The notes under the pieces: model-generated
What the model was told of the DNA's origin: nothing
The model's database searches: none
The model's input: only the letters and a program-made list of their open reading frames with translations
Position numbers and translations under genes: made by a program
Part shown: positions 1 to 44,954 of the stretch, one piece after another
How positions within the stretch are numbered: the stretch's first letter is position 1
How the letters are laid out: every line of letters begins with the position of its first letter
Source: a phage
Sequence record: OZ503098.1
Reading direction: 5' to 3' (one strand)
Length of the DNA: 44,954 bases

Positions 1-2
1 AG

Positions 3-1745
3 TTGCAGGCTATCGCAGACCGGACCATCGCGGCTAAAAACGAGGCGGAAGGATTCCGTAACGAGGCGGAAGGATTCAAGAACACCGCCAACTCTGCGAA
101 AGATGCTGCCGTAGCCGCTAAGACCGCCGCGGAGGCAGCACAAGGTAAAGCCGAGACAGCAAAAACGGCAGCAGAGTCGGCGAAGACCGCTGCGGAGACA
201 GCTAAATCGCAGGCCGTAACCGCTAAAGACCAGGCAAAAGGATTCCGCGACGAGGCTGAAGGCTTCGCCAACAGCGCTGACGCGTCAAAGAAAGTGCCGT
301 ATGCTGGCACCATTGTCACCGCGCCAACTGGCGTGGCGGATATGCTTAAGCGGTTGCGCGATTCTGTTAAAGGCGGTTTTTGGCGCGTTGATGATATTTC
401 GCAGTTCCCAGCGGGTGAGATGGCCCCTTTCATATACGGACCCGGCGTATGTGGAGGCGCAGGGGACACCTTCTTTGCCATCAACGTAGACTATCAGACC
501 TCTCGCGTCAAAGTTTACTCGGGAAACCATAATGCGATTAACGGGACGTTGGGCAGCGTTACCGCCCTTGAGCTTGCGAAGCTGGGTGCTAACGGGGACG
601 TGGCGATCGGGGACGGCGGGACAGGCGCATCGACCGACTGGGGAGCGCGCGCCAACCTTCAAGTCATGTGCGAAAGACAGAGTTCACTGACAACTGAGAA
701 CCTTAACGATCGGAAGGGTGATAAGTCTGGATTTTATTATACTAGCATGACTGCCAACGCAACGTCGGAGCGTAATTATCCCATTCGGGAAGCAGGTTGC
801 CTACTTGTTCAGCGCACTGGCGGTAACGGTCCTGAAAGCTGCATTCAGACGTATACAACATTCAGCAGCGGGCGTCGTTTTATGCGATGGCTTAACGTGG
901 GAACTGGCACTTGGTCGCAGTGGTACGAATTATATAACTCTGGGTCGTCGCCGACTTTTGCCGGGGTGGTCACTGGCTCTGCGGTAACAGCTAAGGGCGA
1001 CAATGCCGAAGCTAGTGTCCGTGTTATTGCCGATACAGGCGGCAAATATTGTGCTCGTATTTCCGTAACGAACAACACTGCAAATAGAAGCGCTAATTTG
1101 GATCTCTACGAGGATGGCTCACTAACCACCCCCCATATAACTTCTAATGGTGGTATAGACTCCAAAGGCGGGGTGCTTTTGCGCGACACACCGTACCCGG
1201 CAGTAGCCTTTCGCACAAACCGGTATACCTCACCAAACACACAACTTGGTGCATTTACTAAGTTTGAGGTTTCGGGGCAAGATGGGGAGGTGGCGTATGT
1301 ATCTCTGTCGCGGCATTACGGTACTGGTGCGGTAGACGGGGCAATATATGTTATGTTCCCCAACACAGGCGGCACGTTGGCTTTACAGGGGACTTCAGGT
1401 GTTAATTACAAGAAAAACATTGTTGATGCCGATGCTAGCGAGGCTTTTGATAGAATCATGGGCCTGCGATTAGTCAACTTTGTTTACAAAGATGATGAAC
1501 AGGAGCGCGTTCGCTTTGGTGTTATCGCCGAAGAAGCGGAAGTAATAGCGCCGCAGTACATCAAGCACCATAAGGTACCCTACGAGGATATTATTGACGA
1601 AGACGGCAACAAAATCGGCGAGAAAACACGGGATAGACCGTCCGTCGATGTAAACCCGATCGTCATGGATTTGATGGGGTGCGTTCAATACCTAAATAAG
1701 CAGGTGGAGGAATTGAAGGCGGAGATCGCGGCGCTGAAGAAGTAA
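3..1745 (+). CDS. Tail fibre protein, C-terminal part of a gene that starts at 44407 and crosses the window junction (about 721 aa in total); C-terminal intramolecular-chaperone-like domain plus short coiled coil
   Basis: Frame open from window start to stop at 1743-1745 and continuous with the ATG at 44407 because 44828-44954 duplicates 1-127. Ala/Lys-rich repeats (NEAEGFRNEAEGFKN, AKTAAESAKTAAETAK). C-terminal segment LVNFVYKDDEQERVRFGVIAEEAEVIAPQYI resembles the conserved core of tail-fibre/endosialidase auto-cleaving chaperone domains. Hairpin terminator follows. Confidence 0.7.
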   Translation: MQAIADRTIAAKNEAEGFRNEAEGFKNTANSAKDAAVAAKTAAEAAQGKAETAKTAAESAKTAAETAKSQAVTAKDQAKGFRDEAEGFANSADASKKVPYAGTIVTAPTGVADMLKRLRDSVKGGFWRVDDISQFPAGEMAPFIYGPGVCGGAGDTFFAINVDYQTSRVKVYSGNHNAINGTLGSVTALELAKLGANGDVAIGDGGTGASTDWGARANLQVMCERQSSLTTENLNDRKGDKSGFYYTSMTANATSERNYPIREAGCLLVQRTGGNGPESCIQTYTTFSSGRRFMRWLNVGTGTWSQWYELYNSGSSPTFAGVVTGSAVTAKGDNAEASVRVIADTGGKYCARISVTNNTANRSANLDLYEDGSLTTPHITSNGGIDSKGGVLLRDTPYPAVAFRTNRYTSPNTQLGAFTKFEVSGQDGEVAYVSLSRHYGTGAVDGAIYVMFPNTGGTLALQGTSGVNYKKNIVDADASEAFDRIMGLRLVNFVYKDDEQERVRFGVIAEEAEVIAPQYIKHHKVPYEDIIDEDGNKIGEKTRDRPSVDVNPIVMDLMGCVQYLNKQVEELKAEIAALKK

Positions 1746-1750
1746 ATAGA

Positions 1751-1775
1751 AGGGGCCATACGGCCCCTTTTTAGT
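1751..1775. terminator. Hairpin terminator between convergent genes (tail fibre on + strand, leftward operon end on - strand)
   Basis: AGGGGCC-atac-GGCCCCT stem-loop followed by TTTTT on the plus strand; sits between stop 1745 (+) and stop 1771 (-). Confidence 0.6.
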
Positions 1776-2346
1776 TTGCGTTTTCCCAGTCCATTTTGCG
1801 CCGCACCAGTGGGCTTTCGTAATACTCCTTTCCGTCCACTTCCACTAAGGGCCAGTCGTTCACTATAACGTATGGCTCTGCGATGTCTTCAATAACGCCG
1901 TGCGCGCTATGTTGTCCGAAATCCACCCCCACCAGGATAACACCGGCAACGCGACGAGTTAGATACTCGCGAGCGCAACGCGCCTCTACCAGCCCGCGAC
2001 GGATGCCGCTGGTAGCTTTGACCTCGTAGGTCCAGACGGCATCGATCACATGTTCGCGGAAGTCGGGGCCGGATTTAACCTTGCGCTTGCCAACCATGAT
2101 AATATCGCCGCGGTCGATAGTGTTAGCGCTAAACAGGCCGGTACGCATTAGTAAGCCCTGCGGTATGCAACTACGCCCGCCAGCCTGCCCCTCAAGGTAC
2201 ATACCCGCAAACATCTCGCCCAGCACACCGACAAGACGGCTTTGCTTGCACGCGTCGGACTTTAAACGCCACTGGTCAAACTCGATGCTGGCTATCATTG
2301 CTGCTAGGTGGAATTGTTTACCTGATATTTCATATTCGCCGTACAT
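1771..2346 (-). CDS. Hypothetical protein (191 aa), possible PD-(D/E)xK-like nuclease fold
   Basis: ORF with ATG at 2346 preceded by GAGGGA RBS; segment IDAVWTYEVKA gives a D...E-x-K arrangement, weak motif evidence only. Confidence 0.5.
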   Translation of the reverse strand: MYGEYEISGKQFHLAAMIASIEFDQWRLKSDACKQSRLVGVLGEMFAGMYLEGQAGGRSCIPQGLLMRTGLFSANTIDRGDIIMVGKRKVKSGPDFREHVIDAVWTYEVKATSGIRRGLVEARCAREYLTRRVAGVILVGVDFGQHSAHGVIEDIAEPYVIVNDWPLVEVDGKEYYESPLVRRKMDWENAN

Positions 2347-2388
2347 TGTGAATCCCTCATTGATGCGGGCCGAAGCCCGCTATTAGCA

Positions 2389-2943
2389 TTATTTAAGTGC
2401 GCTTTGTACCAGTGTTTTTTCCATGTTGCGGAAGTCTTCCGGCGTCATGAGGATTTTGGATCCGTCTTCGCCGGTGAGCACGACCAAAGGCTGGACGTCT
2501 TGACCCGCAATGCCGAAATCGCGGGCCTTAACAGTCTCGCCGAACGAGGCTACCGTGTCCTCTGCAACGCGAATGGCGCTGTTATACGCATTAATTTCAC
2601 CGTCGAGACGCACGGACAGGCCTTTTAGGCTGTCGAATTGTGCTGCCGTTGTATCGATCTGAATCTCGTCATGTACGGTCATGTAAGACTCGCCCAGCAG
2701 GGCGGCATACGCCACCAGGTCCACGATATTATCTTCCTGGTGCTTACGGTGCTGGCGAACCAGCTTCAGGCAGATCAGGAAGGTCCAGGCTTCTTGCTCG
2801 GTAAGGTCGCGACCGGTAAGCGCGTTAAACACGGCAGCGATTTGTTTAGCGCTGCGTTCTTCTTTCGCGTTGTCATAGCCATTTTCTTTCCCGCGCTGTT
2901 CCATAGTGGTAGCGGCGTTTTTGCAGTATTCGTATGCTTTCAT
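2389..2943 (-). CDS. Hypothetical protein (184 aa)
   Basis: Internal ATG at 2943 with AAGGAAAA RBS chosen over the longer ORF start at 3069, which would overlap the upstream gene; no recognisable catalytic motif. Confidence 0.5.
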   Translation of the reverse strand: MKAYEYCKNAATTMEQRGKENGYDNAKEERSAKQIAAVFNALTGRDLTEQEAWTFLICLKLVRQHRKHQEDNIVDLVAYAALLGESYMTVHDEIQIDTTAAQFDSLKGLSVRLDGEINAYNSAIRVAEDTVASFGETVKARDFGIAGQDVQPLVVLTGEDGSKILMTPEDFRNMEKTLVQSALK

Positions 2944-3005
2944 TATGTTTTCCTTTTTAGCGGGGGCGGTATTGCCCCCGACGTGATTAAGATACTGCAA
3001 CCAAC

Positions 3006-3476
3006 CTATTGGTTGCAAGTGAATTTTGCAACGTTTATCGCATAAATTTTCGGGACCAGATCGCCGCACGCCCGACGAATTGCCGCGATGTTCTTCGGAC
3101 AGTCTTCAATGATGACCAGTTCCGACACGTCCGCATAGCAGACCATTTTGAACACGGCGCACGCCTTAAACTCTGGTGGCGGGGTGTCGTCCAGCATGTG
3201 GCGCATAAACAACCGGCCTGCCGGGAAGACCTCCAATTGCTTGGCGGTGGTGTCCCAACATTCTAGCTGCCGGTTGGTCAGATACGCGATCTCGAAGCCT
3301 TGCTCTTTGTACATGCGCAACAGCGGCAGCATATCCATGTTCAGGTCTTCGCGTACATGCGCTTTGTGCCACTTTGCCCAAAAGGTTGATTTCGTTTTTA
3401 TCCCCGGCACCAGGTCGGCACGCGCATCGCTTGAACCGTTAATAACGCCATCCAAATCGCAAATAAGTAATTTCAT
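3006..3476 (-). CDS. HAD-superfamily phosphatase/nucleotidase-like protein
   Basis: N-terminus MKLLICDLDGVI contains the HAD motif I (DxDG[TV]); 156 aa. Confidence 0.55.
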   Translation of the reverse strand: MKLLICDLDGVINGSSDARADLVPGIKTKSTFWAKWHKAHVREDLNMDMLPLLRMYKEQGFEIAYLTNRQLECWDTTAKQLEVFPAGRLFMRHMLDDTPPPEFKACAVFKMVCYADVSELVIIEDCPKNIAAIRRACGDLVPKIYAINVAKFTCNQ

Positions 3477-3646
3477 TTTAATTCCGCCATTAAATTTTCA
3501 CGTACAATACGGGCCGAGAATGCGTCGCACACAAGATGGCAACTCGCCGTCATGACAAGCCAGTTAGGTCAAGGCCCAGCAATTGATGAGGTTGGCTTGC
3601 GCGCCTTACTTTATTTCCGGGGAAAACCTGGTAGCGTTTAATTATT

Positions 3647-4156
3647 TCATCCACGACGCGGGGACTTCGATCGACGACTAAGATATTCATTTAATTCACC
3701 TTCGCTCATTATTTCAATTTGTGCGCTGCCGAGGGGCGGCGCTTCGTCAAAGATTATCAATTGCTGGCACTTGTTATTGCTCGGACCGACTTCGCCGGTG
3801 ACGGCGTGAATGAATCGGATACGCCAGTCCAGAAGAATTATCAGGTTTGCGGTCTTCCGGGCCAACCTCGCCCACTTCGTCGACGTATCCTGATTCAGTA
3901 GCATGACGGTCCGGCGTCCGTGCGCTGCGCACTCGACCCACGGCAGCGGATCGGAATACGGCGGGTTGCACCACTTCCACCCTTTCAACTCGGACCAGTC
4001 CACCTCAAGCGCGCTATGTTCTGCCGTGAAGTAACGCGGTAGCAGATGATTGGCATCGCTTGCCGCCATATCGTAACGGAATCGGTATTTCCGACGAAGC
4101 GGTTTAAATAAAGCTGGCGGCGTGCGCCAGCTATCTTTCTGCTCACTCTTCGTCAT
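3647..4156 (-). CDS. DNA N6-adenine methyltransferase (phage Dam family)
   Basis: KDSWRTPPALF near the N-terminus and the catalytic NPPY motif (WCNPPYSDP), as in phage Dam-type methyltransferases. Start placed at the in-frame ATG at 4156 (MTKSEQKDSW), overlapping the upstream gene by 14 nt. Confidence 0.7.
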   Translation of the reverse strand: MTKSEQKDSWRTPPALFKPLRRKYRFRYDMAASDANHLLPRYFTAEHSALEVDWSELKGWKWCNPPYSDPLPWVECAAHGRRTVMLLNQDTSTKWARLARKTANLIILLDWRIRFIHAVTGEVGPSNNKCQQLIIFDEAPPLGSAQIEIMSEGELNEYLSRRSKSPRRG

Positions 4157-4601
4157 TCTGCGGGTCCAGTGCGTACAGGGCCGTTTTCTTGTCTCGGGTA
4201 AGTACGCGCTGGATCCGCGCCATCTCATCCTTGCCAAGAGGTCGGCTATCGGAATAGTAGCTGCCGTTCGCACGCCACGCTATCAGCACCAGGTCTTTCC
4301 TGTCGATCTTAGACTGGCGACCCTTCGGTCGCACGTACTCCTCGGCGCGTTTACAATGCTCGCGCAGACTTTCGGCAGTGATGCGGTTTAGCGCCACGCT
4401 GGTGGTGTATCCTGTGCGCTGCATAATCCCCATCAATTCGAAAAGCAGTTCGAAGCGCTCCTCTAACTCCATGCGGCGCTTTTCTTCCGTTTCATAGCTT
4501 GACAGGTAGGTATCTGCCAGCGCGTTCGCACGTTCGGCCTGTTCTCGGGCTTCGAGGCATTGCGCGGCCCAGTATGCTTTTTCTTCTTGTAAAATTTTCA
4601 T
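4143..4601 (-). CDS. Hypothetical protein (152 aa), helical/coiled-coil rich
   Basis: ORF with ATG 4601 and GGAG RBS; directly downstream of a promoter-like element and a leader hairpin. Confidence 0.5.
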   Translation of the reverse strand: MKILQEEKAYWAAQCLEAREQAERANALADTYLSSYETEEKRRMELEERFELLFELMGIMQRTGYTTSVALNRITAESLREHCKRAEEYVRPKGRQSKIDRKDLVLIAWRANGSYYSDSRPLGKDEMARIQRVLTRDKKTALYALDPQNDEE

Positions 4602-4648
4602 CGTGTTGTCTCCAGGTATTAAAAAGGGCGTCCAAACCGGACACCCTT

Positions 4649-4677
4649 AATATAATGCAACCAATCTAATTATGCAA
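4649..4677 (-). promoter_or_regulatory. Sigma70-like promoter built from two direct ATTGGTTGCAT copies (TTGCAT, 17 bp spacer, TATATT); a GC hairpin (4626-4646) lies in the leader
   Basis: Minus-strand reading: ATTGGTTGCATaattagATTGGTTGCATTATATT; the first copy supplies the -35 and the -10 follows the second copy after a 17-nt spacer. Confidence 0.35.
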
Positions 4678-5005
4678 CCAATTTACGAATAAAATTTGGG
4701 TCGCGTGCAACGTCTACCAGATACAGGTTACTAATGCGGTTGCCGTAGTGCCCTGGTGTGCGCTGGCGGCACACAACGGCGAAGCCGGGAGGGATTGTAT
4801 TGCCAGTCTCGATAATCCACGCTACGCGCGCGCCAGATAGCGTCTTGCCGTTGCACTCGATGCGCGTGCCGCCATCGGCAGTGTTGAGGTTGCCAATCTT
4901 ACATCCGGTGGACTTCAGGCGAATGACGCCGGTCTTGCTGTCGTAGGAGAATAACTGGTTAGTCATTGCAACCGAAAAATCAATGGCCTCGAATGTAGTA
5001 TTCAT
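4670..5005 (-). CDS. HNH-like endonuclease (degenerate) / hypothetical protein
   Basis: 111 aa; FSYDSKTG...NGKTLSGARVAWIIETG...GHYGNRISNLYLV follows the layout of small free-standing phage HNH proteins; catalytic residues are not all canonical. Start overlaps the stop of the upstream gene. Confidence 0.4.
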   Translation of the reverse strand: MNTTFEAIDFSVAMTNQLFSYDSKTGVIRLKSTGCKIGNLNTADGGTRIECNGKTLSGARVAWIIETGNTIPPGFAVVCRQRTPGHYGNRISNLYLVDVARDPNFIRKLVA

Positions 5006-5697
5006 TTTAAATTTTCCTCATTGACTGCTATCGCGAAGCCGCGCGGGGTGAGTGAGCGGATTAATTTTGTACGAGCGGATTTACCACCGAGGCGACTATA
5101 CTGCGTCGAGTACCCTTTTTCAACGAAAACAGGTTTCTTCTCTGGCATACGGAAGCCGTTGCCGGTCCACAAGCAGGTCAGCTTCGGATATGAATCGCGG
5201 GCGTTGATGTATTCCGGGAAGAGCGGGTGTACGTCATCCTCCGGCAGATAGCCCCCATACTCCCACGGGTCAAACGAGTGGTCTGGCTTGCGCCATTGGG
5301 TTGATAGCACGCTGCGCGGATTCTCAATCATATATGGCACTTCGAAGAAGTCCCCCAGGTAAGCGGCGATCTTCGCGGTACGCACCGCCTTAAGCTGAAA
5401 GGCTGGGTCTTTTGCCCGCTTGCGCGGGAACGCTTGCGCACCGCTCACCGCCAGATCAGTACACGGCGGGAATGCGTAGATGATATCCGGCGTACCGAAA
5501 TCACCATTCATCGCGCGGTCTACAAAGTCCAGATCAATAAACTCATTGCGATATCGGATCCCACGACCATAAATCCGGTAGTCCAGGTACGACCCGTGAT
5601 CAGCTTCGGAGTAGTTGAAGCAATAACACTTATGCCCCATCTCGGCAGCACGCTCAATCATCAAGCCGCTGCCGTCAAATAATGACCAGATAATCAT
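5002..5697 (-). CDS. Compact C5-cytosine methyltransferase-like protein (231 aa)
   Basis: Motif I-like LFDGSG (FxGxG), motif IV-like FPPC (Pro-Cys) followed by LAVSGA, motif VI-like ENP; unusually short and without an obvious target-recognition domain. Translationally coupled to the helicase (ATGA overlap at 5694-5697). Confidence 0.5.
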   Translation of the reverse strand: MIIWSLFDGSGLMIERAAEMGHKCYCFNYSEADHGSYLDYRIYGRGIRYRNEFIDLDFVDRAMNGDFGTPDIIYAFPPCTDLAVSGAQAFPRKRAKDPAFQLKAVRTAKIAAYLGDFFEVPYMIENPRSVLSTQWRKPDHSFDPWEYGGYLPEDDVHPLFPEYINARDSYPKLTCLWTGNGFRMPEKKPVFVEKGYSTQYSRLGGKSARTKLIRSLTPRGFAIAVNEENLK

Positions 5698-7118
5698 TTG
5701 CGCGCCTTTTTAGCTTTCATGTATTCCATCAAATCGTCCTGAATATCGCGCTTACTGTCGCGACGCTCGGCGACCAGTTCGTCAAGTGTTCCGCGTGCCT
5801 GGATAATATAGACGAATACAGGACGGGGGTGTCCGGCTTGCATCTGGCGAACCGGCCCGATACGCTCCACGATCTGCGAAAAGTGCTCAAAGTTCCAGGT
5901 GTCTGAGAAGATAGCAAGGTGGTGCCCACCGTCCTGCAGGTTGAGGCCGTGGCCCGCAGATGCCGGGTGCGCAAACATGATGGGGATCTCGCCCCTGTTC
6001 CATGCTTCCATATCCTTATTTCCTTGCTTACCCTTACCCATCGCTACGCCGTGCGGGAATTTCTTCTTGAGACGCGCCAGGTCATGCTTGTACTGGTATG
6101 CGACGAGCAACGGTGCTCCGTTCAACTCCTCCACGATACTTTCCAGCGCGTCCAGTTTGGCGTCGTGGATTTTCACCCATTCGTCGGTGCGCTCGCCGTC
6201 TTCGTCGACTTTATACACGGCCCCGGAAGCAAGCTGAAGGCACTTAATAGTCTTCGACGCAGCGTTCGCCGCCTCCACTGTTCCGCTTTCCAGTTCCGCA
6301 AATAGCTCCGCTTCGAACTGGTCATAAATCTTGCGGGCTTTCTTCGGCAGGTCCACAACAACCGGCGTATATATTGGCTTGTCACATCCGAAATATTCAG
6401 CCGCATCAACGGTTAGCGACACGTCTGACAGGCGTTGTTGTATTTCTTTCTCGGAGTTTTTTAGCGGGGCGTGCTGCATAGTGAAGCTGCCAGGCTTAAC
6501 CGGCTTGCTAATAAACCAGCGGTCTGTGAATGCCTTATAACTACTGCCGAGGCGTTCGCCACCGTCTACAAACCACGTCTGCCCCCATAAGTCCTTCAGC
6601 CCGTTTGGTGCGGGTGTGCCGGTAAGGTTAATCCAGCGTTTGACGTGCTTATGCGCAATAGCCGCCAGCGCGCGGGCGCGCTTACTCCCCTGCTTGCTTC
6701 TATAGCCTTTCAGCTTAGTGGATTCATCGGCAACAACTACCGTAAAGGGCCACTCGTCGCCGCAATACTCGACAAGCCACTCAACCACATCATAGTTAAC
6801 GCAAACCACGTTAGCGTCGCTCTCGAGCGCCGCGATGCGGTCCTTCTCTGGCCCAGTGCCGTCTACTACCAGCAGGGCTGGGAAACGCCATTTCTCCTGC
6901 TCCGGTGGCCATGTACCGGACGCAACGCGAAGCGGGGCCAGCACCAGTACGCGGTCCTCCTGGCTGGACAGGATACCAGTCTGGAACATTTTATTCAGCG
7001 CCCACATAGTCGCGCCGGTTTTACCCGACCCCATTGTCGCCCATATATTGCATCGCTTATGTTTTAGGATGAACGCGGTTATCAACTTCTGATATTCGCG
7101 ACGTCGGAAACGTGCCAT
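5694..7118 (-). CDS. SF2 (SNF2/DEAD-like) DNA helicase
   Basis: Walker A GSGKTG, DEAD-like box VVADESTK, C-terminal helicase domain; start placed at ATG 7118 (MARFRRREYQ) with an upstream RBS-like GGCGGA. Confidence 0.7.
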   Translation of the reverse strand: MARFRRREYQKLITAFILKHKRCNIWATMGSGKTGATMWALNKMFQTGILSSQEDRVLVLAPLRVASGTWPPEQEKWRFPALLVVDGTGPEKDRIAALESDANVVCVNYDVVEWLVEYCGDEWPFTVVVADESTKLKGYRSKQGSKRARALAAIAHKHVKRWINLTGTPAPNGLKDLWGQTWFVDGGERLGSSYKAFTDRWFISKPVKPGSFTMQHAPLKNSEKEIQQRLSDVSLTVDAAEYFGCDKPIYTPVVVDLPKKARKIYDQFEAELFAELESGTVEAANAASKTIKCLQLASGAVYKVDEDGERTDEWVKIHDAKLDALESIVEELNGAPLLVAYQYKHDLARLKKKFPHGVAMGKGKQGNKDMEAWNRGEIPIMFAHPASAGHGLNLQDGGHHLAIFSDTWNFEHFSQIVERIGPVRQMQAGHPRPVFVYIIQARGTLDELVAERRDSKRDIQDDLMEYMKAKKARK

Positions 7119-7122
7119 ATCT

Positions 7123-7341
7123 TTATTCCGCCTTTTTCCAGACTTCGGTTTCACTGTTCCAGTTCCTTTTTGTGGCGTCGTAGTTGGTGGCGTGTCCGAT
7201 GTGGACACCGGTGGCCCGGAAGCGCTTAAACTTCTGCCAGCACACCGTCAACGGCAGCGGGGAATTAATGTCCGCGATAAACCATACGCGATCTCCTGGT
7301 TTACATTCGCCCAGCTTGGTGAGCCGGTAGCGTTCTTTCAT
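7123..7341 (-). CDS. Hypothetical small protein (72 aa)
   Basis: ORF with GGGAG RBS 8 nt upstream of ATG 7341. Confidence 0.35.
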   Translation of the reverse strand: MKERYRLTKLGECKPGDRVWFIADINSPLPLTVCWQKFKRFRATGVHIGHATNYDATKRNWNSETEVWKKAE

Positions 7342-7353
7342 CGTCATGTCTCC

Positions 7354-7377
7354 CAAAAATGGCGGGACAAGCCCGCC
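7354..7377 (-). terminator. Hairpin plus U-run on the minus strand (internal terminator or attenuator)
   Basis: GGCGGG-loop-CCCGCC stem followed by ATTTTT on the minus strand; the stem contains the GCGGGACA word used in the iteron arrays. Confidence 0.4.
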
Positions 7378-7384
7378 GTATTAA

Positions 7385-7558
7385 TTATTTTTGCTCTGCG
7401 CGGTAGCGGCGCTGCCGTTCGCGCTCTTTTTTATTGCGGCACGATTTGCACTCTGCCCGATACCCATCCGGGCTTCGCGCAGTCTTCCCGGTGTATTTAT
7501 GGAACTGTGATAGCGGTTTAACGCAGCCGCAATTACTGCAACGTTTTTCTTCAATCAT
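7385..7558 (-). CDS. Small zinc-ribbon protein (57 aa)
   Basis: CSNCGC...ECKSCRNKK gives two CxxC pairs and a basic C-terminus; GAGGA RBS before ATG 7558. Confidence 0.35.
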   Translation of the reverse strand: MIEEKRCSNCGCVKPLSQFHKYTGKTARSPDGYRAECKSCRNKKERERQRRYRAEQK

Positions 7559-7598
7559 CTCTAAAATCCTCGATATGGCTAACCGGCACACTATACCG

Positions 7599-7877
7599 CT
7601 ATGCGACCAATTCAGCAACCAATAAATCACAGTCGGCGATGTTGTCTATGACGCGAACGTCCGCACCGCGGCGGGCCATCCGCTCATGCTCGCGTACCTG
7701 GTGCGGCTTCGGTTTTCCGCCGGGGCGCTTCACTTCGACGAACACTATTTTGCCGTTGATGATGATAATCAGATCGGGCGCACCCGCGCGCCCCTCCCAG
7801 GCCATTTTGCGGCAGAATCCGCCTACCTCTTTCACCCGTCGCATCAGGTGACTTTGAATCTTGCCTTCTGGTGTCAT
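7599..7877 (-). CDS. VRR-NUC domain nuclease
   Basis: APDLIIIINGKIVFVEVKRPGGKPKPHQ matches the VRR-NUC PD-(D/E)xK core (D...E-V-K); ATG 7877 abuts the upstream stop. Confidence 0.6.
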   Translation of the reverse strand: MTPEGKIQSHLMRRVKEVGGFCRKMAWEGRAGAPDLIIIINGKIVFVEVKRPGGKPKPHQVREHERMARRGADVRVIDNIADCDLLVAELVA

Positions 7878-8476
7878 TGTCGGCTTCTCCTTACGGCAGC
7901 GATGGCGGGTCCGATAAACTTCCGCATTTCGTCCGGGGTAAACCGGTCGCCGCGGGCTATGTTGCACTCTACGCAGCACGGCACACAATTATCTTTAGTA
8001 TGTCCAACCGCATTGTTGAGTCTGTCCACTCCATTGTCGCCGGTGAATCCGCAATACGTACACGGCAGGGAAGTAAGGTGCAGAACGTCCTCGGTTGTTA
8101 GGTCGGTGCTTAACCCCTTCCTTTCGTCTGACTTGCGGTATTGAAAGAGTTTATAGTAGGCGCGGACCTCTGGTGTCCGGCGGTTGTACTCTCGGCGTGA
8201 CTTATTAGCGCACGACCGGCACTCTTTACGGATATGTGACTGGCTGGCCTTGTTTCCTGGGCGGAAGTTCTCCGGCGTAAGCGTCTTGCGCTCCCCACAC
8301 CGGCGACACGTTACGATCTCCCCAGTGTACTCTCGCCATACTTCGCGCGGCGGAGCGCCTCTTTCTTTGTCCCGTCTCTCTTTCTTATATGCCGCCATGC
8401 ATTTGGCGCACCACGACTGGCCCTTGTTGAAAGCGGACTCATCTTTATCCGTATTACAACGCCCACAATGTTTCAT
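7874..8476 (-). CDS. Cys-rich zinc-finger protein with HNH-like C-terminus
   Basis: Several CxxC pairs; C-terminal CTYCGF...VDRLNNAVGHTKDNCVPCCVECNIARG resembles an HNH/zinc-binding nuclease core. Start placed at ATG 8476 (MKHCGRCN) rather than 8584, which would overlap the polymerase gene. Confidence 0.45.
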   Translation of the reverse strand: MKHCGRCNTDKDESAFNKGQSWCAKCMAAYKKERRDKERGAPPREVWREYTGEIVTCRRCGERKTLTPENFRPGNKASQSHIRKECRSCANKSRREYNRRTPEVRAYYKLFQYRKSDERKGLSTDLTTEDVLHLTSLPCTYCGFTGDNGVDRLNNAVGHTKDNCVPCCVECNIARGDRFTPDEMRKFIGPAIAAVRRSRQ

Positions 8477-8543
8477 ATACACCCCCGAAAAAGAAAACGC
8501 CAGACAATAATGCCCGACGTTTCCGCTAAAAGCAACATTTCCG

Positions 8544-10835
8544 CTACTTGCGGTAGCGATACATGCAATCGCCTTCGGCGGCAAGAGGGAAGCCTTTCGC
8601 CCAAACAGGCAGGTCGCACATCAGCGCGCATAGCTCCTCGGTCGTGTAGTCGTCAGTATCCGGAACCTCGGTGATCAGTTCATCGTGTACGGACAGTACG
8701 ATCTCATACCCAGCAGCTTCAACGCCTGGCATGGACCATGCGAGAATATCGCGACACAGCGCCTGCACGATGTTTTCCGTCAGTTTGCCGCCGTAGGTAT
8801 ACTGGAAGCCCCACTGGCGCGTCGTCTGATTCTCGCCCTGGTATTTGATGCGGGTGCTGGTGCGCTTCTTGCCGGTGTCTTCGTCAATCTCGGTCGTGAC
8901 AGACAGCGCAATGCCTGGATAACTCATAATACGCCCCGACGGCAACTCAATTTTCAACCACCACCCTGCGGCGTTCGGGTCGTCGCGCTCCTCGTCGAAG
9001 GTTGGGTCATGCTTCGCCTTCGTGCGAACAATCTTAAGCGCTTTCCTGCCATCCGGGCGAACGTTCGCACCCGCCCAGTATGCTTTGCCAGGATTGCGGA
9101 TCGCGCAGAGCACCGCGTCTTCCAGTTCAGCCCAAAATGCTACCGTCTTAGGGTGAGCCTCGCGCCACATACGTTTGATCGCGTCACACGTCAACCACAC
9201 GTTTTTCGGCAGTATGTAAGTTGGGCGCTCGTCTTTCTTGCCAGGCTTCGGCGGGCGCTTGGCTTCGTTAATGCGGGCATACTCATAACCACGTTTCGCC
9301 GCGGCCCAAATATGATCGGGGAATGTGCCCTTCATGACGTCCGCCATCGCATACAGGTCGAGGCCCAGGTTTTTAGCAAACTGCAGGAACGCTGCAACAC
9401 CGCCACCATAGCCCAACCCCAATTCGCACGCCTTACCAATCTGGCGCAAGTCTTTGCAGTTGGCTTTGATGTATTCCGGGTCGAGGCCAAACATCTTACC
9501 GGCAGTTTCACAATAGATATCGCGACCCGCCCTGAACACCATTAGCGCGGTTTTCTCCCCCGCGATCCAGGCGAGGCCACGCCCTTCCACGTTGGAGAAG
9601 TCAGCTACGACAAACTTCTTACCCTTCGCCGGAATAATGCACCCGCGAACAGTCGAGGCCGTTAGCTTCGATATGTCATACGCCCAGTGCGCTGTCCCGC
9701 GTAACAGGGAGTTGATGCCGTTGGTAAGCATGTGCGACCGCACCCAAAACGCGACGTCGCTCTCGCCTTCACGGCGTTTAATCTTCCCTTCGTGGTCGTC
9801 GCTATACTCGCCGCGTGCCAGGTTTTGCGGCTGGAAGCCTTTGCCGGCCCAGCGTAGCGTGCGTTTTGCCCCGCCATACTGGAGACAACCACGGCGGCGA
9901 CCATCGGCAGACAGCCCATTTACGAGCGGATTGTACTTAGTAGATGCCGTTGATGACGCGCCGAGGCGCATCTCGATAAGCACTTTGCCCTCGTCGGGGA
10001 AGTCCGGGTCTTCCAGCAGTTCGTTAAGCGTGGATTTCTGCGCGTTGTGTATTGTGAACGCAGGCGCGAGGTCGCGCAGCGCTGGCAGGAAGTCATTGCC
10101 GGTCAGCTTACCGCCGAAGCGCTCCCATGCTTCTTCCTTCAATTCTTCCTTATGCGCCTGCACCGCTTTGATCGCGGCGTTAGCCAGGTCAACGTCCACA
10201 TAGAAGCCGCGGTCGTTAATCATCTGGTCAATAAGCAGGATTTCATCTTCCTTCGGCGTGTTGCCCCAGTCTGGTATGCGCCAGTAGACTTCACGCATAG
10301 CAACAATATCCAGCGCGGCGTAGCGCAGGAATTTAGCCCACTCCTCGGGGTGCGTCTCGCGCGTATAGCGACGGATTTTGTAGGTCTTAGGGGTTGGCTT
10401 ACAGAATCGTTTGATTAGCGCCTTGCCAGCCTTATCCTTCGCGTGTTCTGCGTCAACGCCCAACACCTGGCACTGCATATCGAGGCTACCTGGCAGCGCG
10501 TGTCGAAAGGCCATAATCATGGTATCTTCGATCTGGCCTACCGGCAGGTCAATGCCCCACTTCTCGCGAATAACCAGGCGGTCAAACAGGAGGCCGTTAG
10601 CCATCACGATTTTTGCTTTCTTGCGGGATACCCGGCGGAGCGCCTTGCGCAGTTCACGCGGCATTGTGGGGGACTCGGTGCAATCCCATGTCTGCACGCG
10701 GCCCTCGTCGATGGCGTATGTGCAAATCATAATCTCGGTAGTTGGGTGTTCCGCGTAGGCGTATGCGCCCACTTTCTTCAGATCCACCCCGCTAAATGTC
10801 TCGGTATCGAGGAAAAGGCGTTCGAAGTCTTTCAT
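8544..10835 (-). CDS. DNA polymerase I family (family A) with 3'-5' exonuclease domain
   Basis: 763 aa; exo motif FLDTETFSG near the N-terminus, motif B-like RQIGKACELGLGYGGG, motif C VHDE (SVHDELITEV). Confidence 0.85.
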   Translation of the reverse strand: MKDFERLFLDTETFSGVDLKKVGAYAYAEHPTTEIMICTYAIDEGRVQTWDCTESPTMPRELRKALRRVSRKKAKIVMANGLLFDRLVIREKWGIDLPVGQIEDTMIMAFRHALPGSLDMQCQVLGVDAEHAKDKAGKALIKRFCKPTPKTYKIRRYTRETHPEEWAKFLRYAALDIVAMREVYWRIPDWGNTPKEDEILLIDQMINDRGFYVDVDLANAAIKAVQAHKEELKEEAWERFGGKLTGNDFLPALRDLAPAFTIHNAQKSTLNELLEDPDFPDEGKVLIEMRLGASSTASTKYNPLVNGLSADGRRRGCLQYGGAKRTLRWAGKGFQPQNLARGEYSDDHEGKIKRREGESDVAFWVRSHMLTNGINSLLRGTAHWAYDISKLTASTVRGCIIPAKGKKFVVADFSNVEGRGLAWIAGEKTALMVFRAGRDIYCETAGKMFGLDPEYIKANCKDLRQIGKACELGLGYGGGVAAFLQFAKNLGLDLYAMADVMKGTFPDHIWAAAKRGYEYARINEAKRPPKPGKKDERPTYILPKNVWLTCDAIKRMWREAHPKTVAFWAELEDAVLCAIRNPGKAYWAGANVRPDGRKALKIVRTKAKHDPTFDEERDDPNAAGWWLKIELPSGRIMSYPGIALSVTTEIDEDTGKKRTSTRIKYQGENQTTRQWGFQYTYGGKLTENIVQALCRDILAWSMPGVEAAGYEIVLSVHDELITEVPDTDDYTTEELCALMCDLPVWAKGFPLAAEGDCMYRYRK

Positions 10836-11002
10836 TGCTTAATCCTCACTACGGCGTCAGCGCTGCCGATCATGGAGAATATACCGTCGGAAAGGGTTAT
10901 CTCCTCGCCGTTGTTGCGAACCTCGGCAACGGTGAAATATTCCCCCAGTAGCTTGGACCATACCCGCATTCCGACTTTTACTTCGCTGGCTTTAATGCGC
11001 AT
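10832..11002 (-). CDS. Small hypothetical protein (56 aa), coupled to the polymerase gene
   Basis: Not in the ORF track (under 60 aa): ATG 11002 with AGGA RBS, translation MRIKASEVKVGMRVWSKLLGEYFTVAEVRNNGEEITLSDGIFSMIGSADAVVRIKQ; its stop overlaps the polymerase ATG. Confidence 0.35.
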   Translation of the reverse strand: MRIKASEVKVGMRVWSKLLGEYFTVAEVRNNGEEITLSDGIFSMIGSADAVVRIKQ

Positions 11003-11017
11003 TTTTCATTGTCCTAT

Positions 11018-11041
11018 TAAAAAGCCCGCATTAAGCGGGCT
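11018..11041 (-). terminator. Rho-independent terminator on the minus strand after the SSB-like gene
   Basis: Minus-strand AGCCCGC-uuaau-GCGGGCU followed by UUUUU, immediately after stop 11061. Confidence 0.55.
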
Positions 11042-11060
11042 TGAATAGTGGGCTTTGCCC

Positions 11061-11849
11061 TTAACGGCGGCGACGTTTGCGTGGCGCTTCGTCTTCGTCG
11101 TCGTCCTCATCTTCGTCATCGCGTGGCTTACGACGTTTGCGAGGTTTTTCATCTTCCTCATCGTCGTCGTCATCGCGGCGCTTGGACTTTTTGGACTTGC
11201 GCGGCTTGTCATCTTCATCATCGTCATCACGACGTTTTGACTTCTTAGCCTTGCGCGGTGCTTCGTCTTCGTCTTCGTCGTCGTTGTCCAGGTCTTCATC
11301 GGAGCAAGAAGAACCACCACCACCGAAGGATTCGCCGTCATCGCGGAAGCGCAGACCCAGCAAGCCAGCACCGAGTCCCTTGCCGTTGGTATTGTTCCAC
11401 GCCCAGATATCGAGTGACACGTTGCAATAACAACCGGAGTAGATCTCCTGGCCTTCGATCTCGTCGCCGTCGATGGTCAGGCCTTGTTCAGTCTGCTTCT
11501 CGCCGAGTGACGTTTGAATGATCGGCTGTTTGAACGATTTAGCGTTGATGTACAACATGCCTTCGAATTCTTCGGTTACTTCATCGCGCTCGTCGCCGTC
11601 GCGAACTGCGCATTCCTTAGAATCCTGGGCGTAGTGGCGGTCCATCCACTTATCGGCATTCTTCTCAGATTTCAGCTTGTCGGTGAGCACTGCGCGCGCT
11701 GCCGCTTCCACTTTGTCCACCTGCGGATCTTCTTTATCCAGAAGAATCACGGCGCGGTATGCTGGTTTTTGTCCATCCTGTTTAGGGGTATCACGTTCCC
11801 AAATTTTCAGGAAACATACGCGCACATTTTTCAGGTTGACTTTAGCCAT
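11061..11849 (-). CDS. Putative single-stranded DNA-binding protein (DUF2815-like) with a long acidic/basic repeat tail
   Basis: N-terminus MAKVNLKNVRVCFLKIWE resembles the DUF2815 phage SSB-like N-terminus; located next to a DUF2800-like nuclease and PolA. C-terminal about 80 aa are three reiterations of DDDDEDD / KPRKSKKSKRR blocks. ATG 11849 has a GAGGAA RBS. Confidence 0.45.
   Translation of the reverse strand: MAKVNLKNVRVCFLKIWERDTPKQDGQKPAYRAVILLDKEDPQVDKVEAAARAVLTDKLKSEKNADKWMDRHYAQDSKECAVRDGDERDEVTEEFEGMLYINAKSFKQPIIQTSLGEKQTEQGLTIDGDEIEGQEIYSGCYCNVSLDIWAWNNTNGKGLGAGLLGLRFRDDGESFGGGGSSCSDEDLDNDDEDEDEAPRKAKKSKRRDDDDEDDKPRKSKKSKRRDDDDDEEDEKPRKRRKPRDDEDEDDDEDEAPRKRRRR
11080..11290. repeat. 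In-frame tandem repeat (about 60-bp units, three copies) encoding the acidic/basic tail of the SSB-like protein
   Basis: Repeated GTC/GTCGTC/ATC and CTT/TTT/GCG runs at DNA level; the protein shows the RRDDDDEDDKPRKSKKSKRRDDDDDEEDEKPRKRRKPRDDEDEDDD periodicity. Confidence 0.5.
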
Positions 11850-11939
11850 TTTCCAATTCCTCATTTTCACATGTATCGGGGTTATTGGAAGCCACCCCGT
11901 TCGGCTTGGTTGCTAATCTACTTGGTTGCGCCTGAGCGG

Positions 11940-12182
11940 TCAAGCATTTTCGTTAAAAAGATTTCGGGTAACGTAGTTGGTAGCGTTCTCGATCCAGCTT
12001 AGCGGCGGTCGGTCGATGTTCTTTTCCACCCAATCGACGGCAACTTCGCTATAGCCGTCATCCAGCCAGCGGGTCGGATGGCGAATCATCCACGCCACCA
12101 TTAACACGCCTTGCACGCAATGCAGGATAAAGCCCAGCGCGCCGAGCAAAAACATCAATAAGATTGCGAATACTTTATTCAT
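11940..12182 (-). CDS. Small membrane protein (80 aa)
   Basis: Two hydrophobic segments (FAILLMFLLGALGFIL and VLMVAWMI); starts 2 nt after the upstream stop. Confidence 0.45.
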   Translation of the reverse strand: MNKVFAILLMFLLGALGFILHCVQGVLMVAWMIRHPTRWLDDGYSEVAVDWVEKNIDRPPLSWIENATNYVTRNLFNENA

Positions 12183-13605
12183 TGCTTAAGTCCTCATCAG
12201 TGGCTTCAGACCACACAGGGCGCGGGTCGTCTATTGGGGCTAATACCGGTTTAGCCGGTGCGCGCGTGATTTTATCACACAGCTTCGCCCACACTTTCGG
12301 TTTTTCGTCCTTCAATACCTTCTCGGCATCCGTAGGGCTGAGCAATGTTTCTTTGTACATCACATCGCGCTTGATCCGGGCCTTCGTGAAGATTTCAATC
12401 ACTTCGCTCTCGTCCGCCCACTTACGGATCCCTTCCTTACCGGCAACCATCTTGAGGCCCAGCGATTCGCCATCGCCCGCCATGACCGCCTTGAATACCG
12501 CGGACTCGATAGCCTTGATGTGCTGGCGCATTGCGTCCAGGCCTTCATAAGCCTTGCGCAGTTCCGCAGCGCTCATAGCACCGGGGGCCGCTTCTTTCTT
12601 ACCACGCTTCGCACGTCGTGCCGCCTTCCTGGCTTCGCGGGCTATATTGCGGTCATGGTTGGCGCATTCTTCCTCTGTCGCAATACTCACGTCGTCGCCC
12701 AGGTCTTCGTCGGTTGCCGTTGGGTGTGTCATCGTGTCGATTGCGGCCTTAGCGCGGGCACTACACTGATCCGCAAATCGGCACCACTGGCACGCATCAA
12801 CGCTGGGGCGGAAGTCGGCACGGGTAAGCCCCTTCTTGCCTCGGGAATACGACTCCAGTGCGGCGATAGCACGCTTGGATGCGAACTTCGCGAATATCTC
12901 CAGCGCTTCTACCGAAATATCCCACTCCGACGCCCCGCCGCAATACGGCTGGAAGATAACCAGTCGCACGGTCGTAATGTCGTACATAGTTTGCAGCTTG
13001 CGCAGCAGGCCGAGCGCGTACAACATAAGCTGTTTGTTCTCTTTCGCCTCGACCTTATGACGCCCGGTCTTCAGGTCGCCAACAATCAGCATGTACGTCC
13101 CATCGGTCTTTTTCATGACCATGACCATATCGGCAGTACCGAACGTTTTAATCCTGTTGCCGTCGATCTCGTAGCCTGAGTGAAGGACGCGGGTCAGATC
13201 GGCGTGCATCTCAAGCTGAACAAACTCCGCCACTTCGATGAGCGGTCGCCAGTGGTCTATGTACGCGTCGCACTGTTTCACCATGTCGTCGTTGACCAGT
13301 ACGCCGCCTTTCGGTGCTTTCGGGTGTGCCTTTACCGGCCCCTTGCCTTCGTTCTCGACGTAGCACCCTTTATACGTCTTCGCGGTTATCAGCTTCTCAC
13401 CGGCTATAATGCGGTTTAGCACCACCTCCGATACGGTGTGCATACTCGTACCGTTAATCGCGGCTTGCCCGGATTCGTTCGGGATATCTTTTTCTACCAC
13501 CAGGGCGGCTGGGCAACCCATCCATTTTTTAGCACCGGATGGCCCGAGTAATGAGTGTTCCGTATTGCTGCCGGATTGCGTCTTACGTTTTGGTTTAATC
13601 GCCAT
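12175..13605 (-). CDS. DUF2800-like PD-(D/E)xK (Cas4/RecB-like) nuclease
   Basis: N-terminal LLGPSGAKKWMGCPA matches the characteristic DUF2800 opening (SxSGAxRWxxCP); C-terminal Cys cluster (CQWCRFADQC); paired with the DUF2815-like gene. Confidence 0.55.
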   Translation of the reverse strand: MAIKPKRKTQSGSNTEHSLLGPSGAKKWMGCPAALVVEKDIPNESGQAAINGTSMHTVSEVVLNRIIAGEKLITAKTYKGCYVENEGKGPVKAHPKAPKGGVLVNDDMVKQCDAYIDHWRPLIEVAEFVQLEMHADLTRVLHSGYEIDGNRIKTFGTADMVMVMKKTDGTYMLIVGDLKTGRHKVEAKENKQLMLYALGLLRKLQTMYDITTVRLVIFQPYCGGASEWDISVEALEIFAKFASKRAIAALESYSRGKKGLTRADFRPSVDACQWCRFADQCSARAKAAIDTMTHPTATDEDLGDDVSIATEEECANHDRNIAREARKAARRAKRGKKEAAPGAMSAAELRKAYEGLDAMRQHIKAIESAVFKAVMAGDGESLGLKMVAGKEGIRKWADESEVIEIFTKARIKRDVMYKETLLSPTDAEKVLKDEKPKVWAKLCDKITRAPAKPVLAPIDDPRPVWSEATDEDLSNE

Positions 13606-13793
13606 TATTCCACCCGTGTAAATTGAGCAATGTAATAGTCATGTTCAACATTGGCCCGCTTAGCGGCATTGTTCATGGTAGCCGCCAGCCCCAGGGCTTG
13701 CATCCAGCAGCAATTCCAGTTTTGATTCATAACAATTTCCGGTTGCTCGTCGCCGGTAATACGGCAACGAAATAAAACAAAGAATATAGCCAT
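13605..13793 (-). CDS. Hypothetical small protein (62 aa)
   Basis: ORF with GGGAG RBS before ATG 13793; stop overlaps the next ATG (TAATG). Confidence 0.35.
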   Translation of the reverse strand: MAIFFVLFRCRITGDEQPEIVMNQNWNCCWMQALGLAATMNNAAKRANVEHDYYIAQFTRVE

Positions 13794-14045
13794 TTATTTT
13801 GTCTCCCAGCGGTCAATCGTTCTTGCTTCGGATGCAACCGCGAAGCGAACATATTCCAGATTGGAGTCTGCCCAAATATAAAAGTCGGGGTTAGTAAAGG
13901 TGGTGCGCTTAATTTGCGCGGGTGTGTTACGGCGTTTATCTATTACCGCAACGCGGGATTGAAAGCTGCCGATGCGTTCGAATAGCCAATAGTACGGGCG
14001 CTGGTCGCGGGAATCCACCGCCTCGATTAGCGTGAAGCGTGCCAT
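13794..14045 (-). CDS. Hypothetical protein (83 aa)
   Basis: ORF with ATG at 14045; no motif recognised. Confidence 0.45.
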   Translation of the reverse strand: MARFTLIEAVDSRDQRPYYWLFERIGSFQSRVAVIDKRRNTPAQIKRTTFTNPDFYIWADSNLEYVRFAVASEARTIDRWETK

Positions 14046-14057
14046 TGTCTCGTCCTC

Positions 14058-14085
14058 TAAAAATAGGCCCGCAGATTAGCGGGCC
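14058..14085 (-). terminator. Hairpin plus U-run on the minus strand inside the early leftward operon
   Basis: Minus-strand GGCCCGC-uaaucu-GCGGGCC followed by UAUUUUU; lies between stop 14094 and start 14045. Confidence 0.4.
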
Positions 14086-14093
14086 GGATAATA

Positions 14094-14219
14094 TTAATCT
14101 TCACCGCCGAGTTGTTTATAAACCTCGTCCGGGTCGTCGCCTCTTTCTTCGCAGAAGGCGGTGAATGCCGCCCAATTTTCTGCTATGAAATCGAGCATGA
14201 TTCTCATTTCATAGTCCAT
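14094..14219 (-). CDS. Hypothetical small protein (41 aa)
   Basis: Internal ATG 14219 of the 14094..14435 ORF (MDYEMRIMLDFIAENWAAFTAFCEERGDDPDEVYKQLGGED), starting just after the stop of the upstream gene at 14224. Confidence 0.3.
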   Translation of the reverse strand: MDYEMRIMLDFIAENWAAFTAFCEERGDDPDEVYKQLGGED

Positions 14220-14223
14220 GATA

Positions 14224-14769
14224 TTAATCTTCCAGTTCGAAATAAGTTTCGACGATTTCTTTAAGATCTTTGTGGAAGTCTTCGACGTCTTCATCTTCCA
14301 GCTTGGCGATTGATTTGATCTCAAACGATTCCAGCAGGTCGTCAAATTCGTCGTTCGCGTCGTCGTCGTCACCACCCGCGATAATAGCGGCGTACTGTTT
14401 GATTTCGTCGCGCATCTCTGCCAGCGGGTCGGCATCTTTCTTACCTTTGCCTTTCGCCGGTGCTTTTTTACCCTTCGCGGGCTTCACGTCATCGGCATCA
14501 TCGTCGTCGTCGTCATCTTCTACGACTTCTTTTTTGGCCTTGCCTTTAGACTTGGTTTCTTTTGCCGCGCCTTTTTTCGTTTTAGGCGTATCTTCGACTT
14601 CGTCCTGATCGTCGTCGTCTTCGACTTCAGTCTCCGGCTTGGCCTTGCCTTTCTTAGCAGTGCCGTTTGCTTTTGGGTCTACGGCAGCGCCAACGGTTTC
14701 ATAATGCTTAGCGATGGTTTCCAGTGCTACTACGCCGCGAGTAATCAGGTTTACGATTTGTTCAAACAT
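14224..14769 (-). CDS. First leftward early gene: highly charged low-complexity protein (181 aa) with alternating poly-Asp/Glu and Lys-rich blocks
   Basis: ATG 14769 with GGAGATATACC RBS; EVEDDDDQDEVEDTPKTKKGAAKETKSKGKAKKEVVEDDDDDDDADDVKPAKGKKAPAKGKGKK; first gene downstream of the divergent control region. Confidence 0.55.
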   Translation of the reverse strand: MFEQIVNLITRGVVALETIAKHYETVGAAVDPKANGTAKKGKAKPETEVEDDDDQDEVEDTPKTKKGAAKETKSKGKAKKEVVEDDDDDDDADDVKPAKGKKAPAKGKGKKDADPLAEMRDEIKQYAAIIAGGDDDDANDEFDDLLESFEIKSIAKLEDEDVEDFHKDLKEIVETYFELED

Positions 14770-15033
14770 GGTATATCTCCGATTGGTTAAGTTTGGCGTC
14801 CGGGCGGTATGCCCGGTCGACGAGGGAGATATTAGATTGGTTGCAGAAGGGAGTCAACAACTAATTTCAAAAAAAAGCGCCGAGGCAAAATGCAACGGCG
14901 CTAACCAATAAGAGACAATGAGACGGGAATTATTATTACACGCGTGCGCGCCCGTTTCAATATTCCAAAGAAGTTGACACCCTACGGTTTTAGGTGTAGT
15001 TTCGTTGGTCATTAACCAACCGAGGACAGAGCA
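14770..15033. promoter_or_regulatory. Divergent early control region: leftward promoter (about 14932-14960, TTGAAA-17-AATAAT on minus), rightward promoter (about 14974-15002, TTGACA-17-TAGTTT), leader hairpins at 14800-14816 and 14867-14902
   Basis: Only place where the two strand blocks diverge; consensus TTGACA -35 on plus; back-to-back -35 elements 14 bp apart flanking palindromic ACGCGT/GCGCGC words; minus-strand hairpin AGCGCCG...CGGCGCU followed by U8. Confidence 0.5.
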
Positions 15034-15363
15034 ATGAATGTAAACGACGCAATCGAAATGTTAACGAAGACTGTTAGCAGTGAAACAAGCCGGTCATGGG
15101 CGTATACCGATGCCGTGGGTGCGGTGCTATTTGAAATCGAACGTCTGCGACTTACCGAAAAAGAATTGCGCGCGAAGCTGGAATTACTCAACGGTACTGC
15201 AGCAAGCAAGCTGCAAAAGCACAATGAAGAAATGGAAGAATACAAAAAGCAGGTTATCCGTTTGCGCGCCGAGGGCAAATCCTGGGCGATGATTGCCGAG
15301 TTGACCGGAATTAATCAGAGCACTGTGCGCTCCTGGGTGCGCAATAATAAAACTTCCAAATAA
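15034..15363 (+). CDS. Helix-turn-helix DNA-binding regulator (sigma-70 region 4 / LuxR-type HTH at the C-terminus)
   Basis: C-terminal RAEGKSWAMIAELTGINQSTVRSWVRNN is a typical HTH (region-4-like); N-terminal coiled-coil-like segment; GAGGA RBS; first gene of the rightward block. Confidence 0.6.
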   Translation: MNVNDAIEMLTKTVSSETSRSWAYTDAVGAVLFEIERLRLTEKELRAKLELLNGTAASKLQKHNEEMEEYKKQVIRLRAEGKSWAMIAELTGINQSTVRSWVRNNKTSK

Positions 15364-15367
15364 GGCT

Positions 15368-17638
15368 ATGACCATGAGTTTAATTAAATTCGCAGTAACA
15401 AGACCCGCTAAAAAAGGCGAAAAAGCCAGGGCGGAAAACTTCCAGATGACCACCGATGAATTTTTCGAATTTATCAAAGATGCGAAAGAAATCTCCTCGG
15501 TGCATATCAATAAGACGGAAGATAAAGCCGAGTATGCGCGCCGCAAGCGTAAGGCCGATGGCATCGTGGCATATACCAGTGACGGCCTTCGCCGCAAGAC
15601 CAGTGCGGTGGACCGCTCGATCCTGTTCTTCGATATTGACCGTACCGACACCCGCACCCTACGCCGCTGCCGTAAGGCGTTCATTGACGCGGGTCTGGAA
15701 CACGTATTTCACACCACAACCGGCGACCGTCACCCACTGAAAGGAGGCACGCGTTGCGCCCGTTTCCTGGTGTTAACTGACAAGCCTGTACCGGCTGAAG
15801 ACCTGGGCCGCGTCCAGTATGCACTATTACACCAACTGGGTCTGTCAGATGTGGACTTCGACGATTGCACGAAAGACACAAACCGCCTGATGTACCTGCC
15901 TCACCAGCAGTCTGTTATTAAGTGCCACTACGGCAAGCGCGCCCGCGTCCGCCGTCTGCTCCGCCTGGCTGATAAGCTGGGAGTTGAGAAAGAGGAAGTA
16001 CGCCGCGAGCTTACCCAGGGCGACGACGCAGTGGCAGACGGCATTCTGGACTGGTGCTTCCAGGCAGGATTCGAGGAGTTATCTTCCGGGCGGGGCTTTG
16101 AAGTGCCGTGCCCGAACGAACATCTGCACAGCGGCGAAGGGTCGACGGCTATCATGGTCAAGGATGGCGAGATCCGTTTCAAGTGTATGCACACCGGCAA
16201 CGAGTGTTGCTCTGAACTGAATAGACACCAACACCTGGCGCTACGTCTTATCGGCATCCCGGACCACCTGAACGTCGAGCCACACAATATGTCCCGTAAG
16301 CAAATCGCCGCCATCCTTCCGGGGCTGGACGACGAGGAAGTCGAATCCTTATATGAACATATTGTTGATGCGGTTGGCGACGGCGAAGAATACGGCGTGT
16401 GCACCGATGCGGATCTGGATAACGAGCCGGTCGCGCTGTTCAGTAAGCACGACACGATTATCGAGGGGTTGATTAACTTTAAATCGACCTGGTACATGGC
16501 GGGTGAGTCGAATATCGGTAAGTCTTTCTATGTGCTGGGCCAAATGGGCGCGGTTGCCGCCGGTATTCCGTTTGGTGGTGCGAAGGTCGTCCAGTCTCAT
16601 TGCTTCTATTTCGACGCGGAAGGTGGCGAAGCCTCCAACCAGCGTAAAGAAGCATTGCAGATTAAATACGAGCACGACCTGGACAAGCTGCACATTATAG
16701 ACCTGCAGTCACGCGGCTGGGATATCACCAGCAAGTCCGGCTTGCGCGAAGTTATCAGTTTTATCAACCGCACCGCTAACGGCGAGCCGGTTGGCCTGGT
16801 GGCGTTCGACTCACTCAACCAGACTGTTGCGTTGCGGTCCGCCGAGGCTAAACCGTTCGACGAGAACAACGCCAGCGATATGGGCGAAGTGGTCAAAGCG
16901 CTGAAGGCCATCGCGGAAAACACAGGTGGCAGTGCGGGCGTCATTCACCACCCGGCGAAAGGTGCAAACGGCAGCAGAACCCCACGCGGGTCCGGCGCGC
17001 TGCATGGTGCTGTCGATTCCGCTTTCTTCCTGGAACAGCCGGACGACAACCAGCCCGGACAATTGAACCTGTATCACGAAAAGTCACGTAACGGCATCAA
17101 GCAAGCGCCGCGCGGCTTCGTCCTGCTCAAGTGCAAAGTTAAGGTGGATCTCCGCAAGTCAGAAGCGTTCGAGGCGCACCAGTCCACCAGCACCGGGCCA
17201 GACTTCGGGGATGTGGTTGCCGGTTGGGACGTCAAGCCGATCGCCTCCACGCCACGCGACGAGACTCTCTACCTCGTACCGGTTGCCCTGGCACCGTTCG
17301 CTATTGAACAGGCGAAGGCGGCAGGCAAGGCCGCGGTTAAGGAAGAGAACACCGCCGGACCGCGCAACGGAAAAGAGAAAGTGCTTTATGCTGCACTGGA
17401 AAAACTGATGGAAGATAACCCGGACCATACTGGATTCAGTAAATCGGCGATTGTCCGCCAGGCGGGACTCGCGAAAGGTGGCACGTCGACGAAGGCAATC
17501 GACGATATGGTGGAGCGCGGCGTGATAGGTTTTTACACCGATCCGCACACCGGGGCCATCTATGGGTCGTCTAATTTGGTCATCAAATCGGATATCCCAA
17601 TCACGCTTTCAGCGACCGATGAAGACTTAAAAGATTAA
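15368..17638 (+). CDS. Primase-helicase: archaeo-eukaryotic-type primase-like N-terminal domain fused to a RecA-like P-loop NTPase
   Basis: N-terminal LFFDIDRTD (acidic DxD-type motif), central Cys/His cluster (CPNEHLHSGEG...CMHTGNECC), C-terminal Walker A GESNIGKS and Walker B-like LVAFDSL. Confidence 0.7.
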   Translation: MTMSLIKFAVTRPAKKGEKARAENFQMTTDEFFEFIKDAKEISSVHINKTEDKAEYARRKRKADGIVAYTSDGLRRKTSAVDRSILFFDIDRTDTRTLRRCRKAFIDAGLEHVFHTTTGDRHPLKGGTRCARFLVLTDKPVPAEDLGRVQYALLHQLGLSDVDFDDCTKDTNRLMYLPHQQSVIKCHYGKRARVRRLLRLADKLGVEKEEVRRELTQGDDAVADGILDWCFQAGFEELSSGRGFEVPCPNEHLHSGEGSTAIMVKDGEIRFKCMHTGNECCSELNRHQHLALRLIGIPDHLNVEPHNMSRKQIAAILPGLDDEEVESLYEHIVDAVGDGEEYGVCTDADLDNEPVALFSKHDTIIEGLINFKSTWYMAGESNIGKSFYVLGQMGAVAAGIPFGGAKVVQSHCFYFDAEGGEASNQRKEALQIKYEHDLDKLHIIDLQSRGWDITSKSGLREVISFINRTANGEPVGLVAFDSLNQTVALRSAEAKPFDENNASDMGEVVKALKAIAENTGGSAGVIHHPAKGANGSRTPRGSGALHGAVDSAFFLEQPDDNQPGQLNLYHEKSRNGIKQAPRGFVLLKCKVKVDLRKSEAFEAHQSTSTGPDFGDVVAGWDVKPIASTPRDETLYLVPVALAPFAIEQAKAAGKAAVKEENTAGPRNGKEKVLYAALEKLMEDNPDHTGFSKSAIVRQAGLAKGGTSTKAIDDMVERGVIGFYTDPHTGAIYGSSNLVIKSDIPITLSATDEDLKD

Positions 17639-17719
17639 TTTTTGCGCGCATTGGTTGCCAAATTGCGTGCTTTTAGGTGGTCGTATTGGTTGCCGTGTAG
17701 TGTAAATATAGTGAATAGT

Positions 17720-17905
17720 TATGCAATAAAACTGCATAAACTAAGCGGGACAAAAAGCGGGACAGACAGGAGGCGGGACAAAGCGGGACAGCACCCCTGT
17801 CCCGCCCCGGATGACGCGGCCTGGCGAGGAGCGGGACAGCGGGACAGCACCCCAGTCTTTCAGACTAGACGGGGGGTCTGGCACCCCCCTCGTCTGAGAC
17901 TGCAT
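17720..17905. repeat. Iteron/hairpin array 1: at least six direct GCGGGACA copies, inverted TGTCCCGC copies and a G6/C6 hairpin, preceded by TGCATAAA
   Basis: GCGGGACA at 17745, 17757, 17773, 17783, 17831, 17839; inverted copy at 17798; AGTCTTTCAGACT palindrome and GACGGGGGG-tctggca-CCCCCCTCGTC hairpin at 17853-17895. Non-coding (the TTG-start ORF 17642..17998 is rejected). Confidence 0.7.
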
Positions 17906-18061
17906 AAAATCCGGGATTGCATAATACACGGCAACATGATGCAAATTGCGGTCGTCGGTGAACTAGGCAACCAATGCGAGTTGCAGAATGGTGGGTGAAA
18001 AATGCAGTTTGCAGTCACAGCAGATAGCGATCGACTTTTTCATACGCGTGATTAATATTGG

Positions 18062-18090
18062 TTGCACCCGCCCTGGCACCCTGCTATATT
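18062..18090 (+). promoter_or_regulatory. Sigma70-like promoter TTGCAC-17-TATATT embedded in two ATTGGTTGCAC motif copies, upstream of gene 18119
   Basis: -35 TTGCAC 18062-18067, 17-bp spacer, -10 TATATT 18085-18090; motif copies at 18057-18067 and 18088-18098. Confidence 0.45.
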
Positions 18091-18118
18091 GGTTGCACAC
18101 CAACATGAGGACTGAACA

Positions 18119-18412
18119 ATGAAAGCTTTAATCTGGAACTACACAATGGCGGTGGCAAAGCTGTACGAAGCGCGCCACCACAACGGCAACATACCAGAAG
18201 CCCAGCATGAGGCCGTCATGGCCTGGCATGCGATCATGAACGCGAGTTCGGACCAGGGGGCCCCCGAACCTCTGCGCATGGCTATCCAGGCCTACGCGCT
18301 TGCATTCGCCCGTGAGCGCCTGGCGTATCGCTTCGGTGTCGGCGAGACGGCAGTGACAAACGTCGCCCGGATTAAAGCCCAGCGCGAGCTATTCGCCCAG
18401 CTTGCGAAATAA
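18119..18412 (+). CDS. Hypothetical protein (97 aa)
   Basis: ATG with GAGGA RBS, directly downstream of the promoter above. Confidence 0.5.
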   Translation: MKALIWNYTMAVAKLYEARHHNGNIPEAQHEAVMAWHAIMNASSDQGAPEPLRMAIQAYALAFARERLAYRFGVGETAVTNVARIKAQRELFAQLAK

Positions 18413-18421
18413 GGGGCCAAA

Positions 18422-18691
18422 ATGGACCGCAGACGCGCTAAACGGCTTTCGTGGCATATTCCACTGCATTGCATACGAATATGGGCTAAGAATGCGAATG
18501 AGGGCGATTCTGTGTTCTGGTGCTATCGCGACGATGTGAAGCCACTAACGCAGACTCGCTACTTGCACCAGTTCGCCAGGGAGCATGGGTTAGCCATAAA
18601 AACGTCCTTGCAACCAATTGGCATTCGTATTACATTACGCCGGAAGCCCACCGTTGAGCGGGTAGGTAAACACTGGAGACTGAGCAAATGA
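18422..18691 (+). CDS. Hypothetical protein (89 aa)
   Basis: ATG with AAGGGG RBS. Confidence 0.5.
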   Translation: MDRRRAKRLSWHIPLHCIRIWAKNANEGDSVFWCYRDDVKPLTQTRYLHQFAREHGLAIKTSLQPIGIRITLRRKPTVERVGKHWRLSK

Positions 18692-18840
18692 CACCAATGC
18701 AAAAAACAATAATGGCAGGATTCTCGCAGAAGTTTATCTTTGTGGATTCCTGCGTAGCGGATTACGAGTACAACGGCGTTGCCACGGTGTGCGATGGCGA
18801 CACGAAGACTATTGAAGAGATCGAGGAGACAGAGCAATGA
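18688..18840 (+). CDS. Small hypothetical protein (50 aa), coupled at both ends
   Basis: ATGA overlaps at 18688-18691 and 18837-18840; GGAG RBS; translation MTPMQKTIMAGFSQKFIFVDSCVADYEYNGVATVCDGDTKTIEEIEETEQ. Confidence 0.35.
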   Translation: MTPMQKTIMAGFSQKFIFVDSCVADYEYNGVATVCDGDTKTIEEIEETEQ

Positions 18841-19382
18841 AATTACTATTCCGCCGTAAGCACGATGGCAAAATCCTGAAGCCGATCCAGACCCTGGATT
18901 CCTACGTCCGCCTACAAAACGCGGCGGGCAGTCGGGTCTGGTGGGCGAAGAAAGACGGGCTGTATGAAAACTTTGACGTACTGACCCACGATATTGAGCG
19001 CGGCGATGTGCTGCGTGATACCCGCGACGGTAGTATGTGGATCGTTGAATATGTCGGTCTTCATGGCCTGCGTATGCAATCCCGCAAGGATGGCGTAGCC
19101 GGTATGACTTACTTCGGGTTGGTCAACTACGAGCGAGTGGGCCGCAAATACTGCCTTCGTGACCACCAGCAGAATGGGCGCGCGAACGCCATAGCGGAGT
19201 TCCGCAAGTCACAGCCCGCCTATGCGACCTACGACGCGAGCAAAGCGCATGAGATTATTAATCGCTTTGATGCCGTGACGAATGCGCAACGCCATGCGCA
19301 GGAATACGGCGTTGGATTCATCCTGGTGGAACAGGACGGCAGCATGAACGCCATCGACCCGCGCTCGGTGATTCTGAAATGA
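18837..19382 (+). CDS. Hypothetical protein (181 aa)
   Basis: ORF translationally coupled to the upstream small gene. Confidence 0.5.
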   Translation: MKLLFRRKHDGKILKPIQTLDSYVRLQNAAGSRVWWAKKDGLYENFDVLTHDIERGDVLRDTRDGSMWIVEYVGLHGLRMQSRKDGVAGMTYFGLVNYERVGRKYCLRDHQQNGRANAIAEFRKSQPAYATYDASKAHEIINRFDAVTNAQRHAQEYGVGFILVEQDGSMNAIDPRSVILK

Positions 19383-19519
19383 GTGCGACGATCCGTGATA
19401 TGCTTCAGCACAACCGCTTTGAGATAGGCGGTCGGGTATTTCGCAATTACTTCGTGGCGCGTGCCTGGGCGCGCCATATTGGCAAGCCGGAAGGGGAAAT
19501 TCGATGCTACACGATTTGA
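19379..19519 (+). CDS. Small hypothetical protein (46 aa)
   Basis: ATGA overlap with the upstream stop; MSATIRDMLQHNRFEIGGRVFRNYFVARAWARHIGKPEGEIRCYTI. Confidence 0.3.
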   Translation: MSATIRDMLQHNRFEIGGRVFRNYFVARAWARHIGKPEGEIRCYTI

Positions 19520-19791
19520 TATATTGGTTTGGGTTGGGGTGTGCGACACTCTTTGCTATGGTGCTGGCGCTGTTGGTGTGGGTCTTCCTGATTTGGCCCG
19601 CTGTGGAAGCTGCCAGCATTACCCGCATGACGTTCCAGATATACAAGCGCCGTGGAATCACGGAGCACCCGACCAGGTTGCGCATGTGGTGGCTGTGGTA
19701 TCGCGATATGATAGGCGGGCGAACATTCGAAGCCGTCCGATCATCCGGGTGGGAGTGGAAAGGCGTCGGCAAGTGGTCCATTTTCGATTAA
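19504..19791 (+). CDS. Membrane protein (95 aa, two predicted TM segments)
   Basis: Hydrophobic stretch WFGLGCATLFAMVLALLVWVFLIW; overlaps the upstream small ORF. Confidence 0.45.
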   Translation: MLHDLIYWFGLGCATLFAMVLALLVWVFLIWPAVEAASITRMTFQIYKRRGITEHPTRLRMWWLWYRDMIGGRTFEAVRSSGWEWKGVGKWSIFD

Positions 19792-19808
19792 TTATGCAAG
19801 CGTGATAT

Positions 19809-19843
19809 AGTCCCAGTGAGCTAAAACTTACTGGGACTTTTTT
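19809..19843 (+). terminator. Nine-bp hairpin plus T6 immediately upstream of the holin start
   Basis: AGTCCCAGT-gagctaaaactt-ACTGGGACT followed by TTTTTT and then ATG 19844 with no intervening SD. Confidence 0.4.
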
Positions 19844-20134
19844 ATGGATAAGCTAAACGAGTGGTTATTCGCCCTTGCGTGTCTTGCTGGTGGCTTCGTC
19901 GGCGCACGCATTCATGGCGAGGCAACGAAAGGGCCGTTGAATTTCGTTTTATATGTCGTAGTTGGCTTCCTGTGTGCCATATTTGGTGCGCCAGCTATTG
20001 CGGAGTGGTCTGGTTTGTCTGGCGAGCGCACTGTCGCCGGATTGGGCTTCGTAACTGCGATCTTCTGGATGCCAATCGCTGACCGGATCCGGGAGACTAT
20101 TGCGTCGTTCCGACTTCCGGGGGGTGCAAAATGA
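19844..20134 (+). CDS. Putative holin (96 aa, multiple TM segments)
   Basis: Small hydrophobic protein with about three TM segments immediately upstream of the endolysin. Confidence 0.45.
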   Translation: MDKLNEWLFALACLAGGFVGARIHGEATKGPLNFVLYVVVGFLCAIFGAPAIAEWSGLSGERTVAGLGFVTAIFWMPIADRIRETIASFRLPGGAK

Positions 20135-20376
20135 TTATCTCCGTCCTGTTGTTTGTTATCATAGGGGCTTCGTCCCTGTTTAACGTGTATGCGCCGTCCG
20201 TCCGGGATGGCATTTTCGGTCGGGTGCTGTATCTGTTAACGGCAATGGTCTGTATTATCGGATTGTTGCAAACAGGAGACGTATCGGATACCACCTGGAC
20301 CGCGTTAATCTGGCTGTTTGCATTGCGCACCCTGCGTAATGCTGTTTTGAATGGGGTAAAACATGCGATTCAGTGA
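20131..20376 (+). CDS. Putative holin/antiholin partner (81 aa, multiple TM segments)
   Basis: Second small membrane protein; ATGA overlap with the upstream gene; GGGGGG RBS; overlaps the endolysin start. Confidence 0.4.
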   Translation: MIISVLLFVIIGASSLFNVYAPSVRDGIFGRVLYLLTAMVCIIGLLQTGDVSDTTWTALIWLFALRTLRNAVLNGVKHAIQ

Positions 20377-20854
20377 TAACGGTCTACGATTTACGGCAGC
20401 ATGGGAGGCTTTCAGCCCGGTGCCGTATTTCGCGACCAAGAAAGAGCAGGCCCGCGGCCTGTACACCTGGGGCTATGGGCACACCGGCACTAATCCGCCA
20501 CGAAGCATTACCCGTGCGGAAGCGCTGGAACTGCTCAAGCGCGATGTGGCGTATGCCGAGGACTGGGTGAACAAATACGCACATCCGAGCATTAACCAGG
20601 CGCAATTCGACGCGCTGGTGGACCTGGTAATCAACGCCGGTCCAGGTCCGATCGTACCGGATGACGTCGCGAATGATTTCGATGATGCGGTCCGCCTGGG
20701 CGACTGGGCGAAGGTCCGTGCTACTCTGCCGCAGTTCCGCAAGCAAGGTGGCGAAGTGCTTAAGGGTCTGGTGCGCCGTGCAATCGGCAGACAGGCGTTG
20801 TTTGATGGTAAGCAGTGGGACGTTGCCGAGAAAATCGGGCGTAACGCAGCATAA
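20363..20854 (+). CDS. Endolysin, T4 E / lambda R-type lysozyme (GH24)
   Basis: N-terminal FTAAWEAFSPVPY...GLYTWGYGHTG (catalytic Glu followed by the TxGYGH-type motif); 163 aa; follows the two holin-like genes. Confidence 0.75.
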   Translation: MRFSDNGLRFTAAWEAFSPVPYFATKKEQARGLYTWGYGHTGTNPPRSITRAEALELLKRDVAYAEDWVNKYAHPSINQAQFDALVDLVINAGPGPIVPDDVANDFDDAVRLGDWAKVRATLPQFRKQGGEVLKGLVRRAIGRQALFDGKQWDVAEKIGRNAA

Positions 20855-20870
20855 TACGAGGTAACACAGT

Positions 20871-21038
20871 ATGTTAAAAAGCATTCTTGATCATAACGCC
20901 GACGCGCTCGCCGCGCTGGCTAAAACCGAAGATCCGGGCGCACGCGCTATCATCGCGGACACTATCAGCCACGCGGGGGTCTTCGATGCGAAGCTGCCAA
21001 GCCCGCCACCGCCGGAAGAACCAGACCCCACAGCGTAA
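20871..21038 (+). CDS. Small hypothetical protein (55 aa), Ala-rich with a Pro-rich C-terminus
   Basis: GAGG RBS; MLKSILDHNADALAALAKTEDPGARAIIADTISHAGVFDAKLPSPPPPEEPDPTA; last gene before the terminator. Confidence 0.3.
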   Translation: MLKSILDHNADALAALAKTEDPGARAIIADTISHAGVFDAKLPSPPPPEEPDPTA

Positions 21039-21045
21039 ACAATCA

Positions 21046-21071
21046 AGCCCGGATAATACCGGGCTTTTTAT
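21046..21071 (+). terminator. Rho-independent terminator after the lysis cassette
   Basis: AGCCCGG-ataat-ACCGGGCT followed by TTTTT. Confidence 0.6.
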
Positions 21072-21074
21072 TGC

Positions 21075-21104
21075 TTGACTCGCAACCAACATAGGGGCCA
21101 TACT
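21075..21104 (+). promoter_or_regulatory. Promoter-like element TTGACT-18-CATACT overlapped by two (T)GCAACCAA(T) motif copies
   Basis: Motif copies sit in the spacer and at the start site, i.e. operator-like placement; precedes a strong GGAGGAG RBS. Confidence 0.35.
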
Positions 21105-21133
21105 GCAACCAATCAACTGGAGGAGTAATCAAG

Positions 21134-21214
21134 ATGGCACGTAAAGATATTTGGGTATTAGCGATCTGGACCACCGCGGCTTTTATCGGCATGGTTATTT
21201 GCGAATTGATATAG
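21134..21214 (+). CDS. Possible 26-aa hydrophobic micro-protein
   Basis: Strong RBS GGAGGAG 7 nt upstream of ATG; MARKDIWVLAIWTTAAFIGMVICELI; followed by a 9-bp stem hairpin (21228-21253). Confidence 0.25.
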   Translation: MARKDIWVLAIWTTAAFIGMVICELI

Positions 21215-21275
21215 CCCGCCGCCATACGGACCGTGGTATATTGTCCACGGTCCACTAATCAGGAATTAATTAAAT

Positions 21276-22418
21276 ATGCACCCGCAAACTAAAATTACCG
21301 ATGAGCAATTGATCGCAGAAATTCAGGCAGGGACTACAGTTAAAGAGATTGCGAAGAAATACGGGATTGCCCTACGCAATGTCTATATGCGGAAAGCCCG
21401 CCTGTCGAAAAAAGGCATTGGACACGGCAACGATGCTGTAATCCGCAAGCGCGTTGCCGACGGGTTTGGGGTTAAGCGCGTATCGGCCCTGGTGCGCGGC
21501 AATGGCGAAGAGGTCATGTCGTGGGTTATCACTGAGCAGGACAAAGAGCGCCAACTCGAAGCCATGCGCGCTGTTGTCGAGGGTATGAACAGCGAAATCA
21601 CACCGGCAGCGCCAGTAAAAGCCCCGCCAGTTCCGATCCAGGCGCTCGACTTGCTCAACCTGTACACCGTATCCGACTTCCACCTGGGCATGTTGGCATG
21701 GGGCGAGGAGACTGGCGAAGACTGGGATATGGCGATCGCCGAAGACCTGTTCTACCGCTGGTTTGTCGAAGCCTTCGCCCGCGCACCGGACGCAGGCACT
21801 GCCGTAATTAATATCCTCGGGGATATGGCCCACTTTGATAGCCTCGACGCTGTCACTCCGGCAAGTGGTCACATACTGGACGCTGACACCCGCTACCAGA
21901 AACTGGTCCGATACATGATTCGCATGGTGCGCAACGTAGTCGAACTGGCGCTGCAAAAACACCACAAAGTAAAACTGCTAATCGTCCAGGGAAATCATGA
22001 CGAGTCGGGTATGATTTGGCTGGCGGAGATGTTCAATACTCTGTACGAGAACGAGCCGCGCGTCGATGTGGATACGTCCCCGGACGTCTACAAAATGGTG
22101 CAGCACGGCAAGACCACGCTATTTTTCCACCACGGGCATAAAGCGCGATTCGATGCTATCGAGCAGGTTATGATTTCTAAATTCAGACAGGCTTTCGGAT
22201 CCAGTGAGTACAGCTACGCGCACGTAGGCCACTTGCACCACCAGAAGATTGTAGAATCCCGCAACATGATTGTTGAACAGCACCGGACGCTCGCAGCGAA
22301 AGACGCCTACGCCAGTCGTGGCGGTTGGATGTCCGGTCGCAGCGCAAACGTCATCACCTACAGCGCCAACTACGGCGAAGTAGCGCGCTTAACCATTAGC
22401 CCCGAAATGTTGAAGTAA
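21276..22418 (+). CDS. Calcineurin-like metallophosphoesterase with an N-terminal HTH-like segment
   Basis: Metallophosphoesterase motifs DFHLG, GDMAHFD (GDxxH), GNHDE, HHGH; N-terminal TVKEIAKKYGIALRNVYMRKARLSKKG looks like an HTH. Confidence 0.65.
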   Translation: MHPQTKITDEQLIAEIQAGTTVKEIAKKYGIALRNVYMRKARLSKKGIGHGNDAVIRKRVADGFGVKRVSALVRGNGEEVMSWVITEQDKERQLEAMRAVVEGMNSEITPAAPVKAPPVPIQALDLLNLYTVSDFHLGMLAWGEETGEDWDMAIAEDLFYRWFVEAFARAPDAGTAVINILGDMAHFDSLDAVTPASGHILDADTRYQKLVRYMIRMVRNVVELALQKHHKVKLLIVQGNHDESGMIWLAEMFNTLYENEPRVDVDTSPDVYKMVQHGKTTLFFHHGHKARFDAIEQVMISKFRQAFGSSEYSYAHVGHLHHQKIVESRNMIVEQHRTLAAKDAYASRGGWMSGRSANVITYSANYGEVARLTISPEMLK

Positions 22419-22449
22419 CGGCAACCAGTAATCCTCCCAGCCTGCCGAT

Positions 22450-22478
22450 TTGGTGGGCTTTTTTGTGCCTGTTATAAT
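22450..22478 (+). promoter_or_regulatory. Extended -10 promoter (TGtTATAAT) upstream of the packaging genes
   Basis: TGTTATAAT at 22470-22478 (perfect TATAAT with upstream TG); weak -35 TTGGTG at 17-bp spacing. Confidence 0.4.
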
Positions 22479-22548
22479 CCCACTTAGATGGCAGGGCCGT
22501 CTCCTATGTTGCCGATGGCCGGCGCATATGAACAAAAGGGCTTATATC

Positions 22549-23100
22549 ATGGCAGAAATCAAAGTTAAGGGCCGACGCGCCAAACTGGACGGACGAGTAG
22601 CAGTAACCCCGCGCCGTAAACCAGGCGAGCAAACCGAGCATACCAATCTCGGACCTGAGATCGAGTACGGCAAGCGCCGTAAAGGCGGCAAATGTGGACG
22701 CCCTACTGACTACCGATCTGTTTACTGCGACCAGCTTCGTCGCTATTTTGCCGACGCCGACGCCTGGCAGGTCAATTACTCCGATAAAGGCGCTGCGCAG
22801 GTAATCCCTCGCAACAAAATGCCAACCTTCGGCAGATTTGCCGCGGAAATCGGTGTGGGCGTAGCTTGCCTGTATCGCTGGGCGCGCGCACATGAGGAGT
22901 TTGCCGAGGCGATGGCGGACGCAATGGAGTTGCAGAAAACTTTCCTGATGGAAGCTGGCGGCGTGACTATCGCGGCAGGCTTCGCGACCTTCCTGCTCAA
23001 AGCCAATCACGGCGTACGCGACGATATCCCACTGGATGACGACGAAGATGATAACGGCGACGTCGTTGTCGAACCTACCGGCAAAGGCCAGGGTGAGTAA
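22549..23100 (+). CDS. Terminase small subunit
   Basis: Immediately upstream of and overlapping the large terminase gene; HTH-like FGRFAAEIGVGVACLYRWARAHEEF; basic N-terminus, acidic C-terminus; start chosen at ATG 22549 (MAEIKVKG). Confidence 0.55.
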   Translation: MAEIKVKGRRAKLDGRVAVTPRRKPGEQTEHTNLGPEIEYGKRRKGGKCGRPTDYRSVYCDQLRRYFADADAWQVNYSDKGAAQVIPRNKMPTFGRFAAEIGVGVACLYRWARAHEEFAEAMADAMELQKTFLMEAGGVTIAAGFATFLLKANHGVRDDIPLDDDEDDNGDVVVEPTGKGQGE

Positions 23101-24485
23101 TGCGTAACTATGCGGCAGAACACCGCGCACTGGAACGCGCGATCGCGAAGCGCAACCGACCACCGCGCCCGACACGCGTTGCGCAGGCGGTGCGGCTTTA
23201 CCAGCCTGATTGCCTACCGCACCAGGTCGAACTACTGCGGGACACGAAGACTAAAATCCTCGGCCTGTGTTCCGGCTTCGGCGGCGGCAAGTCATGGGTC
23301 GCAGCCCGTAAGGTAATCCAGCTTTTAACCCTGAACCCGGGTCATGATGGCATCGTTACAGAACCGACTATTCCCCTCCTGGTTAAAATCATGTATCCAG
23401 AATTGGAGAAGGCTTTCGACGAGGCTGGCTTCCGGTGGAAGTTCAACAAGCAGGACAAGATCTATAGCGTTCTGGTGAAAGGCAAATGGACCCGCGTGAT
23501 CTGTGAATCAATGGAGAACTATACCCGTCTGATCGGGGTCAACGCCGCGTGGATTGTTGCCGACGAGTTCGATACCACGAAACAAGACGTCGCAATGGCG
23601 GCTTATCACAAATTGCTCGGTCGTCTGCGTGCGGGCGTGGTCCGTCAGTTTGTCATCGTATCCACGCCGGAAGGCTTCCGGGCAATGTATCAAATTTTCG
23701 AGGTGGAGAAGGATAGCCAGAAACGTTTGATCCGGGCGAAGACCACCGACAACCACCATTTACCGGCAGACTTTATCGACACGCTGCGCAGTCAGTACCC
23801 GGCGAACCTTATTGACGCGTACCTGAACGGCCTGTTTGTTAACCTTACGTCGGGCGCGGTGTACAAGATGTTCAACCGCGAGGAGAACGCCAGCACCGAA
23901 GAAGTGCAGCCGGACGACACGCTGATTATCGGCATGGACTTTAACGTCACGAAGATGGCGGCGGTTGTGTACGTCAGACGGCAGCGAATCACAGAGAACA
24001 AGGAGTTCCGCGACGAGATTCACGCGGTGGATGAATTTGTGGACCTGTTTGACACTCCGGCGATGATCGAGGCGATCGAGGAGCGCTACCCGGAACATTG
24101 CGCCGCCGGTAAAGTCGTAGTTTACCCGGATAGCAGTGGCAAGTCGCGTAAGACGGTCAACGCGTCGTCGTCCGATATCGCGCAACTGGAAGATGCGGGC
24201 TTCGAGGTGGAATATGACAGTGTTAACCCGCCTGTGAAAGACCGATTGATCGCGATGAATACGATGATGTGCAACTCGAAGGGTGTGCGCCAGTATTTTG
24301 TCAACCTGGATAAATGCCCTACACTAGCGAAATGTCTGGAACAGCAGGTGTACGACCTGAAGAAAGGCGAGCCGGATAAAACTGCCGGTGTGGACCACAT
24401 GAATGACGCAGCGGGCTACCCTATTGCGCACTTGTTCCCTGTGATTCGTCCGATCGCCGTTGTTCCTACCGTAGATTTCTACTAA
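23100..24485 (+). CDS. Terminase large subunit
   Basis: Walker A-like GFGGGKS, Walker B-like AAWIVADEFD, C-terminal nuclease-like region; 461 aa; TAATG overlap with the small subunit gene. Confidence 0.8.
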   Translation: MRNYAAEHRALERAIAKRNRPPRPTRVAQAVRLYQPDCLPHQVELLRDTKTKILGLCSGFGGGKSWVAARKVIQLLTLNPGHDGIVTEPTIPLLVKIMYPELEKAFDEAGFRWKFNKQDKIYSVLVKGKWTRVICESMENYTRLIGVNAAWIVADEFDTTKQDVAMAAYHKLLGRLRAGVVRQFVIVSTPEGFRAMYQIFEVEKDSQKRLIRAKTTDNHHLPADFIDTLRSQYPANLIDAYLNGLFVNLTSGAVYKMFNREENASTEEVQPDDTLIIGMDFNVTKMAAVVYVRRQRITENKEFRDEIHAVDEFVDLFDTPAMIEAIEERYPEHCAAGKVVVYPDSSGKSRKTVNASSSDIAQLEDAGFEVEYDSVNPPVKDRLIAMNTMMCNSKGVRQYFVNLDKCPTLAKCLEQQVYDLKKGEPDKTAGVDHMNDAAGYPIAHLFPVIRPIAVVPTVDFY

Positions 24486-24496
24486 GGAAACCGACC

Positions 24497-26017
24497 ATGA
24501 CCGTTAACGTTGACAACCAGCACCCGCTCTATGCGCGCATCGCGCCAGAGTGGAAAATGATCCGTGACTGCGTAGCGGGGGAGCGCGCCGTGAAGGCGTG
24601 CGGCCCCTTGTACCTGCCACACCCCGCAAGCGGCGACACCACCGACCCGAAATCACGGGCACGGTATAAGGCGTATAAGCAACGTGCTGTCTTCCTGAAC
24701 GCCACCGCCCGCACACTGAATGCGCTGTTAGGTGTCGCCTTCGCCAAACCGGTGAGTATGGACCTTTCCGGGGCAATGGCTGACCTGATTGATGACGTAG
24801 ACGGCAGCGGGATGCCGCTGGCGCAACTCCTGCGCGGCGCTATGTCGGAAGTGCTGCAATCGGGCCGCGCAGGCTTTATGGTGGACTACGACCGCCAGGC
24901 GCATTTTGACGAACTGGGTAACGTAGTGCCGCAGACAGCCGCGGAGATGGCGGCACACCGCCCGCTTATCCGCCTGTATACGGCTGAACAGATCATTAAC
25001 TGGCGGCAGACCCACGGGGTTGACACGCTAATCGTGCTGAAGGAAACGGACGAAATCAGCACCGAAGACCCGGACGACTTCGCAAACCACGAAGTAACGA
25101 TCTGGACCGAGCTTCGCATGATTGCAGGTAAGGCCCACGCCCGCCGCTGGTTTTACAACGCGGACACGTCCGAGGTGCAGATGGACTTGCCGCGAGGCTT
25201 CACCCGCACCGACCTTGTACCATTGGTGGATGCCTCCGGTAATGCGCTAACTCAACTGCCTTTTTGTTGGTGTGGTGCGGTTGATAACAATGCAACACCA
25301 GATGCCGCACCGCTGGCGGATATCGCGTCCATCAACATTAAGCACTACAACGCCGAAGCAGACGTCGCCGAGATTGCGCACATTGTGGGCCAACCTACAC
25401 TCATTGCGACCGGTCTGACCCAATCATGGGCCGATAAAAACCTGAAGGGCGGCATCGCACTAGGCGCGACTAAGGGTGTTATCCTGGGGCAGAATATGGA
25501 CGCTAAACTGCTTCAGGCTGAGGAGAGAAACCTGTCAGTTGCGCTGTGTGAGCGACGCGAATTGCAAATGGCTAAACTGGGCGCTGCCCTGGTTGAGAAG
25601 GGGACCGCACCTAAGACGGCAACGGAGGCGGCTTATGATGCGCAGACTGATAACAGTATCTTGTCGCTGATTGCCGGTAATGTTGAGAAGGCTTTCAACC
25701 GTGCGCTGCAAATCGTCCAGCTTTTCACGGGGGACGCCGCAACCCAGCAAGTCACGTTGAATAAGTTTTACACCGAGATCACGGTGGACGCACAGCTTAT
25801 GACCGCGATGATGGCAGGTGTGCAGACTGGTACTGTCCGTCTGGCGGACTTTATCAAGTGGATGATGGCCCAGGGCGTTATCGATGACTCGCAAACCGTT
25901 GAGCAGGTGGAAGACGAATTGCGAAATCAGAATCCATTGCCTCAAATGTCCCCGGATGCGGTAGAATCTACCGAAGAAGACCCGGACAAGGTATCGGACA
26001 ATGGCGAAGACAATTAA
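24497..26017 (+). CDS. Portal protein
   Basis: 506-aa ORF immediately after the large terminase with an acidic C-terminal tail; assignment by position and size. Confidence 0.65.
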   Translation: MTVNVDNQHPLYARIAPEWKMIRDCVAGERAVKACGPLYLPHPASGDTTDPKSRARYKAYKQRAVFLNATARTLNALLGVAFAKPVSMDLSGAMADLIDDVDGSGMPLAQLLRGAMSEVLQSGRAGFMVDYDRQAHFDELGNVVPQTAAEMAAHRPLIRLYTAEQIINWRQTHGVDTLIVLKETDEISTEDPDDFANHEVTIWTELRMIAGKAHARRWFYNADTSEVQMDLPRGFTRTDLVPLVDASGNALTQLPFCWCGAVDNNATPDAAPLADIASINIKHYNAEADVAEIAHIVGQPTLIATGLTQSWADKNLKGGIALGATKGVILGQNMDAKLLQAEERNLSVALCERRELQMAKLGAALVEKGTAPKTATEAAYDAQTDNSILSLIAGNVEKAFNRALQIVQLFTGDAATQQVTLNKFYTEITVDAQLMTAMMAGVQTGTVRLADFIKWMMAQGVIDDSQTVEQVEDELRNQNPLPQMSPDAVESTEEDPDKVSDNGEDN

Positions 26018-27104
26018 TCAATATATGGCGGATCGAATGATTCGCCGACACATCTTCACCCAGCGCCTGAGTAATGACCAGGCGCGGAGGGTGCTGGCTA
26101 TGTGGGAGAAGTTCCGGCCTACATTACTAGGAAAGCTGACTGAGTTACTTGATGGCAAATCGTCAATGCATAACAAGGCACTTTCCACTCTGTTAACGCA
26201 ACTCGACAAGACCGTCAAAACGGAACTGCGCACCGAGTTTAAGGCGCTGGCTGAAAGCCTTCAGGAGTTCGCCGACACCGAGGCTGATTATCTCGCCGAC
26301 ACATTAACGGCAGCGATCCAGCCCGCGGTCGCCGTACCGGCTGTTGAGGTGGTGGGTGTTGTGACCGGCGCGCAGATCGCGGCGACTGCAATGAAAAACC
26401 CGTTCCAGGGTAACACCATGATGCAGTGGCCCGATTCACTTTCCGAGTGGACCAGGACGCAGATCGGCAATCAGGTGCGCGCCGGATTCATCCAGGGCAA
26501 GCCGACGATGGAAATTATCGCGGATGTGAGGCGCGCGCTAGGCGGTCGAAGTGCGCAAGCAATCTCAAGCGTTGTTAAGTCCGCAGTCAACCACTATGCG
26601 GCGACCGCCCGCGAATTAATGGTGAAAGCTAATGACGATATTCTCGAAGGTCGCCAATGGTTATCTACATTGGACACGCATACTTCTCCCATGTGCCAGC
26701 TACGCGATCGCCTGTTTTATCCGGTTGATGTTACTCCCGATACGAAAGGGAAGCGAGGCGGAAAAGTGGTGGCGGGATCACAATATGGCGCCGGTCCGGG
26801 CAAGCTACATTATTGCTGCCGCTCGACGGAGACGTGGAAAGTCAAAGGTATGGAAGATTGGCCCAGTGGTAAGCGTCCGGCACTGAAGGCCGACGCAGGC
26901 AGATTGCTGAGTGAGCATGTCGACGCGCAGACTGATTTCTTCTCATGGGTGCAGCGCCAGCCGCGCCATATCCTGGAGGAATTATATGGAGTGCAACGCG
27001 CCGACCAGATTATGCGCGGCGTGAAAGTGCCGAAGATGTTCACCGATTCTGGCGAACTGATGTCTATTGCACAGCTTAAAAACCGGGGGTTATGGCGTGA
27101 TTAA
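26001..27104 (+). CDS. Head morphogenesis protein (Mu F-like / SPP1 gp7-like minor head protein)
   Basis: Follows the portal gene; LSTLDTHTSPMCQLRDRLFY matches the conserved D-x-R-T...C core of this family. Confidence 0.6.
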   Translation: MAKTINQYMADRMIRRHIFTQRLSNDQARRVLAMWEKFRPTLLGKLTELLDGKSSMHNKALSTLLTQLDKTVKTELRTEFKALAESLQEFADTEADYLADTLTAAIQPAVAVPAVEVVGVVTGAQIAATAMKNPFQGNTMMQWPDSLSEWTRTQIGNQVRAGFIQGKPTMEIIADVRRALGGRSAQAISSVVKSAVNHYAATARELMVKANDDILEGRQWLSTLDTHTSPMCQLRDRLFYPVDVTPDTKGKRGGKVVAGSQYGAGPGKLHYCCRSTETWKVKGMEDWPSGKRPALKADAGRLLSEHVDAQTDFFSWVQRQPRHILEELYGVQRADQIMRGVKVPKMFTDSGELMSIAQLKNRGLWRD

Positions 27105-27426
27105 ATACGCAGCGATTGGGCTGGTTATCGGTCTGGCGGTAGGATTCTGGCTAGGTGACTCCTATCGCGCTGGCGTAGTGGCGGAGGCGGCGCAAGAAGC
27201 CCAAGCCCAAGCCCAACGGCAGCAAACTAAAGTTGTTGAGCGCTCCGTGCAGGCCGAACAAGCCCGCGACGTAGAATACCGGACTATCACGAAAGAGGTT
27301 GTTAAATATGTTACGCGCCCTAACCGCCCTGATTGTAGTTTTGATGCTGAGCGCGTGCGGATCAAGCAACGTGCCGTTGATGCCGCTAACGGAGTCGGCA
27401 CTGCGACCGCCGTGCAAGTTCGATAG
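27097..27426 (+). CDS. Putative i-spanin (Rz-like): N-terminal TM segment plus Gln/Ala-rich coiled coil
   Basis: GTG start at 27097 with GGGGG RBS (the track's TTG start at 27067 is also possible); AAIGLVIGLAVGFWLG TM segment followed by AQEAQAQAQRQQTKVVERSVQAEQ; overlaps an embedded lipoprotein ORF. Confidence 0.45.
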   Translation: MIKYAAIGLVIGLAVGFWLGDSYRAGVVAEAAQEAQAQAQRQQTKVVERSVQAEQARDVEYRTITKEVVKYVTRPNRPDCSFDAERVRIKQRAVDAANGVGTATAVQVR

Positions 27427-27580
27427 CCCGTCCGCAGACCCCGACGAGGATTTGATGATTGACGTGAAAAATATGGAATGCGGGGCGAAGCTAAGGGCGC
27501 AGGTGCTGGAGTTGCAGCAAATAATTAAGGGCCGTAATGGCCCCCTTTTCGTTAGCGCGGAATACCGCAAATCTCGTTGA
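27308..27580 (+). CDS. Putative o-spanin (Rz1-like outer-membrane lipoprotein), overlapping the i-spanin gene in the +1 frame
   Basis: ATG 27308 with AAAGAGG RBS; signal peptide with lipobox MLRALTALIVVLMLSACGSS; Pro-rich mature part; 90 aa. Confidence 0.5.
   Translation: MLRALTALIVVLMLSACGSSNVPLMPLTESALRPPCKFDSPSADPDEDLMIDVKNMECGAKLRAQVLELQQIIKGRNGPLFVSAEYRKSR
27529..27551. terminator. Bidirectional hairpin at the convergence of the o-spanin gene and the minus-strand moron
   Basis: GGGCC-gtaat-GGCCC followed by CCTTTTCGTT on plus and by UUAAUUAUUU on minus. Confidence 0.4.
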
Positions 27581-28316
27581 GAGTTTTCACATCCAGCGCC
27601 ACCGCCGTGGATTTTGGCTTGTCCGGGTAAGGGATGAATTGCTCAACTTCAGGCCATGCCTTAATCAGCTTCTTGTCAGTATTGTGCAGGTCCAGCACAC
27701 CGGTAACGGTCAACTTGAACGCGTCATACTTAGCCCGCAACTCACGGCGGGCCTTGTCGTTACGGTCCAGGCGCTTACAGAAATCATGATCCGCCGGGAA
27801 ATCCGCACGGCAGTGTGGCTTATAGATCGGCAGCGCTTTCCCGTCCTCGTCCACTTCGCACACTGACGCGAGCATAACTTCTTCAAACCCCGGTACGATA
27901 TCGCCTAAATCGGGGGATAGCTTATTCATGTATTTATATTCCCAGCATCCGCGATGTACGCGGTATTGGCGACCGTCACCGCTCAAGGATAAGGTGCGAA
28001 CATTTCCGCCTGCGTTGATTTCGAAAGTGGCGTCGTAAACGCTGCCGATACCTTTCGGGCGGTCGGCGTTATAACGATATGTCGCCTTGTTGGTGTATAC
28101 ACAGACGCCGTACATCTGCGACGGGTCATCGCCGATTGCTTCAATGTGCGCGAGTAGCTCGGCGAACGTGCGAATGCCTTCCGGCATACAGTCCAGCGTA
28201 ATGGCATAAGCCAGGTCGCGCGAGTCCATCATGATTTGTTTGGCTTCGGTTGCGATTTCGTGGTCGCGCAGGATGTTAGCCAGAATCTGATTTTTAATGT
28301 CTTTAGTAAGTCTCAT
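27552..28316 (-). CDS. Opposite-strand moron: hypothetical protein (254 aa) of unknown function
   Basis: Only minus-strand gene inside the 15-43 kb plus-strand block; ATG 28316 with GAGGA RBS; own promoter-like element upstream and hairpin downstream; Cys/His-containing (HRGCWEYKY, KPHCRADFPADHDFCKR) but no motif I can name. Confidence 0.55.
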   Translation of the reverse strand: MRLTKDIKNQILANILRDHEIATEAKQIMMDSRDLAYAITLDCMPEGIRTFAELLAHIEAIGDDPSQMYGVCVYTNKATYRYNADRPKGIGSVYDATFEINAGGNVRTLSLSGDGRQYRVHRGCWEYKYMNKLSPDLGDIVPGFEEVMLASVCEVDEDGKALPIYKPHCRADFPADHDFCKRLDRNDKARRELRAKYDAFKLTVTGVLDLHNTDKKLIKAWPEVEQFIPYPDKPKSTAVALDVKTLNEICGIPR

Positions 28317-28345
28317 TTTTGTGTCCTCGTTGTTGGTGTGCAACC

Positions 28346-28375
28346 AATATATTGCAACCAATACCCGGATTGCAA
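28346..28375 (-). promoter_or_regulatory. Promoter for the moron: TTGCAA-18-TATATT on the minus strand, overlapping two ATTGGTTGCA copies
   Basis: Minus-strand reading: TTGCAAtccgggtATTGGTTGCAaTATATTGGTTGCAC; same architecture as the 18062-18090 promoter. Confidence 0.4.
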
Positions 28376-28382
28376 GCGAATT

Positions 28383-28410
28383 TTGCGATTATTTTTATCA
28401 CTGATAATAT
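28383..28410 (+). promoter_or_regulatory. Promoter-like element TTGCGA-16-TGaTAATAT upstream of the scaffold gene
   Basis: Extended -10-like TGATAATAT at 28402-28410; divergent from the moron promoter. Confidence 0.3.
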
Positions 28411-28464
28411 TAAGGCGTGAAGTCGAGCGGGTGGCCTGCTCTGCCACAATCCCAGGGGGATAGC

Positions 28465-29166
28465 ATGAAACTTACTAAAGCAGAATATGACGCGTTGCCG
28501 GAAGGTATGAAGGCGCTTTTTGTTGCCGATGGTGACGGGTATAAATCAACGTTCATGACCGCCGAAGAAGTACAGGCGGAGATTAAGGGTCTGAAAGACA
28601 ATAACGCGAAGCTGGTTAGCGAGAAGAAAGCAGAAGCCGAACGTCGCGCCGAAGCCGAGCGCCTTGCGAAAGAGAAAGAGGAAGCCGCCGCGCGCAAAAA
28701 TGGCGACCTCGAAGCGATCGACAAGTCCTGGAAAGATAAGTTTGCGAAACACGAAGCAGACACATCGGGAAAAATCGAAGCCTACCGCAAGCAGATCCAC
28801 GACCTAACCATCGGCAGCGCTGCCAAAGATTTGGCCTCGAAGCTGTTCGGTAAGAATGCGGGCATCATGCAACGCCACGTTATGGACCGCCTGACGCTGG
28901 AAGACGGCGAAGACGGCAGCTTGAAGGTGCGTGTCTTGCAGGATGGCAAACCATCCGCGCTGACTATGGAAGAGCTTGAAAAAGAGTTCCGTAATAACGC
29001 CGATTTTGCATCCGTCCTGGCAGGCACGCCAGCCGGTGGTGCGCCGAGCAAACCGACGCAGGTCGTCGAAGATGTGAAGTCTAAAATCACTATGGGCCAC
29101 AGCTTTGGCATCACCGACCTGACGAAACAGGCGGGTGAAATCATCGCTAAAATGGGCGACGAGTAA
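28465..29166 (+). CDS. Putative scaffolding protein
   Basis: ATG 28465 with AGGGGGA RBS; Lys/Glu/Ala-rich predicted coiled coil (AEAERRAEAERLAKEKEEAAARK); immediately upstream of the major capsid gene. Confidence 0.5.
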   Translation: MKLTKAEYDALPEGMKALFVADGDGYKSTFMTAEEVQAEIKGLKDNNAKLVSEKKAEAERRAEAERLAKEKEEAAARKNGDLEAIDKSWKDKFAKHEADTSGKIEAYRKQIHDLTIGSAAKDLASKLFGKNAGIMQRHVMDRLTLEDGEDGSLKVRVLQDGKPSALTMEELEKEFRNNADFASVLAGTPAGGAPSKPTQVVEDVKSKITMGHSFGITDLTKQAGEIIAKMGDE

Positions 29167-29171
29167 GCAAA

Positions 29172-29196
29172 TTGCCCGCGAAAGCGGGCAATTTTG
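29172..29196 (+). terminator. Hairpin plus T-run after the scaffold gene
   Basis: TTGCCCGC-gaaa-GCGGGCAA followed by TTTT. Confidence 0.5.
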
Positions 29197-29263
29197 CGAG
29201 CGCGTAAATCTAAGGTAACATTAACGGTACTGGGCGAATGCTCACAACTCAAAGGATTCCGAT

Positions 29264-30364
29264 ATGTCTTTAACAGTGTTCCAGCGTAAACTCGTCACCG
29301 CGGTTACGCAAATGATCCCCGATAACCTGAACGTGTTCAACGCTGCCGCTAACGGTGCTGTTGTTCTCGGCACGGGTGAAGTGCTGAAGGATGTTGTAGA
29401 AAAAATGTCCGTAGGCTTGATCGCCAACCTCGTTACCGACCGTAACGCCTATGCCCCTGTCGGTACTCCGGCGACCGCAAAAGTGCTGGCGCGTATGCTG
29501 ACCAACTCCGTCAACCTGTCCGCGAAAGTGGGTCCGGTAGCAATCACTAAGGCTATGATGGCTAAAATCGAAACCAACGTTAACAGCGTTGCGGCTGAGA
29601 TTGCGGCACAGGCTACTCAAGCGATTATGCTGCATTACCTGAAGGCTGGCATCGGCGCAAGTAAAGCGGCGATCGAGAGCAACGCAGCGGCAAAATACAC
29701 CCAACCGGCGCGCGTTGACGGCGTTGGCGGTCGTACCTTCCCGACCCTGGCAGACTTCCCGCTGGCGGCTTCTAAGTTCGGCGATCAGGCGTCTTTGATT
29801 AAGTCCTGGTTTATGGACGGCGTCACCTGGGCAAACTTCATTGCGTACCAGGCACTCCCTTCCGCTGAACAGGTATTCGCAATTGGCGATCTCCAGGTAA
29901 TGGGTGATGGCCTGGGCCGTCGCTTCATTATCTCCGATGCCGCTGCCGATGCTATGGGCACGGGTAACATGCTGGGTCTGGTCCCTGGCGCGGTTGCAGT
30001 TACCACCAACGGTCTTGATATGCTGGCGCAGGAGAAAGGCGGTAACGAGAACATCGAACGTTGGTGGCAGGGCGAGTTCGACTTCAACGTGGCGGTTAAA
30101 GGCTATCGTCTGAAGGCGTCCGCACGTACTACGGTCGAAGGTGTTCGCTCGTTCAAACTGTCCGACATCACCACTTCCGCTAACTGGGAACTGGATCAGG
30201 GCCAGGTAGACAACGCACCGGCAACCGTTCAGGATGTTGGCGCTGTTGGTGACGGCGATACTAAAGGCCGTCGTAAGACCCCGGCCGCACAGGAAGTGCC
30301 GACCCGTCACATCAAGGAAACGGCAGGCGTACTGGTTACGCTTACCCCGACCAAAGCGTCCTGA
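29264..30364 (+). CDS. Major capsid protein
   Basis: 366-aa ORF after the scaffold gene, AAAGGA RBS, followed by a strong terminator; assignment by position, size and composition. Confidence 0.6.
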   Translation: MSLTVFQRKLVTAVTQMIPDNLNVFNAAANGAVVLGTGEVLKDVVEKMSVGLIANLVTDRNAYAPVGTPATAKVLARMLTNSVNLSAKVGPVAITKAMMAKIETNVNSVAAEIAAQATQAIMLHYLKAGIGASKAAIESNAAAKYTQPARVDGVGGRTFPTLADFPLAASKFGDQASLIKSWFMDGVTWANFIAYQALPSAEQVFAIGDLQVMGDGLGRRFIISDAAADAMGTGNMLGLVPGAVAVTTNGLDMLAQEKGGNENIERWWQGEFDFNVAVKGYRLKASARTTVEGVRSFKLSDITTSANWELDQGQVDNAPATVQDVGAVGDGDTKGRRKTPAAQEVPTRHIKETAGVLVTLTPTKAS

Positions 30365-30382
30365 TCTACGCACATCCCAAAT

Positions 30383-30408
30383 GGGCGGGCATAAGCCCGC
30401 CTTTTTTA
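30383..30408 (+). terminator. Rho-independent terminator after the major capsid gene
   Basis: GGGCGGGC-ataa-GCCCGCC followed by TTTTTT. Confidence 0.6.
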
Positions 30409-30422
30409 TAGGAGTGAATCTA

Positions 30423-30923
30423 ATGTATGGCGACCCGCAAACCTTTGTTGTTTATGCCGCGGCGCGAGGCGTTGAAATTACGCAGAGCGACGCAACTCGA
30501 CACCTTACCATTGTTAATGACTTCCTTAACGGCATCGACTGGATCGGCGAACAAGCGGACCCGACCGGAATTGACGCATGGCCCCGCGTCAACTACCCGT
30601 CAGACGGTAAGCCGGTGCAAAACACGCTTACTGAAGATTTGACAGTAGTTCCTGCGGGGCAGATTGTAGACTTCGCATCAATCCCTGTTGCCGTTGAGCA
30701 AGCAGTTTACCGGCTGGCAATGTTGGTGGCGGACGATGTTGATATTTCTCCGGTCAGCGATGGAAAGGAGACTATCCGTGAAACGGTAGGCCCGATCACG
30801 ATGGAGTATGACGCCGCGACGATTGGTAGCGGTGTGTCTTTCCCGTGGTGGGATGGCTTGCTGGGCTATTGGGTGGATGTAGACGGCAACGCAGCGGGTA
30901 ATTTTGACGTATTCAGGGGGTAA
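30423..30923 (+). CDS. Putative head-tail connector / head completion protein (166 aa)
   Basis: Internal ATG 30423 with AGGAG RBS (the long ORF start at 30234 would overlap the capsid gene); first gene after the capsid terminator. Confidence 0.45.
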   Translation: MYGDPQTFVVYAAARGVEITQSDATRHLTIVNDFLNGIDWIGEQADPTGIDAWPRVNYPSDGKPVQNTLTEDLTVVPAGQIVDFASIPVAVEQAVYRLAMLVADDVDISPVSDGKETIRETVGPITMEYDAATIGSGVSFPWWDGLLGYWVDVDGNAAGNFDVFRG

Positions 30924-30924
30924 T

Positions 30925-31023
30925 ATGAATCCAGCATTACTGGCGGCTATTATCGCCGCAAATACTAAACGCCAACCAGAACCGGAATCACCGGTACAGG
31001 AGGATGAAAATGGCGGGCTTTAA
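30925..31023 (+). CDS. Possible 32-aa micro-ORF
   Basis: TAATATG coupling to the upstream stop; MNPALLAAIIAANTKRQPEPESPVQEDENGGL; overlaps the next start; weak support. Confidence 0.25.
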   Translation: MNPALLAAIIAANTKRQPEPESPVQEDENGGL

Positions 31024-31363
31024 TTACACGGGATTAAAGCGGAAAGTCAATCCGCTGATTAAAAAGTTCGGCATGACCGTTACGGTTACGCGTCCTGGGT
31101 CGGTTGACCGCGTAGACGGCGACGAAGTGGTAATCCCGCCAACGTCGTTTGACGTCATCGGTCTTCGCGAGGAGTACGAGCCTAGCGAGATCGACGGTAC
31201 GCGTATCGTTGCCGGTGATGTGAAGTTTTTGTGCCAGGCCGTCAAGCCGGTGAAGGTAGGGGATTTGGTTAGCCTGAACAATACAGACTACCGGGTTATC
31301 AATCCCAACCCCCTGCAACCGGCGGGCGCAACCATGCTGTTTCAATTACAGCTAAGGGGCTGA
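31010..31363 (+). CDS. Putative head-tail joining protein (117 aa)
   Basis: AGGAGG RBS 6 nt upstream of ATG 31010 (the track's ATG at 31004 abuts the RBS); position in the neck module. Confidence 0.45.
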   Translation: MAGFNYTGLKRKVNPLIKKFGMTVTVTRPGSVDRVDGDEVVIPPTSFDVIGLREEYEPSEIDGTRIVAGDVKFLCQAVKPVKVGDLVSLNNTDYRVINPNPLQPAGATMLFQLQLRG

Positions 31364-31364
31364 C

Positions 31365-31958
31365 GTGGCTGAGGTCTACTCATTCGCCGCCACTATTGCT
31401 ACGTGGGTGGATAAGACGAAGGAGAACAACGATAAGGCGGTGCAGGCGTATGGGATGCAAATACTCGGACGCCTTATTGAGATCTCCCCAGTGGGCGACC
31501 CTCGCCGGTGGAAAATTAACAGGGCTTACGCGCTGGCCCGCCAGCACGCGAACAAGGTGAACGCCGCACAGCGCCGCAAGAATGGCGGCAAACTGAAGCG
31601 CGGGCAGAAGAAGCACGCCAGTGTGCTCGTTTCATTCAAGACTAAAAACGGCAACGTCACGTTCCGCCAGCGTGGCTGGGCCGCGAAGAATTACACCGGC
31701 GGGCGCTTCCGTGGTAACTGGCAGGTGACGTTCGACCGCCCGGCTGTTGGCGCTATTGACCGCGTGGATAAGGCAGGAACGGCAACATTAGCCGCGGGGC
31801 GTGAAGTGCTGGCGCACTACGATTCGAGTGAATACGGGTCAATCTGGTTTACTAACAACGTGCCATACGCGCAGCGACTTGAGTATGGCTGGAGTAAACA
31901 AGCGCCAGCGGGGATTGTTCGCGTCGTAGCGGCAGAAATTAATTCGAAGGTGAAATAA
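31365..31958 (+). CDS. Putative neck/tail-completion protein (197 aa), GTG start
   Basis: GTG 31365 with AAGGGG RBS, directly after the upstream stop; basic region RRKNGGKLKRGQKKHASV. Confidence 0.45.
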   Translation: MAEVYSFAATIATWVDKTKENNDKAVQAYGMQILGRLIEISPVGDPRRWKINRAYALARQHANKVNAAQRRKNGGKLKRGQKKHASVLVSFKTKNGNVTFRQRGWAAKNYTGGRFRGNWQVTFDRPAVGAIDRVDKAGTATLAAGREVLAHYDSSEYGSIWFTNNVPYAQRLEYGWSKQAPAGIVRVVAAEINSKVK

Positions 31959-32380
31959 TGAGCAATACCGCAATCCGCAAAGCGCTTAACAGCGTGGTAG
32001 AAGAGTTATCGTCGAGCCTGAGCACAAGCCCGCGTCCGATCCAGGTTAACTGGGAGAACGTGCAAGGGGACCACGCAAACGGTAGTGGTGTCTACCTGGA
32101 GCCGTACCTGCTACCGGCCCCGACTCAGTTTGCGGGCTTACAGCAGAAGGGCCGGATCTATGCTGGCGTATATCAAGTTGCCGTGGTGTTCCCGGCTGGC
32201 ACTGGCACACAGTACGCGAGCGAACTGGCGGACGCCATCGCTACGTCGGATAAGTGGCTGGCGGTAAAGATTTCCGGCGCTGCATTCCAGCTTCAGGACG
32301 CGCCATACACCAGTTCAGTGGTTGAGGACGTTGATCGCGCCCGCATTGTGGTTACAGTCCCCTACACCTGTTGCGCCTGA
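31958..32380 (+). CDS. Putative tail terminator/completion protein (140 aa)
   Basis: TAATG coupling to the upstream gene; position immediately before the major tail protein. Confidence 0.45.
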   Translation: MSNTAIRKALNSVVEELSSSLSTSPRPIQVNWENVQGDHANGSGVYLEPYLLPAPTQFAGLQQKGRIYAGVYQVAVVFPAGTGTQYASELADAIATSDKWLAVKISGAAFQLQDAPYTSSVVEDVDRARIVVTVPYTCCA

Positions 32381-32441
32381 TTTGGCGCAATTCTGCGCGT
32401 GCTGTATCATTAAACCGTATATCTAAACAGGAGCGTTCATT

Positions 32442-33158
32442 ATGGGTTATCAACTTCCTAACGGGTCTAGCGTCCAGATTGGGTCCGTACTGGGTAAAGG
32501 CGTCGCGGTCACGGCAGCAACCAACGCCGTCGCGTCAATCTCTGACAAAACGAAAGGTTGCGTTATCACCTGCGCGGCTTCTCATGGCCTGGTAGTTGGC
32601 GACGTGGTGATGTTCACCAAATCTCCGTGGGTCCGTGCACTTAACCGCGCGTTCATCGTGGGTAAAGTGGAGCCTAACAGCGTTACGCTGGCGGGCTTCG
32701 ACTCCTCCGATGTTACCAAATACCCTTCCGGTGCTTTCAGCACTGGCACTCCGGGCGAAGTGGTTAAGGTGTCGGGCTTTATTGACTTCCCGTACATCAC
32801 TAACGTTGCCGTGTCTGGCGGCGACCAGCAGACGACTACCTTCCAGCCGCTGCAGTTGAACACCGCGATCAGCATTAACACCACGAAAAATCCGTGGGTG
32901 CAGACTTTTACCTTCACCCATGACGTGGAAGACCCGATCCGCCCTGTCCTGGAAGACCTGGACGACACACAGAAAACCACTGTAATCCAGTTCACTAACC
33001 CCGCGGCAGCAGGCGGCAAAGGTGAGGTGCGCATTTACCCAGCTAAGGTATCTTTCCAGAAGATTCCATCCGCTGAAGTAAATAACGTGGAGACGGTGCA
33101 AGTGACTTTGACCATGCAGGCGGATATGGTCATCTACCTCAAAAGTTTGGGCGCTTAA
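32442..33158 (+). CDS. Major tail (tube) protein
   Basis: 238-aa Gly/Val/Thr-rich protein upstream of the G/GT chaperone genes, followed by a strong terminator. Confidence 0.6.
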   Translation: MGYQLPNGSSVQIGSVLGKGVAVTAATNAVASISDKTKGCVITCAASHGLVVGDVVMFTKSPWVRALNRAFIVGKVEPNSVTLAGFDSSDVTKYPSGAFSTGTPGEVVKVSGFIDFPYITNVAVSGGDQQTTTFQPLQLNTAISINTTKNPWVQTFTFTHDVEDPIRPVLEDLDDTQKTTVIQFTNPAAAGGKGEVRIYPAKVSFQKIPSAEVNNVETVQVTLTMQADMVIYLKSLGA

Positions 33159-33175
33159 ATAGCAGGTGATAATAT

Positions 33176-33198
33176 GGGGCCAGACGGCCCCTTTTTTA
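33176..33198 (+). terminator. Rho-independent terminator after the major tail protein gene
   Basis: GGGGCC-agac-GGCCCC followed by TTTTTT. Confidence 0.6.
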
Positions 33199-33213
33199 TT
33201 GGAGAATACCACA

Positions 33214-33576
33214 ATGGCTAAAGCACCACTCTTTACACTTGACCCTAAGCCTACCTTTAAGCTGCCGATTGAGATCCCGCGCCCTGGTGAGAACGAACCG
33301 GGCAAAATGACGTTTACCGTACGCCACCGCCCGATCGACGAATTTTCGCAGACCATGCAGGATACTGAGCGCAAGTTGTCGGAGTATGACGACAATGACC
33401 CTGACGGCTTTAACGTTATGGTCGAGGCCATAATGCACGTCGCTGAAGGCTGGAATCTGCCGGACGAATTTAACGCGGAGAACGTCCGCCGCCTGGTGGT
33501 CAACTACCCGCGCGCGTTCGGCGTGTTCCACACGTCGTACTATCTCGAACTGATGGGGCTGCGTGAAAAAAACTAA
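33214..33576 (+). CDS. Tail assembly chaperone (lambda gpG-like), zero-frame product
   Basis: ATG 33214 with GGAGAA RBS; 120 aa acidic protein between the major tail and tape measure genes; ends at a slippery heptamer. Confidence 0.6.
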   Translation: MAKAPLFTLDPKPTFKLPIEIPRPGENEPGKMTFTVRHRPIDEFSQTMQDTERKLSEYDDNDPDGFNVMVEAIMHVAEGWNLPDEFNAENVRRLVVNYPRAFGVFHTSYYLELMGLREKN

Positions 33577-33890
33577 TTGAGGCGGCGCGACGCTTTTATG
33601 GCCCGCCGCCACCCTCCGAAGATTTAGCCGCAAGTTTATGGGGTGCGGCCCCCGAAGATGTTTGCCCGCCGGTTGCACTATGGCCCGACAATGCGAAGGT
33701 AGTCGCAGTCTTCACGGATTGCGCCACGCAATGGCGTACCGGATTCGGTGGCGCATACGGCATCGACTACGGCGTACTGGAATGGTTATTTAATATGCAC
33801 GGCATCGAAAACGCGCAACGTGCGTTTAAAGATATCAAGCTAATGGAACGCGTTGCGCTGGATGAAATGGCGCGGCAGAACCCCGCATAA
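33214..33890 (+). CDS. Tail assembly chaperone frameshift fusion product (gpGT-like) made by -1 frameshifting at 33567-33573
   Basis: The -1 frame is open from the slippery site A_AAA_AAC (33567-33573) to TAA 33888-33890, 107 codons translated by hand with no stop; canonical arrangement upstream of tape measure genes. Confidence 0.5.
33567..33573 (+). other. Slippery heptanucleotide A_AAA_AAC for programmed -1 ribosomal frameshifting
   Basis: Codons GAA AAA AAC TAA in the zero frame; a -1 shift gives AAA AAA CTA ATT GAG and onward. Confidence 0.5.
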
Positions 33891-34215
33891 CGGAGCGGGA
33901 CAGGCGGGACGTCCCGTTTTGTCCCGCACCTCTAAAACTGCATATTTACTCACCACAATTGCATAAATCAAAAGCGGGACAGGGGTGCTGTCCCGATCTG
34001 TCCCGCCCCCAAAATGTGAATGTCTATTCAGTTTTATTGCATAAAGTAAGCGGGACAAAAAGCGGGACAGAATGAGGCGGGACAAAGCGGGACAGCACCC
34101 CTATCCCCGCCAGTGCTGCCGCGGGTTTTAGCCGATCGGGACAGGCGGGACAAAGCCCAGTCTTTCAGACTAGACGGGGGTCAATGGCCCCCCTCGTCTG
34201 AGACTGAATAAGGTT
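33891..34215. repeat. Iteron/hairpin array 2 (expanded copy of array 1) inserted between the chaperone and tape measure genes
   Basis: GCGGGACA/TGTCCCGC copies at 33895, 33904, 33926, 33975, 33991, 34002, 34051, 34063, 34079, 34089 and 34153 (approximate); block 34048-34107 nearly identical to 17742-17802; hairpin block 34157-34215 nearly identical to 17850-17905; TGCATAA words at 33939, 33960, 34038, 34251. Confidence 0.7.
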
Positions 34216-34274
34216 TGTTTTAAATTCGCTGATACAATGACCGACGGCAACTGCATAAAAAGGGGGACTGCATA

Positions 34275-36917
34275 ATGGCAGATCAGGCAGCGGGCATCAC
34301 GCTCAAGGCGGACGTCGCGCAAATTAAAACGGCTAATACTGTGCTGGACACATTTGCGCAGAAATCCGAGAACACAGAACAGAAAGTCAAAAAATTAAAC
34401 GACACCCTCGGCAAGTCGAAAAAGGTCACGGGTGACGCCGCTGGCGGAATGGAAAAGTTAGCGACTGAATCTCAGCGTGCCGCCGACGGCATGACGAAAC
34501 AGGAGCGACTCGCCAGCCGATTAGGCATGTCGACCAAAAACCTGGGATTCGCATCGCGGAACGCCGCATTCCAGTTACAGGATATCGCGGTTACGCTTGA
34601 GATGGGTATGCCGGTGCACCGCGTCATGCTTCAGCAGCTACCACAGCTAACCGGCGCATTTGGCGGACTGGGTAACACGCTGCGTTATGTTGCAGGCTTC
34701 CTCGGCCCAGTAGGGATCGGACTTGCTGCCGTAACGGCGACGTTAGGCGTGGGCGTGGCAATTACGTCACGGGCAGAGAACCAGGTAGCCGCGCTTAATA
34801 AGACGCTGGCGCTGTCCGGTAATATCTCCGGCCTCACAGCTAACCAGATCCTGGTGCTGTCCGAGAACGCCGAGCGCATGGGCGGGTCTTTTCGCAAGAC
34901 GCGTGACACAATCCAGGCACTGGCGGCGGCTGGTGTGAAAGCGGGTGGTGACTTCGGCGCATTGGCTAAGGTAGTTAATGACTTTGCGAAGGTGTCCAGC
35001 CAGCCGATCGAGGATGTGGTGGCGGCGGTGGCTAAGCTGTCAACCGACCCCGTTGGCGGACTGCGTGCGCTGGCGGATAAGTATCACGTCGTAAACGAAG
35101 CGCAGATCCAGCAGGTACAGTCGCTCGTTGATGCGGGTCGTGAGACAGACGCAGTTGCGTTGGCTAACAAAACAGCCGCTGCGTCGTTCACCAGCATGAC
35201 CAATGAAATCAAGTCCAACATGGGTACGCTTGAGCGGTCGATGAACGTCGTCACATCGGCAGCTAAATCTATGTGGGATGCCATCCTGGATGTGGGCCGC
35301 GCGCAGTCCTCGAATGAGTCAGAGATGAAAGCGCGTGAGTCATTGCAGCGCATGACCACGGCTTATTATGCCGAGATGAAAGCGGTAAACGCTGCCGGTG
35401 GGGTAATGACTGAAGCGCAGAAAGCACGTATTAACATGCTTTACAGCGAACTGGTCGCCCAGGAAAAAGTGGTGGCATCGCTCACCCTGCGTAACCGTGC
35501 TGAGCGAGACAACGCCCGCGCCGCAGACGAATCCGCAAAGGCGAACGAGGAGGCCAACCGCACTGCCCGTGACCGCGCCGCGTTCGAGAAGGAATACGCC
35601 ACCAACGCTAAGAAACGCGCCGACGAGATCGCCCGTCTCAATTTGCTGAATAAGCGCGGCGTTATCGACGAGAAAGAGCTTGCCGAGGCGGTGAAGCAGG
35701 TAAACGAGCGGTACAAAGACCCCGCCCCGAAGAAGGCCGCGGCTGTTCGCGTGGACGCCGGTATGAAAATGCTGGAAGTTGCACGGAGCGAACTGGCCCA
35801 GCTTCGAGAATCCGGCAAGCAGATCGAAGCCAACGCGTCTACGCAGACCCGCACGCAACGCGCTCAAGCGGCCTTAAACAAGCTGATCGCCGACAATGAG
35901 CAGTTAATCGCTGCGAGCAAAGAAAGAGCGCTAACGGCAGCAGAAAAGCAGCAGATGGTCGAATTCGGACGCGTGAAGGAAGTGCGCGAGCAGATCGTCG
36001 AAGAAGCCAAATTGCTGGACGCGAAAGAGAAGCAGGTTAAGGCGCACGCGCAGATCGATGCCTTCGTTAAGAACCAGAACGCCGAACTAAAAGCCACCGC
36101 CGCGGGGTATGCGCTTTCCACTCGCGAAGCGGCAAACCTGCGCGAAGAATTGCAGCTAATTGACCGCCTGAAGCGGGTTGGCGCTAACGATACCGATATT
36201 GACAAGGCGGTGTCTAAGCTGCGAGAAGTGCAGGAAGCACAGACCGGCGCTAACGCCTCGTTATGGGATGGATTCAGTCGCGGGCTTAAAGATAGCGTGG
36301 ATGAAATGGGTAACGGATATACGCAGATGGCGTCGCTCACGAAATTCACATTCAGCGCTATGCAAGACACGATGAACGAGTTTTTCGAGACTGGCAAGCT
36401 GAACGCAAAGGATATGGTTAAATCCATCCTGAGCGAACTAATCAAGCTGGCTACCTCGCAGGCGTTCAAGTCCATCGTTAGCGCTTTCGGTGGCGACGGC
36501 GGCAAAAACGGATTGTTCGGCGCTATATTCTCTGGCCTCACTAAGAATGCGGACGGCGGAGCGTACGCAGGAGGCAATCTCGCGGCCTATTCGGGGAAAG
36601 TCGTAAGCCAGCCTACCTTTTTCAGTTATGGCGTCCAGGCGTTCGCTAAGGGCGCGGGGTTGATGGGGGAGGCGGGACCCGAGGCCATCATGCCACTGAA
36701 GCGCGGGCCAGACGGAAAACTGGGCGTTGCCGCGTCTGGCGCAGGCGGTGGTATGGTCGTGACGACTAACGTTTACACGGGGACCGGTAAAACGGATACC
36801 AGTGTCAGCGGGCCGGATCCCCGTACCGCGCAGGCGTTCGGCAAGCAAATCACCGAGGCGGTGAAGGCCGAGATCGTGAAGGCGACGAAACCGGGTGGTG
36901 TACTTTACAAACGATGA
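34275..36917 (+). CDS. Tail tape measure protein
   Basis: 880-aa ORF with AGGGGGA RBS; long helical, Ala/Gln/Lys/Glu-rich middle and Gly-rich C-terminus; position after G/GT. Confidence 0.8.
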   Translation: MADQAAGITLKADVAQIKTANTVLDTFAQKSENTEQKVKKLNDTLGKSKKVTGDAAGGMEKLATESQRAADGMTKQERLASRLGMSTKNLGFASRNAAFQLQDIAVTLEMGMPVHRVMLQQLPQLTGAFGGLGNTLRYVAGFLGPVGIGLAAVTATLGVGVAITSRAENQVAALNKTLALSGNISGLTANQILVLSENAERMGGSFRKTRDTIQALAAAGVKAGGDFGALAKVVNDFAKVSSQPIEDVVAAVAKLSTDPVGGLRALADKYHVVNEAQIQQVQSLVDAGRETDAVALANKTAAASFTSMTNEIKSNMGTLERSMNVVTSAAKSMWDAILDVGRAQSSNESEMKARESLQRMTTAYYAEMKAVNAAGGVMTEAQKARINMLYSELVAQEKVVASLTLRNRAERDNARAADESAKANEEANRTARDRAAFEKEYATNAKKRADEIARLNLLNKRGVIDEKELAEAVKQVNERYKDPAPKKAAAVRVDAGMKMLEVARSELAQLRESGKQIEANASTQTRTQRAQAALNKLIADNEQLIAASKERALTAAEKQQMVEFGRVKEVREQIVEEAKLLDAKEKQVKAHAQIDAFVKNQNAELKATAAGYALSTREAANLREELQLIDRLKRVGANDTDIDKAVSKLREVQEAQTGANASLWDGFSRGLKDSVDEMGNGYTQMASLTKFTFSAMQDTMNEFFETGKLNAKDMVKSILSELIKLATSQAFKSIVSAFGGDGGKNGLFGAIFSGLTKNADGGAYAGGNLAAYSGKVVSQPTFFSYGVQAFAKGAGLMGEAGPEAIMPLKRGPDGKLGVAASGAGGGMVVTTNVYTGTGKTDTSVSGPDPRTAQAFGKQITEAVKAEIVKATKPGGVLYKR

Positions 36918-36924
36918 TAAAATG

Positions 36925-36953
36925 GCCCTCACATCCATCGTGGGGGCTTTTTT
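36925..36953 (+). terminator. Hairpin plus T6 after the tape measure gene, abutting the next start codon
   Basis: GCCCTCAC-atccatc-GTGGGGGC (one G-U pair) followed by TTTTTT, then ATG 36954. Confidence 0.4.
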
Positions 36954-37553
36954 ATGTCACAAGGTACAATCACACTAACGAAAGGAAGTAAGACCGTTAC
37001 AGGCGCGGGGACGGCGTTCCTTAGCGAGATCGGGAAGGTACTCGTATTCGCCCGCATCGACGGCAACGACTACACCGGCAAAATTGCGGCGTTCAACTCG
37101 AACACGGTCATTACACTGAAAGATAACTGGGCCGGTCCGACGAAATCCGGTGCGGCATATGAGCTAATCGAAGCGCACGACCCGAGGTCAAACGAATGGC
37201 CCTATTACTGGCACATGCAATTGCAGGGCGGTGGCGACGTGCAGTTAGCTTTCCGGTCGGAGGAATTGCAATTCGGTAACGGTTACGGGCAGAACATCGC
37301 GGACGGCCCGAACGCCGAAACGAAACAATTCCCCGTGCAATTCGTCGGGCTAACTACTGATAAGTGGTGCGACCCCAAACTGGTTTACAACTTCCTTCGC
37401 GGGCACTTCGTCAAGCCGTTTGTCGTCGCCGCCCCGGATGGCGAAACAGGTTTATTCGTGGTCGAGCGTTCGAGCTTGTCATACACAGACAACGGGCACC
37501 ACACGGCAACTGTATCCGCCACCCTTAAGACTGCTATTGGATTCGTAAGATGA
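36954..37553 (+). CDS. Minor tail protein (distal tail, gpM position)
   Basis: 199-aa ORF directly after the tape measure gene, coupled to the following L-like gene. Confidence 0.45.
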   Translation: MSQGTITLTKGSKTVTGAGTAFLSEIGKVLVFARIDGNDYTGKIAAFNSNTVITLKDNWAGPTKSGAAYELIEAHDPRSNEWPYYWHMQLQGGGDVQLAFRSEELQFGNGYGQNIADGPNAETKQFPVQFVGLTTDKWCDPKLVYNFLRGHFVKPFVVAAPDGETGLFVVERSSLSYTDNGHHTATVSATLKTAIGFVR

Positions 37554-38338
37554 ATAAACTTTATCGTGAAGCGACGCGCTTTGACCCATCGGGCCGCGTT
37601 CGCCTGATTCACATTGACGCGCAGGACGTGGAACCAGGGGATGGCGCGATCGGAGCGGGCCACCACTATTTTCACTACTGCTTCATTCCGCACACTGCGG
37701 ATGATATTGCTGCCGCGGGTGGTGACGAGGATAAGCTGAAGCCAAAATCCATCTTCTTCGGTGGGCAGGAGTTCGAATTTTGGCCCTTTGATTTGTCCGG
37801 CCTCAACTTCTCCACGACAACGGCAGCGGAACCGCAGCTAACCATCGTTGATATTGGCGGCATAATCACCCGGCTGTCGCTGAATCACGACCAGCTACTT
37901 GGCGCGAAGGTTGAGATCATTGATACGTTCGCGAAGTTCCTGGACAACGGGACAGATCCAGACCCGACGCAAAAGCGAGTCCAGGAGTATTACATCGACT
38001 CACAGGTCGGGCGCAATCCAGGCAAGCAAATCACCTTCGCACTATCCTCCCCCGCGGATATGGAAGGGCAGGTAGTCCCCCGTCGCCAAATCATGAATAT
38101 GTGCGAGTGGGCGCTCAACGGGAAGTACGCCAGCGGGGACGGGTGCACCTGGAACCTTGCGAAGCCTGGTATCAAGTATTACGACGAGCGAGGTAATGAA
38201 GTCATCGCGATGAACATGGACCGATGCGGCGGCTGTTTGTCCGACTGTTATCTTCGATTTGGGCAAGGGCTTGCGGACCCTAAAGCGGCGGTGCTGGACT
38301 TCGGCGGCTTTCCGGGGTCCAGATTAATTAAGGGGTAG
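37550..38338 (+). CDS. Minor tail protein L-like
   Basis: C-terminal Cys cluster CGGCLSDC as in lambda gpL-type proteins; order M-L-K-I-J conserved. Confidence 0.55.
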   Translation: MNKLYREATRFDPSGRVRLIHIDAQDVEPGDGAIGAGHHYFHYCFIPHTADDIAAAGGDEDKLKPKSIFFGGQEFEFWPFDLSGLNFSTTTAAEPQLTIVDIGGIITRLSLNHDQLLGAKVEIIDTFAKFLDNGTDPDPTQKRVQEYYIDSQVGRNPGKQITFALSSPADMEGQVVPRRQIMNMCEWALNGKYASGDGCTWNLAKPGIKYYDERGNEVIAMNMDRCGGCLSDCYLRFGQGLADPKAAVLDFGGFPGSRLIKG

Positions 38339-38340
38339 TC

Positions 38341-39081
38341 ATGTTAACGAAGAAGGTTAAAAGCGGTATCGCCGCACACGTTGCGGCATGTCTACCGGAA
38401 GAAGCCTGCGGCCTGGTTGTCATGGTGGGCCGCAAACAAGTTTTTGTCCCGTGCCCTAACGTCTTCGAAGACCCGACCGGGGCGCGTTCGCGTAAAGACG
38501 CATTTACTATTAGTGATATGGCCTGGATGGATGCCGAGGATATGGGCGACGTCGTGCGCGTAGTCCACTCACACCCGGGTCAGCGCGAGTTAACCCCCTC
38601 ACTGGGCGACGTTAACGGATGCAACGGCAGCGGCGTCGTCTGGACCATCACTAACGAATATGGCGACTTTATCGAGATAGACCCGGAAGACCCGCCGCTG
38701 GTAGGCCGCCGATTTGTTCTCGGAATTACGGATTGTTATGGCCTCATCATGGACTGGCACAAAAAGCAGGGAGTAAATTTGCCAGACTTCCGCGTGCCGT
38801 ATAACTGGTGGGAGACAGGCGAAAATCTGTATATGGATAATTGGTACGGTGCTGGCTTCAGGGAATGCGAGGAGAATACGCCGGGGGCGATGGTTATCAT
38901 GCAGATCAGCGCGCCAGTACCTAACCATGCCGGGATATTCCTTCCGGGCAACCAACTACTCCACCATATCTACGGCAACCTGTCTAGCGTGATACCCTTC
39001 CGGTCGGGATTTTTCCGGGACAATGTGGTTAAATGGGTACGTCATAAAGACCTACCGGGGAATATCACAGAATGGCAATGA
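38341..39081 (+). CDS. Tail assembly protein K-like (JAB/MPN metalloprotease plus NlpC/P60-like region)
   Basis: JAMM motif VVHSHPGQRELTPSLGD (HxH...S-x-x-D); 246 aa; position after the L-like gene. Confidence 0.7.
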   Translation: MLTKKVKSGIAAHVAACLPEEACGLVVMVGRKQVFVPCPNVFEDPTGARSRKDAFTISDMAWMDAEDMGDVVRVVHSHPGQRELTPSLGDVNGCNGSGVVWTITNEYGDFIEIDPEDPPLVGRRFVLGITDCYGLIMDWHKKQGVNLPDFRVPYNWWETGENLYMDNWYGAGFRECEENTPGAMVIMQISAPVPNHAGIFLPGNQLLHHIYGNLSSVIPFRSGFFRDNVVKWVRHKDLPGNITEWQ

Positions 39082-39689
39082 CAACGTTTAAATTGTACGG
39101 CGTCTTAGGGCGTCGATTCGGTAAAGTGCATAAACTGGACTGCTTCACTCCGGGTGAGGGTATTACCGGCCTGTGCGTGAAGTTACCCGGCTTACAGGAC
39201 TTTCTAATGTCGGCCCACCTGGACAACATGATGTTCAAAGTGCGCAAGGGCAACCACACAATGACCGGCTACGACGAATTGGGCGAGTTCCACGGTAACC
39301 GCGTCGTCACCATCGCGCCGGTTATGACTGGCGCAAAAAGAGGATTGGGACAATTGCTGGCGGGTGTCGCGATTGTGGTGGCGTCGTTCTACGCGCCAGC
39401 GCTTGCTACTGCCGCTTTTGGGGCTTCGGCGGCAACCGCTGCCGCTATCGGGACGGCGACGTTTTCGTTCGGAATGTCTCTTGCGATGGGCGGTGCTATG
39501 CAATTATTATCACCGCAACCGAAAGGATTGCAGACAAGGCAGGACGTGGATAACAAGGCGTCGTATGCGTTCGGCGGCCCAGTAAACACTACCGCGCAAG
39601 GCACGGCTCTTGGTGTATTATGGGGCGAGCGTGAGATCGGCGGCGCTATTATTTCAGCCGGAATCGTAACCGAGGATTTGAACGAATGA
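39072..39689 (+). CDS. Tail assembly protein I-like
   Basis: Overlaps the K-like gene; soluble N-terminal domain followed by a Gly/Ala-rich hydrophobic stretch (AGVAIVVASFYAPALATAAFGASAATAAAIG); position before the J-like gene. Confidence 0.5.
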   Translation: MAMTTFKLYGVLGRRFGKVHKLDCFTPGEGITGLCVKLPGLQDFLMSAHLDNMMFKVRKGNHTMTGYDELGEFHGNRVVTIAPVMTGAKRGLGQLLAGVAIVVASFYAPALATAAFGASAATAAAIGTATFSFGMSLAMGGAMQLLSPQPKGLQTRQDVDNKASYAFGGPVNTTAQGTALGVLWGEREIGGAIISAGIVTEDLNE

Positions 39690-42600
39690 CGATTGTATAC
39701 GACGTCACGGGACATAAAGGCGGCGGTGGCAAACAGCACACCCCACAGGAGACGCCCGATAGCCTGCATTCGCTGGCTAAAATCCGCATCTTGCTTGCGC
39801 TGGGCGAAGGGGAGTTCGAAGGTATTCCCGACCCTAACGAATTACGGCAGCGCGTATATCTGGACGGAACACCGATCCAGAACGCAGACCTGTCCGAAAA
39901 CTTCCCCGGAGCGCGTGTGGAGTTCCGCCCCGGCACACAGCACCAGGATGTGATCCACGGATTTTCAGCGGTGGAAAGTGAGCAATCTGTCGGCGTAAAA
40001 CTGGAAAACGGTACGCCGTGGGTACGCCAGATTAACGATACCAGTCTGGACGCCGTTCGCATTCGCATCGGCATTCCGGCCCTGTACACTAACGAAGATA
40101 ATGGCGACCTGGTTGGCGGACGCATTGACTATAAGATCGTTGTGTATACGGATAACGCCGACCCGCGTGAGTTCAGATTCGCCGCCGTTGGTAAAACAAT
40201 GTCGCTATATGAGCGCGACCACCGCATCGAATTACCGCCGAACGTGAATACCGGCTGGCGAGTGGAGGTGCACCGCATAACGGCGGACTCCACATCGGCG
40301 AAAGTGGTTAATGATATCCGGGTGCAATCCATTACTGAGATTATCGACGCCCGCCTGCGATACCCGCTAACCGCGCTGTTGTTCGTGGAGTTCGACGCCA
40401 AAGCGTTCCAGAACATCCCGCGCGTGTCCATCAAGTGCAAAGGACGTAAAGTGCTGGTGCCGAACAACTATGACCCGATTAGGCATACCTATTCTGGAAA
40501 CTGGGATGGGACGTTTAAACGCGCATGGACGGATAACCCTGCGTGGCACTGGTATGATATTTGTATTACTGAGCGCTTCGGCCTCGGTCGTAGGATCAAG
40601 CCGCAGATGCTAAACCGCTATGCGCTTTACCAGATCGCGCAGCGCTGCGATCAACTGGTCAGTGACGGCAACGGTGGGCAGGAAATCAGATTTAAGAATG
40701 ATATGTACATCCAGTCGCAGACCGATGCCTGGACAGTGCTTAAGGATTTAGCCGCTATCTTTGCCGGAATGACCTGGTGGGGTAATCAGATGTTGAATAT
40801 CGTCAGTGACCAACCGGTCGCGGCAGTGTCACACACTATCACCAACGCCTCGGTTATTGATGGTCGATTCGACTACGCATCTGGCAGCCAGAAAACTCGG
40901 TATTCAACTTTCGCGGTAGCATACGGCAACCCGAAAAACCACTATGATGACGCTATCGCAACGGGCCAGCGCGTCGAACTGGTGCGACGCCATAAGATTA
41001 ACCGTCTTGATATTACGGCGATCGGTTGTACGCGTGAATCTGAGGCGCAACGCCGCGGGCACTGGGCGCTAATATCCAACCAGCTTGACCAGCAAGTTAG
41101 CTTTAAAGTTGGCATGGAAGGGTTATTCTTTATTCCAGGTAGCGTAGTAGCGATCGCGGACACAAACATTTCTGGGGGTTTTGAGACGCGCGGCGGTCGA
41201 CTGTTGTCAGACCCCGGAACGCGTACCGTGCTGCACACGGACTGCGAAATCACGTTCCGCCCGGGCGATAAGTTCCTTGTGCGTACCGATAGCGGAAATG
41301 TGGAGACTCGCGAGATCGCCAGCGTCAACGGCAACAAGGTCACGCTAAAAACCGCACTGGATGCCGACCCGATTCCAGACCAGCCGTTTTGCGTTGACGG
41401 CAACGATATCCAGTTGCAAAAATTCCGCATCACCGACCTGGAATATGACGACTCTACCAGCACTTTCTCGGTGCGCGGGATTGAATATAACGATAGCAAA
41501 TATGATGCCGTTGATAATGGCGCGCGCCTAGACCCGGGCATCTTTACGCAAGTGCCGGACGGTGTAATGAAGGGGCCGGAATCCGTGACTATAACTCCGT
41601 CGCAGATTTCATCGCAAGGCCAGCTAATAACCAACGTGGATATTGTTTTCCCGCCGGTGAAAGATGCCGTGGTGTATGAAATCCAGTGGAGGCGTACTAG
41701 CCTGCAGAATATGGAAATCCAGTGGGGTAACGACTGGGTGAATATCCCGCGCACGGCGTCGAATGGTGCGCACATCCCTAACGTGTTCTCCGGCAACTAC
41801 CAAGCGCGCGTCCGCGCAATCGGTATGGGTGAGATTTCATCTCCGTGGGTGTCTTCCGAAATCACGCCGGTGGAAGGTCGCCTCGGCGGGCTTAACGCAC
41901 CAATCATCACCAACGCGATTTCAGGTTTGCATCAAATTCTATGGAAGTGGAATCACAACAACGCTGCGACTGATATCTCATACACCGAGCTTGAAGTGCG
42001 CAAGACTGGCGAAACGGAATGGAAATTCTTAACAAACGTCCCATACCCTGGGGCAGAGTATGCGCAAACGTCGCTGGAGTTCGGCATATACCAGCAGTTG
42101 CGCGCCCGTGTAGCGGATAAAATAGGCAACCTGTCGGACTGGTCGGCCCCGTTCGAAGGCCAGGTGAGTGACAAAGTTGACGAGTACATGAAGGGGCTTG
42201 ATGACGAGTTCTTGACTTCCGAGGATGGTAAACACTTCCAGGAAGCTATTAACACGATCCCGCAGGGTATTTACGAGGCAATGCTCACCGACGCGCAGCA
42301 GTTGTTTAACGCCCGTGCCGAGTACAAAGGGATTTACGCAGAAATCAAGGTGGCTTATAACGTGGCGGCGGACGCCAGCAAGGCCGTAGCGCAACTGGAG
42401 ACGTTGATCGGCACGCGACTTGACGATGCAGAAGCGGCGATCCACACGTTGCAGACAGCGCAAAGCACGCACGAGCAAGCCTTCGCCCAGTATCAGCAAA
42501 CTGTTGCCGCTAAATTTGGGGATCAGGAAGCCGCCATCCAGCAGGTACAAACGGCAACGAGCACCAATGCTCAGGCGCTGGCGGATTATAAAGTCCACGT

Positions 42601-43138
42601 AGCGGCGCAGTTTGGTCAACAGTCTGCGGCTATCGAGCAGAAGATGACGTCTTCGTTTAACCATGCCGGTGGCAACGCCACATACAGCCTTAAGGCGGGC
42701 GTGACGTATAACGGGACTTACTATGATGCCGGTATGCAGCTTTCCGTCGTGGCGGAAGGCGGCGCGGTTAAATCCCGCATCGCCTTCAAGGCGGACCAGT
42801 TCTACATCATGCACCCGTCGAATGGGTCGCTTTCGTCCGCGTTTATCGTGGATGGCGGGCAGGTGTACATTGACACGGCCCGAATCAAGAACGCGTCGAT
42901 CAACTTCGCGCAGATCACGGACACGCTCCAATCGTACAACTGGATCCCAGAGAGCAGGGGCTGGCGTATCGCGAAAGATGGTTGGGCCGAGTTCCTCAGC
43001 GCTACGGTCCGCGGCAGGCTGTACGCTGATAGTGGTGATTTTGCTTTTAACGGAATAAACAACACCGTTCAAATTAACGGAAATGGGGTGACGGTTAACC
43101 TGCCCGGAGGCGGGAGGGTTGTATTAGGTACATTCTGA
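39686..43138 (+). CDS. Central tail fibre / host specificity protein J-like (tail tip attachment protein)
   Basis: 1150-aa ORF at the end of the tail tip module, translationally coupled to the I-like gene; size and position match lambda gpJ-type proteins. Confidence 0.8.
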   Translation: MTIVYDVTGHKGGGGKQHTPQETPDSLHSLAKIRILLALGEGEFEGIPDPNELRQRVYLDGTPIQNADLSENFPGARVEFRPGTQHQDVIHGFSAVESEQSVGVKLENGTPWVRQINDTSLDAVRIRIGIPALYTNEDNGDLVGGRIDYKIVVYTDNADPREFRFAAVGKTMSLYERDHRIELPPNVNTGWRVEVHRITADSTSAKVVNDIRVQSITEIIDARLRYPLTALLFVEFDAKAFQNIPRVSIKCKGRKVLVPNNYDPIRHTYSGNWDGTFKRAWTDNPAWHWYDICITERFGLGRRIKPQMLNRYALYQIAQRCDQLVSDGNGGQEIRFKNDMYIQSQTDAWTVLKDLAAIFAGMTWWGNQMLNIVSDQPVAAVSHTITNASVIDGRFDYASGSQKTRYSTFAVAYGNPKNHYDDAIATGQRVELVRRHKINRLDITAIGCTRESEAQRRGHWALISNQLDQQVSFKVGMEGLFFIPGSVVAIADTNISGGFETRGGRLLSDPGTRTVLHTDCEITFRPGDKFLVRTDSGNVETREIASVNGNKVTLKTALDADPIPDQPFCVDGNDIQLQKFRITDLEYDDSTSTFSVRGIEYNDSKYDAVDNGARLDPGIFTQVPDGVMKGPESVTITPSQISSQGQLITNVDIVFPPVKDAVVYEIQWRRTSLQNMEIQWGNDWVNIPRTASNGAHIPNVFSGNYQARVRAIGMGEISSPWVSSEITPVEGRLGGLNAPIITNAISGLHQILWKWNHNNAATDISYTELEVRKTGETEWKFLTNVPYPGAEYAQTSLEFGIYQQLRARVADKIGNLSDWSAPFEGQVSDKVDEYMKGLDDEFLTSEDGKHFQEAINTIPQGIYEAMLTDAQQLFNARAEYKGIYAEIKVAYNVAADASKAVAQLETLIGTRLDDAEAAIHTLQTAQSTHEQAFAQYQQTVAAKFGDQEAAIQQVQTATSTNAQALADYKVHVAAQFGQQSAAIEQKMTSSFNHAGGNATYSLKAGVTYNGTYYDAGMQLSVVAEGGAVKSRIAFKADQFYIMHPSNGSLSSAFIVDGGQVYIDTARIKNASINFAQITDTLQSYNWIPESRGWRIAKDGWAEFLSATVRGRLYADSGDFAFNGINNTVQINGNGVTVNLPGGGRVVLGTF

Positions 43139-43140
43139 AA

Positions 43141-43165
43141 TTAAAGCCCCGCAAGGGGCTTTAAT
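43141..43165. terminator. Bidirectional hairpin between the J-like gene (+) and the convergent minus-strand cassette
   Basis: AAAGCCCC-gcaa-GGGGCTTT palindrome between stop 43138 (+) and stop 43161 (-). Confidence 0.45.
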
Positions 43166-44096
43166 ACATGTTGGGGAGGTACGGCAGCGGAGTTGGTATT
43201 GTAACGTCGGGTCTGTTGCCGATTTCGTACCTTACAATTCGTGAGCCAGTTCCAGACCTTACATATCCGCCGCTCATAACCACGCCTTTGTTTCTTAGTT
43301 CCTTGTAGGCGGGTATAGCCCTTGTATTGAACCCACACCGTAGAATTGGGAAGTAGGAGTCACCAATATACTGATTGCTACCTGACAGACTTATAAACCC
43401 AGACACAATAAGGGGTCTGGTAACTGTTGAAAGTGTACAGGCGCCGTTGCGGTTAAATATGTTTAACCCTGGCCCCGGCACGGGCGCAACCATCTGGAAA
43501 ATAACCAAATCCATAGTAACACTTCCGGGTGTGTGCCCTGTATCATTTGTGTTTATGTTTGTGCATATCAACCGATTAACGCCGTCGTACTCAACTGAAA
43601 CACCAGAATTATCCCACCTGCCGAAAGGTATGCCGTATATTGGAAGGGTGTAACTATCATGGAATGAAATAGTTTGAGCAAATTTGCAGATAAGCAACCT
43701 GTCAGTTGTGGTTATCGAGGTGAAATCCGTGCTGTCGGCAACGTAAAGCCCCTGTCCTGTCGATGCTCTAAGAACCTCAACTACAGTACCCGAAAACTGC
43801 GTTACGCGGTCTGGATAACCGTTCTCATAGCCAATAGATATTGTTCCACTGGATGCTGTTGAAGAAAAGCCCTTTATATAATAAACCTCAACACCACGAT
43901 CTAGTTCGAATGAGTATGCGCCATTGTTCGGCAGAAGAAACCTCGAAGCCCCTTCATTACCTTGAATAGGGAATGACTTGCTAAACCCGCCACTTGAAAC
44001 ATTGAAGTTCCCCGCAAAATTCAAGGCACGCATACCCGCGGTGATTATCATCGGGTTGCGTCCGTCCTTAAGATCAATGTAGATACCTTGCGCCAT
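43161..44096 (-). CDS. Hypothetical protein (311 aa), second gene of a reverse-strand two-gene cassette
   Basis: ATG 44096 overlaps the stop of the upstream lipoprotein gene (TAATG); Gly/Ser/Thr-rich, beta-rich composition; no signal peptide recognised. Confidence 0.5.
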   Translation of the reverse strand: MAQGIYIDLKDGRNPMIITAGMRALNFAGNFNVSSGGFSKSFPIQGNEGASRFLLPNNGAYSFELDRGVEVYYIKGFSSTASSGTISIGYENGYPDRVTQFSGTVVEVLRASTGQGLYVADSTDFTSITTTDRLLICKFAQTISFHDSYTLPIYGIPFGRWDNSGVSVEYDGVNRLICTNINTNDTGHTPGSVTMDLVIFQMVAPVPGPGLNIFNRNGACTLSTVTRPLIVSGFISLSGSNQYIGDSYFPILRCGFNTRAIPAYKELRNKGVVMSGGYVRSGTGSRIVRYEIGNRPDVTIPTPLPYLPNMY

Positions 44097-44326
44097 TAGT
44101 TCCACTCCCGAGAGCCATAATCACGAACTGAGCCACCATGCCCTTTAATTCCGTCATAACGAATATCAACTTCACCCGCCGGAACAACTACACCGCCTTT
44201 CCATTTAGCCACACATACGCCGCTTGCTTGCGTCGCGCACCAACCATCCGTACGCGGGCCAGAAGAGCAACCAACAGCCATGACTACTAACGCGGCAATG
44301 ATTGCGGATTTGATTAAAGTTTTCAT
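44096..44326 (-). CDS. Small lipoprotein (76 aa): candidate receptor-masking / superinfection-exclusion factor
   Basis: ATG 44326 with AGGAG RBS; signal peptide with lipobox [23 protein letters not shown]; several Cys in the mature part; lies between tail tip and tail fibre genes on the opposite strand. Confidence 0.55.
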
Positions 44327-44356
44327 GGTATCATCTCCTGTATTGGGTTGAGTTTT

Positions 44357-44385
44357 AGTATTACACCGCTCAATCAAGAATGCAA
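44357..44385 (-). promoter_or_regulatory. Promoter for the lipoprotein cassette: TTGCAT-17-TGtAATACT on minus, with -35 inside an ATTGGTTGCA motif
   Basis: Plus-strand TGCAACCAAT at 44381-44390; minus-strand reading ATTGGTTGCATtcttgattgagcggTGtAATACT. Confidence 0.4.
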
Positions 44386-44406
44386 CCAATTTAAGAGGAT
44401 TTAGCT

Positions 44407-44954
44407 ATGGCAGCGGGTACGCTCTCTGTAACGAACAATAGCAAGGCAGTAGTAGGGGTCGGCACAACGTTTACCGCACTTAAAGCTGGCGACTTTCTGT
44501 CGCTGGTAGTGGGGCAAGTACCCTACACTGTTGCGATCGCGTCCGTCGAAAGCGACACCGCGCTTACGCTGGTGCTGCCGTTCGACGGCCCCACGGCAAC
44601 CGGCCTTGCCTGGGACGGCATCAAACGCGACACCATGTCACTGGCAACGATGGGCGTAACCGTCCAGGCACAGAAAGCATTGCGCTTGATGATTGCTGAC
44701 GAAAACAACTGGCGTGCAATCTTCGGTAACGAGGAACAGATCTCGGTCACGCTGCCGAGTGGGCAAGTTGTGCAGGGTATGTCATGGGGATACCTGTCCA
44801 GCCTGCTTAAAGACGTGGGCCCGGTGGAGTTGCAGGCTATCGCAGACCGGACCATCGCGGCTAAAAACGAGGCGGAAGGATTCCGTAACGAGGCGGAAGG
44901 ATTCAAGAACACCGCCAACTCTGCGAAAGATGCTGCCGTAGCCGCTAAGACCGC
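44407..44954 (+). CDS. Tail fibre protein, N-terminal part (continues as 3..1745 across the junction)
   Basis: ATG 44407 with AAGAGGA RBS; frame open to the window end and in phase with the 3..1745 ORF through the duplicated 127 bp. Confidence 0.65.
   Translation, partial: MAAGTLSVTNNSKAVVGVGTTFTALKAGDFLSLVVGQVPYTVAIASVESDTALTLVLPFDGPTATGLAWDGIKRDTMSLATMGVTVQAQKALRLMIADENNWRAIFGNEEQISVTLPSGQVVQGMSWGYLSSLLKDVGPVELQAIADRTIAAKNEAEGFRNEAEGFKNTANSAKDAAVAAKT
44828..44954. repeat. Exact 127-bp duplicate of window positions 1-127 (circular closure overlap or terminal redundancy)
   Basis: Base-for-base identity of 44828-44954 with 1-127. Confidence 0.9.

Follow-up and report, generated by a model that had tools for sequence, protein, structure and literature searches.

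Dhillonviruses are small virulent siphophages that infect E. coli. In two of them, mutants that escape the Tmn defence were found to carry the substitution K216E in nmad5 (SM_A8) or the equivalent K296E (SM_S22, where the annotation is N-extended) (PMC11846954). When the escape mutation was reverted, Tmn sensitivity came back, and when it was put into a sensitive phage, that phage escaped (PMC11846954). A phage in which nmad5 had been deleted was viable yet still blocked by Tmn, and attempts to clone nmad5 in E. coli failed, which the authors attributed to toxicity (PMC11846954). In that study, Yamashita et al. (Commun Biol 2025) read Nmad5 as a DNA/nucleotide-modifying enzyme. Tmn itself is a decamer anchored in the membrane; its cytosolic arms bind the RIIB protein of phage T2 directly, and a single RIIB residue decides whether Tmn is activated without abolishing the binding (PMC13001434, a 2026 preprint).

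Relatives of the protein are encoded in other phage groups. In Yuavirus phages (PAC5, SN1, M6-like) and in Bordetella Vojvodinavirus, nmad5 lies between the genes for aGPT-Pplase1 and a dU hydroxymethylase, in a thymidine-hypermodification cluster. Lambdoid prophages (mEp235, HK244, Stx1/Stx2 phages) encode a 207-aa member of the same family (Pfam E=4e-72). The gene analysed below is therefore a known one, and what is new here is its promoter class, the selection acting on it, its distribution, the lack of modification partners and a fold without solved relative.

The nmad5 locus and its distribution

The window, which is the whole stretch of phage DNA that we analysed, is 44,954 nt long. Over 27000..29200 it shares 96.6% identity with Shigella phage StarDew, and this region matches 159 records, nearly all of the genus Dhillonvirus. 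The complete genome of phage Zumzum is approximately collinear with the window in the reverse orientation, and the layout of the window was inferred by way of the Zumzum annotation. The minus strand carries replication and early genes between about 1.7 and 14.9 kb; on the plus strand, a block at 15-22 kb comprises a helicase-primase, small ORFs and holin/endolysin, and the structural block runs from 22.5 kb to the window end. There the head genes are interrupted by a 254-aa gene on the minus strand (27552..28316, ATG start, stop codon included). It is flanked on one side by the overlapping Rz/Rz1 spanin pair (27067..27580, plus strand), with a head-morphogenesis gene further upstream, and on the other by the scaffold gene (28417..29166, plus strand), on whose side the major capsid gene also lies. 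The original prediction had placed a 254-aa minus-strand gene between the head-morphogenesis/spanin genes and the scaffold gene, and the ORF list, the Pfam match and the dN/dS values confirm that the gene is there and was correctly delimited.

The same prediction saw no motif that it could name in the product, and on this point it has to be corrected. The protein matches Pfam PF18757 over the full length of the profile (E=1.1e-58, with 199.1 bits where the curated gathering threshold is 27; profile positions 1-206 of 206), and the orthologue of the genus had been studied already. PHROG 1965, a family without assigned function, is matched as well. The Pfam title of PF18757 is "nucleotide modification associated domain 5". 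The window protein and SM_A8 Nmad5 are both 254 aa long and 89% identical without a gap, and the two genes lie at the same junction with the same promoter. By its sequence, the gene is the Dhillonvirus nmad5 already described, the orthologue of the Tmn-escape locus (SM_A8 CDS7). Since the alignment is gapless, K216 of the window protein corresponds to K216 of SM_A8. Its codon, computed from the CDS start at 28316, is at 27669..27671 on the minus strand (peptide HNTDKKLIKAW). The Tmn phenotypes were measured in SM_A8 and SM_S22, and the window phage is known from its sequence, in which K216 is present. This phage carries the Tmn-sensitive allele; one change in the K216 codon is already known to give escape from Tmn, a point that matters for phage therapy. 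For annotation, the "hypothetical protein" of most Dhillonvirus records becomes Nmad5, while the label "DNA modification enzyme" is unproven.

A longer ORF of 269 aa with a TTG start (27552..28361) is also present and is annotated in this form in StarDew (gp7). We take 254 aa as the right length because the N-terminus M-R-L-T is the start of the homologues in every phage group, because the ATG is preceded at 7 nt by a Shine-Dalgarno sequence, GAGGA (28324..28328, minus strand), that is also kept in StarDew, SM_S24 and Teewinot, and because the TTG of the longer ORF falls within the promoter. Measured against four relatives, the dN/dS of nmad5 is 0.03-0.18, comparable with the 0.05-0.08 of the capsid gene, and nmad5 is under purifying selection. 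Nucleotide identity to relatives is 83-94% in nmad5, below the 90-99% seen in the capsid gene.

The presence of the gene at this junction in relatives was checked in a Dhillonvirus set of 159 records defined by the capsid gene, and at least 80% of the Nmad5 protein is encoded in 148 of them. Partial matches in jat and CS16 run to the end of the record. The exceptions that were examined are a truncation or a remnant and not empty sites: SM_S24 has a 184-aa form without the conserved C-terminus, and Teewinot has a remnant only. The gene is thus maintained by selection yet can be lost, and it is dispensable. It had been called a moron, and this holds in so far as its sequence shows a promoter and a terminator of its own (see below); in the strict sense the term is not supported, with the full-length gene in 148 of the 159 records and an ordinary base composition (G+C 52.7% in the gene, 54.4% in the whole window). 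Most relatives, SM_A8 included, have an extra ORF of 104-122 aa between the promoter and nmad5 that is absent in the window, StarDew, SM_S24 and Teewinot; its 122-aa form gave no Pfam match. What varies at this junction, in the manner of a moron, is the small upstream ORF and not nmad5.

Nmad5 is a common protein, encoded by Dhillonvirus, M6-like and Vibrio phages and by lambdoid prophages; its fold is confidently predicted, and no relative of that fold has been solved. Of 5426 complete E. coli genomes, 211 (4%) have the lambdoid-type allele, which also occurs in at least 260 IMG/VR contigs. In a scan of viral contigs the best 80 loci were all near-identical lambdoid alleles, and the genome contigs gave two loci. 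The lambdoid protein is about 35% identical to that of the window, in the C-terminal third only. Like the gene of the window, lambdoid nmad5 is a stand-alone accessory gene without modification genes nearby, but it belongs to temperate phages, where it follows N directly and is transcribed with the PL early operon, whereas that of the window forms its own unit. In Hungariovirus C130_2 and Serratia phage Smarc2 the gene is just upstream of holin/endolysin, and in Vibrio phages it lies among small ORFs without assigned function. No neighbour gene was shared across the Dhillonvirus, C130_2, Smarc2, mEp235, Vibrio D267 and PAC5 loci.

Promoter, repeated motif and hairpin

A sigma-70-like promoter, TTGCAA-18-TATATT, is predicted at 28346..28375 on the minus strand. 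It was the sole sigma-70-like match of the promoter scan in 26500..29500, where shuffled sequences gave a mean of 2.0, so that there is no enrichment. The promoter is conserved in all eight Dhillonviruses compared (the window, StarDew, JLBYU60, Zumzum, SM_A8, SM_A2, SM_S24 and Teewinot). What is kept in the eight is a -35 element TTGCAA or TTGCAT, TTGGTTGCA in the spacer, a -10 element TATATT and a downstream GGTTGCACACCAACA, and the remaining spacer bases vary. The weight that we give to the promoter, as to the hairpin described below, comes from conservation and not from the scan statistics.

Two direct copies of TTGGTTGCA lie on the minus strand, one in the spacer (28353..28361) and one that overlaps the -10 element and the start region (28339..28347). 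A palindrome, TTGGT-TGCAC-ACCAA, lies in the start region on the same strand, within 28331..28361. The TTGGTTGCA pair and the palindrome are presumed to form an operator, a putative site for a phage regulator at 28331..28361.

The window holds 12 exact copies of TTGGTTGCA, against 0.3 expected from base composition, and 27 sites when one mismatch is allowed, where shuffles give 12. Zumzum and SM_A2 have the copies in syntenic positions. They lie between genes of the non-structural half, for example as a palindrome (2996..3017) and as promoter-like pairs (4649..4677 and 18050..18137). In the structural half, exact copies are limited to the two at the nmad5 promoter and a single one at 44381, at the far window end. 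The -10 and downstream element of the nmad5 promoter recurs at 18050..18137 on the plus strand. The plus-strand promoter at 18062..18090 and the nmad5 promoter have TATATTGGTTGCACACCAACA in common, and in both of them a GAGGAC ribosome-binding site follows at most 3 bases after it. Because the TTGGTTGCA architecture matches that of promoters in the replication/early half of the genome, early or middle expression is predicted for nmad5. The gene would probably belong to an early/middle regulatory class, with a host-RNA-polymerase promoter and a phage regulator, and not with the late head genes around it.

On the other side of the gene, a GC-rich hairpin, GGGCC-GTAAT-GGCCC, is found at 27527..27545 (stem-loop 27529..27543) and scores as terminator-like on each strand. 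Its stability is unremarkable (-15.1 kcal/mol, z = -1.7, for a folded stretch of 52 nt of the minus strand). Since the T-tract is better on the plus strand, the hairpin is best read as a bidirectional terminator common to the converging spanin and nmad5 transcripts. No RNA families were found in 26500..29500 (Rfam). The promoter and the downstream hairpin of the original prediction are both present, the first conserved in eight of eight Dhillonviruses and the second terminator-like on both strands though of moderate stability. At the sequence level, this conserved promoter and the hairpin bear out the proposal of an opposite-strand unit that can be transcribed independently.

Fold, conserved residues and the DNA modification question

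The conservation counts and the structure model were based on a family alignment of 67 sequences. The AlphaFold2 model obtained with it is confident (pLDDT 87.8, pTM 0.81). It predicts three N-terminal helices (residues 5-62), a beta-rich insert (residues 79-173) that is much shorter in the family members of about 190-210 aa, a long helix (residues 178-209), two short helices with the conserved motif (residues 214-227), a low-confidence linker (residues about 230-242) and a short C-terminal helix (residues 243-250) that carries the invariant L246 and N247. The Yuavirus and Vojvodinavirus proteins, of about 186 aa, are without most of the beta-rich insert.

In the 67 sequences G104, L217, W221, L246 and N247 are invariant, and T213, P222, E223, P229, G251 and P253 are conserved in at least 90%. 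The invariant residues are mostly structural in kind. The positions conserved across the family are present in the window protein, namely the N-terminal R-L-T, the GG turn, TTxKLxxAWPE and LNxxCG[IL]P. The best-conserved motif of Nmad5 is TTxKLxxAWPE, which holds K216; 53 of the 67 family members (79%) have K or R at this position, which immediately precedes the invariant L217. PAC5 Nmad5, of the same Pfam family (E=1e-32), has the C-terminal motif in common with the window protein. The C-terminal segment TTxKLxxAWPE ... LNxxCG[IL]P, which is partly flexible in the model, probably docks on a partner found across the Proteobacteria, either a protein or DNA.

The Cys/His-containing segments noticed earlier in the product do exist, but they are not conserved and so make no motif: in the 67-sequence alignment C72, C124 and C169 are each conserved in at most 4% of the sequences, and H177, part of a loosely conserved ADH motif, in 54%. 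A Cys/His metal site was rejected, as no Cys is well conserved and H177 is conserved only moderately. A role as DNA mimic was rejected too, the protein being insufficiently acidic with a pI of 6.1.

Searches of the PDB by sequence, with the single protein and with the 67-sequence profile, gave nothing meaningful (best E=0.064, to apolipoprotein helices), and a Foldseek search of the model against the PDB gave nothing below E=2. The structural matches in BFVD were, among the best 50 of 64, only other Nmad5 proteins without assigned function. With NCBIfam and PADLOC no family was found, and no anti-defence family was matched. Neither the sequence nor the model points to a known catalytic or metal-binding site, and Nmad5 is probably a helical-bundle protein with a variable beta-rich insert and a non-enzyme.

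These searches also bear on the idea that nmad5 is a head structural or assembly gene that happens to be inverted, which is suggested by its position between the head-morphogenesis and scaffold genes and by that position only. Homology to a known structural or assembly protein was the finding that the original prediction had named as its refutation, and none was found with Pfam, PHROG, Foldseek against the PDB or BFVD. The gene can be deleted (PMC11846954) and is truncated in nature, its promoter is of the non-structural class, and its homologues are in lambdoid early operons or elsewhere beside replication or lysis genes. We consider such a structural role highly improbable. It is contradicted by the viable deletion, the early-operon homologues and the absence of structural matches.

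A more serious question is whether Nmad5 is a DNA- or nucleotide-modifying enzyme, in which case Tmn could sense the modification, or K216E could alter it. This is the reading of Yamashita et al. (PMC11846954), and it agrees with the family name and with the PGAP annotation "putative nucleotide modification protein". In Yuavirus (M6-like) phages and Vojvodinavirus the adjacency to aGPT-Pplase1 and dU hydroxymethylase is conserved, and a link to modified DNA is possible there. The conserved polar residues T213, E223 and N247 could be catalytic, and Nmad5 could be an enzyme of a new fold. According to the Pfam title and to papers that cite Iyer et al. 2013, where the Nmad domains were defined, the name Nmad5 is based on a neighbourhood of modification genes, and the window has no such neighbourhood.

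In tblastn searches, no match to aGPT-Pplase1, the 5-hmU DNA kinase, the radical-SAM enzyme, the PLP enzyme or the dU hydroxymethylase was obtained in the window, in the complete Zumzum genome or in the best 80 lambdoid loci; these five M6-type pathway enzymes matched only the locus of Bordetella CN1. Neither this genome nor the lambdoid carriers therefore holds another hypermodification gene by this search. The modification steps of M6 itself were reconstituted in lysates and with purified enzymes from gp51-gp55 alone, in a paper that makes no mention of Nmad5. Compared with Nonagvirus and Seuratvirus phages, in which dG bears a 7-deazaguanine modification, Dhillonviruses are reported to be the more sensitive to type I/II restriction-modification systems. 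Full-length Nmad5 is also encoded where modification genes are lacking, as in the lambdoid PL operon, C130_2, Smarc2 and Vibrio phages. No known enzyme fold is recognised in the model, and the protein has no nucleotide- or metal-binding signature. We infer that the Dhillonvirus Nmad5 takes no part in base hypermodification. With no partner enzymes, no relative with an enzyme fold and no conserved Cys/His, the label "DNA modification enzyme" is doubtful. That Tmn senses a modification made by Nmad5 is unlikely, because the nmad5 deletion leaves the phage as sensitive to Tmn as before. Taken as a whole, we regard the enzyme reading as distinctly unlikely.

Nmad5 as a possible target of Tmn

The explanation that we think best, and hold to be fairly probable, is that nmad5 is a dispensable gene in an early/middle minus-strand unit of its own, and that its product would be a non-enzyme binder and one of the proteins engaged by Tmn. 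The accessory function proposed in the original prediction is supported in part: the gene is non-structural, it is dispensable, as the deletion and the truncations in SM_S24 and Teewinot indicate, and it has a genetic link to defence through Tmn escape. For the wild-type protein, however, no anti-defence or exclusion activity is reported in the literature.

The main alternative to this account is an inhibitor used in anti-defence or host takeover. Nmad5 would then bind a conserved factor of the host and inactivate it, for instance a nuclease, a repair/replication protein or a defence sensor other than Tmn. This would explain the toxicity to which the failed cloning in E. coli was attributed (PMC11846954), and it is consistent with a gene that is dispensable on laboratory hosts and whose nucleotide sequence evolves faster than that of the capsid gene. 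The conserved, docking-like C-terminal segment would suit an inhibitor as well, and the lambdoid nmad5 is found between N and kil/erf/abc2, in the part of the PL operon that carries accessory genes. Against it, there is no PADLOC or anti-defence family match and no known target, the protein is not acidic enough for a DNA mimic (pI 6.1), and the low dN/dS is without signs of an arms race. No host has been reported in which wild-type nmad5 gives an advantage. An inhibitor of this kind seems to us rather unlikely, although less so than a modifying enzyme.

To return to Nmad5 as a binder engaged by Tmn, the genetics could be accounted for as follows. The cytosolic arms of Tmn would engage two or more Dhillonvirus proteins, Nmad5 among them. 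With the K216E substitution, Nmad5 would still bind Tmn but without activating it, and would block it. Deletion of nmad5 would leave the other trigger in place, and the phage would still be sensitive to Tmn. If Nmad5 is such a decoy when mutated, K216E would be expected to escape while the deletion would not. The model leans on the T2 system, where RIIB binding is separable from activation. As a hypothesis, it is the most economical reading of the nmad5 genetics, the binding of Nmad5 to Tmn being hypothetical. Identifying the partner of Nmad5 would explain both the toxicity and the genetics in which a point mutant escapes and a deletion does not.

One difference between the two systems counts against the decoy model, since RIIB nonsense mutants of T2 escape Tmn but the nmad5 deletion does not. 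The studies of T2 RIIB and of nmad5 used different Tmn alleles. RIIB and Nmad5 have no sequence or fold similarity, and RIIB is not among the best 50 of the 64 BFVD matches.

A stronger form of the proposal, which we put forward tentatively and regard as possible rather than likely, is that Nmad5 is misnamed. It would be a widespread binder of a new fold, presumably early, that is shared by virulent siphophages and the lambdoid prophages of about 4% of E. coli. It would contact a conserved partner with its TTxKLxxAWPE/LNxxCGLP segment at the C-terminus and would be read directly by the cytosolic arms of Tmn, with K216E as a non-activating decoy that blocks Tmn. If true, this would be an evolvable natural route from immune trigger to immune inhibitor. 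In both RIIB of T2 and Nmad5 a single substitution abolishes the Tmn defence, and RIIB is an early-to-middle protein, the timing that is predicted for nmad5 from its promoter.

Natural variation of the nmad5 unit

Two loss-of-function states of nmad5, the minus-strand Nmad5-family gene of 254 aa, were found in nature. In Dhillonvirus SM_S24 the gene (L011, 2020-2574) encodes a 184-aa form without the conserved C-terminal third, including K216, the residue at which a K216E change lets phage SM_A8 escape Tmn defence. Teewinot retains only a short remnant (L010, 3001-3174), and its annotation carries an over-long 348-aa ORF spanning the scaffold region. In most Dhillonviruses an additional ORF of 104-122 aa separates nmad5 from the promoter, as in two relatives (L001, 4359-4727, minus strand; L012, 1146-1460, plus strand), and this ORF is followed by a small hairpin of its own. 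No match was obtained when this ORF of the relatives was searched against Pfam. The ORF is cleanly absent from the window (junction 28317-28345), StarDew, SM_S24 and Teewinot, and represents the genuinely variable cargo within the minus-strand nmad5 unit.

A repeated promoter motif and transcription past nmad5

The window contains 12 exact copies of TTGGTTGCA (0.3 expected), located at 2996-3017, 4649-4681, 14837-14845, 18050-18137, 18609-18617, 21081-21112, 28331-28375 and 44381-44389. Pairs or palindromes are frequent among them, such as TGCAACCAA-TAGG-TTGGTTGCA at 2996-3017. Sigma-70-like promoters (TTGCAx-N17/18-TATATT) enclose the copies, whose synteny is kept in Zumzum and SM_A2. This phage-specific motif resembles an operator for a putative phage regulator, which would define an early or middle promoter class.

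As the plus-strand transcript ends at a terminator-like hairpin downstream of the spanins, late transcription of the head genes would have to either restart in the spacer or read antisense through nmad5. The 100-nt spacer separating the nmad5 promoter from the scaffold gene holds a divergent promoter candidate on the plus strand (TTGCGA-16-TAATAT, within 28376-28416). It is weak: read by eye, it fits 8 of the 12 consensus positions, short of the 9/12 at which the scan threshold was set.

The o-spanin 3' end and the shared terminator

The o-spanin gene, encoding an Rz1-like lipoprotein (27308-27580, plus strand), differs near 27529, where the window has one G fewer shortly 5' of the stop (GGG versus GGGG in StarDew and JLBYU60). 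The C-terminus reads ...IIKGRNGPLFVSAEYRKSR instead of ...IIKGP, the ORF overlaps the nmad5 3' end by 29 nt, and the terminator stem common to the spanin and nmad5 is 1 bp shorter. The missing G may be a true variant or a homopolymer sequencing error.

Nmad5 in lambdoid prophages

In lambdoid prophages (mEp235, L004, 3695-4318, and the best 80 IMG/VR loci, L015-L094) the PL operon contains a 207-aa Nmad5 allele; there, N is followed by a small gene described as a transcriptional regulator, nmad5, and then kil/erf/ssb/abc2. Our literature search found no functional study of this lambdoid allele. Among 5426 complete E. coli genomes, 211 carry it, and it also occurs in Stx1/Stx2 phages.

What the first reader, a model, noticed from the sequence alone, without database searches (positions are those of the whole stretch)
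33567..33890. Programmed -1 frameshift (A_AAA_AAC) producing a G-T-like tail chaperone fusion
The chaperone ORF ends at a classical slippery heptamer and the -1 frame stays open for 107 further codons up to the start of iteron array 2. This is the conserved mechanism for making the tape-measure chaperone pair. Here the extension runs into the iteron array instead of abutting the tape measure gene.
Basis: partly seen in the sequence, partly recalled or inferred. Interest (0 to 1): 0.5.

Follow-up and report, generated by a model that had tools for sequence, protein, structure and literature searches.

The report
Tail chaperone G/GT programmed −1 frameshift
This is the ordinary, widely conserved ribosomal frameshift that phages with long tails use to make a small amount of an extended tail-assembly chaperone. 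It is present and under selection here, but it is not a new kind of thing.

Summary
The window is a Dhillonvirus-type E. coli siphophage. A 120-aa tail assembly chaperone gene (33214-33576, Pfam Phage_TAC_4) lies between the tail tube and tape measure genes. It ends in GAA AAA AAC TAA, so A_AAA_AAC (33567-33573) is followed directly by the stop. The -1 frame is closed by TGA just before the heptamer. It then runs open to 33890, adds 105 residues (Pfam DUF1799) and has no start codon for 75 codons. In 18 close relatives, substitutions fall on codon position 3 of the G frame upstream and of the -1 frame downstream. A_AAA_AAC plus stop is invariant in 77 distinct junctions down to about 30% protein identity. 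These include T1-like phages, where the joined product is annotated. A GC-rich hairpin starts 7 nt downstream (33581-33610); its synonymous sites are frozen, and three clades keep a hairpin with the same boundaries. Most likely this is low-efficiency -1 ribosomal frameshifting that makes G and a minor G-T fusion. One unusual point also holds: a 384-nt repeat-filled gap separates T from the tape measure gene. In most relatives examined the two genes overlap or abut. Novelty and interest are low.

The parts
32442..33158 (+). Tail tube (major tail) protein gene, the upstream neighbour of the chaperone gene
   Evidence: PF08813 Phage_tail_3 E=1e-33; phrog_584 major tail protein
33176..33199 (+). 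Intrinsic-terminator-like hairpin plus T-run between the tail tube gene and G
   Evidence: GGGGCCAGACGGCCCC TTTTTTAT. A terminator is annotated at the same place in phages Stevie and HK639.
33214..33576 (+). Gene G: 120-aa tail assembly (tape measure) chaperone, the zero-frame product, ending ...LMGLREKN*
33564..33566 (+). TGA stop in the -1 frame immediately 5' of the heptamer. It closes the T frame upstream.
   Evidence: Read from the sequence. 'Upstream open 1 codon' in all Dhillonvirus loci.
33567..33573 (+). Slippery heptamer A_AAA_AAC (P-site AAA Lys, A-site AAC Asn)
   Evidence: Invariant in 77 distinct junction sequences from about 150 loci.
33574..33576 (+). Zero-frame stop TAA directly 3' of the heptamer. 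Together with the -1 frame TGA it confines the shift to a 10-nt window.
   Evidence: The stop is always TAA or TGA at this position in the relatives.
33581..33610 (+). Candidate stimulatory stem-loop: GGCGGCG / CGCCGCC outer stem plus an inner stem, with a 7-nt spacer after the heptamer
   Evidence: MFE structure. Invariant runs 33562-33587 and 33591-33610. Only 1 of 12 third-codon positions varies, P=4.5e-5, or 0.0096 after correction for 211 windows. Helix 8-11/34-37 is paired in 92.5% of cells with GC/CG/UA types. Per-clade RNAalifold recovers a hairpin spanning positions 8 to 37 in 3 clades.
33570..33890 (+). T extension in the -1 frame: 105 new residues, LIEAARRFYGPPPP...DEMARQNPA, then TAA at 33888-33890. 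No start codon before ATG 33795.
   Evidence: PF08809 DUF1799 E=6e-21, residues 23-99 covering profile positions 1-80 of 80; phrog_680, and phrog_17368 matches both halves. Variable sites by codon position in the -1 frame are 22/9/68. tblastn places T in the -1 frame in all relatives.
33891..34274 (.). 384-nt non-coding gap between the T stop and the tape measure start. It holds 9 GCGGGACA copies in both orientations, TGCATAA motifs and a hairpin at 34173-34199.
   Evidence: Part of it (34034-34210) duplicates 17720-17905.
34275..36917 (+). Tape measure protein gene (880 aa), the downstream neighbour
   Evidence: PF06791 TMP_2 E=3e-43, PF09718 Tape_meas_lam_C E=5e-14, phrog_24

Best explanation
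Genes G and T encode the phage's pair of tail assembly (tape measure) chaperones.

Most ribosomes translate G (33214-33573) and terminate at TAA 33574, giving the 120-aa chaperone. A small fraction slip back one nucleotide on A_AAA_AAC (33567-33573): tRNA-Lys moves AAA to AAA and tRNA-Asn moves AAC to AAA. These ribosomes continue in the -1 frame to 33890 and make a 225-aa G-T fusion (...LREKN-LIEAARR...).

Three features probably set the rate:
- a heptamer of low efficiency in E. coli;
- the stop codon directly 3' of it;
- in this lineage, a GC-rich stem-loop beginning 7 nt downstream.

By analogy with lambda gpG/gpGT, the G part would bind the tape measure protein, and the T part would recruit the tail tube protein, at a fixed low GT:G ratio.

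Shown here: the sequence anatomy, the protein families, selection on the -1 frame, and conservation of the motif and of the hairpin region.

Inferred: that slippage occurs, that it is ribosomal, its efficiency, the role of the hairpin and the stop, and the binding partners.
For: 1. Anatomy. The shift is confined to 33567-33576 by a -1 frame TGA and a zero-frame TAA. The T frame has no start codon for 75 codons.
2. Gene order is tail tube, G, T, tape measure, with PF08813, PF08748, PF08809 and PF06791. phrog_17368 spans both G and T.
3. Selection. In 18 Dhillonvirus sequences the variable sites by codon position are 10/6/77 in G, and 22/9/68 in T when T is read in the -1 frame.
4. T lies in the -1 frame relative to G in 120 of 123 loci where both parts were found. 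A_AAA_AAC followed by TAA or TGA is invariant in 77 distinct junctions covering Dhillonvirus, HK639-like phages, Enterobacter and Serratia prophages and T1-like phages.
5. The homologous Stevie locus is annotated as a joined CDS and described as a conserved translational frameshift (PMC4319613).
6. A_AAA_AAC (the IS1 A6C motif) is a proven low-efficiency -1 site in E. coli (PMC4066793, PMC12428005). The low level fits the roughly 30:1 G:GT ratio needed in lambda (PMC5009743).
7. Hairpin. The spacer is 7 nt, within the 5-9 nt norm (PMC5009743). Synonymous variation is suppressed over 33562-33610. There is covariation between clades. A per-clade consensus hairpin spans positions 8 to 37 in three clades.
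8. The predicted G fold matches TAC-fold proteins (PMC9603447).
Against: - No direct measurement exists: there are no protein or reporter data for this phage.
- The hairpin's folding energy is not unusual against dinucleotide shuffles (z=+0.3 and -0.1).
- RNAalifold finds no consensus structure across the whole family. The L017-like clade lacks a convincing hairpin, so the structure is not universal.
- The between-clade covariation rests on few independent events and lies inside coding sequence.
- A_AAA_AAC is much less shift-prone in E. coli than A_AAA_AAG (PMC5009743).
- No fused G-T protein is present among 5.8 billion database proteins. This reflects gene calling rather than biology.
Confidence: 0.88

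Rival explanations
1. Transcriptional slippage. RNA polymerase adds one extra A in the A7 run (33566-33572). A fraction of mRNAs then encode an in-frame G-T fusion with junction ...REKK-LIEAARR..., and the ribosome never changes frame.
For: The site is a homopolymer of 7 A. Assemblies of relatives show length variants of the run. A8 gives an in-frame fusion in L061-L063. Shorter runs are seen in L128, L138, L144 and L156 and in P0003 and P0015. So the run is length-unstable, at least in sequencing data.
Against: - In the T1-like and Serratia clades the run is only A6 (GTA AAA AAC, GGA AAA AAC). What stays invariant is the in-frame heptamer with its final C and the adjacent stop, and neither matters for polymerase slippage.
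- The conserved structure lies downstream with a 7-nt spacer, as for ribosomal stimulators. Stem-loop-stimulated transcriptional slippage uses a structure 5' of the run (my recollection of Penno et al. 2015, which is cited in PMC5009743).
- Efficient slippage in E. coli generally needs runs of about 9 or more (my recollection of Baranov et al. 2005).
- Several of the variant contigs carry other frameshifts, which points to sequencing error.
Confidence: 0.06
2. Stop-codon-dependent single-tRNA slippage ('shifty stop'). The shift happens one step later: tRNA-Asn sits in the P site on A_AAC, the slowly decoded TAA is in the A site, and only the P-site tRNA slips. The protein product is identical to that of classical tandem slippage.
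For: The stop codon lies directly after the heptamer in every one of 77 distinct junctions, as TAA or TGA. Nothing obvious forces G to end exactly there. Stop codons 3' of slippery runs are known to promote frameshifting (Weiss et al. 1987 'shifty stops', cited in PMC5009743).
Against: - The full heptamer, including the first A of the preceding codon (GAA, GTA or GGA, always ending in A), is conserved. Only tandem slippage requires that base.
- The hairpin spacing of 7 nt from the heptamer fits tandem slippage.
- This is a variant of the main explanation rather than an alternative function.
Confidence: 0.05
3. T is a separate gene translated from its own start, or a decaying remnant, and no fusion protein is made.
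For: Gene callers and GenBank records list separate products. These include 139-aa 'DUF1799 domain-containing proteins' that start inside G in relatives whose -1 frame is open further upstream, and 31-42-aa 'hypothetical proteins' in Dhillonvirus records.
Against: - In this window the -1 frame is closed by TGA at 33564-66 and has no ATG, GTG or TTG until 33795. An independent product would be 31 aa and would lack most of the domain.
- The upstream extensions of the 139-aa calls are out-of-frame translation of G and have no counterpart in the window's T sequence.
- Third-position-biased substitution over the whole 105 codons rules out a remnant.
Confidence: 0.01

Closest known systems
Phage lambda gpG / gpGT tail assembly chaperones (Levin et al. 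1993; Xu, Hendrix & Duda 2004, 2013, 2014; reviewed in PMC5009743)
   Same: - Two overlapping ORFs between the major tail and tape measure genes.
[quoted passage not shown]
- A low shift level is expected.
   Different: - The slippery site is A_AAA_AAC, not G_GGA_AAG, and the stop is directly adjacent.
- The proteins fall in PF08748 and PF08809. No other Pfam family was hit at E<=0.1; I recall lambda G and T as PF06894 and PF06223.
- A candidate downstream hairpin is present.
- T is separated from the tape measure gene by 384 nt of repeats.
T1-like (Drexlerviridae) tape measure chaperone pair, e.g. Citrobacter phage Stevie CPT_Stevie15/16 (KM236241; PMC4319613); also proposed for Rogue1 gp30/31 (PMC3496638)
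   Same: - A homologous T domain, 34% identity.
- The same heptamer and adjacent stop: GTA AAA AAC TAA.
- A hairpin starting 7 nt downstream.
- The joined CDS is annotated.
- A terminator between the tail tube gene and G.
   Different: - The codon before the heptamer is GTA rather than GAA, so the run is A6 rather than A7.
- The stem sequence differs: GGCGGUU/AACCGCC.
- In Stevie, T is followed after 37 nt by the tape measure gene, with no repeat array.
IS1 insA-insB' A6C frameshift (Sekine & Ohtsubo 1989; Escoubas et al. 1991; PMC4066793, PMC12428005)
   Same: The identical heptamer A_AAA_AAC, working in E. coli as a low-efficiency -1 site that fuses an upstream ORF to a -1 ORF lacking its own start.
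   Different: - The proteins are unrelated: a transposase, not a chaperone.
- No established stimulator is reported for IS1 (PMC4066793).
E. coli dnaX gamma/tau frameshift
   Same: A -1 shift on an A-rich heptamer in E. coli with a downstream stem-loop a few nucleotides away.
   Different: - dnaX uses the highly efficient A_AAA_AAG plus an upstream Shine-Dalgarno-like element, and the shift shortens the product.
- Here the site is the weaker A_AAA_AAC and the product is extended.
- The upstream GGG(G) at 33555-58 is not conserved as a Shine-Dalgarno-like element.

Membership tests
Conserved G/GT tail assembly chaperone frameshift of long-tailed phages (Xu et al. 2004) | Two ORFs located between the major tail protein gene and the tape measure gene | tested here: met
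   PF08813 at 32442-33158, G, T, then PF06791/PF09718 at 34275-36917
Conserved G/GT tail assembly chaperone frameshift of long-tailed phages (Xu et al. 2004) | The second ORF is in the -1 frame, overlaps the end of the first at a slippery sequence, and has no plausible independent start | tested here: met
   A_AAA_AAC at 33567-73. The -1 frame is closed by TGA at 33564-66. The first start codon in the frame is at 33795.
Conserved G/GT tail assembly chaperone frameshift of long-tailed phages (Xu et al. 2004) | Frame relationship and slippery site conserved among relatives despite sequence divergence | tested here: met
   120 of 123 loci have T in the -1 frame. The heptamer plus stop is invariant in 77 distinct junctions. 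Codon-phase substitution is 22/9/68 in the -1 frame.
Conserved G/GT tail assembly chaperone frameshift of long-tailed phages (Xu et al. 2004) | A fusion protein is actually made at a few percent of G and is required for tail assembly | not testable with these tools
   Needs proteomics, reporter assays or genetics
Tail assembly chaperone fold (HK97 gp13 2OB9, YqbN 3KLU, Rbstp2171 3FGX; Pell et al. 2013) | The G domain adopts the TAC fold | tested here: met
Pfam Phage_TAC_4 (PF08748) + DUF1799 (PF08809) chaperone pair | Scores above the gathering thresholds for both domains, in the order G then T | tested here: met
   83.9 bits against a cut-off of 21.1, and 74.9 bits against 26
Lambda gpG / gpT sequence families (recalled as PF06894 / PF06223) | Sequence match to the lambda G or T Pfam models | tested here: not met
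   hmmscan at E<=0.1 returned only PF08748 and PF08809. The relationship to lambda is one of function and gene order, not of detectable sequence homology.
Canonical bacterial -1 PRF cassette (heptamer + 5-9 nt spacer + 3' structure) | X_XXY_YYZ heptamer in the zero frame | tested here: met
   A_AAA_AAC in phase
Canonical bacterial -1 PRF cassette (heptamer + 5-9 nt spacer + 3' structure) | A conserved stimulatory structure 5-9 nt downstream | tested here: inconclusive
   For:
- A hairpin at 33581-33610 with a 7-nt spacer.
- Frozen synonymous sites.
- Covariation between clades.
- A per-clade consensus in 3 clades.

Against:
- The energy is not unusual against shuffles.
- There is no family-wide RNAalifold consensus.
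- The hairpin is absent in the L017-like clade.
Canonical bacterial -1 PRF cassette (heptamer + 5-9 nt spacer + 3' structure) | An upstream Shine-Dalgarno-like stimulator, as in dnaX | tested here: inconclusive
   GGGG at 33555-58 lies 8 nt upstream, but 33558 is a variable third position. Only the GG of a conserved Gly codon plus the G of ATG is constant.

The most novel reading that the evidence does not exclude
The recoding signal of this whole chaperone family (PF08748/PF08809: Dhillonvirus, T1-like and HK639-like phages, and many enterobacterial prophages) may be a fixed three-part cassette: A_AAA_AAC, an obligatory adjacent stop codon, and in most clades a hairpin spanning +8 to +37. In this reading the stop codon is a working part of the mechanism (a 'shifty stop' with release-factor competition that sets the G:GT ratio) and not merely the end of G. 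In Dhillonviruses the cassette has also been uncoupled from the tape measure gene by insertion of a lineage-specific repeat module.
Probability: 0.3. Interest if true: 0.35.

Novelty: new member of a known kind. Interest (0 to 1): 0.15.

Why it matters
The main value is for annotation. In the three Dhillonvirus GenBank/RefSeq records whose feature tables I read, the 225-aa fusion is not annotated. The T region is either left blank or represented by a 31-42-aa 'hypothetical protein'. That fragment even has its own PHROG family, phrog_14875. No fused product was found among 5.8 billion database proteins.

The locus is also a clean natural test case. Two stop codons restrict the frame change to ten nucleotides, so the site of slippage is not in doubt. 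The family offers a comparative series for asking what a neighbouring stop codon and a hairpin add to a weak heptamer in E. coli: A6 versus A7 runs, and clades with and without the hairpin.

Biologically it is the expected way for a siphophage to set its chaperone ratio.

Tried and rejected
- Rfam scan of 33100-34400 at E<=1. It returned only sub-threshold miRNA-type hits caused by the inverted repeats in the gap, and no known frameshift element.
- Folding energy against shuffles for the downstream region. It was not significant, so the case for the hairpin rests on comparative data only.
- RNAalifold on all 77 junctions predicted no pairs. The per-clade runs were informative.
- NCBIfam gave no hit for G, T or the fusion. 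A PDB sequence search with the fusion gave nothing significant.
G and T were run separately. The T model is poor (pLDDT 64, from 5 sequences) and was not used for fold searching.
- The first protein search with the fusion gave only 2 hits. The profile search gave 43, all G-only or T-only.
- A literature search for the GCGGGACA repeat returned only unrelated primer sequences. A search for Dhillonvirus plus frameshift found nothing whose title or abstract concerned this locus.
- The upstream Shine-Dalgarno-like element was considered and left as inconclusive.
- Independent translation of T and a 'dead remnant' were considered and rejected.
- In-frame A8 variants (L061-L063) and shorter-run variants were considered as natural fusions. 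They are treated as probable homopolymer sequencing errors because several of those contigs carry further frameshifts.

Full report
**What the window is.** Megablast of 32400-34400 finds 159 phage records, 149 of them covering at least 80% of the query at 80-93% identity. Nearly all are Escherichia or Shigella siphophages of the genus Dhillonvirus, such as phiEco273, SSL-2009a, JL1 and YD-2008.s, with genomes of about 44-45 kb. The 44,954-base window therefore looks like a whole genome of this type.

**The observation.** Reading the sequence gives the following.
- The + strand ORF starts at ATG 33214, preceded by GGAG at 33201-04.
- It ends ...CTG CGT GAA AAA AAC TAA. The heptamer A_AAA_AAC is 33567-33573 and the zero-frame stop is 33574-33576.
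- In the -1 frame the codon just before the heptamer is TGA (33564-66).
- From AAA (33570-72) the -1 frame stays open to TAA at 33888-33890. That adds 105 residues (LIEAARRFYGPPPPSEDL...DEMARQNPA).
- The first ATG, GTG or TTG in that frame is ATG 33795, so the ORF listing reports no ORF there at 40 aa or more.
- A ribosome can reach the T frame only by changing frame inside the 10 nt 33567-33576, which are exactly the heptamer plus the stop.

Its '107 further codons' corresponds to 106 sense codons plus the stop.

**Chance.** Neither element is unusual alone.
- AAAAAAC occurs 4 times in the window against 8.4 expected.
- A 106-codon open stretch has a probability of about 0.026 from stop density.
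- 14 of 88 ORF ends have at least that much open -1 frame, because neighbouring genes overlap.

The case rests on the evidence below, not on motif and ORF length.

**What the two ORFs encode.**
- G (120 aa) matches Pfam Phage_TAC_4 over its full length (E=1.4e-23).
- The -1 extension matches DUF1799 (E=6e-21), with profile positions 1-80 of 80 covered by residues 23-99.
- The upstream gene is a tail tube protein (PF08813). The downstream 880-aa gene is a tape measure protein (PF06791 plus PF09718).
- In PHROGs, phrog_17368 (213 positions) matches G with positions 1-107 and T with positions 150-212. That family was therefore built from fused proteins.
- phrog_14875 (38 positions, 'unknown function') matches only the last 37 residues of T. 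It is the fragment a gene caller obtains from ATG 33795.
- An AlphaFold2 model of G is confident (pLDDT 87.8).
- Against predicted viral structures, G matches 'tape measure chaperone' proteins (TM 0.77-0.85 for most named hits). Two hits are longer proteins of 236 aa (Serratia phage Scapp) and 210 aa (Klebsiella phage Solomon), sizes consistent with G-T fusions.
- The T model is poor (pLDDT 64) and I did not use it.

**Selection on the -1 frame.** I aligned 18 distinct Dhillonvirus sequences.
- Across G, variable sites by codon position are 10/6/77 in the G frame.
- Across T they are 22/9/68 when read in the -1 frame, and 9/68/22 in the G frame.
- The periodicity changes register at the heptamer, so T is a translated, constrained protein segment.

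**Conservation of the signal.** I collected about 150 loci. Sources were viral contigs, one genome per species, assemblies that encode two 58%-identical G proteins, and annotated phages.
- T lies in the -1 frame relative to G in 120 of the 123 loci where both parts were found.
- Three exceptions (L061-L063) have an A8 run that puts T in frame. The 4th (L064) has the normal junction and a later indel.
- Four T1-like contigs have one A fewer. At least two of these carry further frameshifts.
- I treat these homopolymer variants as probable sequencing errors, but I cannot prove it.
- Among 77 distinct junction sequences, A_AAA_AAC and an immediately following TAA or TGA are invariant. The preceding codon is GAA, GTA or GGA, always ending in A.
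- The set spans Dhillonviruses, 58%-identity relatives, HK639-like phages, Enterobacter, Leclercia and Serratia prophages, and T1-like Drexlerviridae. Protein identity to the window falls to about 30-40%.
- AAA, AAC and the last base of the preceding codon are all synonymous sites, and none ever changes.

**Prior knowledge of the homologous sites.**
- Citrobacter phage Stevie, a T1-like phage with 34% T identity, carries a two-piece joined CDS 'tape measure chaperone' over exactly this junction. [quoted passage not shown]
- The Rogue1 paper proposed a G-T-type fusion for gp30/31 (PMC3496638).
- The three Dhillonvirus records I read do not annotate the fusion: Pandora71, SSL-2009a RefSeq and phiEco273.
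- Protein searches of 5.8 billion sequences returned only G-only proteins ('tape measure chaperone', 'phage tail assembly chaperone') and T-only calls ('DUF1799 domain-containing protein'), apart from two metagenomic proteins (P0003, P0015) whose frames are joined by a shortened A-run.
- The 139-aa T-only calls start inside G in the -1 frame. That N-terminal stretch has no counterpart in the window's T sequence.

**The downstream hairpin.**
- Seven nucleotides after the heptamer begins GGCGGCG...CGCCGCC (33581-33587 pairing with 33604-33610), with a short inner stem.
- The 50-nt window has an MFE of -17.1 kcal/mol, against a mean of -11 and a minimum of -16.6 for control windows across G and T. 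This was computed on L001, whose first 50 nt after the heptamer are identical to the window's.
- Against dinucleotide shuffles the energy is not unusual (z=+0.3).

The comparative evidence is stronger.
- The two longest invariant runs in the whole G-T alignment are 33562-33587 and 33591-33610.
- Only 1 of 12 consecutive third-codon positions (33575-33608) varies, against 145 of 222 overall. That gives P=4.5e-5, or 0.0096 after multiplying by 211 windows.
- All five wobble positions inside the 7-bp stem are G, each paired with C.
- Across the family the outer helix (downstream positions 8-11 with 34-37) is paired in 92.5% of cells.
- Pair 11:34 occurs as G-C (28 sequences), C-G (25) and U-A (22), with 2 unpaired. 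Position 11 is a wobble base.
- The covariation score is 0.35-0.38, against at most 0.20 for slid controls and 0 of 500 shuffles reaching it.
- RNAalifold run per clade recovers a hairpin spanning positions 8 to 37 in the Dhillonvirus, T1-like and HK639-like clades.
- It finds nothing convincing in the L017-like clade, and no consensus when all clades are pooled.

I conclude that a stem-loop with a 7-nt spacer is probably a stimulator in this lineage. The spacing lies within the usual 5-9 nt (PMC5009743). The structure is not a universal requirement of the family.

**Mechanism.** A_AAA_AAC is the A6C motif of IS1, a proven low-efficiency -1 site in E. coli (PMC4066793, PMC12428005). It is much less shift-prone than A_AAA_AAG in E. 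coli (PMC5009743). A weak site suits a system that in lambda needs about 30 G per GT (PMC5009743).
- Most likely, tandem slippage of tRNA-Lys and tRNA-Asn yields ...LREKN-LIEAARR....
- The invariant adjacent stop suggests an additional 'shifty stop' contribution. That would give the same product.
- Transcriptional slippage on the A7 run would give ...REKK-LIEAARR.... It fits poorly with three observations: the A6 runs in two clades, the conserved final C and stop, and a structure placed downstream.
- Independent translation of T is excluded here by the TGA and the lack of a start codon.

**The gap before the tape measure gene.**
- In about 66 of 72 other distinct relatives with a tape-measure start called, the T stop overlaps or abuts the tape measure start (-4 to +4 nt). 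The gap is 36 nt in the Serratia clade and 37 nt in Stevie.
- In the window and 16 other Dhillonvirus sequences the gap is 346-406 nt.
- It holds 11-14 CGGGAC cores in those sequences. In the window there are 9 GCGGGACA copies, out of 20 in the whole window against 2.0 expected.
- Nothing links the array to the frameshift mechanism. It does mean that tape measure translation cannot be coupled to T termination in this lineage.

**Verdict.** This is a real, conserved, correctly interpreted G/GT-type programmed -1 frameshift. It belongs to a known kind, and its homologues in T1-like phages are already annotated. Interest is low. The useful by-products are an annotation fix for Dhillonvirus genomes and a tidy comparative series for weak-heptamer frameshifting in E. 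coli.

Noticed in passing
window 33891-34274 and 17720-17905: A module of about 180 nt is present twice. It consists of TGCATAAA motifs, 4-5 GCGGGACA repeats, and a hairpin CAGTCTTTCAGACTAGACGGGGG...CCCCCCTCGTCTGAGACTG. One copy lies between T and the tape measure gene. The other lies just after a 756-aa ORF (15368-17638) with an AAA_25 domain, which I take to be a helicase-type domain. GCGGGACA occurs 20 times in the window against 2.0 expected. In most Dhillonvirus records the 2-kb query matched a second place in the genome.
   Followed up: partly
L025 3196-3385 and L023 3199-3221: Two 58%-identity relatives of G carry different repeats directly after T: GGGTGCCA six times in L025, and CCGGCAAC twice in the 23 nt of L023 before its contig ends. 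Both contigs stop there. This suggests lineage-specific repeat arrays at the same position, and assembly breaks at them.
   Followed up: no
window 33795-33890: The 31-aa ORF from the first ATG in the T frame is what several GenBank records call a 'hypothetical protein'. Examples are SSL-2009a AV954_gp18 and Pandora71 ECPH3_29, which is a slightly longer call. It also corresponds to phrog_14875. It is an artefact of missing the frameshift.
   Followed up: yes
L061-L063 (about 1819-1830); L128, L138, L144, L156 (about 900-910); proteins P0003, P0015: Public contigs and proteins of relatives show length variants of the A-run. A8 gives an in-frame G-T fusion, and a run one A shorter than the usual A6 of that clade breaks the pattern. 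They are probably homopolymer sequencing errors, since some contigs have other frameshifts. Genuine variants cannot be excluded.
   Followed up: partly
window 33176-33199: A strong intrinsic-terminator-like hairpin with a T-run lies between the tail tube gene and G. A terminator is annotated at the same place in phages Stevie and HK639. It probably attenuates transcription so that much more tail tube protein than chaperone is made.
   Followed up: partly
window 33976-34107: A long imperfect inverted repeat (32-nt arms, 91% complementary, 68 nt apart) is built from the GCGGGACA repeats. It produces sub-threshold miRNA-type Rfam hits, which are spurious.
   Followed up: no

Follow-up and report, generated by a model that had tools for sequence, protein, structure and literature searches.

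A second copy of an initiator-linked iteron module interrupts the tail operon of a Dhillonvirus-type phage and is probably an origin-type site

The non-coding block that separates the tail chaperone genes from the tape measure gene in the Dhillonvirus coliphage genome analyzed here (sequence record OZ503098.1, 44,954 nucleotides, hereafter the window) is a second copy of a module that follows the primase-helicase gene, and is therefore most likely a second replication-origin-type binding site. We consider it probable that this block, termed block B, is an array bound by the phage initiator, comparable to oriR of SPP1 or crr of P4, and that a weak terminator-like hairpin and a probable tape measure promoter are contained in it as well. 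The (G)CGGGACA words from which it is built are most likely the binding sites of a phage-specific replication initiator. The original prediction, made from the letters of the genome, had left open whether the block is a replication origin, a protein-binding array, a packaging or recombination site, or a transcriptional insulator. Comparative evidence, in the form of paralogy, linkage to an initiator gene and co-variation, favors the first two of these proposals, the insulator is partly compatible with the data, and packaging finds no support.

Block B (33891-34274, +), as delineated from its sequence, word counts and relatives, extends from the stop codon of GT to the ATG of the tape measure gene. 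The tail assembly chaperone G with its frameshift extension GT (33166-33890, +; Pfam Phage_TAC_4) ends at 33890 and the tape measure gene (34275-36917, +) begins at 34275, confirming the non-coding gap that had been described. The 6 kb surrounding the block match 159 GenBank phage records at 80-99% identity, all from Dhillonvirus coliphages (HK578, JL1, SSL-2009a and SO-1-like phages), and block B is found in 159 of these 159 records, which rules out the earlier concern that the repeats might be a misassembly absent from relatives. A conserved protein in relatives, also raised as a possibility, can be dismissed as well, because many single-base indels separate the near-invariant words in an alignment of 14 relatives. 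It had been supposed that the G/GT-tape measure junction is normally contiguous. This is true of the more distant relatives Pappous and L289, where G, T and the tape measure gene adjoin, but the junction is interrupted by block B in all 159 Dhillonvirus records. Depositors have annotated either the first hairpin of the block alone, as a terminator (HK578 and WFI), or a 'repeat_region' (phage rolling), and a full-text literature search for the 8-mer returned primer sequences only. The overall layout is evident from the fully annotated relative Bas85, in which one strand carries a T7-like replication set (DNA polymerase, gp2.5-like SSB, exonuclease and helicase) and the other carries a small HTH protein, a 'replicative helicase-primase', small genes, and the lysis, terminase, head and tail genes.

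The 8-mer GCGGGACA occurs 20 times in the window when both strands are counted, compared with 2.0 occurrences expected, and none of 100 shuffled sequences reached this number. Its 7-mer core CGGGACA is present 28 times (5.8 expected) and the word TGCATAA 13 times (5.6 expected). Block B holds nine exact GCGGGACA/TGTCCCGC words within 33895-34152 and 11 cores within 33896-34152, such that an initial count of at least ten words is correct for the cores, although slightly too high for exact 8-mers. The TGCATAA words reported for the block number four, and such words are kept even in phage eiAU. We considered and rejected the idea that TGCATAA/TTATGCA words are DnaA boxes, as neither block contains a match to TTATNCACA with one mismatch or fewer and the count across the window is that expected by chance.

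The block opens with a sub-module (B1; 33891-33930, +) made up of GCGGGACA, the palindrome GGCGGGAC/GTCCCG, TTTT and the inverted word TGTCCCGC, which folds with -13.9 kcal/mol (z -4.1) and is annotated as a rho-independent terminator in HK578 and WFI. An AT-rich spacer with TGCATAT and TGCATAA (33931-33969, +; GC 0.375 in 33940-33979) then leads to a second sub-module (B2; 33970-34009, +; z -3.7), in which a GCGGGACAG-GGGTG-CTGTCCCG hairpin is followed by TGTCCCGC. B2 is an 81% identical repeat of B1 at a spacing of 79 bp, and the word hairpins of the form GCGGGACAG-loop-CTGTCCCG(C) that had been predicted are indeed present at 33895-33927 and 33974-34006. A second AT-rich spacer with TGCATAA (34010-34049, +; GC 0.325 in 34020-34059) is a candidate DNA-unwinding segment. 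It precedes four direct GCGGGACA iterons (at 34050, 34062, 34077 and 34087) and a degenerate inverted word, a stretch (34050-34094, +) that is invariant in 14 relatives. The AT-rich islands beside the iterons (GC 0.325-0.375 at 33940-33979, 34020-34059 and 34200-34239, compared to approximately 0.55 for the genome) are defined by composition only.

Two more direct words, CGGGACA and GCGGGACA (34137-34152, +), are followed by the bulged stem-loop CAGTCTTTCAGACTAGACGGGGG-TCAATGG-CCCCCCTCGTCTGAGACTG (34158-34206, +), whose DNA fold has a free energy of -13.4 kcal/mol (z = -3.6) and whose stem and flanks are invariant in relatives, with variation confined to the loop. This structure had been described as a G6/C6 stem-loop flanked by a palindrome. 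The stem-loop is found as described, but the block B copy is G5/C6, and the palindrome AGTCTTTCAGACT lies on the 5′ side (34159-34171) and is absent on the 3′ side, where the sequence is GTCTGAGACT. Further downstream, TGATACAAT (34230-34238, +) is, from our own reading of the sequence and alignment, a candidate extended -10 promoter, with the ATG of the tape measure gene some 37 nt beyond it. Next comes a pair of TGCATAA words (34252-34275, +) that are 17 nt apart and flank the Shine-Dalgarno sequence AAGGGGGA; the second word overlaps the tape measure start codon.

Seven further GCGGGACA words, which had escaped the original prediction, are clustered at 17745-17846 (seven CGGGACA cores in 17746-17846) together with the same stem-loop, with the cluster reaching 17902. 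The module to which they belong, block A (17700-17925, +), lies about 80 nt past the stop codon of the primase-helicase gene, with its first word at 107 nt, and consists of an AT-rich lead-in, four direct words, an inverted pair, two words, the stem-loop in its G6/C6 version (17853-17902, +; -15.1 kcal/mol, z -3.7) and two TGCATAA words. Alignment of 17720-17925 with 34034-34275 gives 79% column identity over approximately 200 bp, and the order of elements is identical: TGCATAA, four direct words, an inverted pair, two words, a stem-loop of the form CAGTCTTTCAGACTAGACG(5-6 G)-loop-CCCCCCTCGTCTGAGACTG, and two TGCATAA words 17 nt apart. Blocks A and B are hence paralogous. Block B differs in having two additional 79-bp upstream units, B1 and B2 (each a word-hairpin-inverted word arrangement followed by an AT-rich spacer), and a 47-nt segment holding TGATACAAT that is missing from block A. 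A small ORF after block A (ATG at 17936) is not conserved and was set aside.

The words are not only enriched but confined to these two clusters, and both blocks show the clustering of one short word that is characteristic of iteron origins. Exactly two word clusters and two stem-loops are present in each of the window, Bas85 and SM_A2. Across Dhillonviruses the words, stem-loop and flanks are near-invariant in both blocks and the hairpin loop alone varies. Identical loop variants turn up in block A of some phages and in block B of others, a pattern suggestive of exchange between the blocks.

A 200-bp module that carries internal inverted repeats and occurs twice might also be a duplicated element, selfish or neutral and for example MITE-like, that serves no phage function. 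We disfavor this explanation and consider it extremely improbable, since the module occupies the same two positions in 159 genomes, strong purifying selection acts on its words and stem-loop, a two-site layout persists across lineages that use different words (see below), and no copy occurs in 5,426 complete E. coli genomes. The fixed positions of exactly two copies led us to reject a mobile repeat, and the lack of any match in the E. coli genomes likewise led us to reject a host, prophage or satellite origin of the module.

The near-invariant stem-loop and TGCATAA words, and the location of block B immediately before a start codon, could also be explained by a role in transcription or at the RNA level. 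A rho-independent terminator would have a GC-rich stem of 5 bp or more, a loop and a T-run on the sense strand. The B1 hairpin CGGGACGTCCCG is followed by TTTT, yet a terminator scan made no call on the + strand, and relative L276 has a clearer terminator just upstream. TGATACAAT, read against the extended -10 consensus TGnTAnAAT, is kept in 14 relatives but was not called by a consensus promoter scan, which needs a -35 element, because no such element is present. The proposal of a transcriptional insulator is thus partly compatible with what we find, in that a terminator-like hairpin follows GT and the conserved TGATACAAT precedes the tape measure gene. As the 47-nt promoter-like segment is unique to block B, a local transcription role probably coexists with a replication role.

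It is less easy to regard the block as an RNA element, in which hairpins in the late transcript would bring about processing, stability, attenuation or antitermination and thereby uncouple the tape measure gene from the upstream tail genes. The hairpins and the stem-loop do fold better than shuffled sequence (z -3.6 to -4.1), the stem-loop is transcribed in the sense direction, and eiAU and L287 retain its core, with differing outer stems and a single compensatory change. However, a scan of the whole window with Rfam 15 at the gathering score gave no matches, and the main stem-loop has no U-tract after it. Moreover, unpaired flanks and bulges vary no more than the stems do, an indication of sequence-specific recognition, and RNA structure would not explain direct repeats that co-vary with a protein domain. 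This explanation is accordingly very unlikely in our view.

The preferred reading of the words as initiator binding sites raises the question of which protein recognizes them. The replicative primase-helicase (15368-17638, +), with Pfam AAA_25 at amino acids 360-533, is the candidate initiator. It matches phrog_3228 'replicative helicase-primase' over its full length and corresponds to HK578 gp46. Its N-terminus is AEP-like, with weak PHROG primase matches, and the protein has no sequence match in the PDB. The two potential binders named in the original prediction were this protein and a small HTH protein, and the first is favored here, given that the word co-varies with its C-terminal domain. 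This variable domain (17369-17638, +; roughly amino acids 668-756) is predicted to comprise three helices and two strands (helix-helix-helix-strand-strand) with an acidic tail, and is the favored candidate reader of the iterons. A single-sequence AlphaFold model of the C-terminal 110 amino acids has a pLDDT of 46, and from this low-confidence model we used the order of secondary structure elements alone, which is that of a winged helix. A homologous-protein search with the C-terminal 197 amino acids gave no match. With the C-terminal 92 amino acids, a HMMER search of 1.84 billion representatives recovered only Dhillonvirus-type proteins and three giant repetitive proteins (adhesin or tail-fibre-like) whose matches we judged spurious. 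On the basis of the model and the comparisons that follow, the primase-helicase is the best candidate reader of the words, presumably by way of this winged-helix-like domain.

Comparison of lineages establishes that the word switches together with the C-terminal ~100 residues of the primase-helicase, whereas the primase and helicase parts stay conserved in all three lineages. In HK578, L142 and L143, the protein is 88%, 83% and 68% identical to that of the window and the C-terminal domain 96%, 84% and 55%, and CGGGACA is retained with the same stem-loop. In L146-L151 and L153, primase-helicase identity is 48-49%, the C-terminal domain is alignable but changed (36%), and the word is (A)CTCGCAA, with no CGGGACA. 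In eiAU and L152, the identity is 45% and the word is (T)CGCCCCG; the eiAU protein can be aligned up to '...DETLYLVPVALAPF' and not beyond, leaving the C-terminal domain unalignable. The domains of the CTCGCAA and eiAU lineages are also mutually unalignable.

Each of the three lineages has two paralogous sites, one past the primase-helicase gene and the other inside the late structural genes. In eiAU, CGCCCCG words together with a shared 'GGGGCAsTTATTGATTTAyAAAG' segment follow the primase-helicase gene and recur shortly before the tape measure gene, where a hairpin with the same bulged core, GACG-G5...C4-T-CGTC, comes after them. In the 68% lineage (L287), the order is GT, terminator, a reverse-oriented inserted gene, the CGGGACA array with its stem-loop, and the tape measure gene, and the stem-loop carries one compensatory change, from AGACG:CGTCT to GGACGG:CCGTCC. 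The contigs of the CTCGCAA lineage, which were located by an IMG/VR scan with a pattern longer than ACTCGCAA pairs, have site A past the primase-helicase gene and site B in the head-gene region, between the major capsid gene and a 349-aa ORF that itself lies downstream of the portal gene; the two sites are 69% identical over 277 bp. A second array among the late structural genes, evolving in step with the first, has therefore been maintained and is no accident of a single genome.

Arrays of the same word also occur outside the genus. A scan of IMG/VR for two GCGGGACA words 0-8 nt apart, whose results constitute a sample, listed many contigs that have dense arrays yet lack DNA similarity to the window, and among the matches listed we counted 37 non-Dhillonvirus loci with at least six CGGGACA cores in 400 bp. 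At 31 of these 37 listed loci the array abuts or sits inside a gene of replication-initiator type. In the largest group (17/37 of those listed) the array is found where an AAA_25 primase-helicase gene ends; its first core lies no more than ~225 nt before or after the stop codon in 16 of the 17 (457 nt downstream in L049), and some of the ORFs terminate within the first words. At four more of the 37 listed loci the array lies directly past another large gene (615-766 aa); among these L115 alone has weak Toprim/AAA matches, and a Pfam search with L074, representing the other three, found no match. At the remaining ten of these 31, the array is inside a gene of 226-329 aa, just past the part encoding the N-terminal DNA-binding region; annotated phage homologues of this family are replication initiation, DnaD-like or O proteins. 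A common grammar runs through the arrays, in which several direct words are followed by an inverted pair flanking a GC-rich hairpin, with AT-rich tracts between word groups and a hairpin stem sequence that varies from locus to locus. From the gene positions at the loci listed, CGGGACA arrays are consistently attached to replication-initiator genes. The linkage to its own initiator gene that is typical of an iteron origin is therefore apparent at three levels: the position of block A, the 31 of 37 loci listed, and the co-variation of word and domain. When the Dhillonvirus C-terminal domain was compared by hhalign with the putative origin-binding domains of the three outside initiator classes that use CGGGACA, there was no significant similarity.

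These loci bear also on the possibility that the array regulates transcription, with the words acting as operator or activator sites for a phage factor such as the small HTH protein (15034-15363, +; Pfam HTH_23 / Sigma70_r4_2) encoded in the primase-helicase operon. Such a factor would set the expression of the operon past the primase-helicase gene and, via block B, that of the tape measure and distal tail genes. Consistent with this idea, both blocks coincide with a gene or operon boundary along the direction of transcription, block B combines a terminator-like hairpin with the conserved TGATACAAT, and every lineage has a small HTH gene ahead of the primase-helicase gene, one that differs between lineages. 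The HTH proteins of the eiAU and CTCGCAA lineages are of a common Cro-like type (37% identity), to which the Dhillonvirus protein is unrelated. On these grounds the HTH protein is an alternative candidate reader of the iterons. However, no homologue of it is found in the non-Dhillonvirus CGGGACA-array loci among the matches listed, where arrays reside inside O/DnaD-like initiator genes at 10 unrelated loci and, at 21, adjoin or run into the 3′ end of a gene for a primase-helicase or for another large protein of initiator type. These positions are typical of an origin and not of an upstream activating site. In addition, the general intergenic motif of this phage is a different word, ATTGGTTGC, with 16 exact copies, two of which overlap a TTGCAC-17-TATATT promoter. 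We therefore regard a purely regulatory array as unlikely.

Repeated words are also typical of the sites bound by small terminase subunits, and three GenBank records (PNS1, Maverick and Kente) start or end in or next to block B, as might be seen if the block were a packaging (pac) or recombination site read by a terminase or recombinase. Nevertheless, a 200-bp internal repeat is where an assembly would be expected to break and a record to end. Dhillonviruses are reported to package by a headful mechanism, and their records have been opened arbitrarily at the small terminase gene (PMC9022532). Block B is ~11 kb from the terminase genes, the small terminase gene included, and both the second copy and all outside arrays among the matches listed track replication genes rather than terminase genes. 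A packaging or recombination site is thus highly improbable.

A replication origin-type site that is bound by an initiator would account for these distributions, and we infer the following course of events. The primase-helicase would bind the words through its C-terminal winged-helix-like domain, and the AT-rich spacers and bulged stem-loop would provide the place where DNA opens and where helicase and primase are loaded. Block A would serve as the origin linked to the initiator gene, and block B as a second origin or as an accessory initiator-bound site within the late operon, which might itself start replication, pair with block A, or retain bound initiator. Initiator held on block B could stall replication forks and trigger a switch to concatemer synthesis, as has been proposed for SPP1 oriR. 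The cumulative GC skew suggested earlier as a check on the origin has its minimum at ~15 kb, and it is uninformative on this point because the minimum follows the switch in gene orientation.

Judged by analogy, this design has close precedents in SPP1 oriL/oriR, P4 ori/crr and pRN1, and the feature most likely belongs with the iteron origins that have a second, distant site, of which SPP1 and P4 are known examples. Satellite phage P4 needs a second iteron cluster, crr, in cis and several kb from ori. Of the three precedents, Bacillus phage SPP1 is the nearest. Its oriL is within the initiator gene, and its oriR occupies a stretch of non-coding DNA that breaks up the run of late assembly genes; gp38 binds to both, and a role in stalling forks and triggering the theta-to-sigma switch has been proposed for oriR (PMC6316719). 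Two paralogous origin regions ~13 kb apart in a 44-kb genome compare well with modules 16.3 kb apart in a 45-kb genome. [quoted passage not shown] The placement logic is also the same, with one site at the initiator gene and one among late virion genes, an arrangement found in the window, in eiAU and in the CTCGCAA lineage, whose second site is in the head-gene region. There are differences, however. SPP1 uses a separate organizer (gp38), the loader gp39 and the DnaB-type helicase gp40, whereas the candidate in the window is a fused AAA_25 primase-helicase; oriL lies inside gene 38, whereas block A comes after its gene; and there is no sequence similarity between the two systems, binding in the window being predicted. 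Because its candidate initiator is an AAA_25 primase-helicase of phrog_3228, the window does not belong to the SPP1 family and is only functionally analogous.

The alpha protein of P4 unites primase, helicase and a C-terminal winged helix that reads short origin repeats in one polypeptide (PMC4234260). It consists of a Toprim primase and an SF3 (D5-like) helicase, in contrast to the AEP-like N-terminus and AAA_25 RecA-type core of the window protein, and the P4 iteron sequence is also different. We rejected classification of the window protein as a P4 alpha-type initiator, as its only Pfam match is AAA_25, no solved structure in the PDB is matched, and the C-terminal winged-helix model is of low confidence (pLDDT 46). 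In the archaeal plasmid pRN1, a repressor gene and a gene for a primase-helicase-winged-helix protein are followed just 3′ by an essential stem-loop origin (PMC4234260). The gene order in pRN1 (orf56 / orf904) and in Bordetella phage BIP-1, namely small DNA-binding protein, primase-helicase and stem-loop, is the same as in the window. pRN1 has no iterons, one site and an SF3 helicase, whereas in the window iterons dominate and the module is duplicated. RSF1010 RepA is a helicase of the AAA_25 type. The oriV of this plasmid places RepC iterons beside the priming hairpins ssiA/ssiB, which are served by the RepA helicase and the RepB′ primase (PMC4234260). Its likeness to the window is in iterons that adjoin hairpins, for which a priming role in the window is putative; unlike the window, RSF1010 employs three separate proteins and a single origin. 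Lastly, lambda ori inside gene O and the internal origins of lactococcal and staphylococcal replisome-organizer genes resemble the outside loci with arrays within O/DnaD-like genes (F1), where two sets of direct repeats flank an AT-rich spacer directly after the N-terminal DNA-binding domain. The window is unlike the lambda O type in that its arrays are intergenic and its initiator candidate is of a different protein family.

Dhillonviruses are common coliphages that are used in therapy and in defence-system research, and our literature search found no mapped replication origin for them. The present analysis contributes two candidate Dhillonvirus origins, a candidate origin-binding domain, and a natural series of specificity swaps (CGGGACA, CTCGCAA, CGCCCCG). 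That three lineages keep a second array among late genes suggests, insofar as comparative sequence data can, that the two-site design may be widespread, a solution of general use and not one peculiar to SPP1. A 2026 preprint reports that the mutations by which HK578 escapes the OLD defence lie in the primase-helicase and in the promoter of its operon, and its authors argue that OLD senses hairpins at iteron origins, with the HK578 origin itself unmapped in that work (bioRxiv 10.64898/2026.07.10.737580). Because escapers map to this operon and origin hairpins are the proposed triggers, the arrays are direct candidates for the structure that OLD and Lamassu sense.

It is conceivable, though rather doubtful as a whole, that the second array is an obligatory long-range partner of the initiator-linked origin, acting as a programmed fork barrier or through looping or handcuffing. 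It would then time the theta-to-concatemer switch and tie it to late transcription, and would be conserved across a supergroup with self-contained primase-helicase initiators. In parallel, cassettes of an origin-binding domain and CGGGACA words would have been exchanged between unrelated initiators, and the arrays would be the trigger for OLD and Lamassu in Dhillonviruses. On a practical note, inserted genes are tolerated at the GT/tape-measure junction of relatives, and the junction is for this reason a usable insertion site for engineering.

Dense arrays of the iteron core of the window, CGGGACA, are carried by many unrelated phage contigs (IMG/VR loci L010-L125, among the matches listed), for example at L014 9516-9848, L094 1116-1452, L064 559-692 and L074 13913-14170. 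In 31 of 37 loci, again among the matches listed, these outside arrays adjoin or lie inside a replication-initiator gene, and the genes concerned fall into at least three architectures. In an O-like initiator family the CGGGACA words are translated in three frames, yielding a linker of the type ...RDSSGTAAGQQRDKP. Outside arrays frequently include a GC-rich hairpin flanked by inverted words, with a stem sequence that varies by locus.

The candidate initiator of the window phage is its primase-helicase. Throughout the supergroup, every primase-helicase terminates with a conserved acidic tail, SATD(E/D)DL(K/E/N)D, including those in which the domain before it cannot be aligned (17612-17635 in the window, protein ...SATDEDLKD). 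In view of the T7-like polymerase and gp2.5-like SSB of the phage, this tail may, by analogy with that of T7 gp4, contact the polymerase or SSB. When the C-terminal 197 aa (17045-17635) were used as a protein query, zero matches were found in the word-indexed protein database, from which close relatives appear to be missing; near-identical proteins are encoded by 159 GenBank phages.

Two further words recur in the window. Eight of the 13 copies of TGCATAA/TTATGCA lie in the two iteron blocks (17719-17924 and 33960-34275), and the eiAU lineage keeps these words despite its different iteron word. Their identity as DnaA boxes was rejected, as neither block holds a DnaA-box match. The other word, ATTGGTTGC, occurs exactly 16 times, and 27 times when up to one mismatch is allowed, versus 12.7 expected. 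Its sites (2997-3016, 4657-4682, 7603-7623, 11905-11929, 14836, 17650-17693, 17967, 18057-18096, 18610, 21082-21113, 28340-28362 and 44382) are nearly all at gene junctions, frequently as pairs. This word is also found in the CTCGCAA lineage, and eiAU is rich in it as well (23 copies of TTGGTTGC).

ATTGGTTGC is separate from the iterons and probably has a promoter or operator role. It overlaps both hexamer regions of a good match to a sigma-70-like promoter (18064-18092, TTGCAC-17 nt-TATATT) that lies upstream of a gene beginning at 18119 and is absent from the output of the consensus scan. Another copy lies within 14829-15064, where two gene orientations diverge, the minus strand has three sigma-70-like promoter matches and cumulative GC skew reaches its minimum. 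In the related phage HK578, one mutation that permits escape from the OLD defence system maps to the gp45-gp46 operon promoter (bioRxiv 10.64898/2026.07.10.737580), to which 14829-15064 would correspond.

The junction between GT and the tape measure gene, occupied by block B (33891-34274) in the window, is a gene-insertion hotspot. It also holds a reverse-oriented inserted gene in two related lineages, L287 (4970-5500) and eiAU (L126, 3187-4081), with its own promoter region bearing TTGGTTGC. Three GenBank records, NC_073063.1 (PNS1), LR990702.1 (Maverick) and OX460974.1 (Kente), begin or end within block B or at most about 100 bp away, most simply as a result of assembly breaks at a 200-bp internal repeat, although they may instead be true ends.

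Follow-up and report, generated by a model that had tools for sequence, protein, structure and literature searches.

Between the gene for its J-like central tail fibre and that for its lateral tail fibre, a Dhillonvirus carries two genes that run against both immediate neighbours, raising the question of whether this cassette protects the infected cell or belongs to the machinery with which the virion recognizes its host. The preliminary description had favoured protection, proposing a candidate superinfection-exclusion module composed of a small lipoprotein and a 311-aa partner. Here, we analysed the window, a stretch of 44,954 nucleotides (OZ503098.1) that represents a complete Dhillonvirus genome, whose ends overlap by 127 bp and whose DNA is 96% identical to HK578 and 92% identical to TheodorHerzl (Bas14).

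The answer differs between the two genes. Taken together, the cassette is very probably the known LptD-type host-recognition module, or “RBP locus” (for receptor-binding protein), of small siphoviruses, present here in an HK578-like virulent Dhillonvirus; it has already been described and holds no new biology. We use the definition of the LptD-type RBP locus (Rtp44/Rtp45 type) that follows Maffei 2021 and Dunbar 2025, and a 2026 preprint has reported that the receptor can be predicted from the locus downstream of gpJ and that the accessory protein of phage Rtp is the exclusion factor.

Layout and expression signals of the cassette

The J-like central tail-fibre or tail-tip gene (39686..43138, plus strand) encodes a protein of 1150 aa that is 96% identical to J of HK578 and 95.5% identical to J of Bas14 and has a Pfam match to PF09327 (Phage_Tail_Tip) in its C-terminal region. 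On the other side, the lateral tail-fibre gene begins on the plus strand at 44407, reaches the end of the window at 44954 and, owing to the 127-bp terminal overlap, runs on at 128..1745; its product carries a Peptidase_S74 chaperone domain at the C-terminus. Between them, on the minus strand, lie the lipoprotein gene (44096..44326; ATG at 44326-44324, stop at 44098-44096) and the 311-aa gene (43161..44096; ATG at 44096-44094, stop at 43163-43161), the stop of the former overlapping the start of the latter in the sequence TAATG. The two-gene unit had thus been placed correctly, and the translational coupling proposed for it can be read directly in the stop/start overlap. Because the Pfam E-values reach 1e-32 for the lipoprotein and 2e-122 for the 311-aa protein, both ORFs are real genes, and the cassette is confirmed as genuine at these positions. 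A GTG start at 44105, which would lengthen the second product to 314 aa, was rejected: all homologues and the expressed Oekolampad protein begin at the MAQG/MGAG methionine, while the annotations of Rtp, HK578 and Bas14, the TAATG overlap and a GGAG read 8 nt upstream of the ATG all favour the shorter form.

The same arrangement is found in Rtp (Drexlerviridae), where Rtp44 and Rtp45 match the two genes in order, orientation, size (311 aa and 76 aa) and stop/start overlap, and where J on the plus strand is followed by a hairpin and then by the minus-strand pair. HK578, TheodorHerzl and AugustePiccard (Bas01) have the same locus as Rtp44/Rtp45, mEp021 has the same layout, and the cassette lies directly downstream of the gpJ homologue (43161-44326, with gpJ ending at 43138), its place in Rtp, HK578, Bas14 and mEp021 as well. 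The cassette proteins of HK578 and Bas14 are 95-99% identical to those of the window. Relative to Rtp, the cassette differs by point substitutions only, whereas the backbone around it is that of a Dhillonvirus and not of an Rtpvirus, with J about 35% identical outside the adaptor, and the gene beyond the cassette is a lateral tail fibre in the window but recombination genes in Rtp.

The expression signals proposed for the unit fared unevenly. The strong ribosome-binding site is there, as a Shine-Dalgarno AGGAGA read from the sequence on the minus strand (44334..44339), separated from the lipoprotein ATG by 7 nt. A weak sigma-70-like element (44357..44385, minus strand) in the intergenic region between the divergent genes is a possible cassette promoter, with TTGCAT at 44385-44380, a 17-nt spacer and TGT-AATACT ending at 44357, fitting 7 of 12 consensus positions together with a TGn motif. 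The promoter-like sequence stands where it had been noticed, but the statistics lend it no support: a promoter scan of 42800-44954 did not return this element, and the number of sites that it found there was no higher than in shuffled sequences. The element is kept across Dhillonviruses, including FhuA-type members, in which it stands 5' of an unrelated Cor-like lipoprotein gene; since the genomes of Dhillonviruses are in any case 84-92% identical here, this conservation proves little.

At the other end, the hairpin ATTAAAGCCCC-GCAA-GGGGCTTTAAT (43140..43165) lies between the convergent J and 311-aa genes and overlaps the stop codon of the latter. With its 11-bp stem and GCAA loop, it folds at -17.7 kcal/mol, a stability reached by none of 200 shuffled sequences; the z-score is -4.3 for the minus strand and -3.4 for the plus strand. 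Its position is kept in HK578, Bas14, Rtp and mEp021, one compensatory T-A to C-G change is seen in HK578, and the mEp021 record has a terminator annotated at the same spot. A simple terminator scan of 42800-44954 did not report it. The stable fold on both strands, the conserved position and the compensatory pair bear out the bidirectional hairpin that had been noticed here, which is likely to be a bidirectional terminator. The lipoprotein and 311-aa genes form a single minus-strand operon, which ends at this hairpin, as does the convergent J gene.

The lipoprotein and superinfection exclusion

The first gene of this operon encodes a 76-aa precursor whose lipoprotein signal satisfies a PROSITE-type rule, with two lysines in the first seven residues, an uncharged hydrophobic core and an AVGC lipobox, as the preliminary description had noticed. 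The lipobox cysteine is Cys20, followed by Ser at +2, and the mature lipoprotein has 57 aa. The protein belongs to PF24052 (E 1.1e-32), the sole Pfam match at E up to 1, and to phrog_4281, and it aligns with Rtp45 in chain D of PDB 9RPS (E 1.2e-39). Overall identity to Rtp45 is 81.6%, rising to 51 of 57 residues in the mature part, and the two proteins agree fully in Cys30, in Cys38 and in the strand formed by residues 30-35. Among PADLOC defence models, the only match, to a Cas7 model at E 0.026, was not a meaningful one.

The cryo-EM structure of Rtp45 (9RPS) places it at the periplasmic side of LptDE, with its hairpin in the LptD lumen, where it forces extracellular loop 4 of LptD into a conformation incompatible with RBP binding (PMC12685063). 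The lipoprotein of Oekolampad (Bas18) is 35% identical to Rtp45, and exclusion factors have also been described as stopping adsorption to cell fragments after lysis (PMC12685063). By analogy, the precursor of the window phage would be exported and lipidated at Cys20, with Ser at +2 directing it to the outer membrane and there to the inner leaflet; the mature lipoprotein would settle between LptE and LptM on the periplasmic side of LptDE and send its beta-hairpin up the LptD lumen. Loop 4 would thereby be displaced, the RBP of the window phage and its relatives would be unable to bind, and superinfecting LptD-dependent phages would be kept out; the progeny would probably also be spared from loss on the receptor in cell debris. 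The proposal that the lipoprotein is an exclusion factor thus holds up well, the protein being a close homologue of Rtp45, whose structure on LptDE would account for a receptor block. The main text of PMC12685063 was found to contain no plating or exclusion assay in vivo for the Rtp45 family, whose exclusion role is read from a structure; from this we infer the phenotype in vivo.

The analogy with Cor and Llp that had been drawn for the lipoprotein stands as functional likeness, but not as sequence relationship, for which Pfam, PDB and BLASTP comparisons gave no sign. T5 pb5 and Llp follow the same logic, with a tail-tip RBP and a periplasm-facing outer-membrane lipoprotein that inactivates the receptor, encoded side by side. 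The T5 receptor FhuA (pb5-FhuA structure, PDB 8A8C, cited in PMC12685063), however, is a TonB-dependent transporter, whereas modules of the Rtp44/Rtp45 type use LptDE, and Rtp45 displaces loop 4 sterically through the lumen, in contrast to the long-range allostery of Llp. No T5 chains were recovered with either cassette protein in PDB sequence searches with an E limit of 1. The Cor proteins of T1, phi80, N15 and HK022 are likewise small outer-membrane lipoproteins encoded beside tail-tip recognition genes, a likeness of role and position only. Within Dhillonviruses of the FhuA type (Bas16, BMA1), a Cor-like gene occupies the same minus-strand slot and shares the upstream region and the first five codons (MKTLI); the mature parts are unrelated, and the Cor-like lipoprotein targets FhuA, whereas the Rtp45 family targets LptD. 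In these phages, only the lipoprotein gene of the locus uses the minus strand, the recognition genes (100 aa and 224 aa) being encoded on the plus strand. BLASTP of our lipoprotein against the Cor-annotated protein of BMA1 and its Bas16 homologue aligned the signal peptide alone (E 0.024), and the lipoprotein was accordingly rejected as a Cor homologue.

When the lipoprotein benefits the phage most is a separate matter. Its chief benefit might come late, by sparing virions from adsorption to LptD in the debris of lysed cells or by perturbing LPS export, with early exclusion being secondary; we hold this to be possible but rather unlikely. The operon that it shares with a late-acting structural protein would fit such timing, as would the reported prevention of post-lysis adsorption to cell fragments and the filling of the LptD lumen by the Rtp45 hairpin (both PMC12685063). 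Against this, FhuA-type Dhillonviruses use the same promoter region for a Cor-like lipoprotein gene that stands alone, so that timing need not be late, and an effect on LPS export has not been reported.

Stand-alone homologues of the lipoprotein, about 40% identical, are also found in phiEco32-like podoviruses (Gordonclarkvirinae), in which they have no DUF6453 partner. Going by these homologues, LptD could be an unrecognised terminal receptor of phiEco32-like podoviruses, or the lipoprotein may serve such phages to keep rival LptD-dependent siphophages out. We consider it improbable that the podovirus proteins mark either LptD use or competitor exclusion, or that the lipoprotein additionally throttles LPS export or weakens the outer membrane in host takeover or lysis. 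An extra role of the latter kind suggests itself because the hairpin is wedged into the lumen of an essential LPS translocon and because the operon is shared with the RBP.

The 311-aa protein and the tail tip

Returning to the host-recognition module, the second gene is the one whose role changes most. It had been described as lacking a recognizable motif and as possibly part of a new exclusion or defence function, whereas profile and PDB sequence searches placed it, like the lipoprotein with its PF24052 family, in a family with solved homologues. Its 311-aa product is a full-length DUF6453 protein (PF20051; E 1.8e-122, profile positions 1-290 of 291; phrog_1265) of the Rtp44/RBP-Oekolampad family, for which LptD binding is predicted; from residue 1 to 311 it aligns with the Oekolampad RBP (chain C of PDB 9RPT, 9RPW and 9RQI; E 1.2e-40). 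By its strong homology to this terminal RBP, it is a structural component of the virion, an outcome that the preliminary description had itself named as refuting its proposal. Identity amounts to 97.4% with the HK578 protein, 95.8% with that of Bas14, 77.5% with Rtp44 and 32% with RBP-Oeko. An NCBIfam search returned nothing meaningful for either cassette protein. For the 311-aa protein, AlphaFold2 run on the single sequence gave an unusable model, with a mean pLDDT of 34 and a pTM of 0.28.

Oekolampad belongs to the same genus as the window phage and carries an RBP of the same family, together with an exclusion lipoprotein, at the same locus, with LptD as the receptor; this RBP, soluble when purified with a His tag, has been solved in place on the outer face of LptD (9RPT; PMC12685063). 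At 32% identity, it represents a different sub-lineage of the family. Given this distance, and because Gln299, the single named contact residue of the Oekolampad RBP, falls in a gapped stretch of the alignment, the receptor contacts of the 311-aa protein may differ in detail.

The neighbouring J gene points in the same direction. Its last ~40-65 codons (42942..43138, plus strand) encode a receptor-type-specific C-terminal adaptor, which forms the left end of an exchangeable module: DNA similarity to the FhuA-type Dhillonviruses Bas16 and BMA1 ends at 42941, similarity to Rtp begins at 43010, and the right-hand breakpoint lies at 44313-44316. The last ~42 aa of J are 83% identical to Rtp43, against about 35% for the rest of the protein, and the LptD-type C-terminus is common to both phages; conversely, identity to J of Bas16 is 10% over the last 50 aa and above 90% over the rest. 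The J C-terminus therefore switches with the cassette type, as it should if the tail tip is where the 311-aa protein docks, and this co-variation, together with a proposal in the literature, suggests that the protein is attached to J. Lacking a signal peptide, it would be synthesized in the cytoplasm, sit non-covalently on the matching C-terminal adaptor and, as the terminal RBP, plug into the LPS translocon LptDE from its extracellular face, which would lead to irreversible adsorption and DNA ejection.

It is highly unlikely, by comparison with this RBP role, that the two genes make up a cassette for superinfection exclusion or anti-phage defence in which the 311-aa protein acts inside the infected cell together with the lipoprotein. 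Co-transcription, translational coupling and a strand opposite to that of the structural genes would suit such a cassette, and PHROGs assigns the family of the 311-aa protein to its category “moron, auxiliary metabolic gene and host takeover”. The full-length homology to an RBP solved outside the cell and the co-variation with the J C-terminus, however, speak against it, and sequence analysis revealed no signal peptide or membrane segment in the 311-aa protein, which would therefore be unable to reach the envelope from inside. No PADLOC defence-system model matched it. Moreover, 5,426 complete E. coli genomes, where a prophage defence moron would be expected, contained no near matches to the cassette in a DNA-level search, and a distant-mode search gave just three weak partial DUF6453 matches, from which it follows that, at DNA-level sensitivity, the cassette is not a common prophage moron. 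Scarcely credible is a host-membrane protein with a role unrelated to adsorption, as the “membrane protein” labels on Rtp44 and its relatives (several GenBank records, phrog_1265) would have it, for these are unverified automatic annotations of a protein that has no signal sequence and a top 19-residue Kyte-Doolittle average of 1.31, lower than what is usually required of a transmembrane helix, and whose homologue is soluble when purified and binds LptDE from the outside.

LptD as the predicted receptor and the exchangeable module

The sequence features of the LptD-type locus are present in the window, namely a DUF6453 RBP, an Rtp45-like lipoprotein with a lipobox and Cys30-Cys38, and an LptD-associated J C-terminus. 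Resistant mutants of seven phages, Bas14 among them, mapped to lptD (PMC8594841), and LptD is predicted to be the terminal receptor of the window phage by virtue of 96-97% identical proteins. The mechanism has been published for homologues, RBP-Oeko on LptDE and Rtp45 on LptDEM (PMC12685063), and the RBP and lipoprotein of the window phage presumably act on LptDE in the same way. Among phage records, we counted 333 for the 311-aa family and 281 for the lipoprotein family, and the two genes are adjacent in those E. coli siphophage records whose annotation is listed.

LptD, through which the outer membrane receives its LPS, is an essential, conserved protein, and annotating the two genes by role tells a host-specificity gene from one that protects the infected cell. 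Public labels are outdated in this respect, with “hypothetical”, “membrane protein”, “DUF6453” and “moron” persisting despite the 2025 structures that assign roles to both products. The J C-terminal adaptor, the RBP gene and the lipoprotein gene would move between phage lineages as one unit (~42942-44312), with the adaptor at one end and codon four or five of the lipoprotein signal peptide at the other. These limits are useful for engineering, as they define the unit to swap for retargeting such a phage.

A minus-strand gene pair and its signals

Two genes at 44326..43161 are transcribed from the minus strand among plus-strand neighbours, an arrangement already recognized in the preliminary description. 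The first (44326..44096) encodes a 76-aa lipoprotein (a 20-residue start and 56 more residues) and has a Shine-Dalgarno-type AGGAGA 7 nt 5' of its ATG, while its stop codon overlaps the start of the second gene as TAATG. The latter (44096..43161) encodes a 311-aa protein starting MAQGIYIDL, with GGAG 8 nt 5' of its ATG. On the left lies the plus-strand gene of the J-like tail-tip protein (39686-43138, 1150 aa), and a hairpin at 43140-43165 (ATTAAAGCCCC-GCAA-GGGGCTTTAAT) separates the convergent J and 311-aa genes. The hairpin noted at the cassette end is borne out by its folding energy (-17.7 kcal/mol; z-scores -4.3 and -3.4) and recurs at the same position in phages HK578, TheodorHerzl (Bas14), Rtp and mEp021. 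Its second stem pair (43141/43164) is T-A in the window and C-G in HK578 (6030-6072 of locus L005), a compensatory change that supports selection on the stem. The promoter is the weak point of the cassette: the proposed sequence is present at 44385-44357 (TTGCAT, a 17-nt spacer, TGT-AATACT), but it matches only 7 of 12 consensus positions and went unreported by a promoter scan whose site count was not above that of shuffles.

The 311-aa protein and the C-terminus of J

Described earlier as motif-less, the 311-aa protein in fact matches Pfam PF20051 (DUF6453) over its full length (E 1.8e-122), as well as phrog_1265, and has a solved homologue. In a sequence search of the PDB, it matched chain C of 9RPT, 9RPW and 9RQI, named "Tail fiber protein" (E 1.2e-40), with residues 1-311 aligned against 1-321. 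These entries, together with 9RPS, come from Dunbar et al. (PNAS 2025, PMC12685063), and show the receptor-binding protein of the Dhillonvirus Oekolampad (Bas18) deep in the extracellular side of the LPS translocon LptDE in its open state. The 311-aa protein is 97.4% identical to its counterpart in HK578, 95.8% to that in Bas14, 77.5% to Rtp44, the receptor-binding protein of phage Rtp, and 32% to that of Oekolampad. Defence-system and NCBIfam models matched neither cassette protein. The 311-aa protein is very probably the phage's own receptor-binding protein and a virion component, an outcome that the preliminary description had itself named as refuting its reading, and the suggested part in novel exclusion or defence is rejected.

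In public databases this family is labelled "membrane protein" or "DUF6453", and PHROGs places it under "moron, auxiliary metabolic gene and host takeover". These labels are out of date now that the structure of a homologue shows a receptor-binding protein on LptD; since neither a signal peptide nor a hydrophobic segment was found in the 311-aa protein (top 19-residue hydropathy average 1.31), "membrane protein" and "moron" are unfounded. Among 5,426 complete E. coli genomes, only three (NZ_CP172145.1, NZ_CP038336.1 and NZ_CP036177.1) gave DNA matches, all of them weak (65-71%) and partial; each is labelled "DUF6453 family protein" and is presumably prophage-borne.

DNA similarity to the Dhillonviruses with a FhuA-type recognition locus (GeorgBuechner/Bas16 and BMA1) ends at 42941 and restarts at 44313, and the otherwise distant phage Rtp is similar over 43010-44316, at 72% identity. 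These breakpoints therefore define an exchanged unit that takes in the hairpin and the receptor-binding gene, together with the final ~40-65 codons of J and all but the first four or five codons of the lipoprotein gene. Compared with Rtp43, the J protein of the LptD-type phage Rtp, the last ~42 residues of J are 83% identical and the rest ~35%, whereas against the FhuA-type J of Bas16 the last 50 residues are 10% identical and the rest >90%. The J C-terminus thus switches with the cassette type, the pattern expected of a docking adaptor and its ligand, and this co-inheritance provides independent evidence, from the window, that the 311-aa protein is probably a tail-tip component.

The lipoprotein and its exchangeable locus

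The predicted lipoprotein signal was found, with Lys2, Lys6, an uncharged hydrophobic core and an AVGC lipobox ending in Cys20, which leaves a mature protein of 57 aa. By the +2 rule of E. coli, the Ser that occupies position +2 implies that the protein is sorted to the outer membrane. The protein belongs to Pfam PF24052, "Phage lipoprotein family" (E 1.1e-32), and phrog_4281, and its one strong match in the PDB search was 9RPS chain D, "Phage lipoprotein" (E 1.2e-39). Identity is 98.7% to HK578, 94.7% to Bas14 and 81.6% to Rtp45, the corresponding lipoprotein of phage Rtp, with 51 of the 57 mature residues shared with Rtp45, including Cys30, Cys38 and residues 30-35. In 9RPS, Rtp45 is bound to LptDE from the periplasm, at a site between LptE and LptM, where its residues 30-35 form a sheet with LptD. 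It has a Cys30-Cys38 disulfide and a beta-hairpin that rises through the LptD lumen and lifts extracellular loop 4 by up to 20 Å, a shift that would keep the receptor-binding protein from attaching (PMC12685063). The putative exclusion phenotype of the Rtp45 family rests on structure and analogy, as no in vivo assay for Rtp45 was found in the main text of that paper.

The FhuA-type Bas16 and BMA1 carry two recognition genes (100 and 224 aa) after J on the plus strand, while in the LptD-type locus the receptor-binding gene is simply next in the lipoprotein's transcript. In the exact slot of the window's lipoprotein gene, they carry a minus-strand gene for a 72-aa Cor-like lipoprotein. Both lipoprotein genes have the same upstream region and first five codons (MKTLI), yet their mature products are unrelated, and a BLASTP alignment covers the signal peptide only (E 0.024); the minus-strand promoter region and signal-peptide start thus form a fixed "socket" for recombining exclusion genes. 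The right-hand recombination junction falls inside the signal-peptide coding region (window 44313-44406; 6978-7108 in both L003 and L004, the FhuA-type loci). The earlier likening to Cor and Llp stands for function and fails for family membership, which was rejected on the PF24052 assignment, the Rtp45 match and the signal-peptide-only alignment.

Relatives and proposed mechanism

Phage Rtp has the same layout, with rtp43 (J, plus), rtp44 (311 aa, minus) and rtp45 (76 aa, minus) and overlapping stop and start. Bas14 is one of seven small siphoviruses that share this module and whose spontaneous resistant mutants map to lptD; receptor-binding proteins encoded just downstream of gpJ with exclusion proteins, in horizontally mobile loci, were proposed in the same study (Maffei et al. 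2021, PMC8594841). With the locus type on record since 2021 and the structures and mechanism since 2025, the cassette, whose proteins are ~95-99% identical to GenBank entries (HK578, Bas14), is already known. The order J, terminator, 311-aa protein, lipoprotein also occurs in mEp021 (1762-2950 of locus L007), where the 311-aa protein is 61% identical. Its annotation there reads "virion structural protein" and adds, misleadingly, "flagellar hook-associated protein FlgL".

What novelty remains is found outside the window, in arrangements for which no explanation was found in the literature examined. Lipoprotein homologues (~40% identical) are stand-alone genes in the Gordonclarkvirinae podoviruses phiEco32, ES17, Bas86, Bas88 and Bas93; that of phiEco32, phi32_106 (4986-5267 of locus L006), is one of a series of small early-type genes next to a tRNA-Arg. 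No Gordonclarkvirinae genome with DUF6453 was among the matches listed by tblastn, and the stand-alone genes hint that these phages either use LptD or exclude LptD-dependent competitors. Among Klebsiella Webervirus phages, in at least RCIP0005 (OR532799.1), the DUF6453 and lipoprotein homologues (19707-20660 and 30253-30486) are ~10 kb apart, so the two genes do not always form one contiguous unit.

The window is a complete Dhillonvirus genome. Many Dhillonviruses match its first 25 kb at 90-93%, and the DNA of the cassette region is 96.4% identical to HK578, 93% to phiEco273 and 92% to Bas14. Positions 1-127 exactly repeat 44828-44954 (an assembler-style terminal overlap), so the window is a circular assembly of ~44,827 bp, and the plus-strand lateral tail-fibre gene crosses the junction (44407..44954, then 128..1745; ~721 aa). 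This fibre (window 129-1745) is a second host-range module, exchanged independently and adjoining the LptD module. Its N-terminus is conserved with HK578 and the remainder is fully divergent, with Ala/Glu/Lys-rich repeats (AEGFRNEAEGFKN..., TAKTAAESAKTAAETAK) and, at the end, an intramolecular chaperone domain of the Peptidase_S74 type (Pfam E 1.4e-9).

For the window itself, the analysis establishes the structure of the two genes, the families of their products, the features of the lipoprotein, the limits of the module and the co-variation of J. LptD dependence (Bas14), the receptor-binding protein on open LptDE (Oekolampad) and the lipoprotein on LptDEM with loop 4 displacement (Rtp45) have been shown for homologues. 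In the mechanism we propose, both genes would be expressed from one host-type promoter and end at the shared hairpin. The 311-aa protein would assemble on the J C-terminus and bind LptD, triggering infection, and the lipoprotein, lipidated and sorted to the outer membrane, would occupy LptDE from the periplasm, so that superinfection would be blocked and progeny would not be lost on debris.

Follow-up and report, generated by a model that had tools for sequence, protein, structure and literature searches.

The window, which is the whole stretch of phage DNA that was analyzed (44,954 nucleotides, OZ503098.1), carries one part of a lateral tail fiber gene at its end and the remaining part at its start. 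The gene begins on the plus strand with an ATG at position 44407, which matches the position where the lateral tail fiber gene of TheodorHerzl is annotated to begin. A putative ribosome-binding site, AAGAGGA (44393-44399, plus strand), was read from the sequence 7 nt upstream of this ATG. Joining positions 44407-44827 to positions 1-1745 yields 2166 nt, equivalent to 721 codons and a single terminal stop codon at 1743-1745. Codon 141 (GAG) straddles the join, being formed by position 44827 together with positions 1-2, and the next codon starts at position 3, the first position of the open reading frame 3..1745. A preliminary description of this DNA had proposed that the frame starting at 44407 continues into 3..1745 and encodes a tail fiber of about 721 amino acids. 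Both parts of this proposal were borne out, as the joined gene comprises exactly 721 codons and its product matches the tail fiber family PHROG 1980 with an E value of 1e-112.

The fiber gene is a lone plus-strand gene flanked by minus-strand genes. Upstream of these lies the gene for a J-like tail tip protein of 1150 amino acids (39686-43138, plus strand), identified by homology. It is followed on the minus strand by the gene for a DUF6453 membrane protein of the rtp44 type (43161-44105), also recognized by homology, which is part of the receptor-specificity locus downstream of J, and by the gene for a phage lipoprotein of the rtp45 type (44096-44326; PF24052, E 2e-32). The lipoprotein has 76 amino acids if it is read from the ATG at 44326 as in the relatives; the longest open reading frame of this gene extends to 44389. 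Lipoprotein and fiber genes are divergent and are separated by a spacer of 80 bp. On the other side of the fiber gene, a conserved open reading frame of 191 amino acids (1771-2346, minus strand; phrog_10558) was found, which is the downstream neighbor of the fiber gene in all relatives. The order J, DUF6453 (minus), lipoprotein (minus), fiber (plus) and 191-residue open reading frame (minus) is the same in phiEco273, HK578 and TheodorHerzl, and this very order from J to the 191-residue frame results from joining the two ends of the window. Since the 191-residue frame adjoins the fiber gene in all relatives, synteny continues across the junction. A GC-rich hairpin, GGGGCC-ATAC-GGCCCC with T-runs (1750-1775), is located between the convergent fiber gene and 191-residue frame. 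With its stem and loop at 1750-1769 and T-runs on both flanks it is a probable two-way terminator. Scans for promoter and terminator consensus sequences around the fiber gene gave counts not above those in shuffled sequences, and only the hairpin at 1750-1769 was convincing by eye.

The two minus-strand genes between J and the fiber gene (43161-44326) are called rtp44- and rtp45-like by the annotators of HK578, and the region shares approximately 91-95% nucleotide identity with TheodorHerzl and HK578. In the BASEL study, this receptor-locus allele is associated with the use of LptD, an outer-membrane protein, as terminal receptor (PMC8594841). Because the allele found here matches the one linked to LptD in that study, the phage probably targets LptD as well.

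The fiber protein is modular. Its N-terminal anchor, encoded by codons 1-140 and the first base of codon 141 (44407-44827, plus strand), is conserved within the genus. Amino acid identities in the N-terminal part amount to 84% with TheodorHerzl (residues 1-173), 73% with HK578 (residues 1-234) and 83% with phiEco273 (residues 1-464). Beyond residues 173-234 in the case of TheodorHerzl and HK578, or beyond residue 464 in the case of phiEco273, the fibers are unrelated or only weakly related. The lateral fibers of these Dhillonviruses (TheodorHerzl Bas14 bas14_0027, HK578 gp25 and phiEco273 XDN94349) thus share the locus, the start and the N-terminal domain (73-84% identity) with the fiber described here, but they differ in length, with 574, 613 and 892 amino acids, respectively, compared to 721. 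According to the BASEL study only the far 5' end of the lateral fiber gene is conserved (PMC8594841), and the N-terminus of the present fiber agrees with this. The protein has the features of the lateral fibers known from small siphoviruses of the Dhillonvirus and Drexlerviridae type, namely a conserved N-terminal anchor, a variable distal part and a fixed position downstream of the J-associated receptor locus. Residues 1-73 (44407-44625) also showed a weak match to the N-terminus of a protein of 199 amino acids named 'Distal tail protein gp20' (PDB 23gd_B, E 2.7e-4) and a further weak match to a minor tail protein family (phrog_9922). These similarities hint that the anchor module may also occur in baseplate or distal tail proteins.

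The anchor is followed by an alanine-rich rod (residues 141-237; 1-290, plus strand), which contains 31% alanine and three [ND]EAEGF motifs and gave weak, repetitive matches to the alanine-rich part of DT57C LtfA. The medial module (residues 238-474; 291-1001, plus strand) is common to several Dhillonviruses and T1-like phages, with identities of 62-76% to Gluttony, welsh, PC2, Poky and others and of 82% to the Tunavirus AV106. It precedes a distal tip that is presumed to bind the receptor (residues 475-605; 1002-1394, plus strand) and a C-terminal intramolecular chaperone (residues 606-721 and the stop codon; 1395-1745, plus strand; PF13884). The tip corresponds to residues 828-958 of LtfA (8HQZ_d) with an identity of 42.7%, and the chaperone to residues 959-1073 with 78.3%. 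Over both modules, residues 475-720 of the fiber align without a gap with residues 828-1073 of LtfA (PDB 8HQZ chain d, E 2e-87). The closest relative of the distal part is the fiber of AV106 (WPK33243.1). Across residues 237-711 the two share 82.4% amino acid and 85.7% nucleotide identity, and all other matches were weaker and partial. AV106 is a T1-like phage of another family, the Drexlerviridae. Medial module, tip and chaperone are alike in both fibers, whereas the N-terminal anchor of the AV106 fiber differs and its gene is situated between primase/helicase and recombination genes. The GC content of the fiber gene decreases from 0.58 in the 5' third to 0.47-0.51 distally, which fits a distal module of different origin.

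The presence of a chaperone-like domain at the C-terminus, which had been suggested earlier, was confirmed by a Pfam match to Peptidase_S74 at residues 609-660 (E 1.9e-9; 38.1 bits at a cut-off of 22). Like other chaperones of the endosialidase, T5 pb1 and LtfA type, the domain is located at the C-terminus and carries a serine residue followed by a lysine five residues later. These residues belong to the motif GTS606GVNYK611K (S606-G-V-N-Y-K611), which is in register with GTSGIEYKK of DT57C LtfA, and the columns of the serine and the lysine also align with the MYRF autoprocessing domain (7DC3). Self-cleavage is therefore predicted to occur just before Ser606, with Lys611 as the partner residue. 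For LtfA, which harbors a pfam13884 domain, autocleavage has been predicted at this same motif (PMC4728585), and its divergent C-terminal region recognizes an O22-like O-antigen (Golomidova et al., PMC4728585). O-antigen glycans have also been proposed as the target of the lateral fibers of Dhillonviruses in the BASEL study (PMC8594841). By homology, the fiber would trimerize, fold with the aid of its own C-terminal chaperone and shed residues 606-721 by self-cleavage at Ser606/Lys611, while the conserved N-terminal domain would anchor it to the tail tip. The mature fiber probably binds an O-antigen or another surface glycan during the initial, reversible adsorption, and irreversible binding would fall to the adjacent J-associated receptor locus. 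The resemblance to the LtfA protein of the T5-like phage DT57C is close in the chaperone, which is 78% identical including the cleavage motif GTSG..YKK, but the tip is only 42.7% identical. Hence the specificity of the two fibers is probably different. Moreover, LtfA comprises 1076 amino acids, possesses a T5-type anchor and acts beside a second fiber protein, LtfB, whereas no ltfB-like gene follows the fiber gene in the window.

On the basis of nucleotide similarity the window is a Dhillonvirus genome, i.e. it belongs to the virulent siphoviruses of E. coli that resemble HK578 and SO-1. Its first 24 kb align over at least 80% of their length with more than 100 phage records, mostly with 90-95% identity. 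The best matches in the phage collection had identities of 85.7-94.6%, and the nucleotide identity between the window and its nearest isolates is about 90-93%. As this is below the usual species threshold of 95%, the phage probably is a new species-level member of this well-studied genus. The genomes of PC2, Gluttony_ev152 and Opt212 cover 89-93% of the circle that results from joining the ends, and 90-93% of each of them is covered by the window in turn. The gaps in this coverage are confined to variable loci, that is the distal part of the fiber gene, the locus downstream of J and a few small segments. The circle of 44,827 bp is within the range of 43-46 kb reported for Dhillonviruses (BASEL, PMC8594841). 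The coverage by three complete genomes together with a size in the range of the genus shows that the genome is complete. A search of the whole window against Rfam gave no match.

The first and last bases of the window were compared. Positions 1-127 are identical to positions 44828-44954, as had been recognized in the preliminary description. No exact match longer than 127 bases exists between start and end, and the bases flanking the overlap differ. The first 30-mer of the window occurs only twice, in the two terminal copies, and a repeat scan identified this pair, with a spacing of 44,827, as the only long exact repeat in the entire window. An exact 127-mer cannot recur by chance within 45 kb. 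If one copy is removed, the 44,954 bp as given become a circle of 44,827 bp. Circular closure of the genome, which had been proposed from the overlap, is supported by this exact match and by the gene order across the join, which equals that of phiEco273, HK578 and TheodorHerzl. The overlap covers codons 141-183 of the fiber gene and lies inside this uninterrupted gene, where nothing marks its borders.

In the relatives, the overlap sequence is present once. The de-duplicated junction and phiEco273 form one unbroken alignment (positions 5-2787 of the junction sequence), which takes in 1.8 kb of sequence ahead of the join and nearly 1 kb behind it. If both copies are retained, the alignment is interrupted where the first copy ends and resumes in phiEco273 at a point 127 nt earlier. 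The first copy (1-127) is therefore genuine single-copy genome sequence. The second (44828-44954) is redundant and is best regarded as an assembler k-mer overlap that has to be trimmed. Its length is the largest k-mer permitted by SPAdes, and this program writes circular paths in such a way that the last k bases repeat the first k. Artificial end overlaps of 127 bp on circular SPAdes contigs are documented and are removed before deposition in the workflow of Philipson et al. 2018 (PMC5923482). For coliphage U136B, SPAdes likewise produced an assembly with terminal repeats of 127 bp, which the authors trimmed (PMC8104045). The window resembles these cases in that a phage contig starts and ends with the same 127 bases; the assembler is deduced here from the length of the overlap, and its equality with k = 127 is the only direct link. 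The repeat at the ends is almost certainly a leftover of the assembly of a circularly closed coliphage genome. The preliminary description had left the choice between a closure artefact and genuine terminal redundancy open. The length of 127, the single copy in relatives and the position in the middle of a gene favor the artefact.

The overlap had also been taken to bear on the question whether the phage packages its DNA by a headful mechanism or through cohesive ends. Taken alone it is silent on this, and the answer has to come from the terminase genes. The small terminase subunit TerS (22528-23100, plus strand; 190 amino acids from the ATG at 22528) is 98.9% identical to that of Opt-212, and the large subunit TerL (23100-24485, plus strand; 461 amino acids, Terminase_6N/6C) is 98.3% identical. 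They are followed by the portal protein gene (24497-26017, plus strand), assigned by homology. These packaging genes and the J-like tail gene are the ones to be expected in a Dhillonvirus. The sequence data of Opt-212 "assembled into circles", and PhageTerm predicted headful packaging from its reads (PMC9022532). The Dhillonviruses UDS3lw and BF9 were also typed as headful phages with a pac site (PMC13348001 and PMC10059673). A published terminase tree places Dhillonvirus beside Jerseyvirus and the P1-type headful terminases, and the restriction pattern of a Jerseyvirus resembled a circular map (PMC10783031). In the phage collection, the next relatives of TerL are found in Jersey/Kaguna-type phages with about 41% identity. 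The sequence comparison of TerL with solved structures in the PDB gave nothing at E <= 0.01 and a weak match to 5OEA (E 0.13) at E <= 10, and the Pfam matches of TerS to the small terminases of P22 (gp3) and Sf6 are weak and below the curated cut-offs. Phylogenetic typing of the large terminase, which the preliminary description had proposed, thus leads to the headful group through the near-identity to the read-typed Opt-212 and the published tree, while the structure comparison contributed no significant match. In agreement with permuted DNA, the assembly closes and the records of relatives have no common end. The two ends of each of the PC2, Gluttony_ev152 and Opt212 records fall next to each other on the circle of the window, at about 10.8, 1.97 and 24.5 kb, and the ends of six Dhillonvirus contigs from IMG/VR map to about 7.5, 10.7, 7.2, 9.1, 6.9 and 2.1 kb. 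The nine records and contigs therefore end at nine different positions, none of which coincides with the junction of the window, and all represent the same circular map in permuted form. In three Dhillonvirus metagenome contigs from IMG/VR, each terminal 40-mer occurred only once, i.e. no end overlap has been retained in these contigs. From the similarity of the terminases we infer that the phage packages by the headful (pac) mechanism. It resembles Opt-212 in the near-identical terminases and in the circularizing assembly; the packaging type is derived from reads in Opt-212, UDS3lw and BF9 and from sequence comparison here. In headful phages, the redundancy is usually equivalent to a few percent of the genome length, and its position is not fixed. 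The virion DNA of the present phage probably has a permuted terminal redundancy that is much longer than 127 bp and invisible in the window.

The best explanation would begin with headful packaging from concatemers, which would generate circularly permuted, terminally redundant virion DNAs without fixed ends, so that the assembly becomes circular. An assembler based on a de Bruijn graph, with a maximum k of 127, would then have traversed this circular path and written a contig whose last k bases repeat the first k. The cut point would be arbitrary and by chance have fallen within codons 141-183 of the lateral tail fiber gene. We hold with high confidence that the overlap originates from an assembler on the closed genome of a headful Dhillonvirus, in which it splits a modular lateral fiber. 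A rival explanation accepts the artefact but supposes that the phage uses cos or other fixed ends elsewhere and that the assembly was closed only via reads from concatemers or ligated ends. Closure alone cannot separate headful from cos packaging if replicating DNA was sequenced, the DNA may stem from a metagenome and not from purified virions, and short genome reports are the source of the PhageTerm calls in the genus. However, all three independent PhageTerm analyses in the genus resulted in headful/pac and none in cos. In addition, TerL is of the Terminase_6N/6C type and is placed with P1-type headful terminases in the published tree, TerS weakly resembles P22 gp3 and the Sf6 small terminase, and no record end is conserved among the relatives. 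Fixed ends at another site are thus unlikely.

Two further explanations dispute the artefact itself, and both appear even less probable. The 127 bp could be a genuine short direct terminal repeat, so that the phage would have fixed ends at this site in the manner of T7 or T3 and only concatemers would contain an intact fiber gene. Other phage groups do have short exact repeats of 100-500 bp at their ends, and such a repeat would likewise make the assembly close on itself. The length of the repeat, however, is exactly the maximum k of SPAdes, and it is located in the middle of a coding sequence without any boundary signal. Relatives with about 90% identity do not share a repeat at their genome ends, as would be expected for direct terminal repeats, but contain one copy in the middle of the gene and have their ends elsewhere: the nine related records and contigs terminate at nine other positions. 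Both terminase subunits, moreover, share 98-99% identity with their counterparts in a phage for which headful packaging was typed. If the repeats were real, a Dhillonvirus with a terminase 98% identical to that of its headful relatives would package DNA of unit length, and the match to k would be a coincidence. We consider this highly improbable. The same holds for a false closure, in which an internal repeat in the alanine-rich part of the fiber would have joined the ends of an incomplete or differently arranged genome. The overlap indeed lies in a repetitive coding segment with two adjacent near-repeats of 21 nt (GAGGCGGAAGGATTC...) and three EAEGF motifs. Nevertheless, these internal repeats are far shorter than 127 nt and the 127-mer has just two copies, both of them terminal. 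Size and gene content match those of complete genomes, and only variable loci are missing. Since phiEco273 holds the 127 bases once and the joined sequence is colinear with real genomes well past both sides of the junction, closure through an internal repeat is excluded in practical terms and receives very little weight. Assembly of a closed headful genome with a retained k-mer overlap remains the preferred explanation.

The full-length combination of modules in the fiber is absent from the phage collection of 50,697 records and from IMG/VR, where the best match had 80% identity over residues 1-515, and a megablast search with the distal part of the fiber gene against plasmids and complete E. 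coli genomes returned nothing. The fiber appears to be a previously unrecorded chimera that combines a Dhillonvirus anchor with a distal module of the Tunavirus type and a tip 43% identical to that of the O22-binding LtfA. We consider this chimera much more likely than real terminal repeats at the window ends. If it is correct, the phage would have a glycan specificity that has so far been assigned to no phage. The fiber is another case of distal module exchange between Dhillonvirus, T1-like and T5-like coliphages.

In biological terms, a repeat of 127 bases that cuts a complete and ordinary lateral fiber gene is routine. The components are of known kinds throughout, comprising an assembler artefact, a genus with headful packaging typed from reads and a modular lateral fiber with a self-cleaving chaperone. 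What is new is small and consists of the probable new Dhillonvirus species and the exact combination of fiber modules, and no open question is made testable by the overlap or the fiber. The practical consequences concern the record. As long as the duplicate is retained, the genome appears longer than it is (44,954 rather than 44,827 bp) and the lateral fiber gene, which of all genes matters most for host range, is broken up into two incomplete open reading frames that gene callers will miss or truncate. Completeness tools label the duplicate as a direct terminal repeat, which invites a wrong inference on packaging. To correct this, the 127 bp should be trimmed, the sequence re-opened at the small terminase gene as is the convention and the fiber annotated as one gene. 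Another public closure artefact may exist in PQ843332.1 (Escherichia phage P-GXEC-L2P5). With 88,607 bp this record is about twice as long as is usual in the genus, the fiber region matches it at two places, and it appears to be a dimer in which a Dhillonvirus genome was assembled twice, head to tail.

Some minor observations were made elsewhere in the window. A segment of about 0.7 kb in the early/replication region (7879-8568) has no nucleotide match in PC2, Gluttony_ev152 and Opt212. This variable insert overlaps the start of a minus-strand open reading frame of 763 amino acids (8544-10835) and an open reading frame of 236 amino acids (7874-8584). Three families of imperfect repeat runs of the GTC/GTCGTC type occur inside minus-strand open reading frames at 11077-11301 and 14267-14652, and they probably encode acidic protein segments rich in Asp and Glu. 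Furthermore, two homologous intergenic elements of about 200 bp were detected at 17711-17907 and 34016-34211, which share 85% column identity. One follows the primase/helicase gene and the other is located just upstream of the tape measure gene. Both carry arrays of the 8-mer GCGGGACA, the motif clusters extending over 17745-17846 and 33895-34152. This 8-mer occurs in 20 copies in the window compared to 2.0 expected, a number reached in none of 100 shuffled sequences. The elements gave no match in Rfam, and a literature search for the motif retrieved only unrelated primer sequences. A stable hairpin is conserved after each array (-30.5 kcal/mol, z -3.0), and both clusters are syntenic in PC2, Gluttony_ev152 and Opt212. 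A regulator or the small terminase may bind to these arrays, or the elements may act as promoter/terminator modules, and they are listed here as candidates for such functions.
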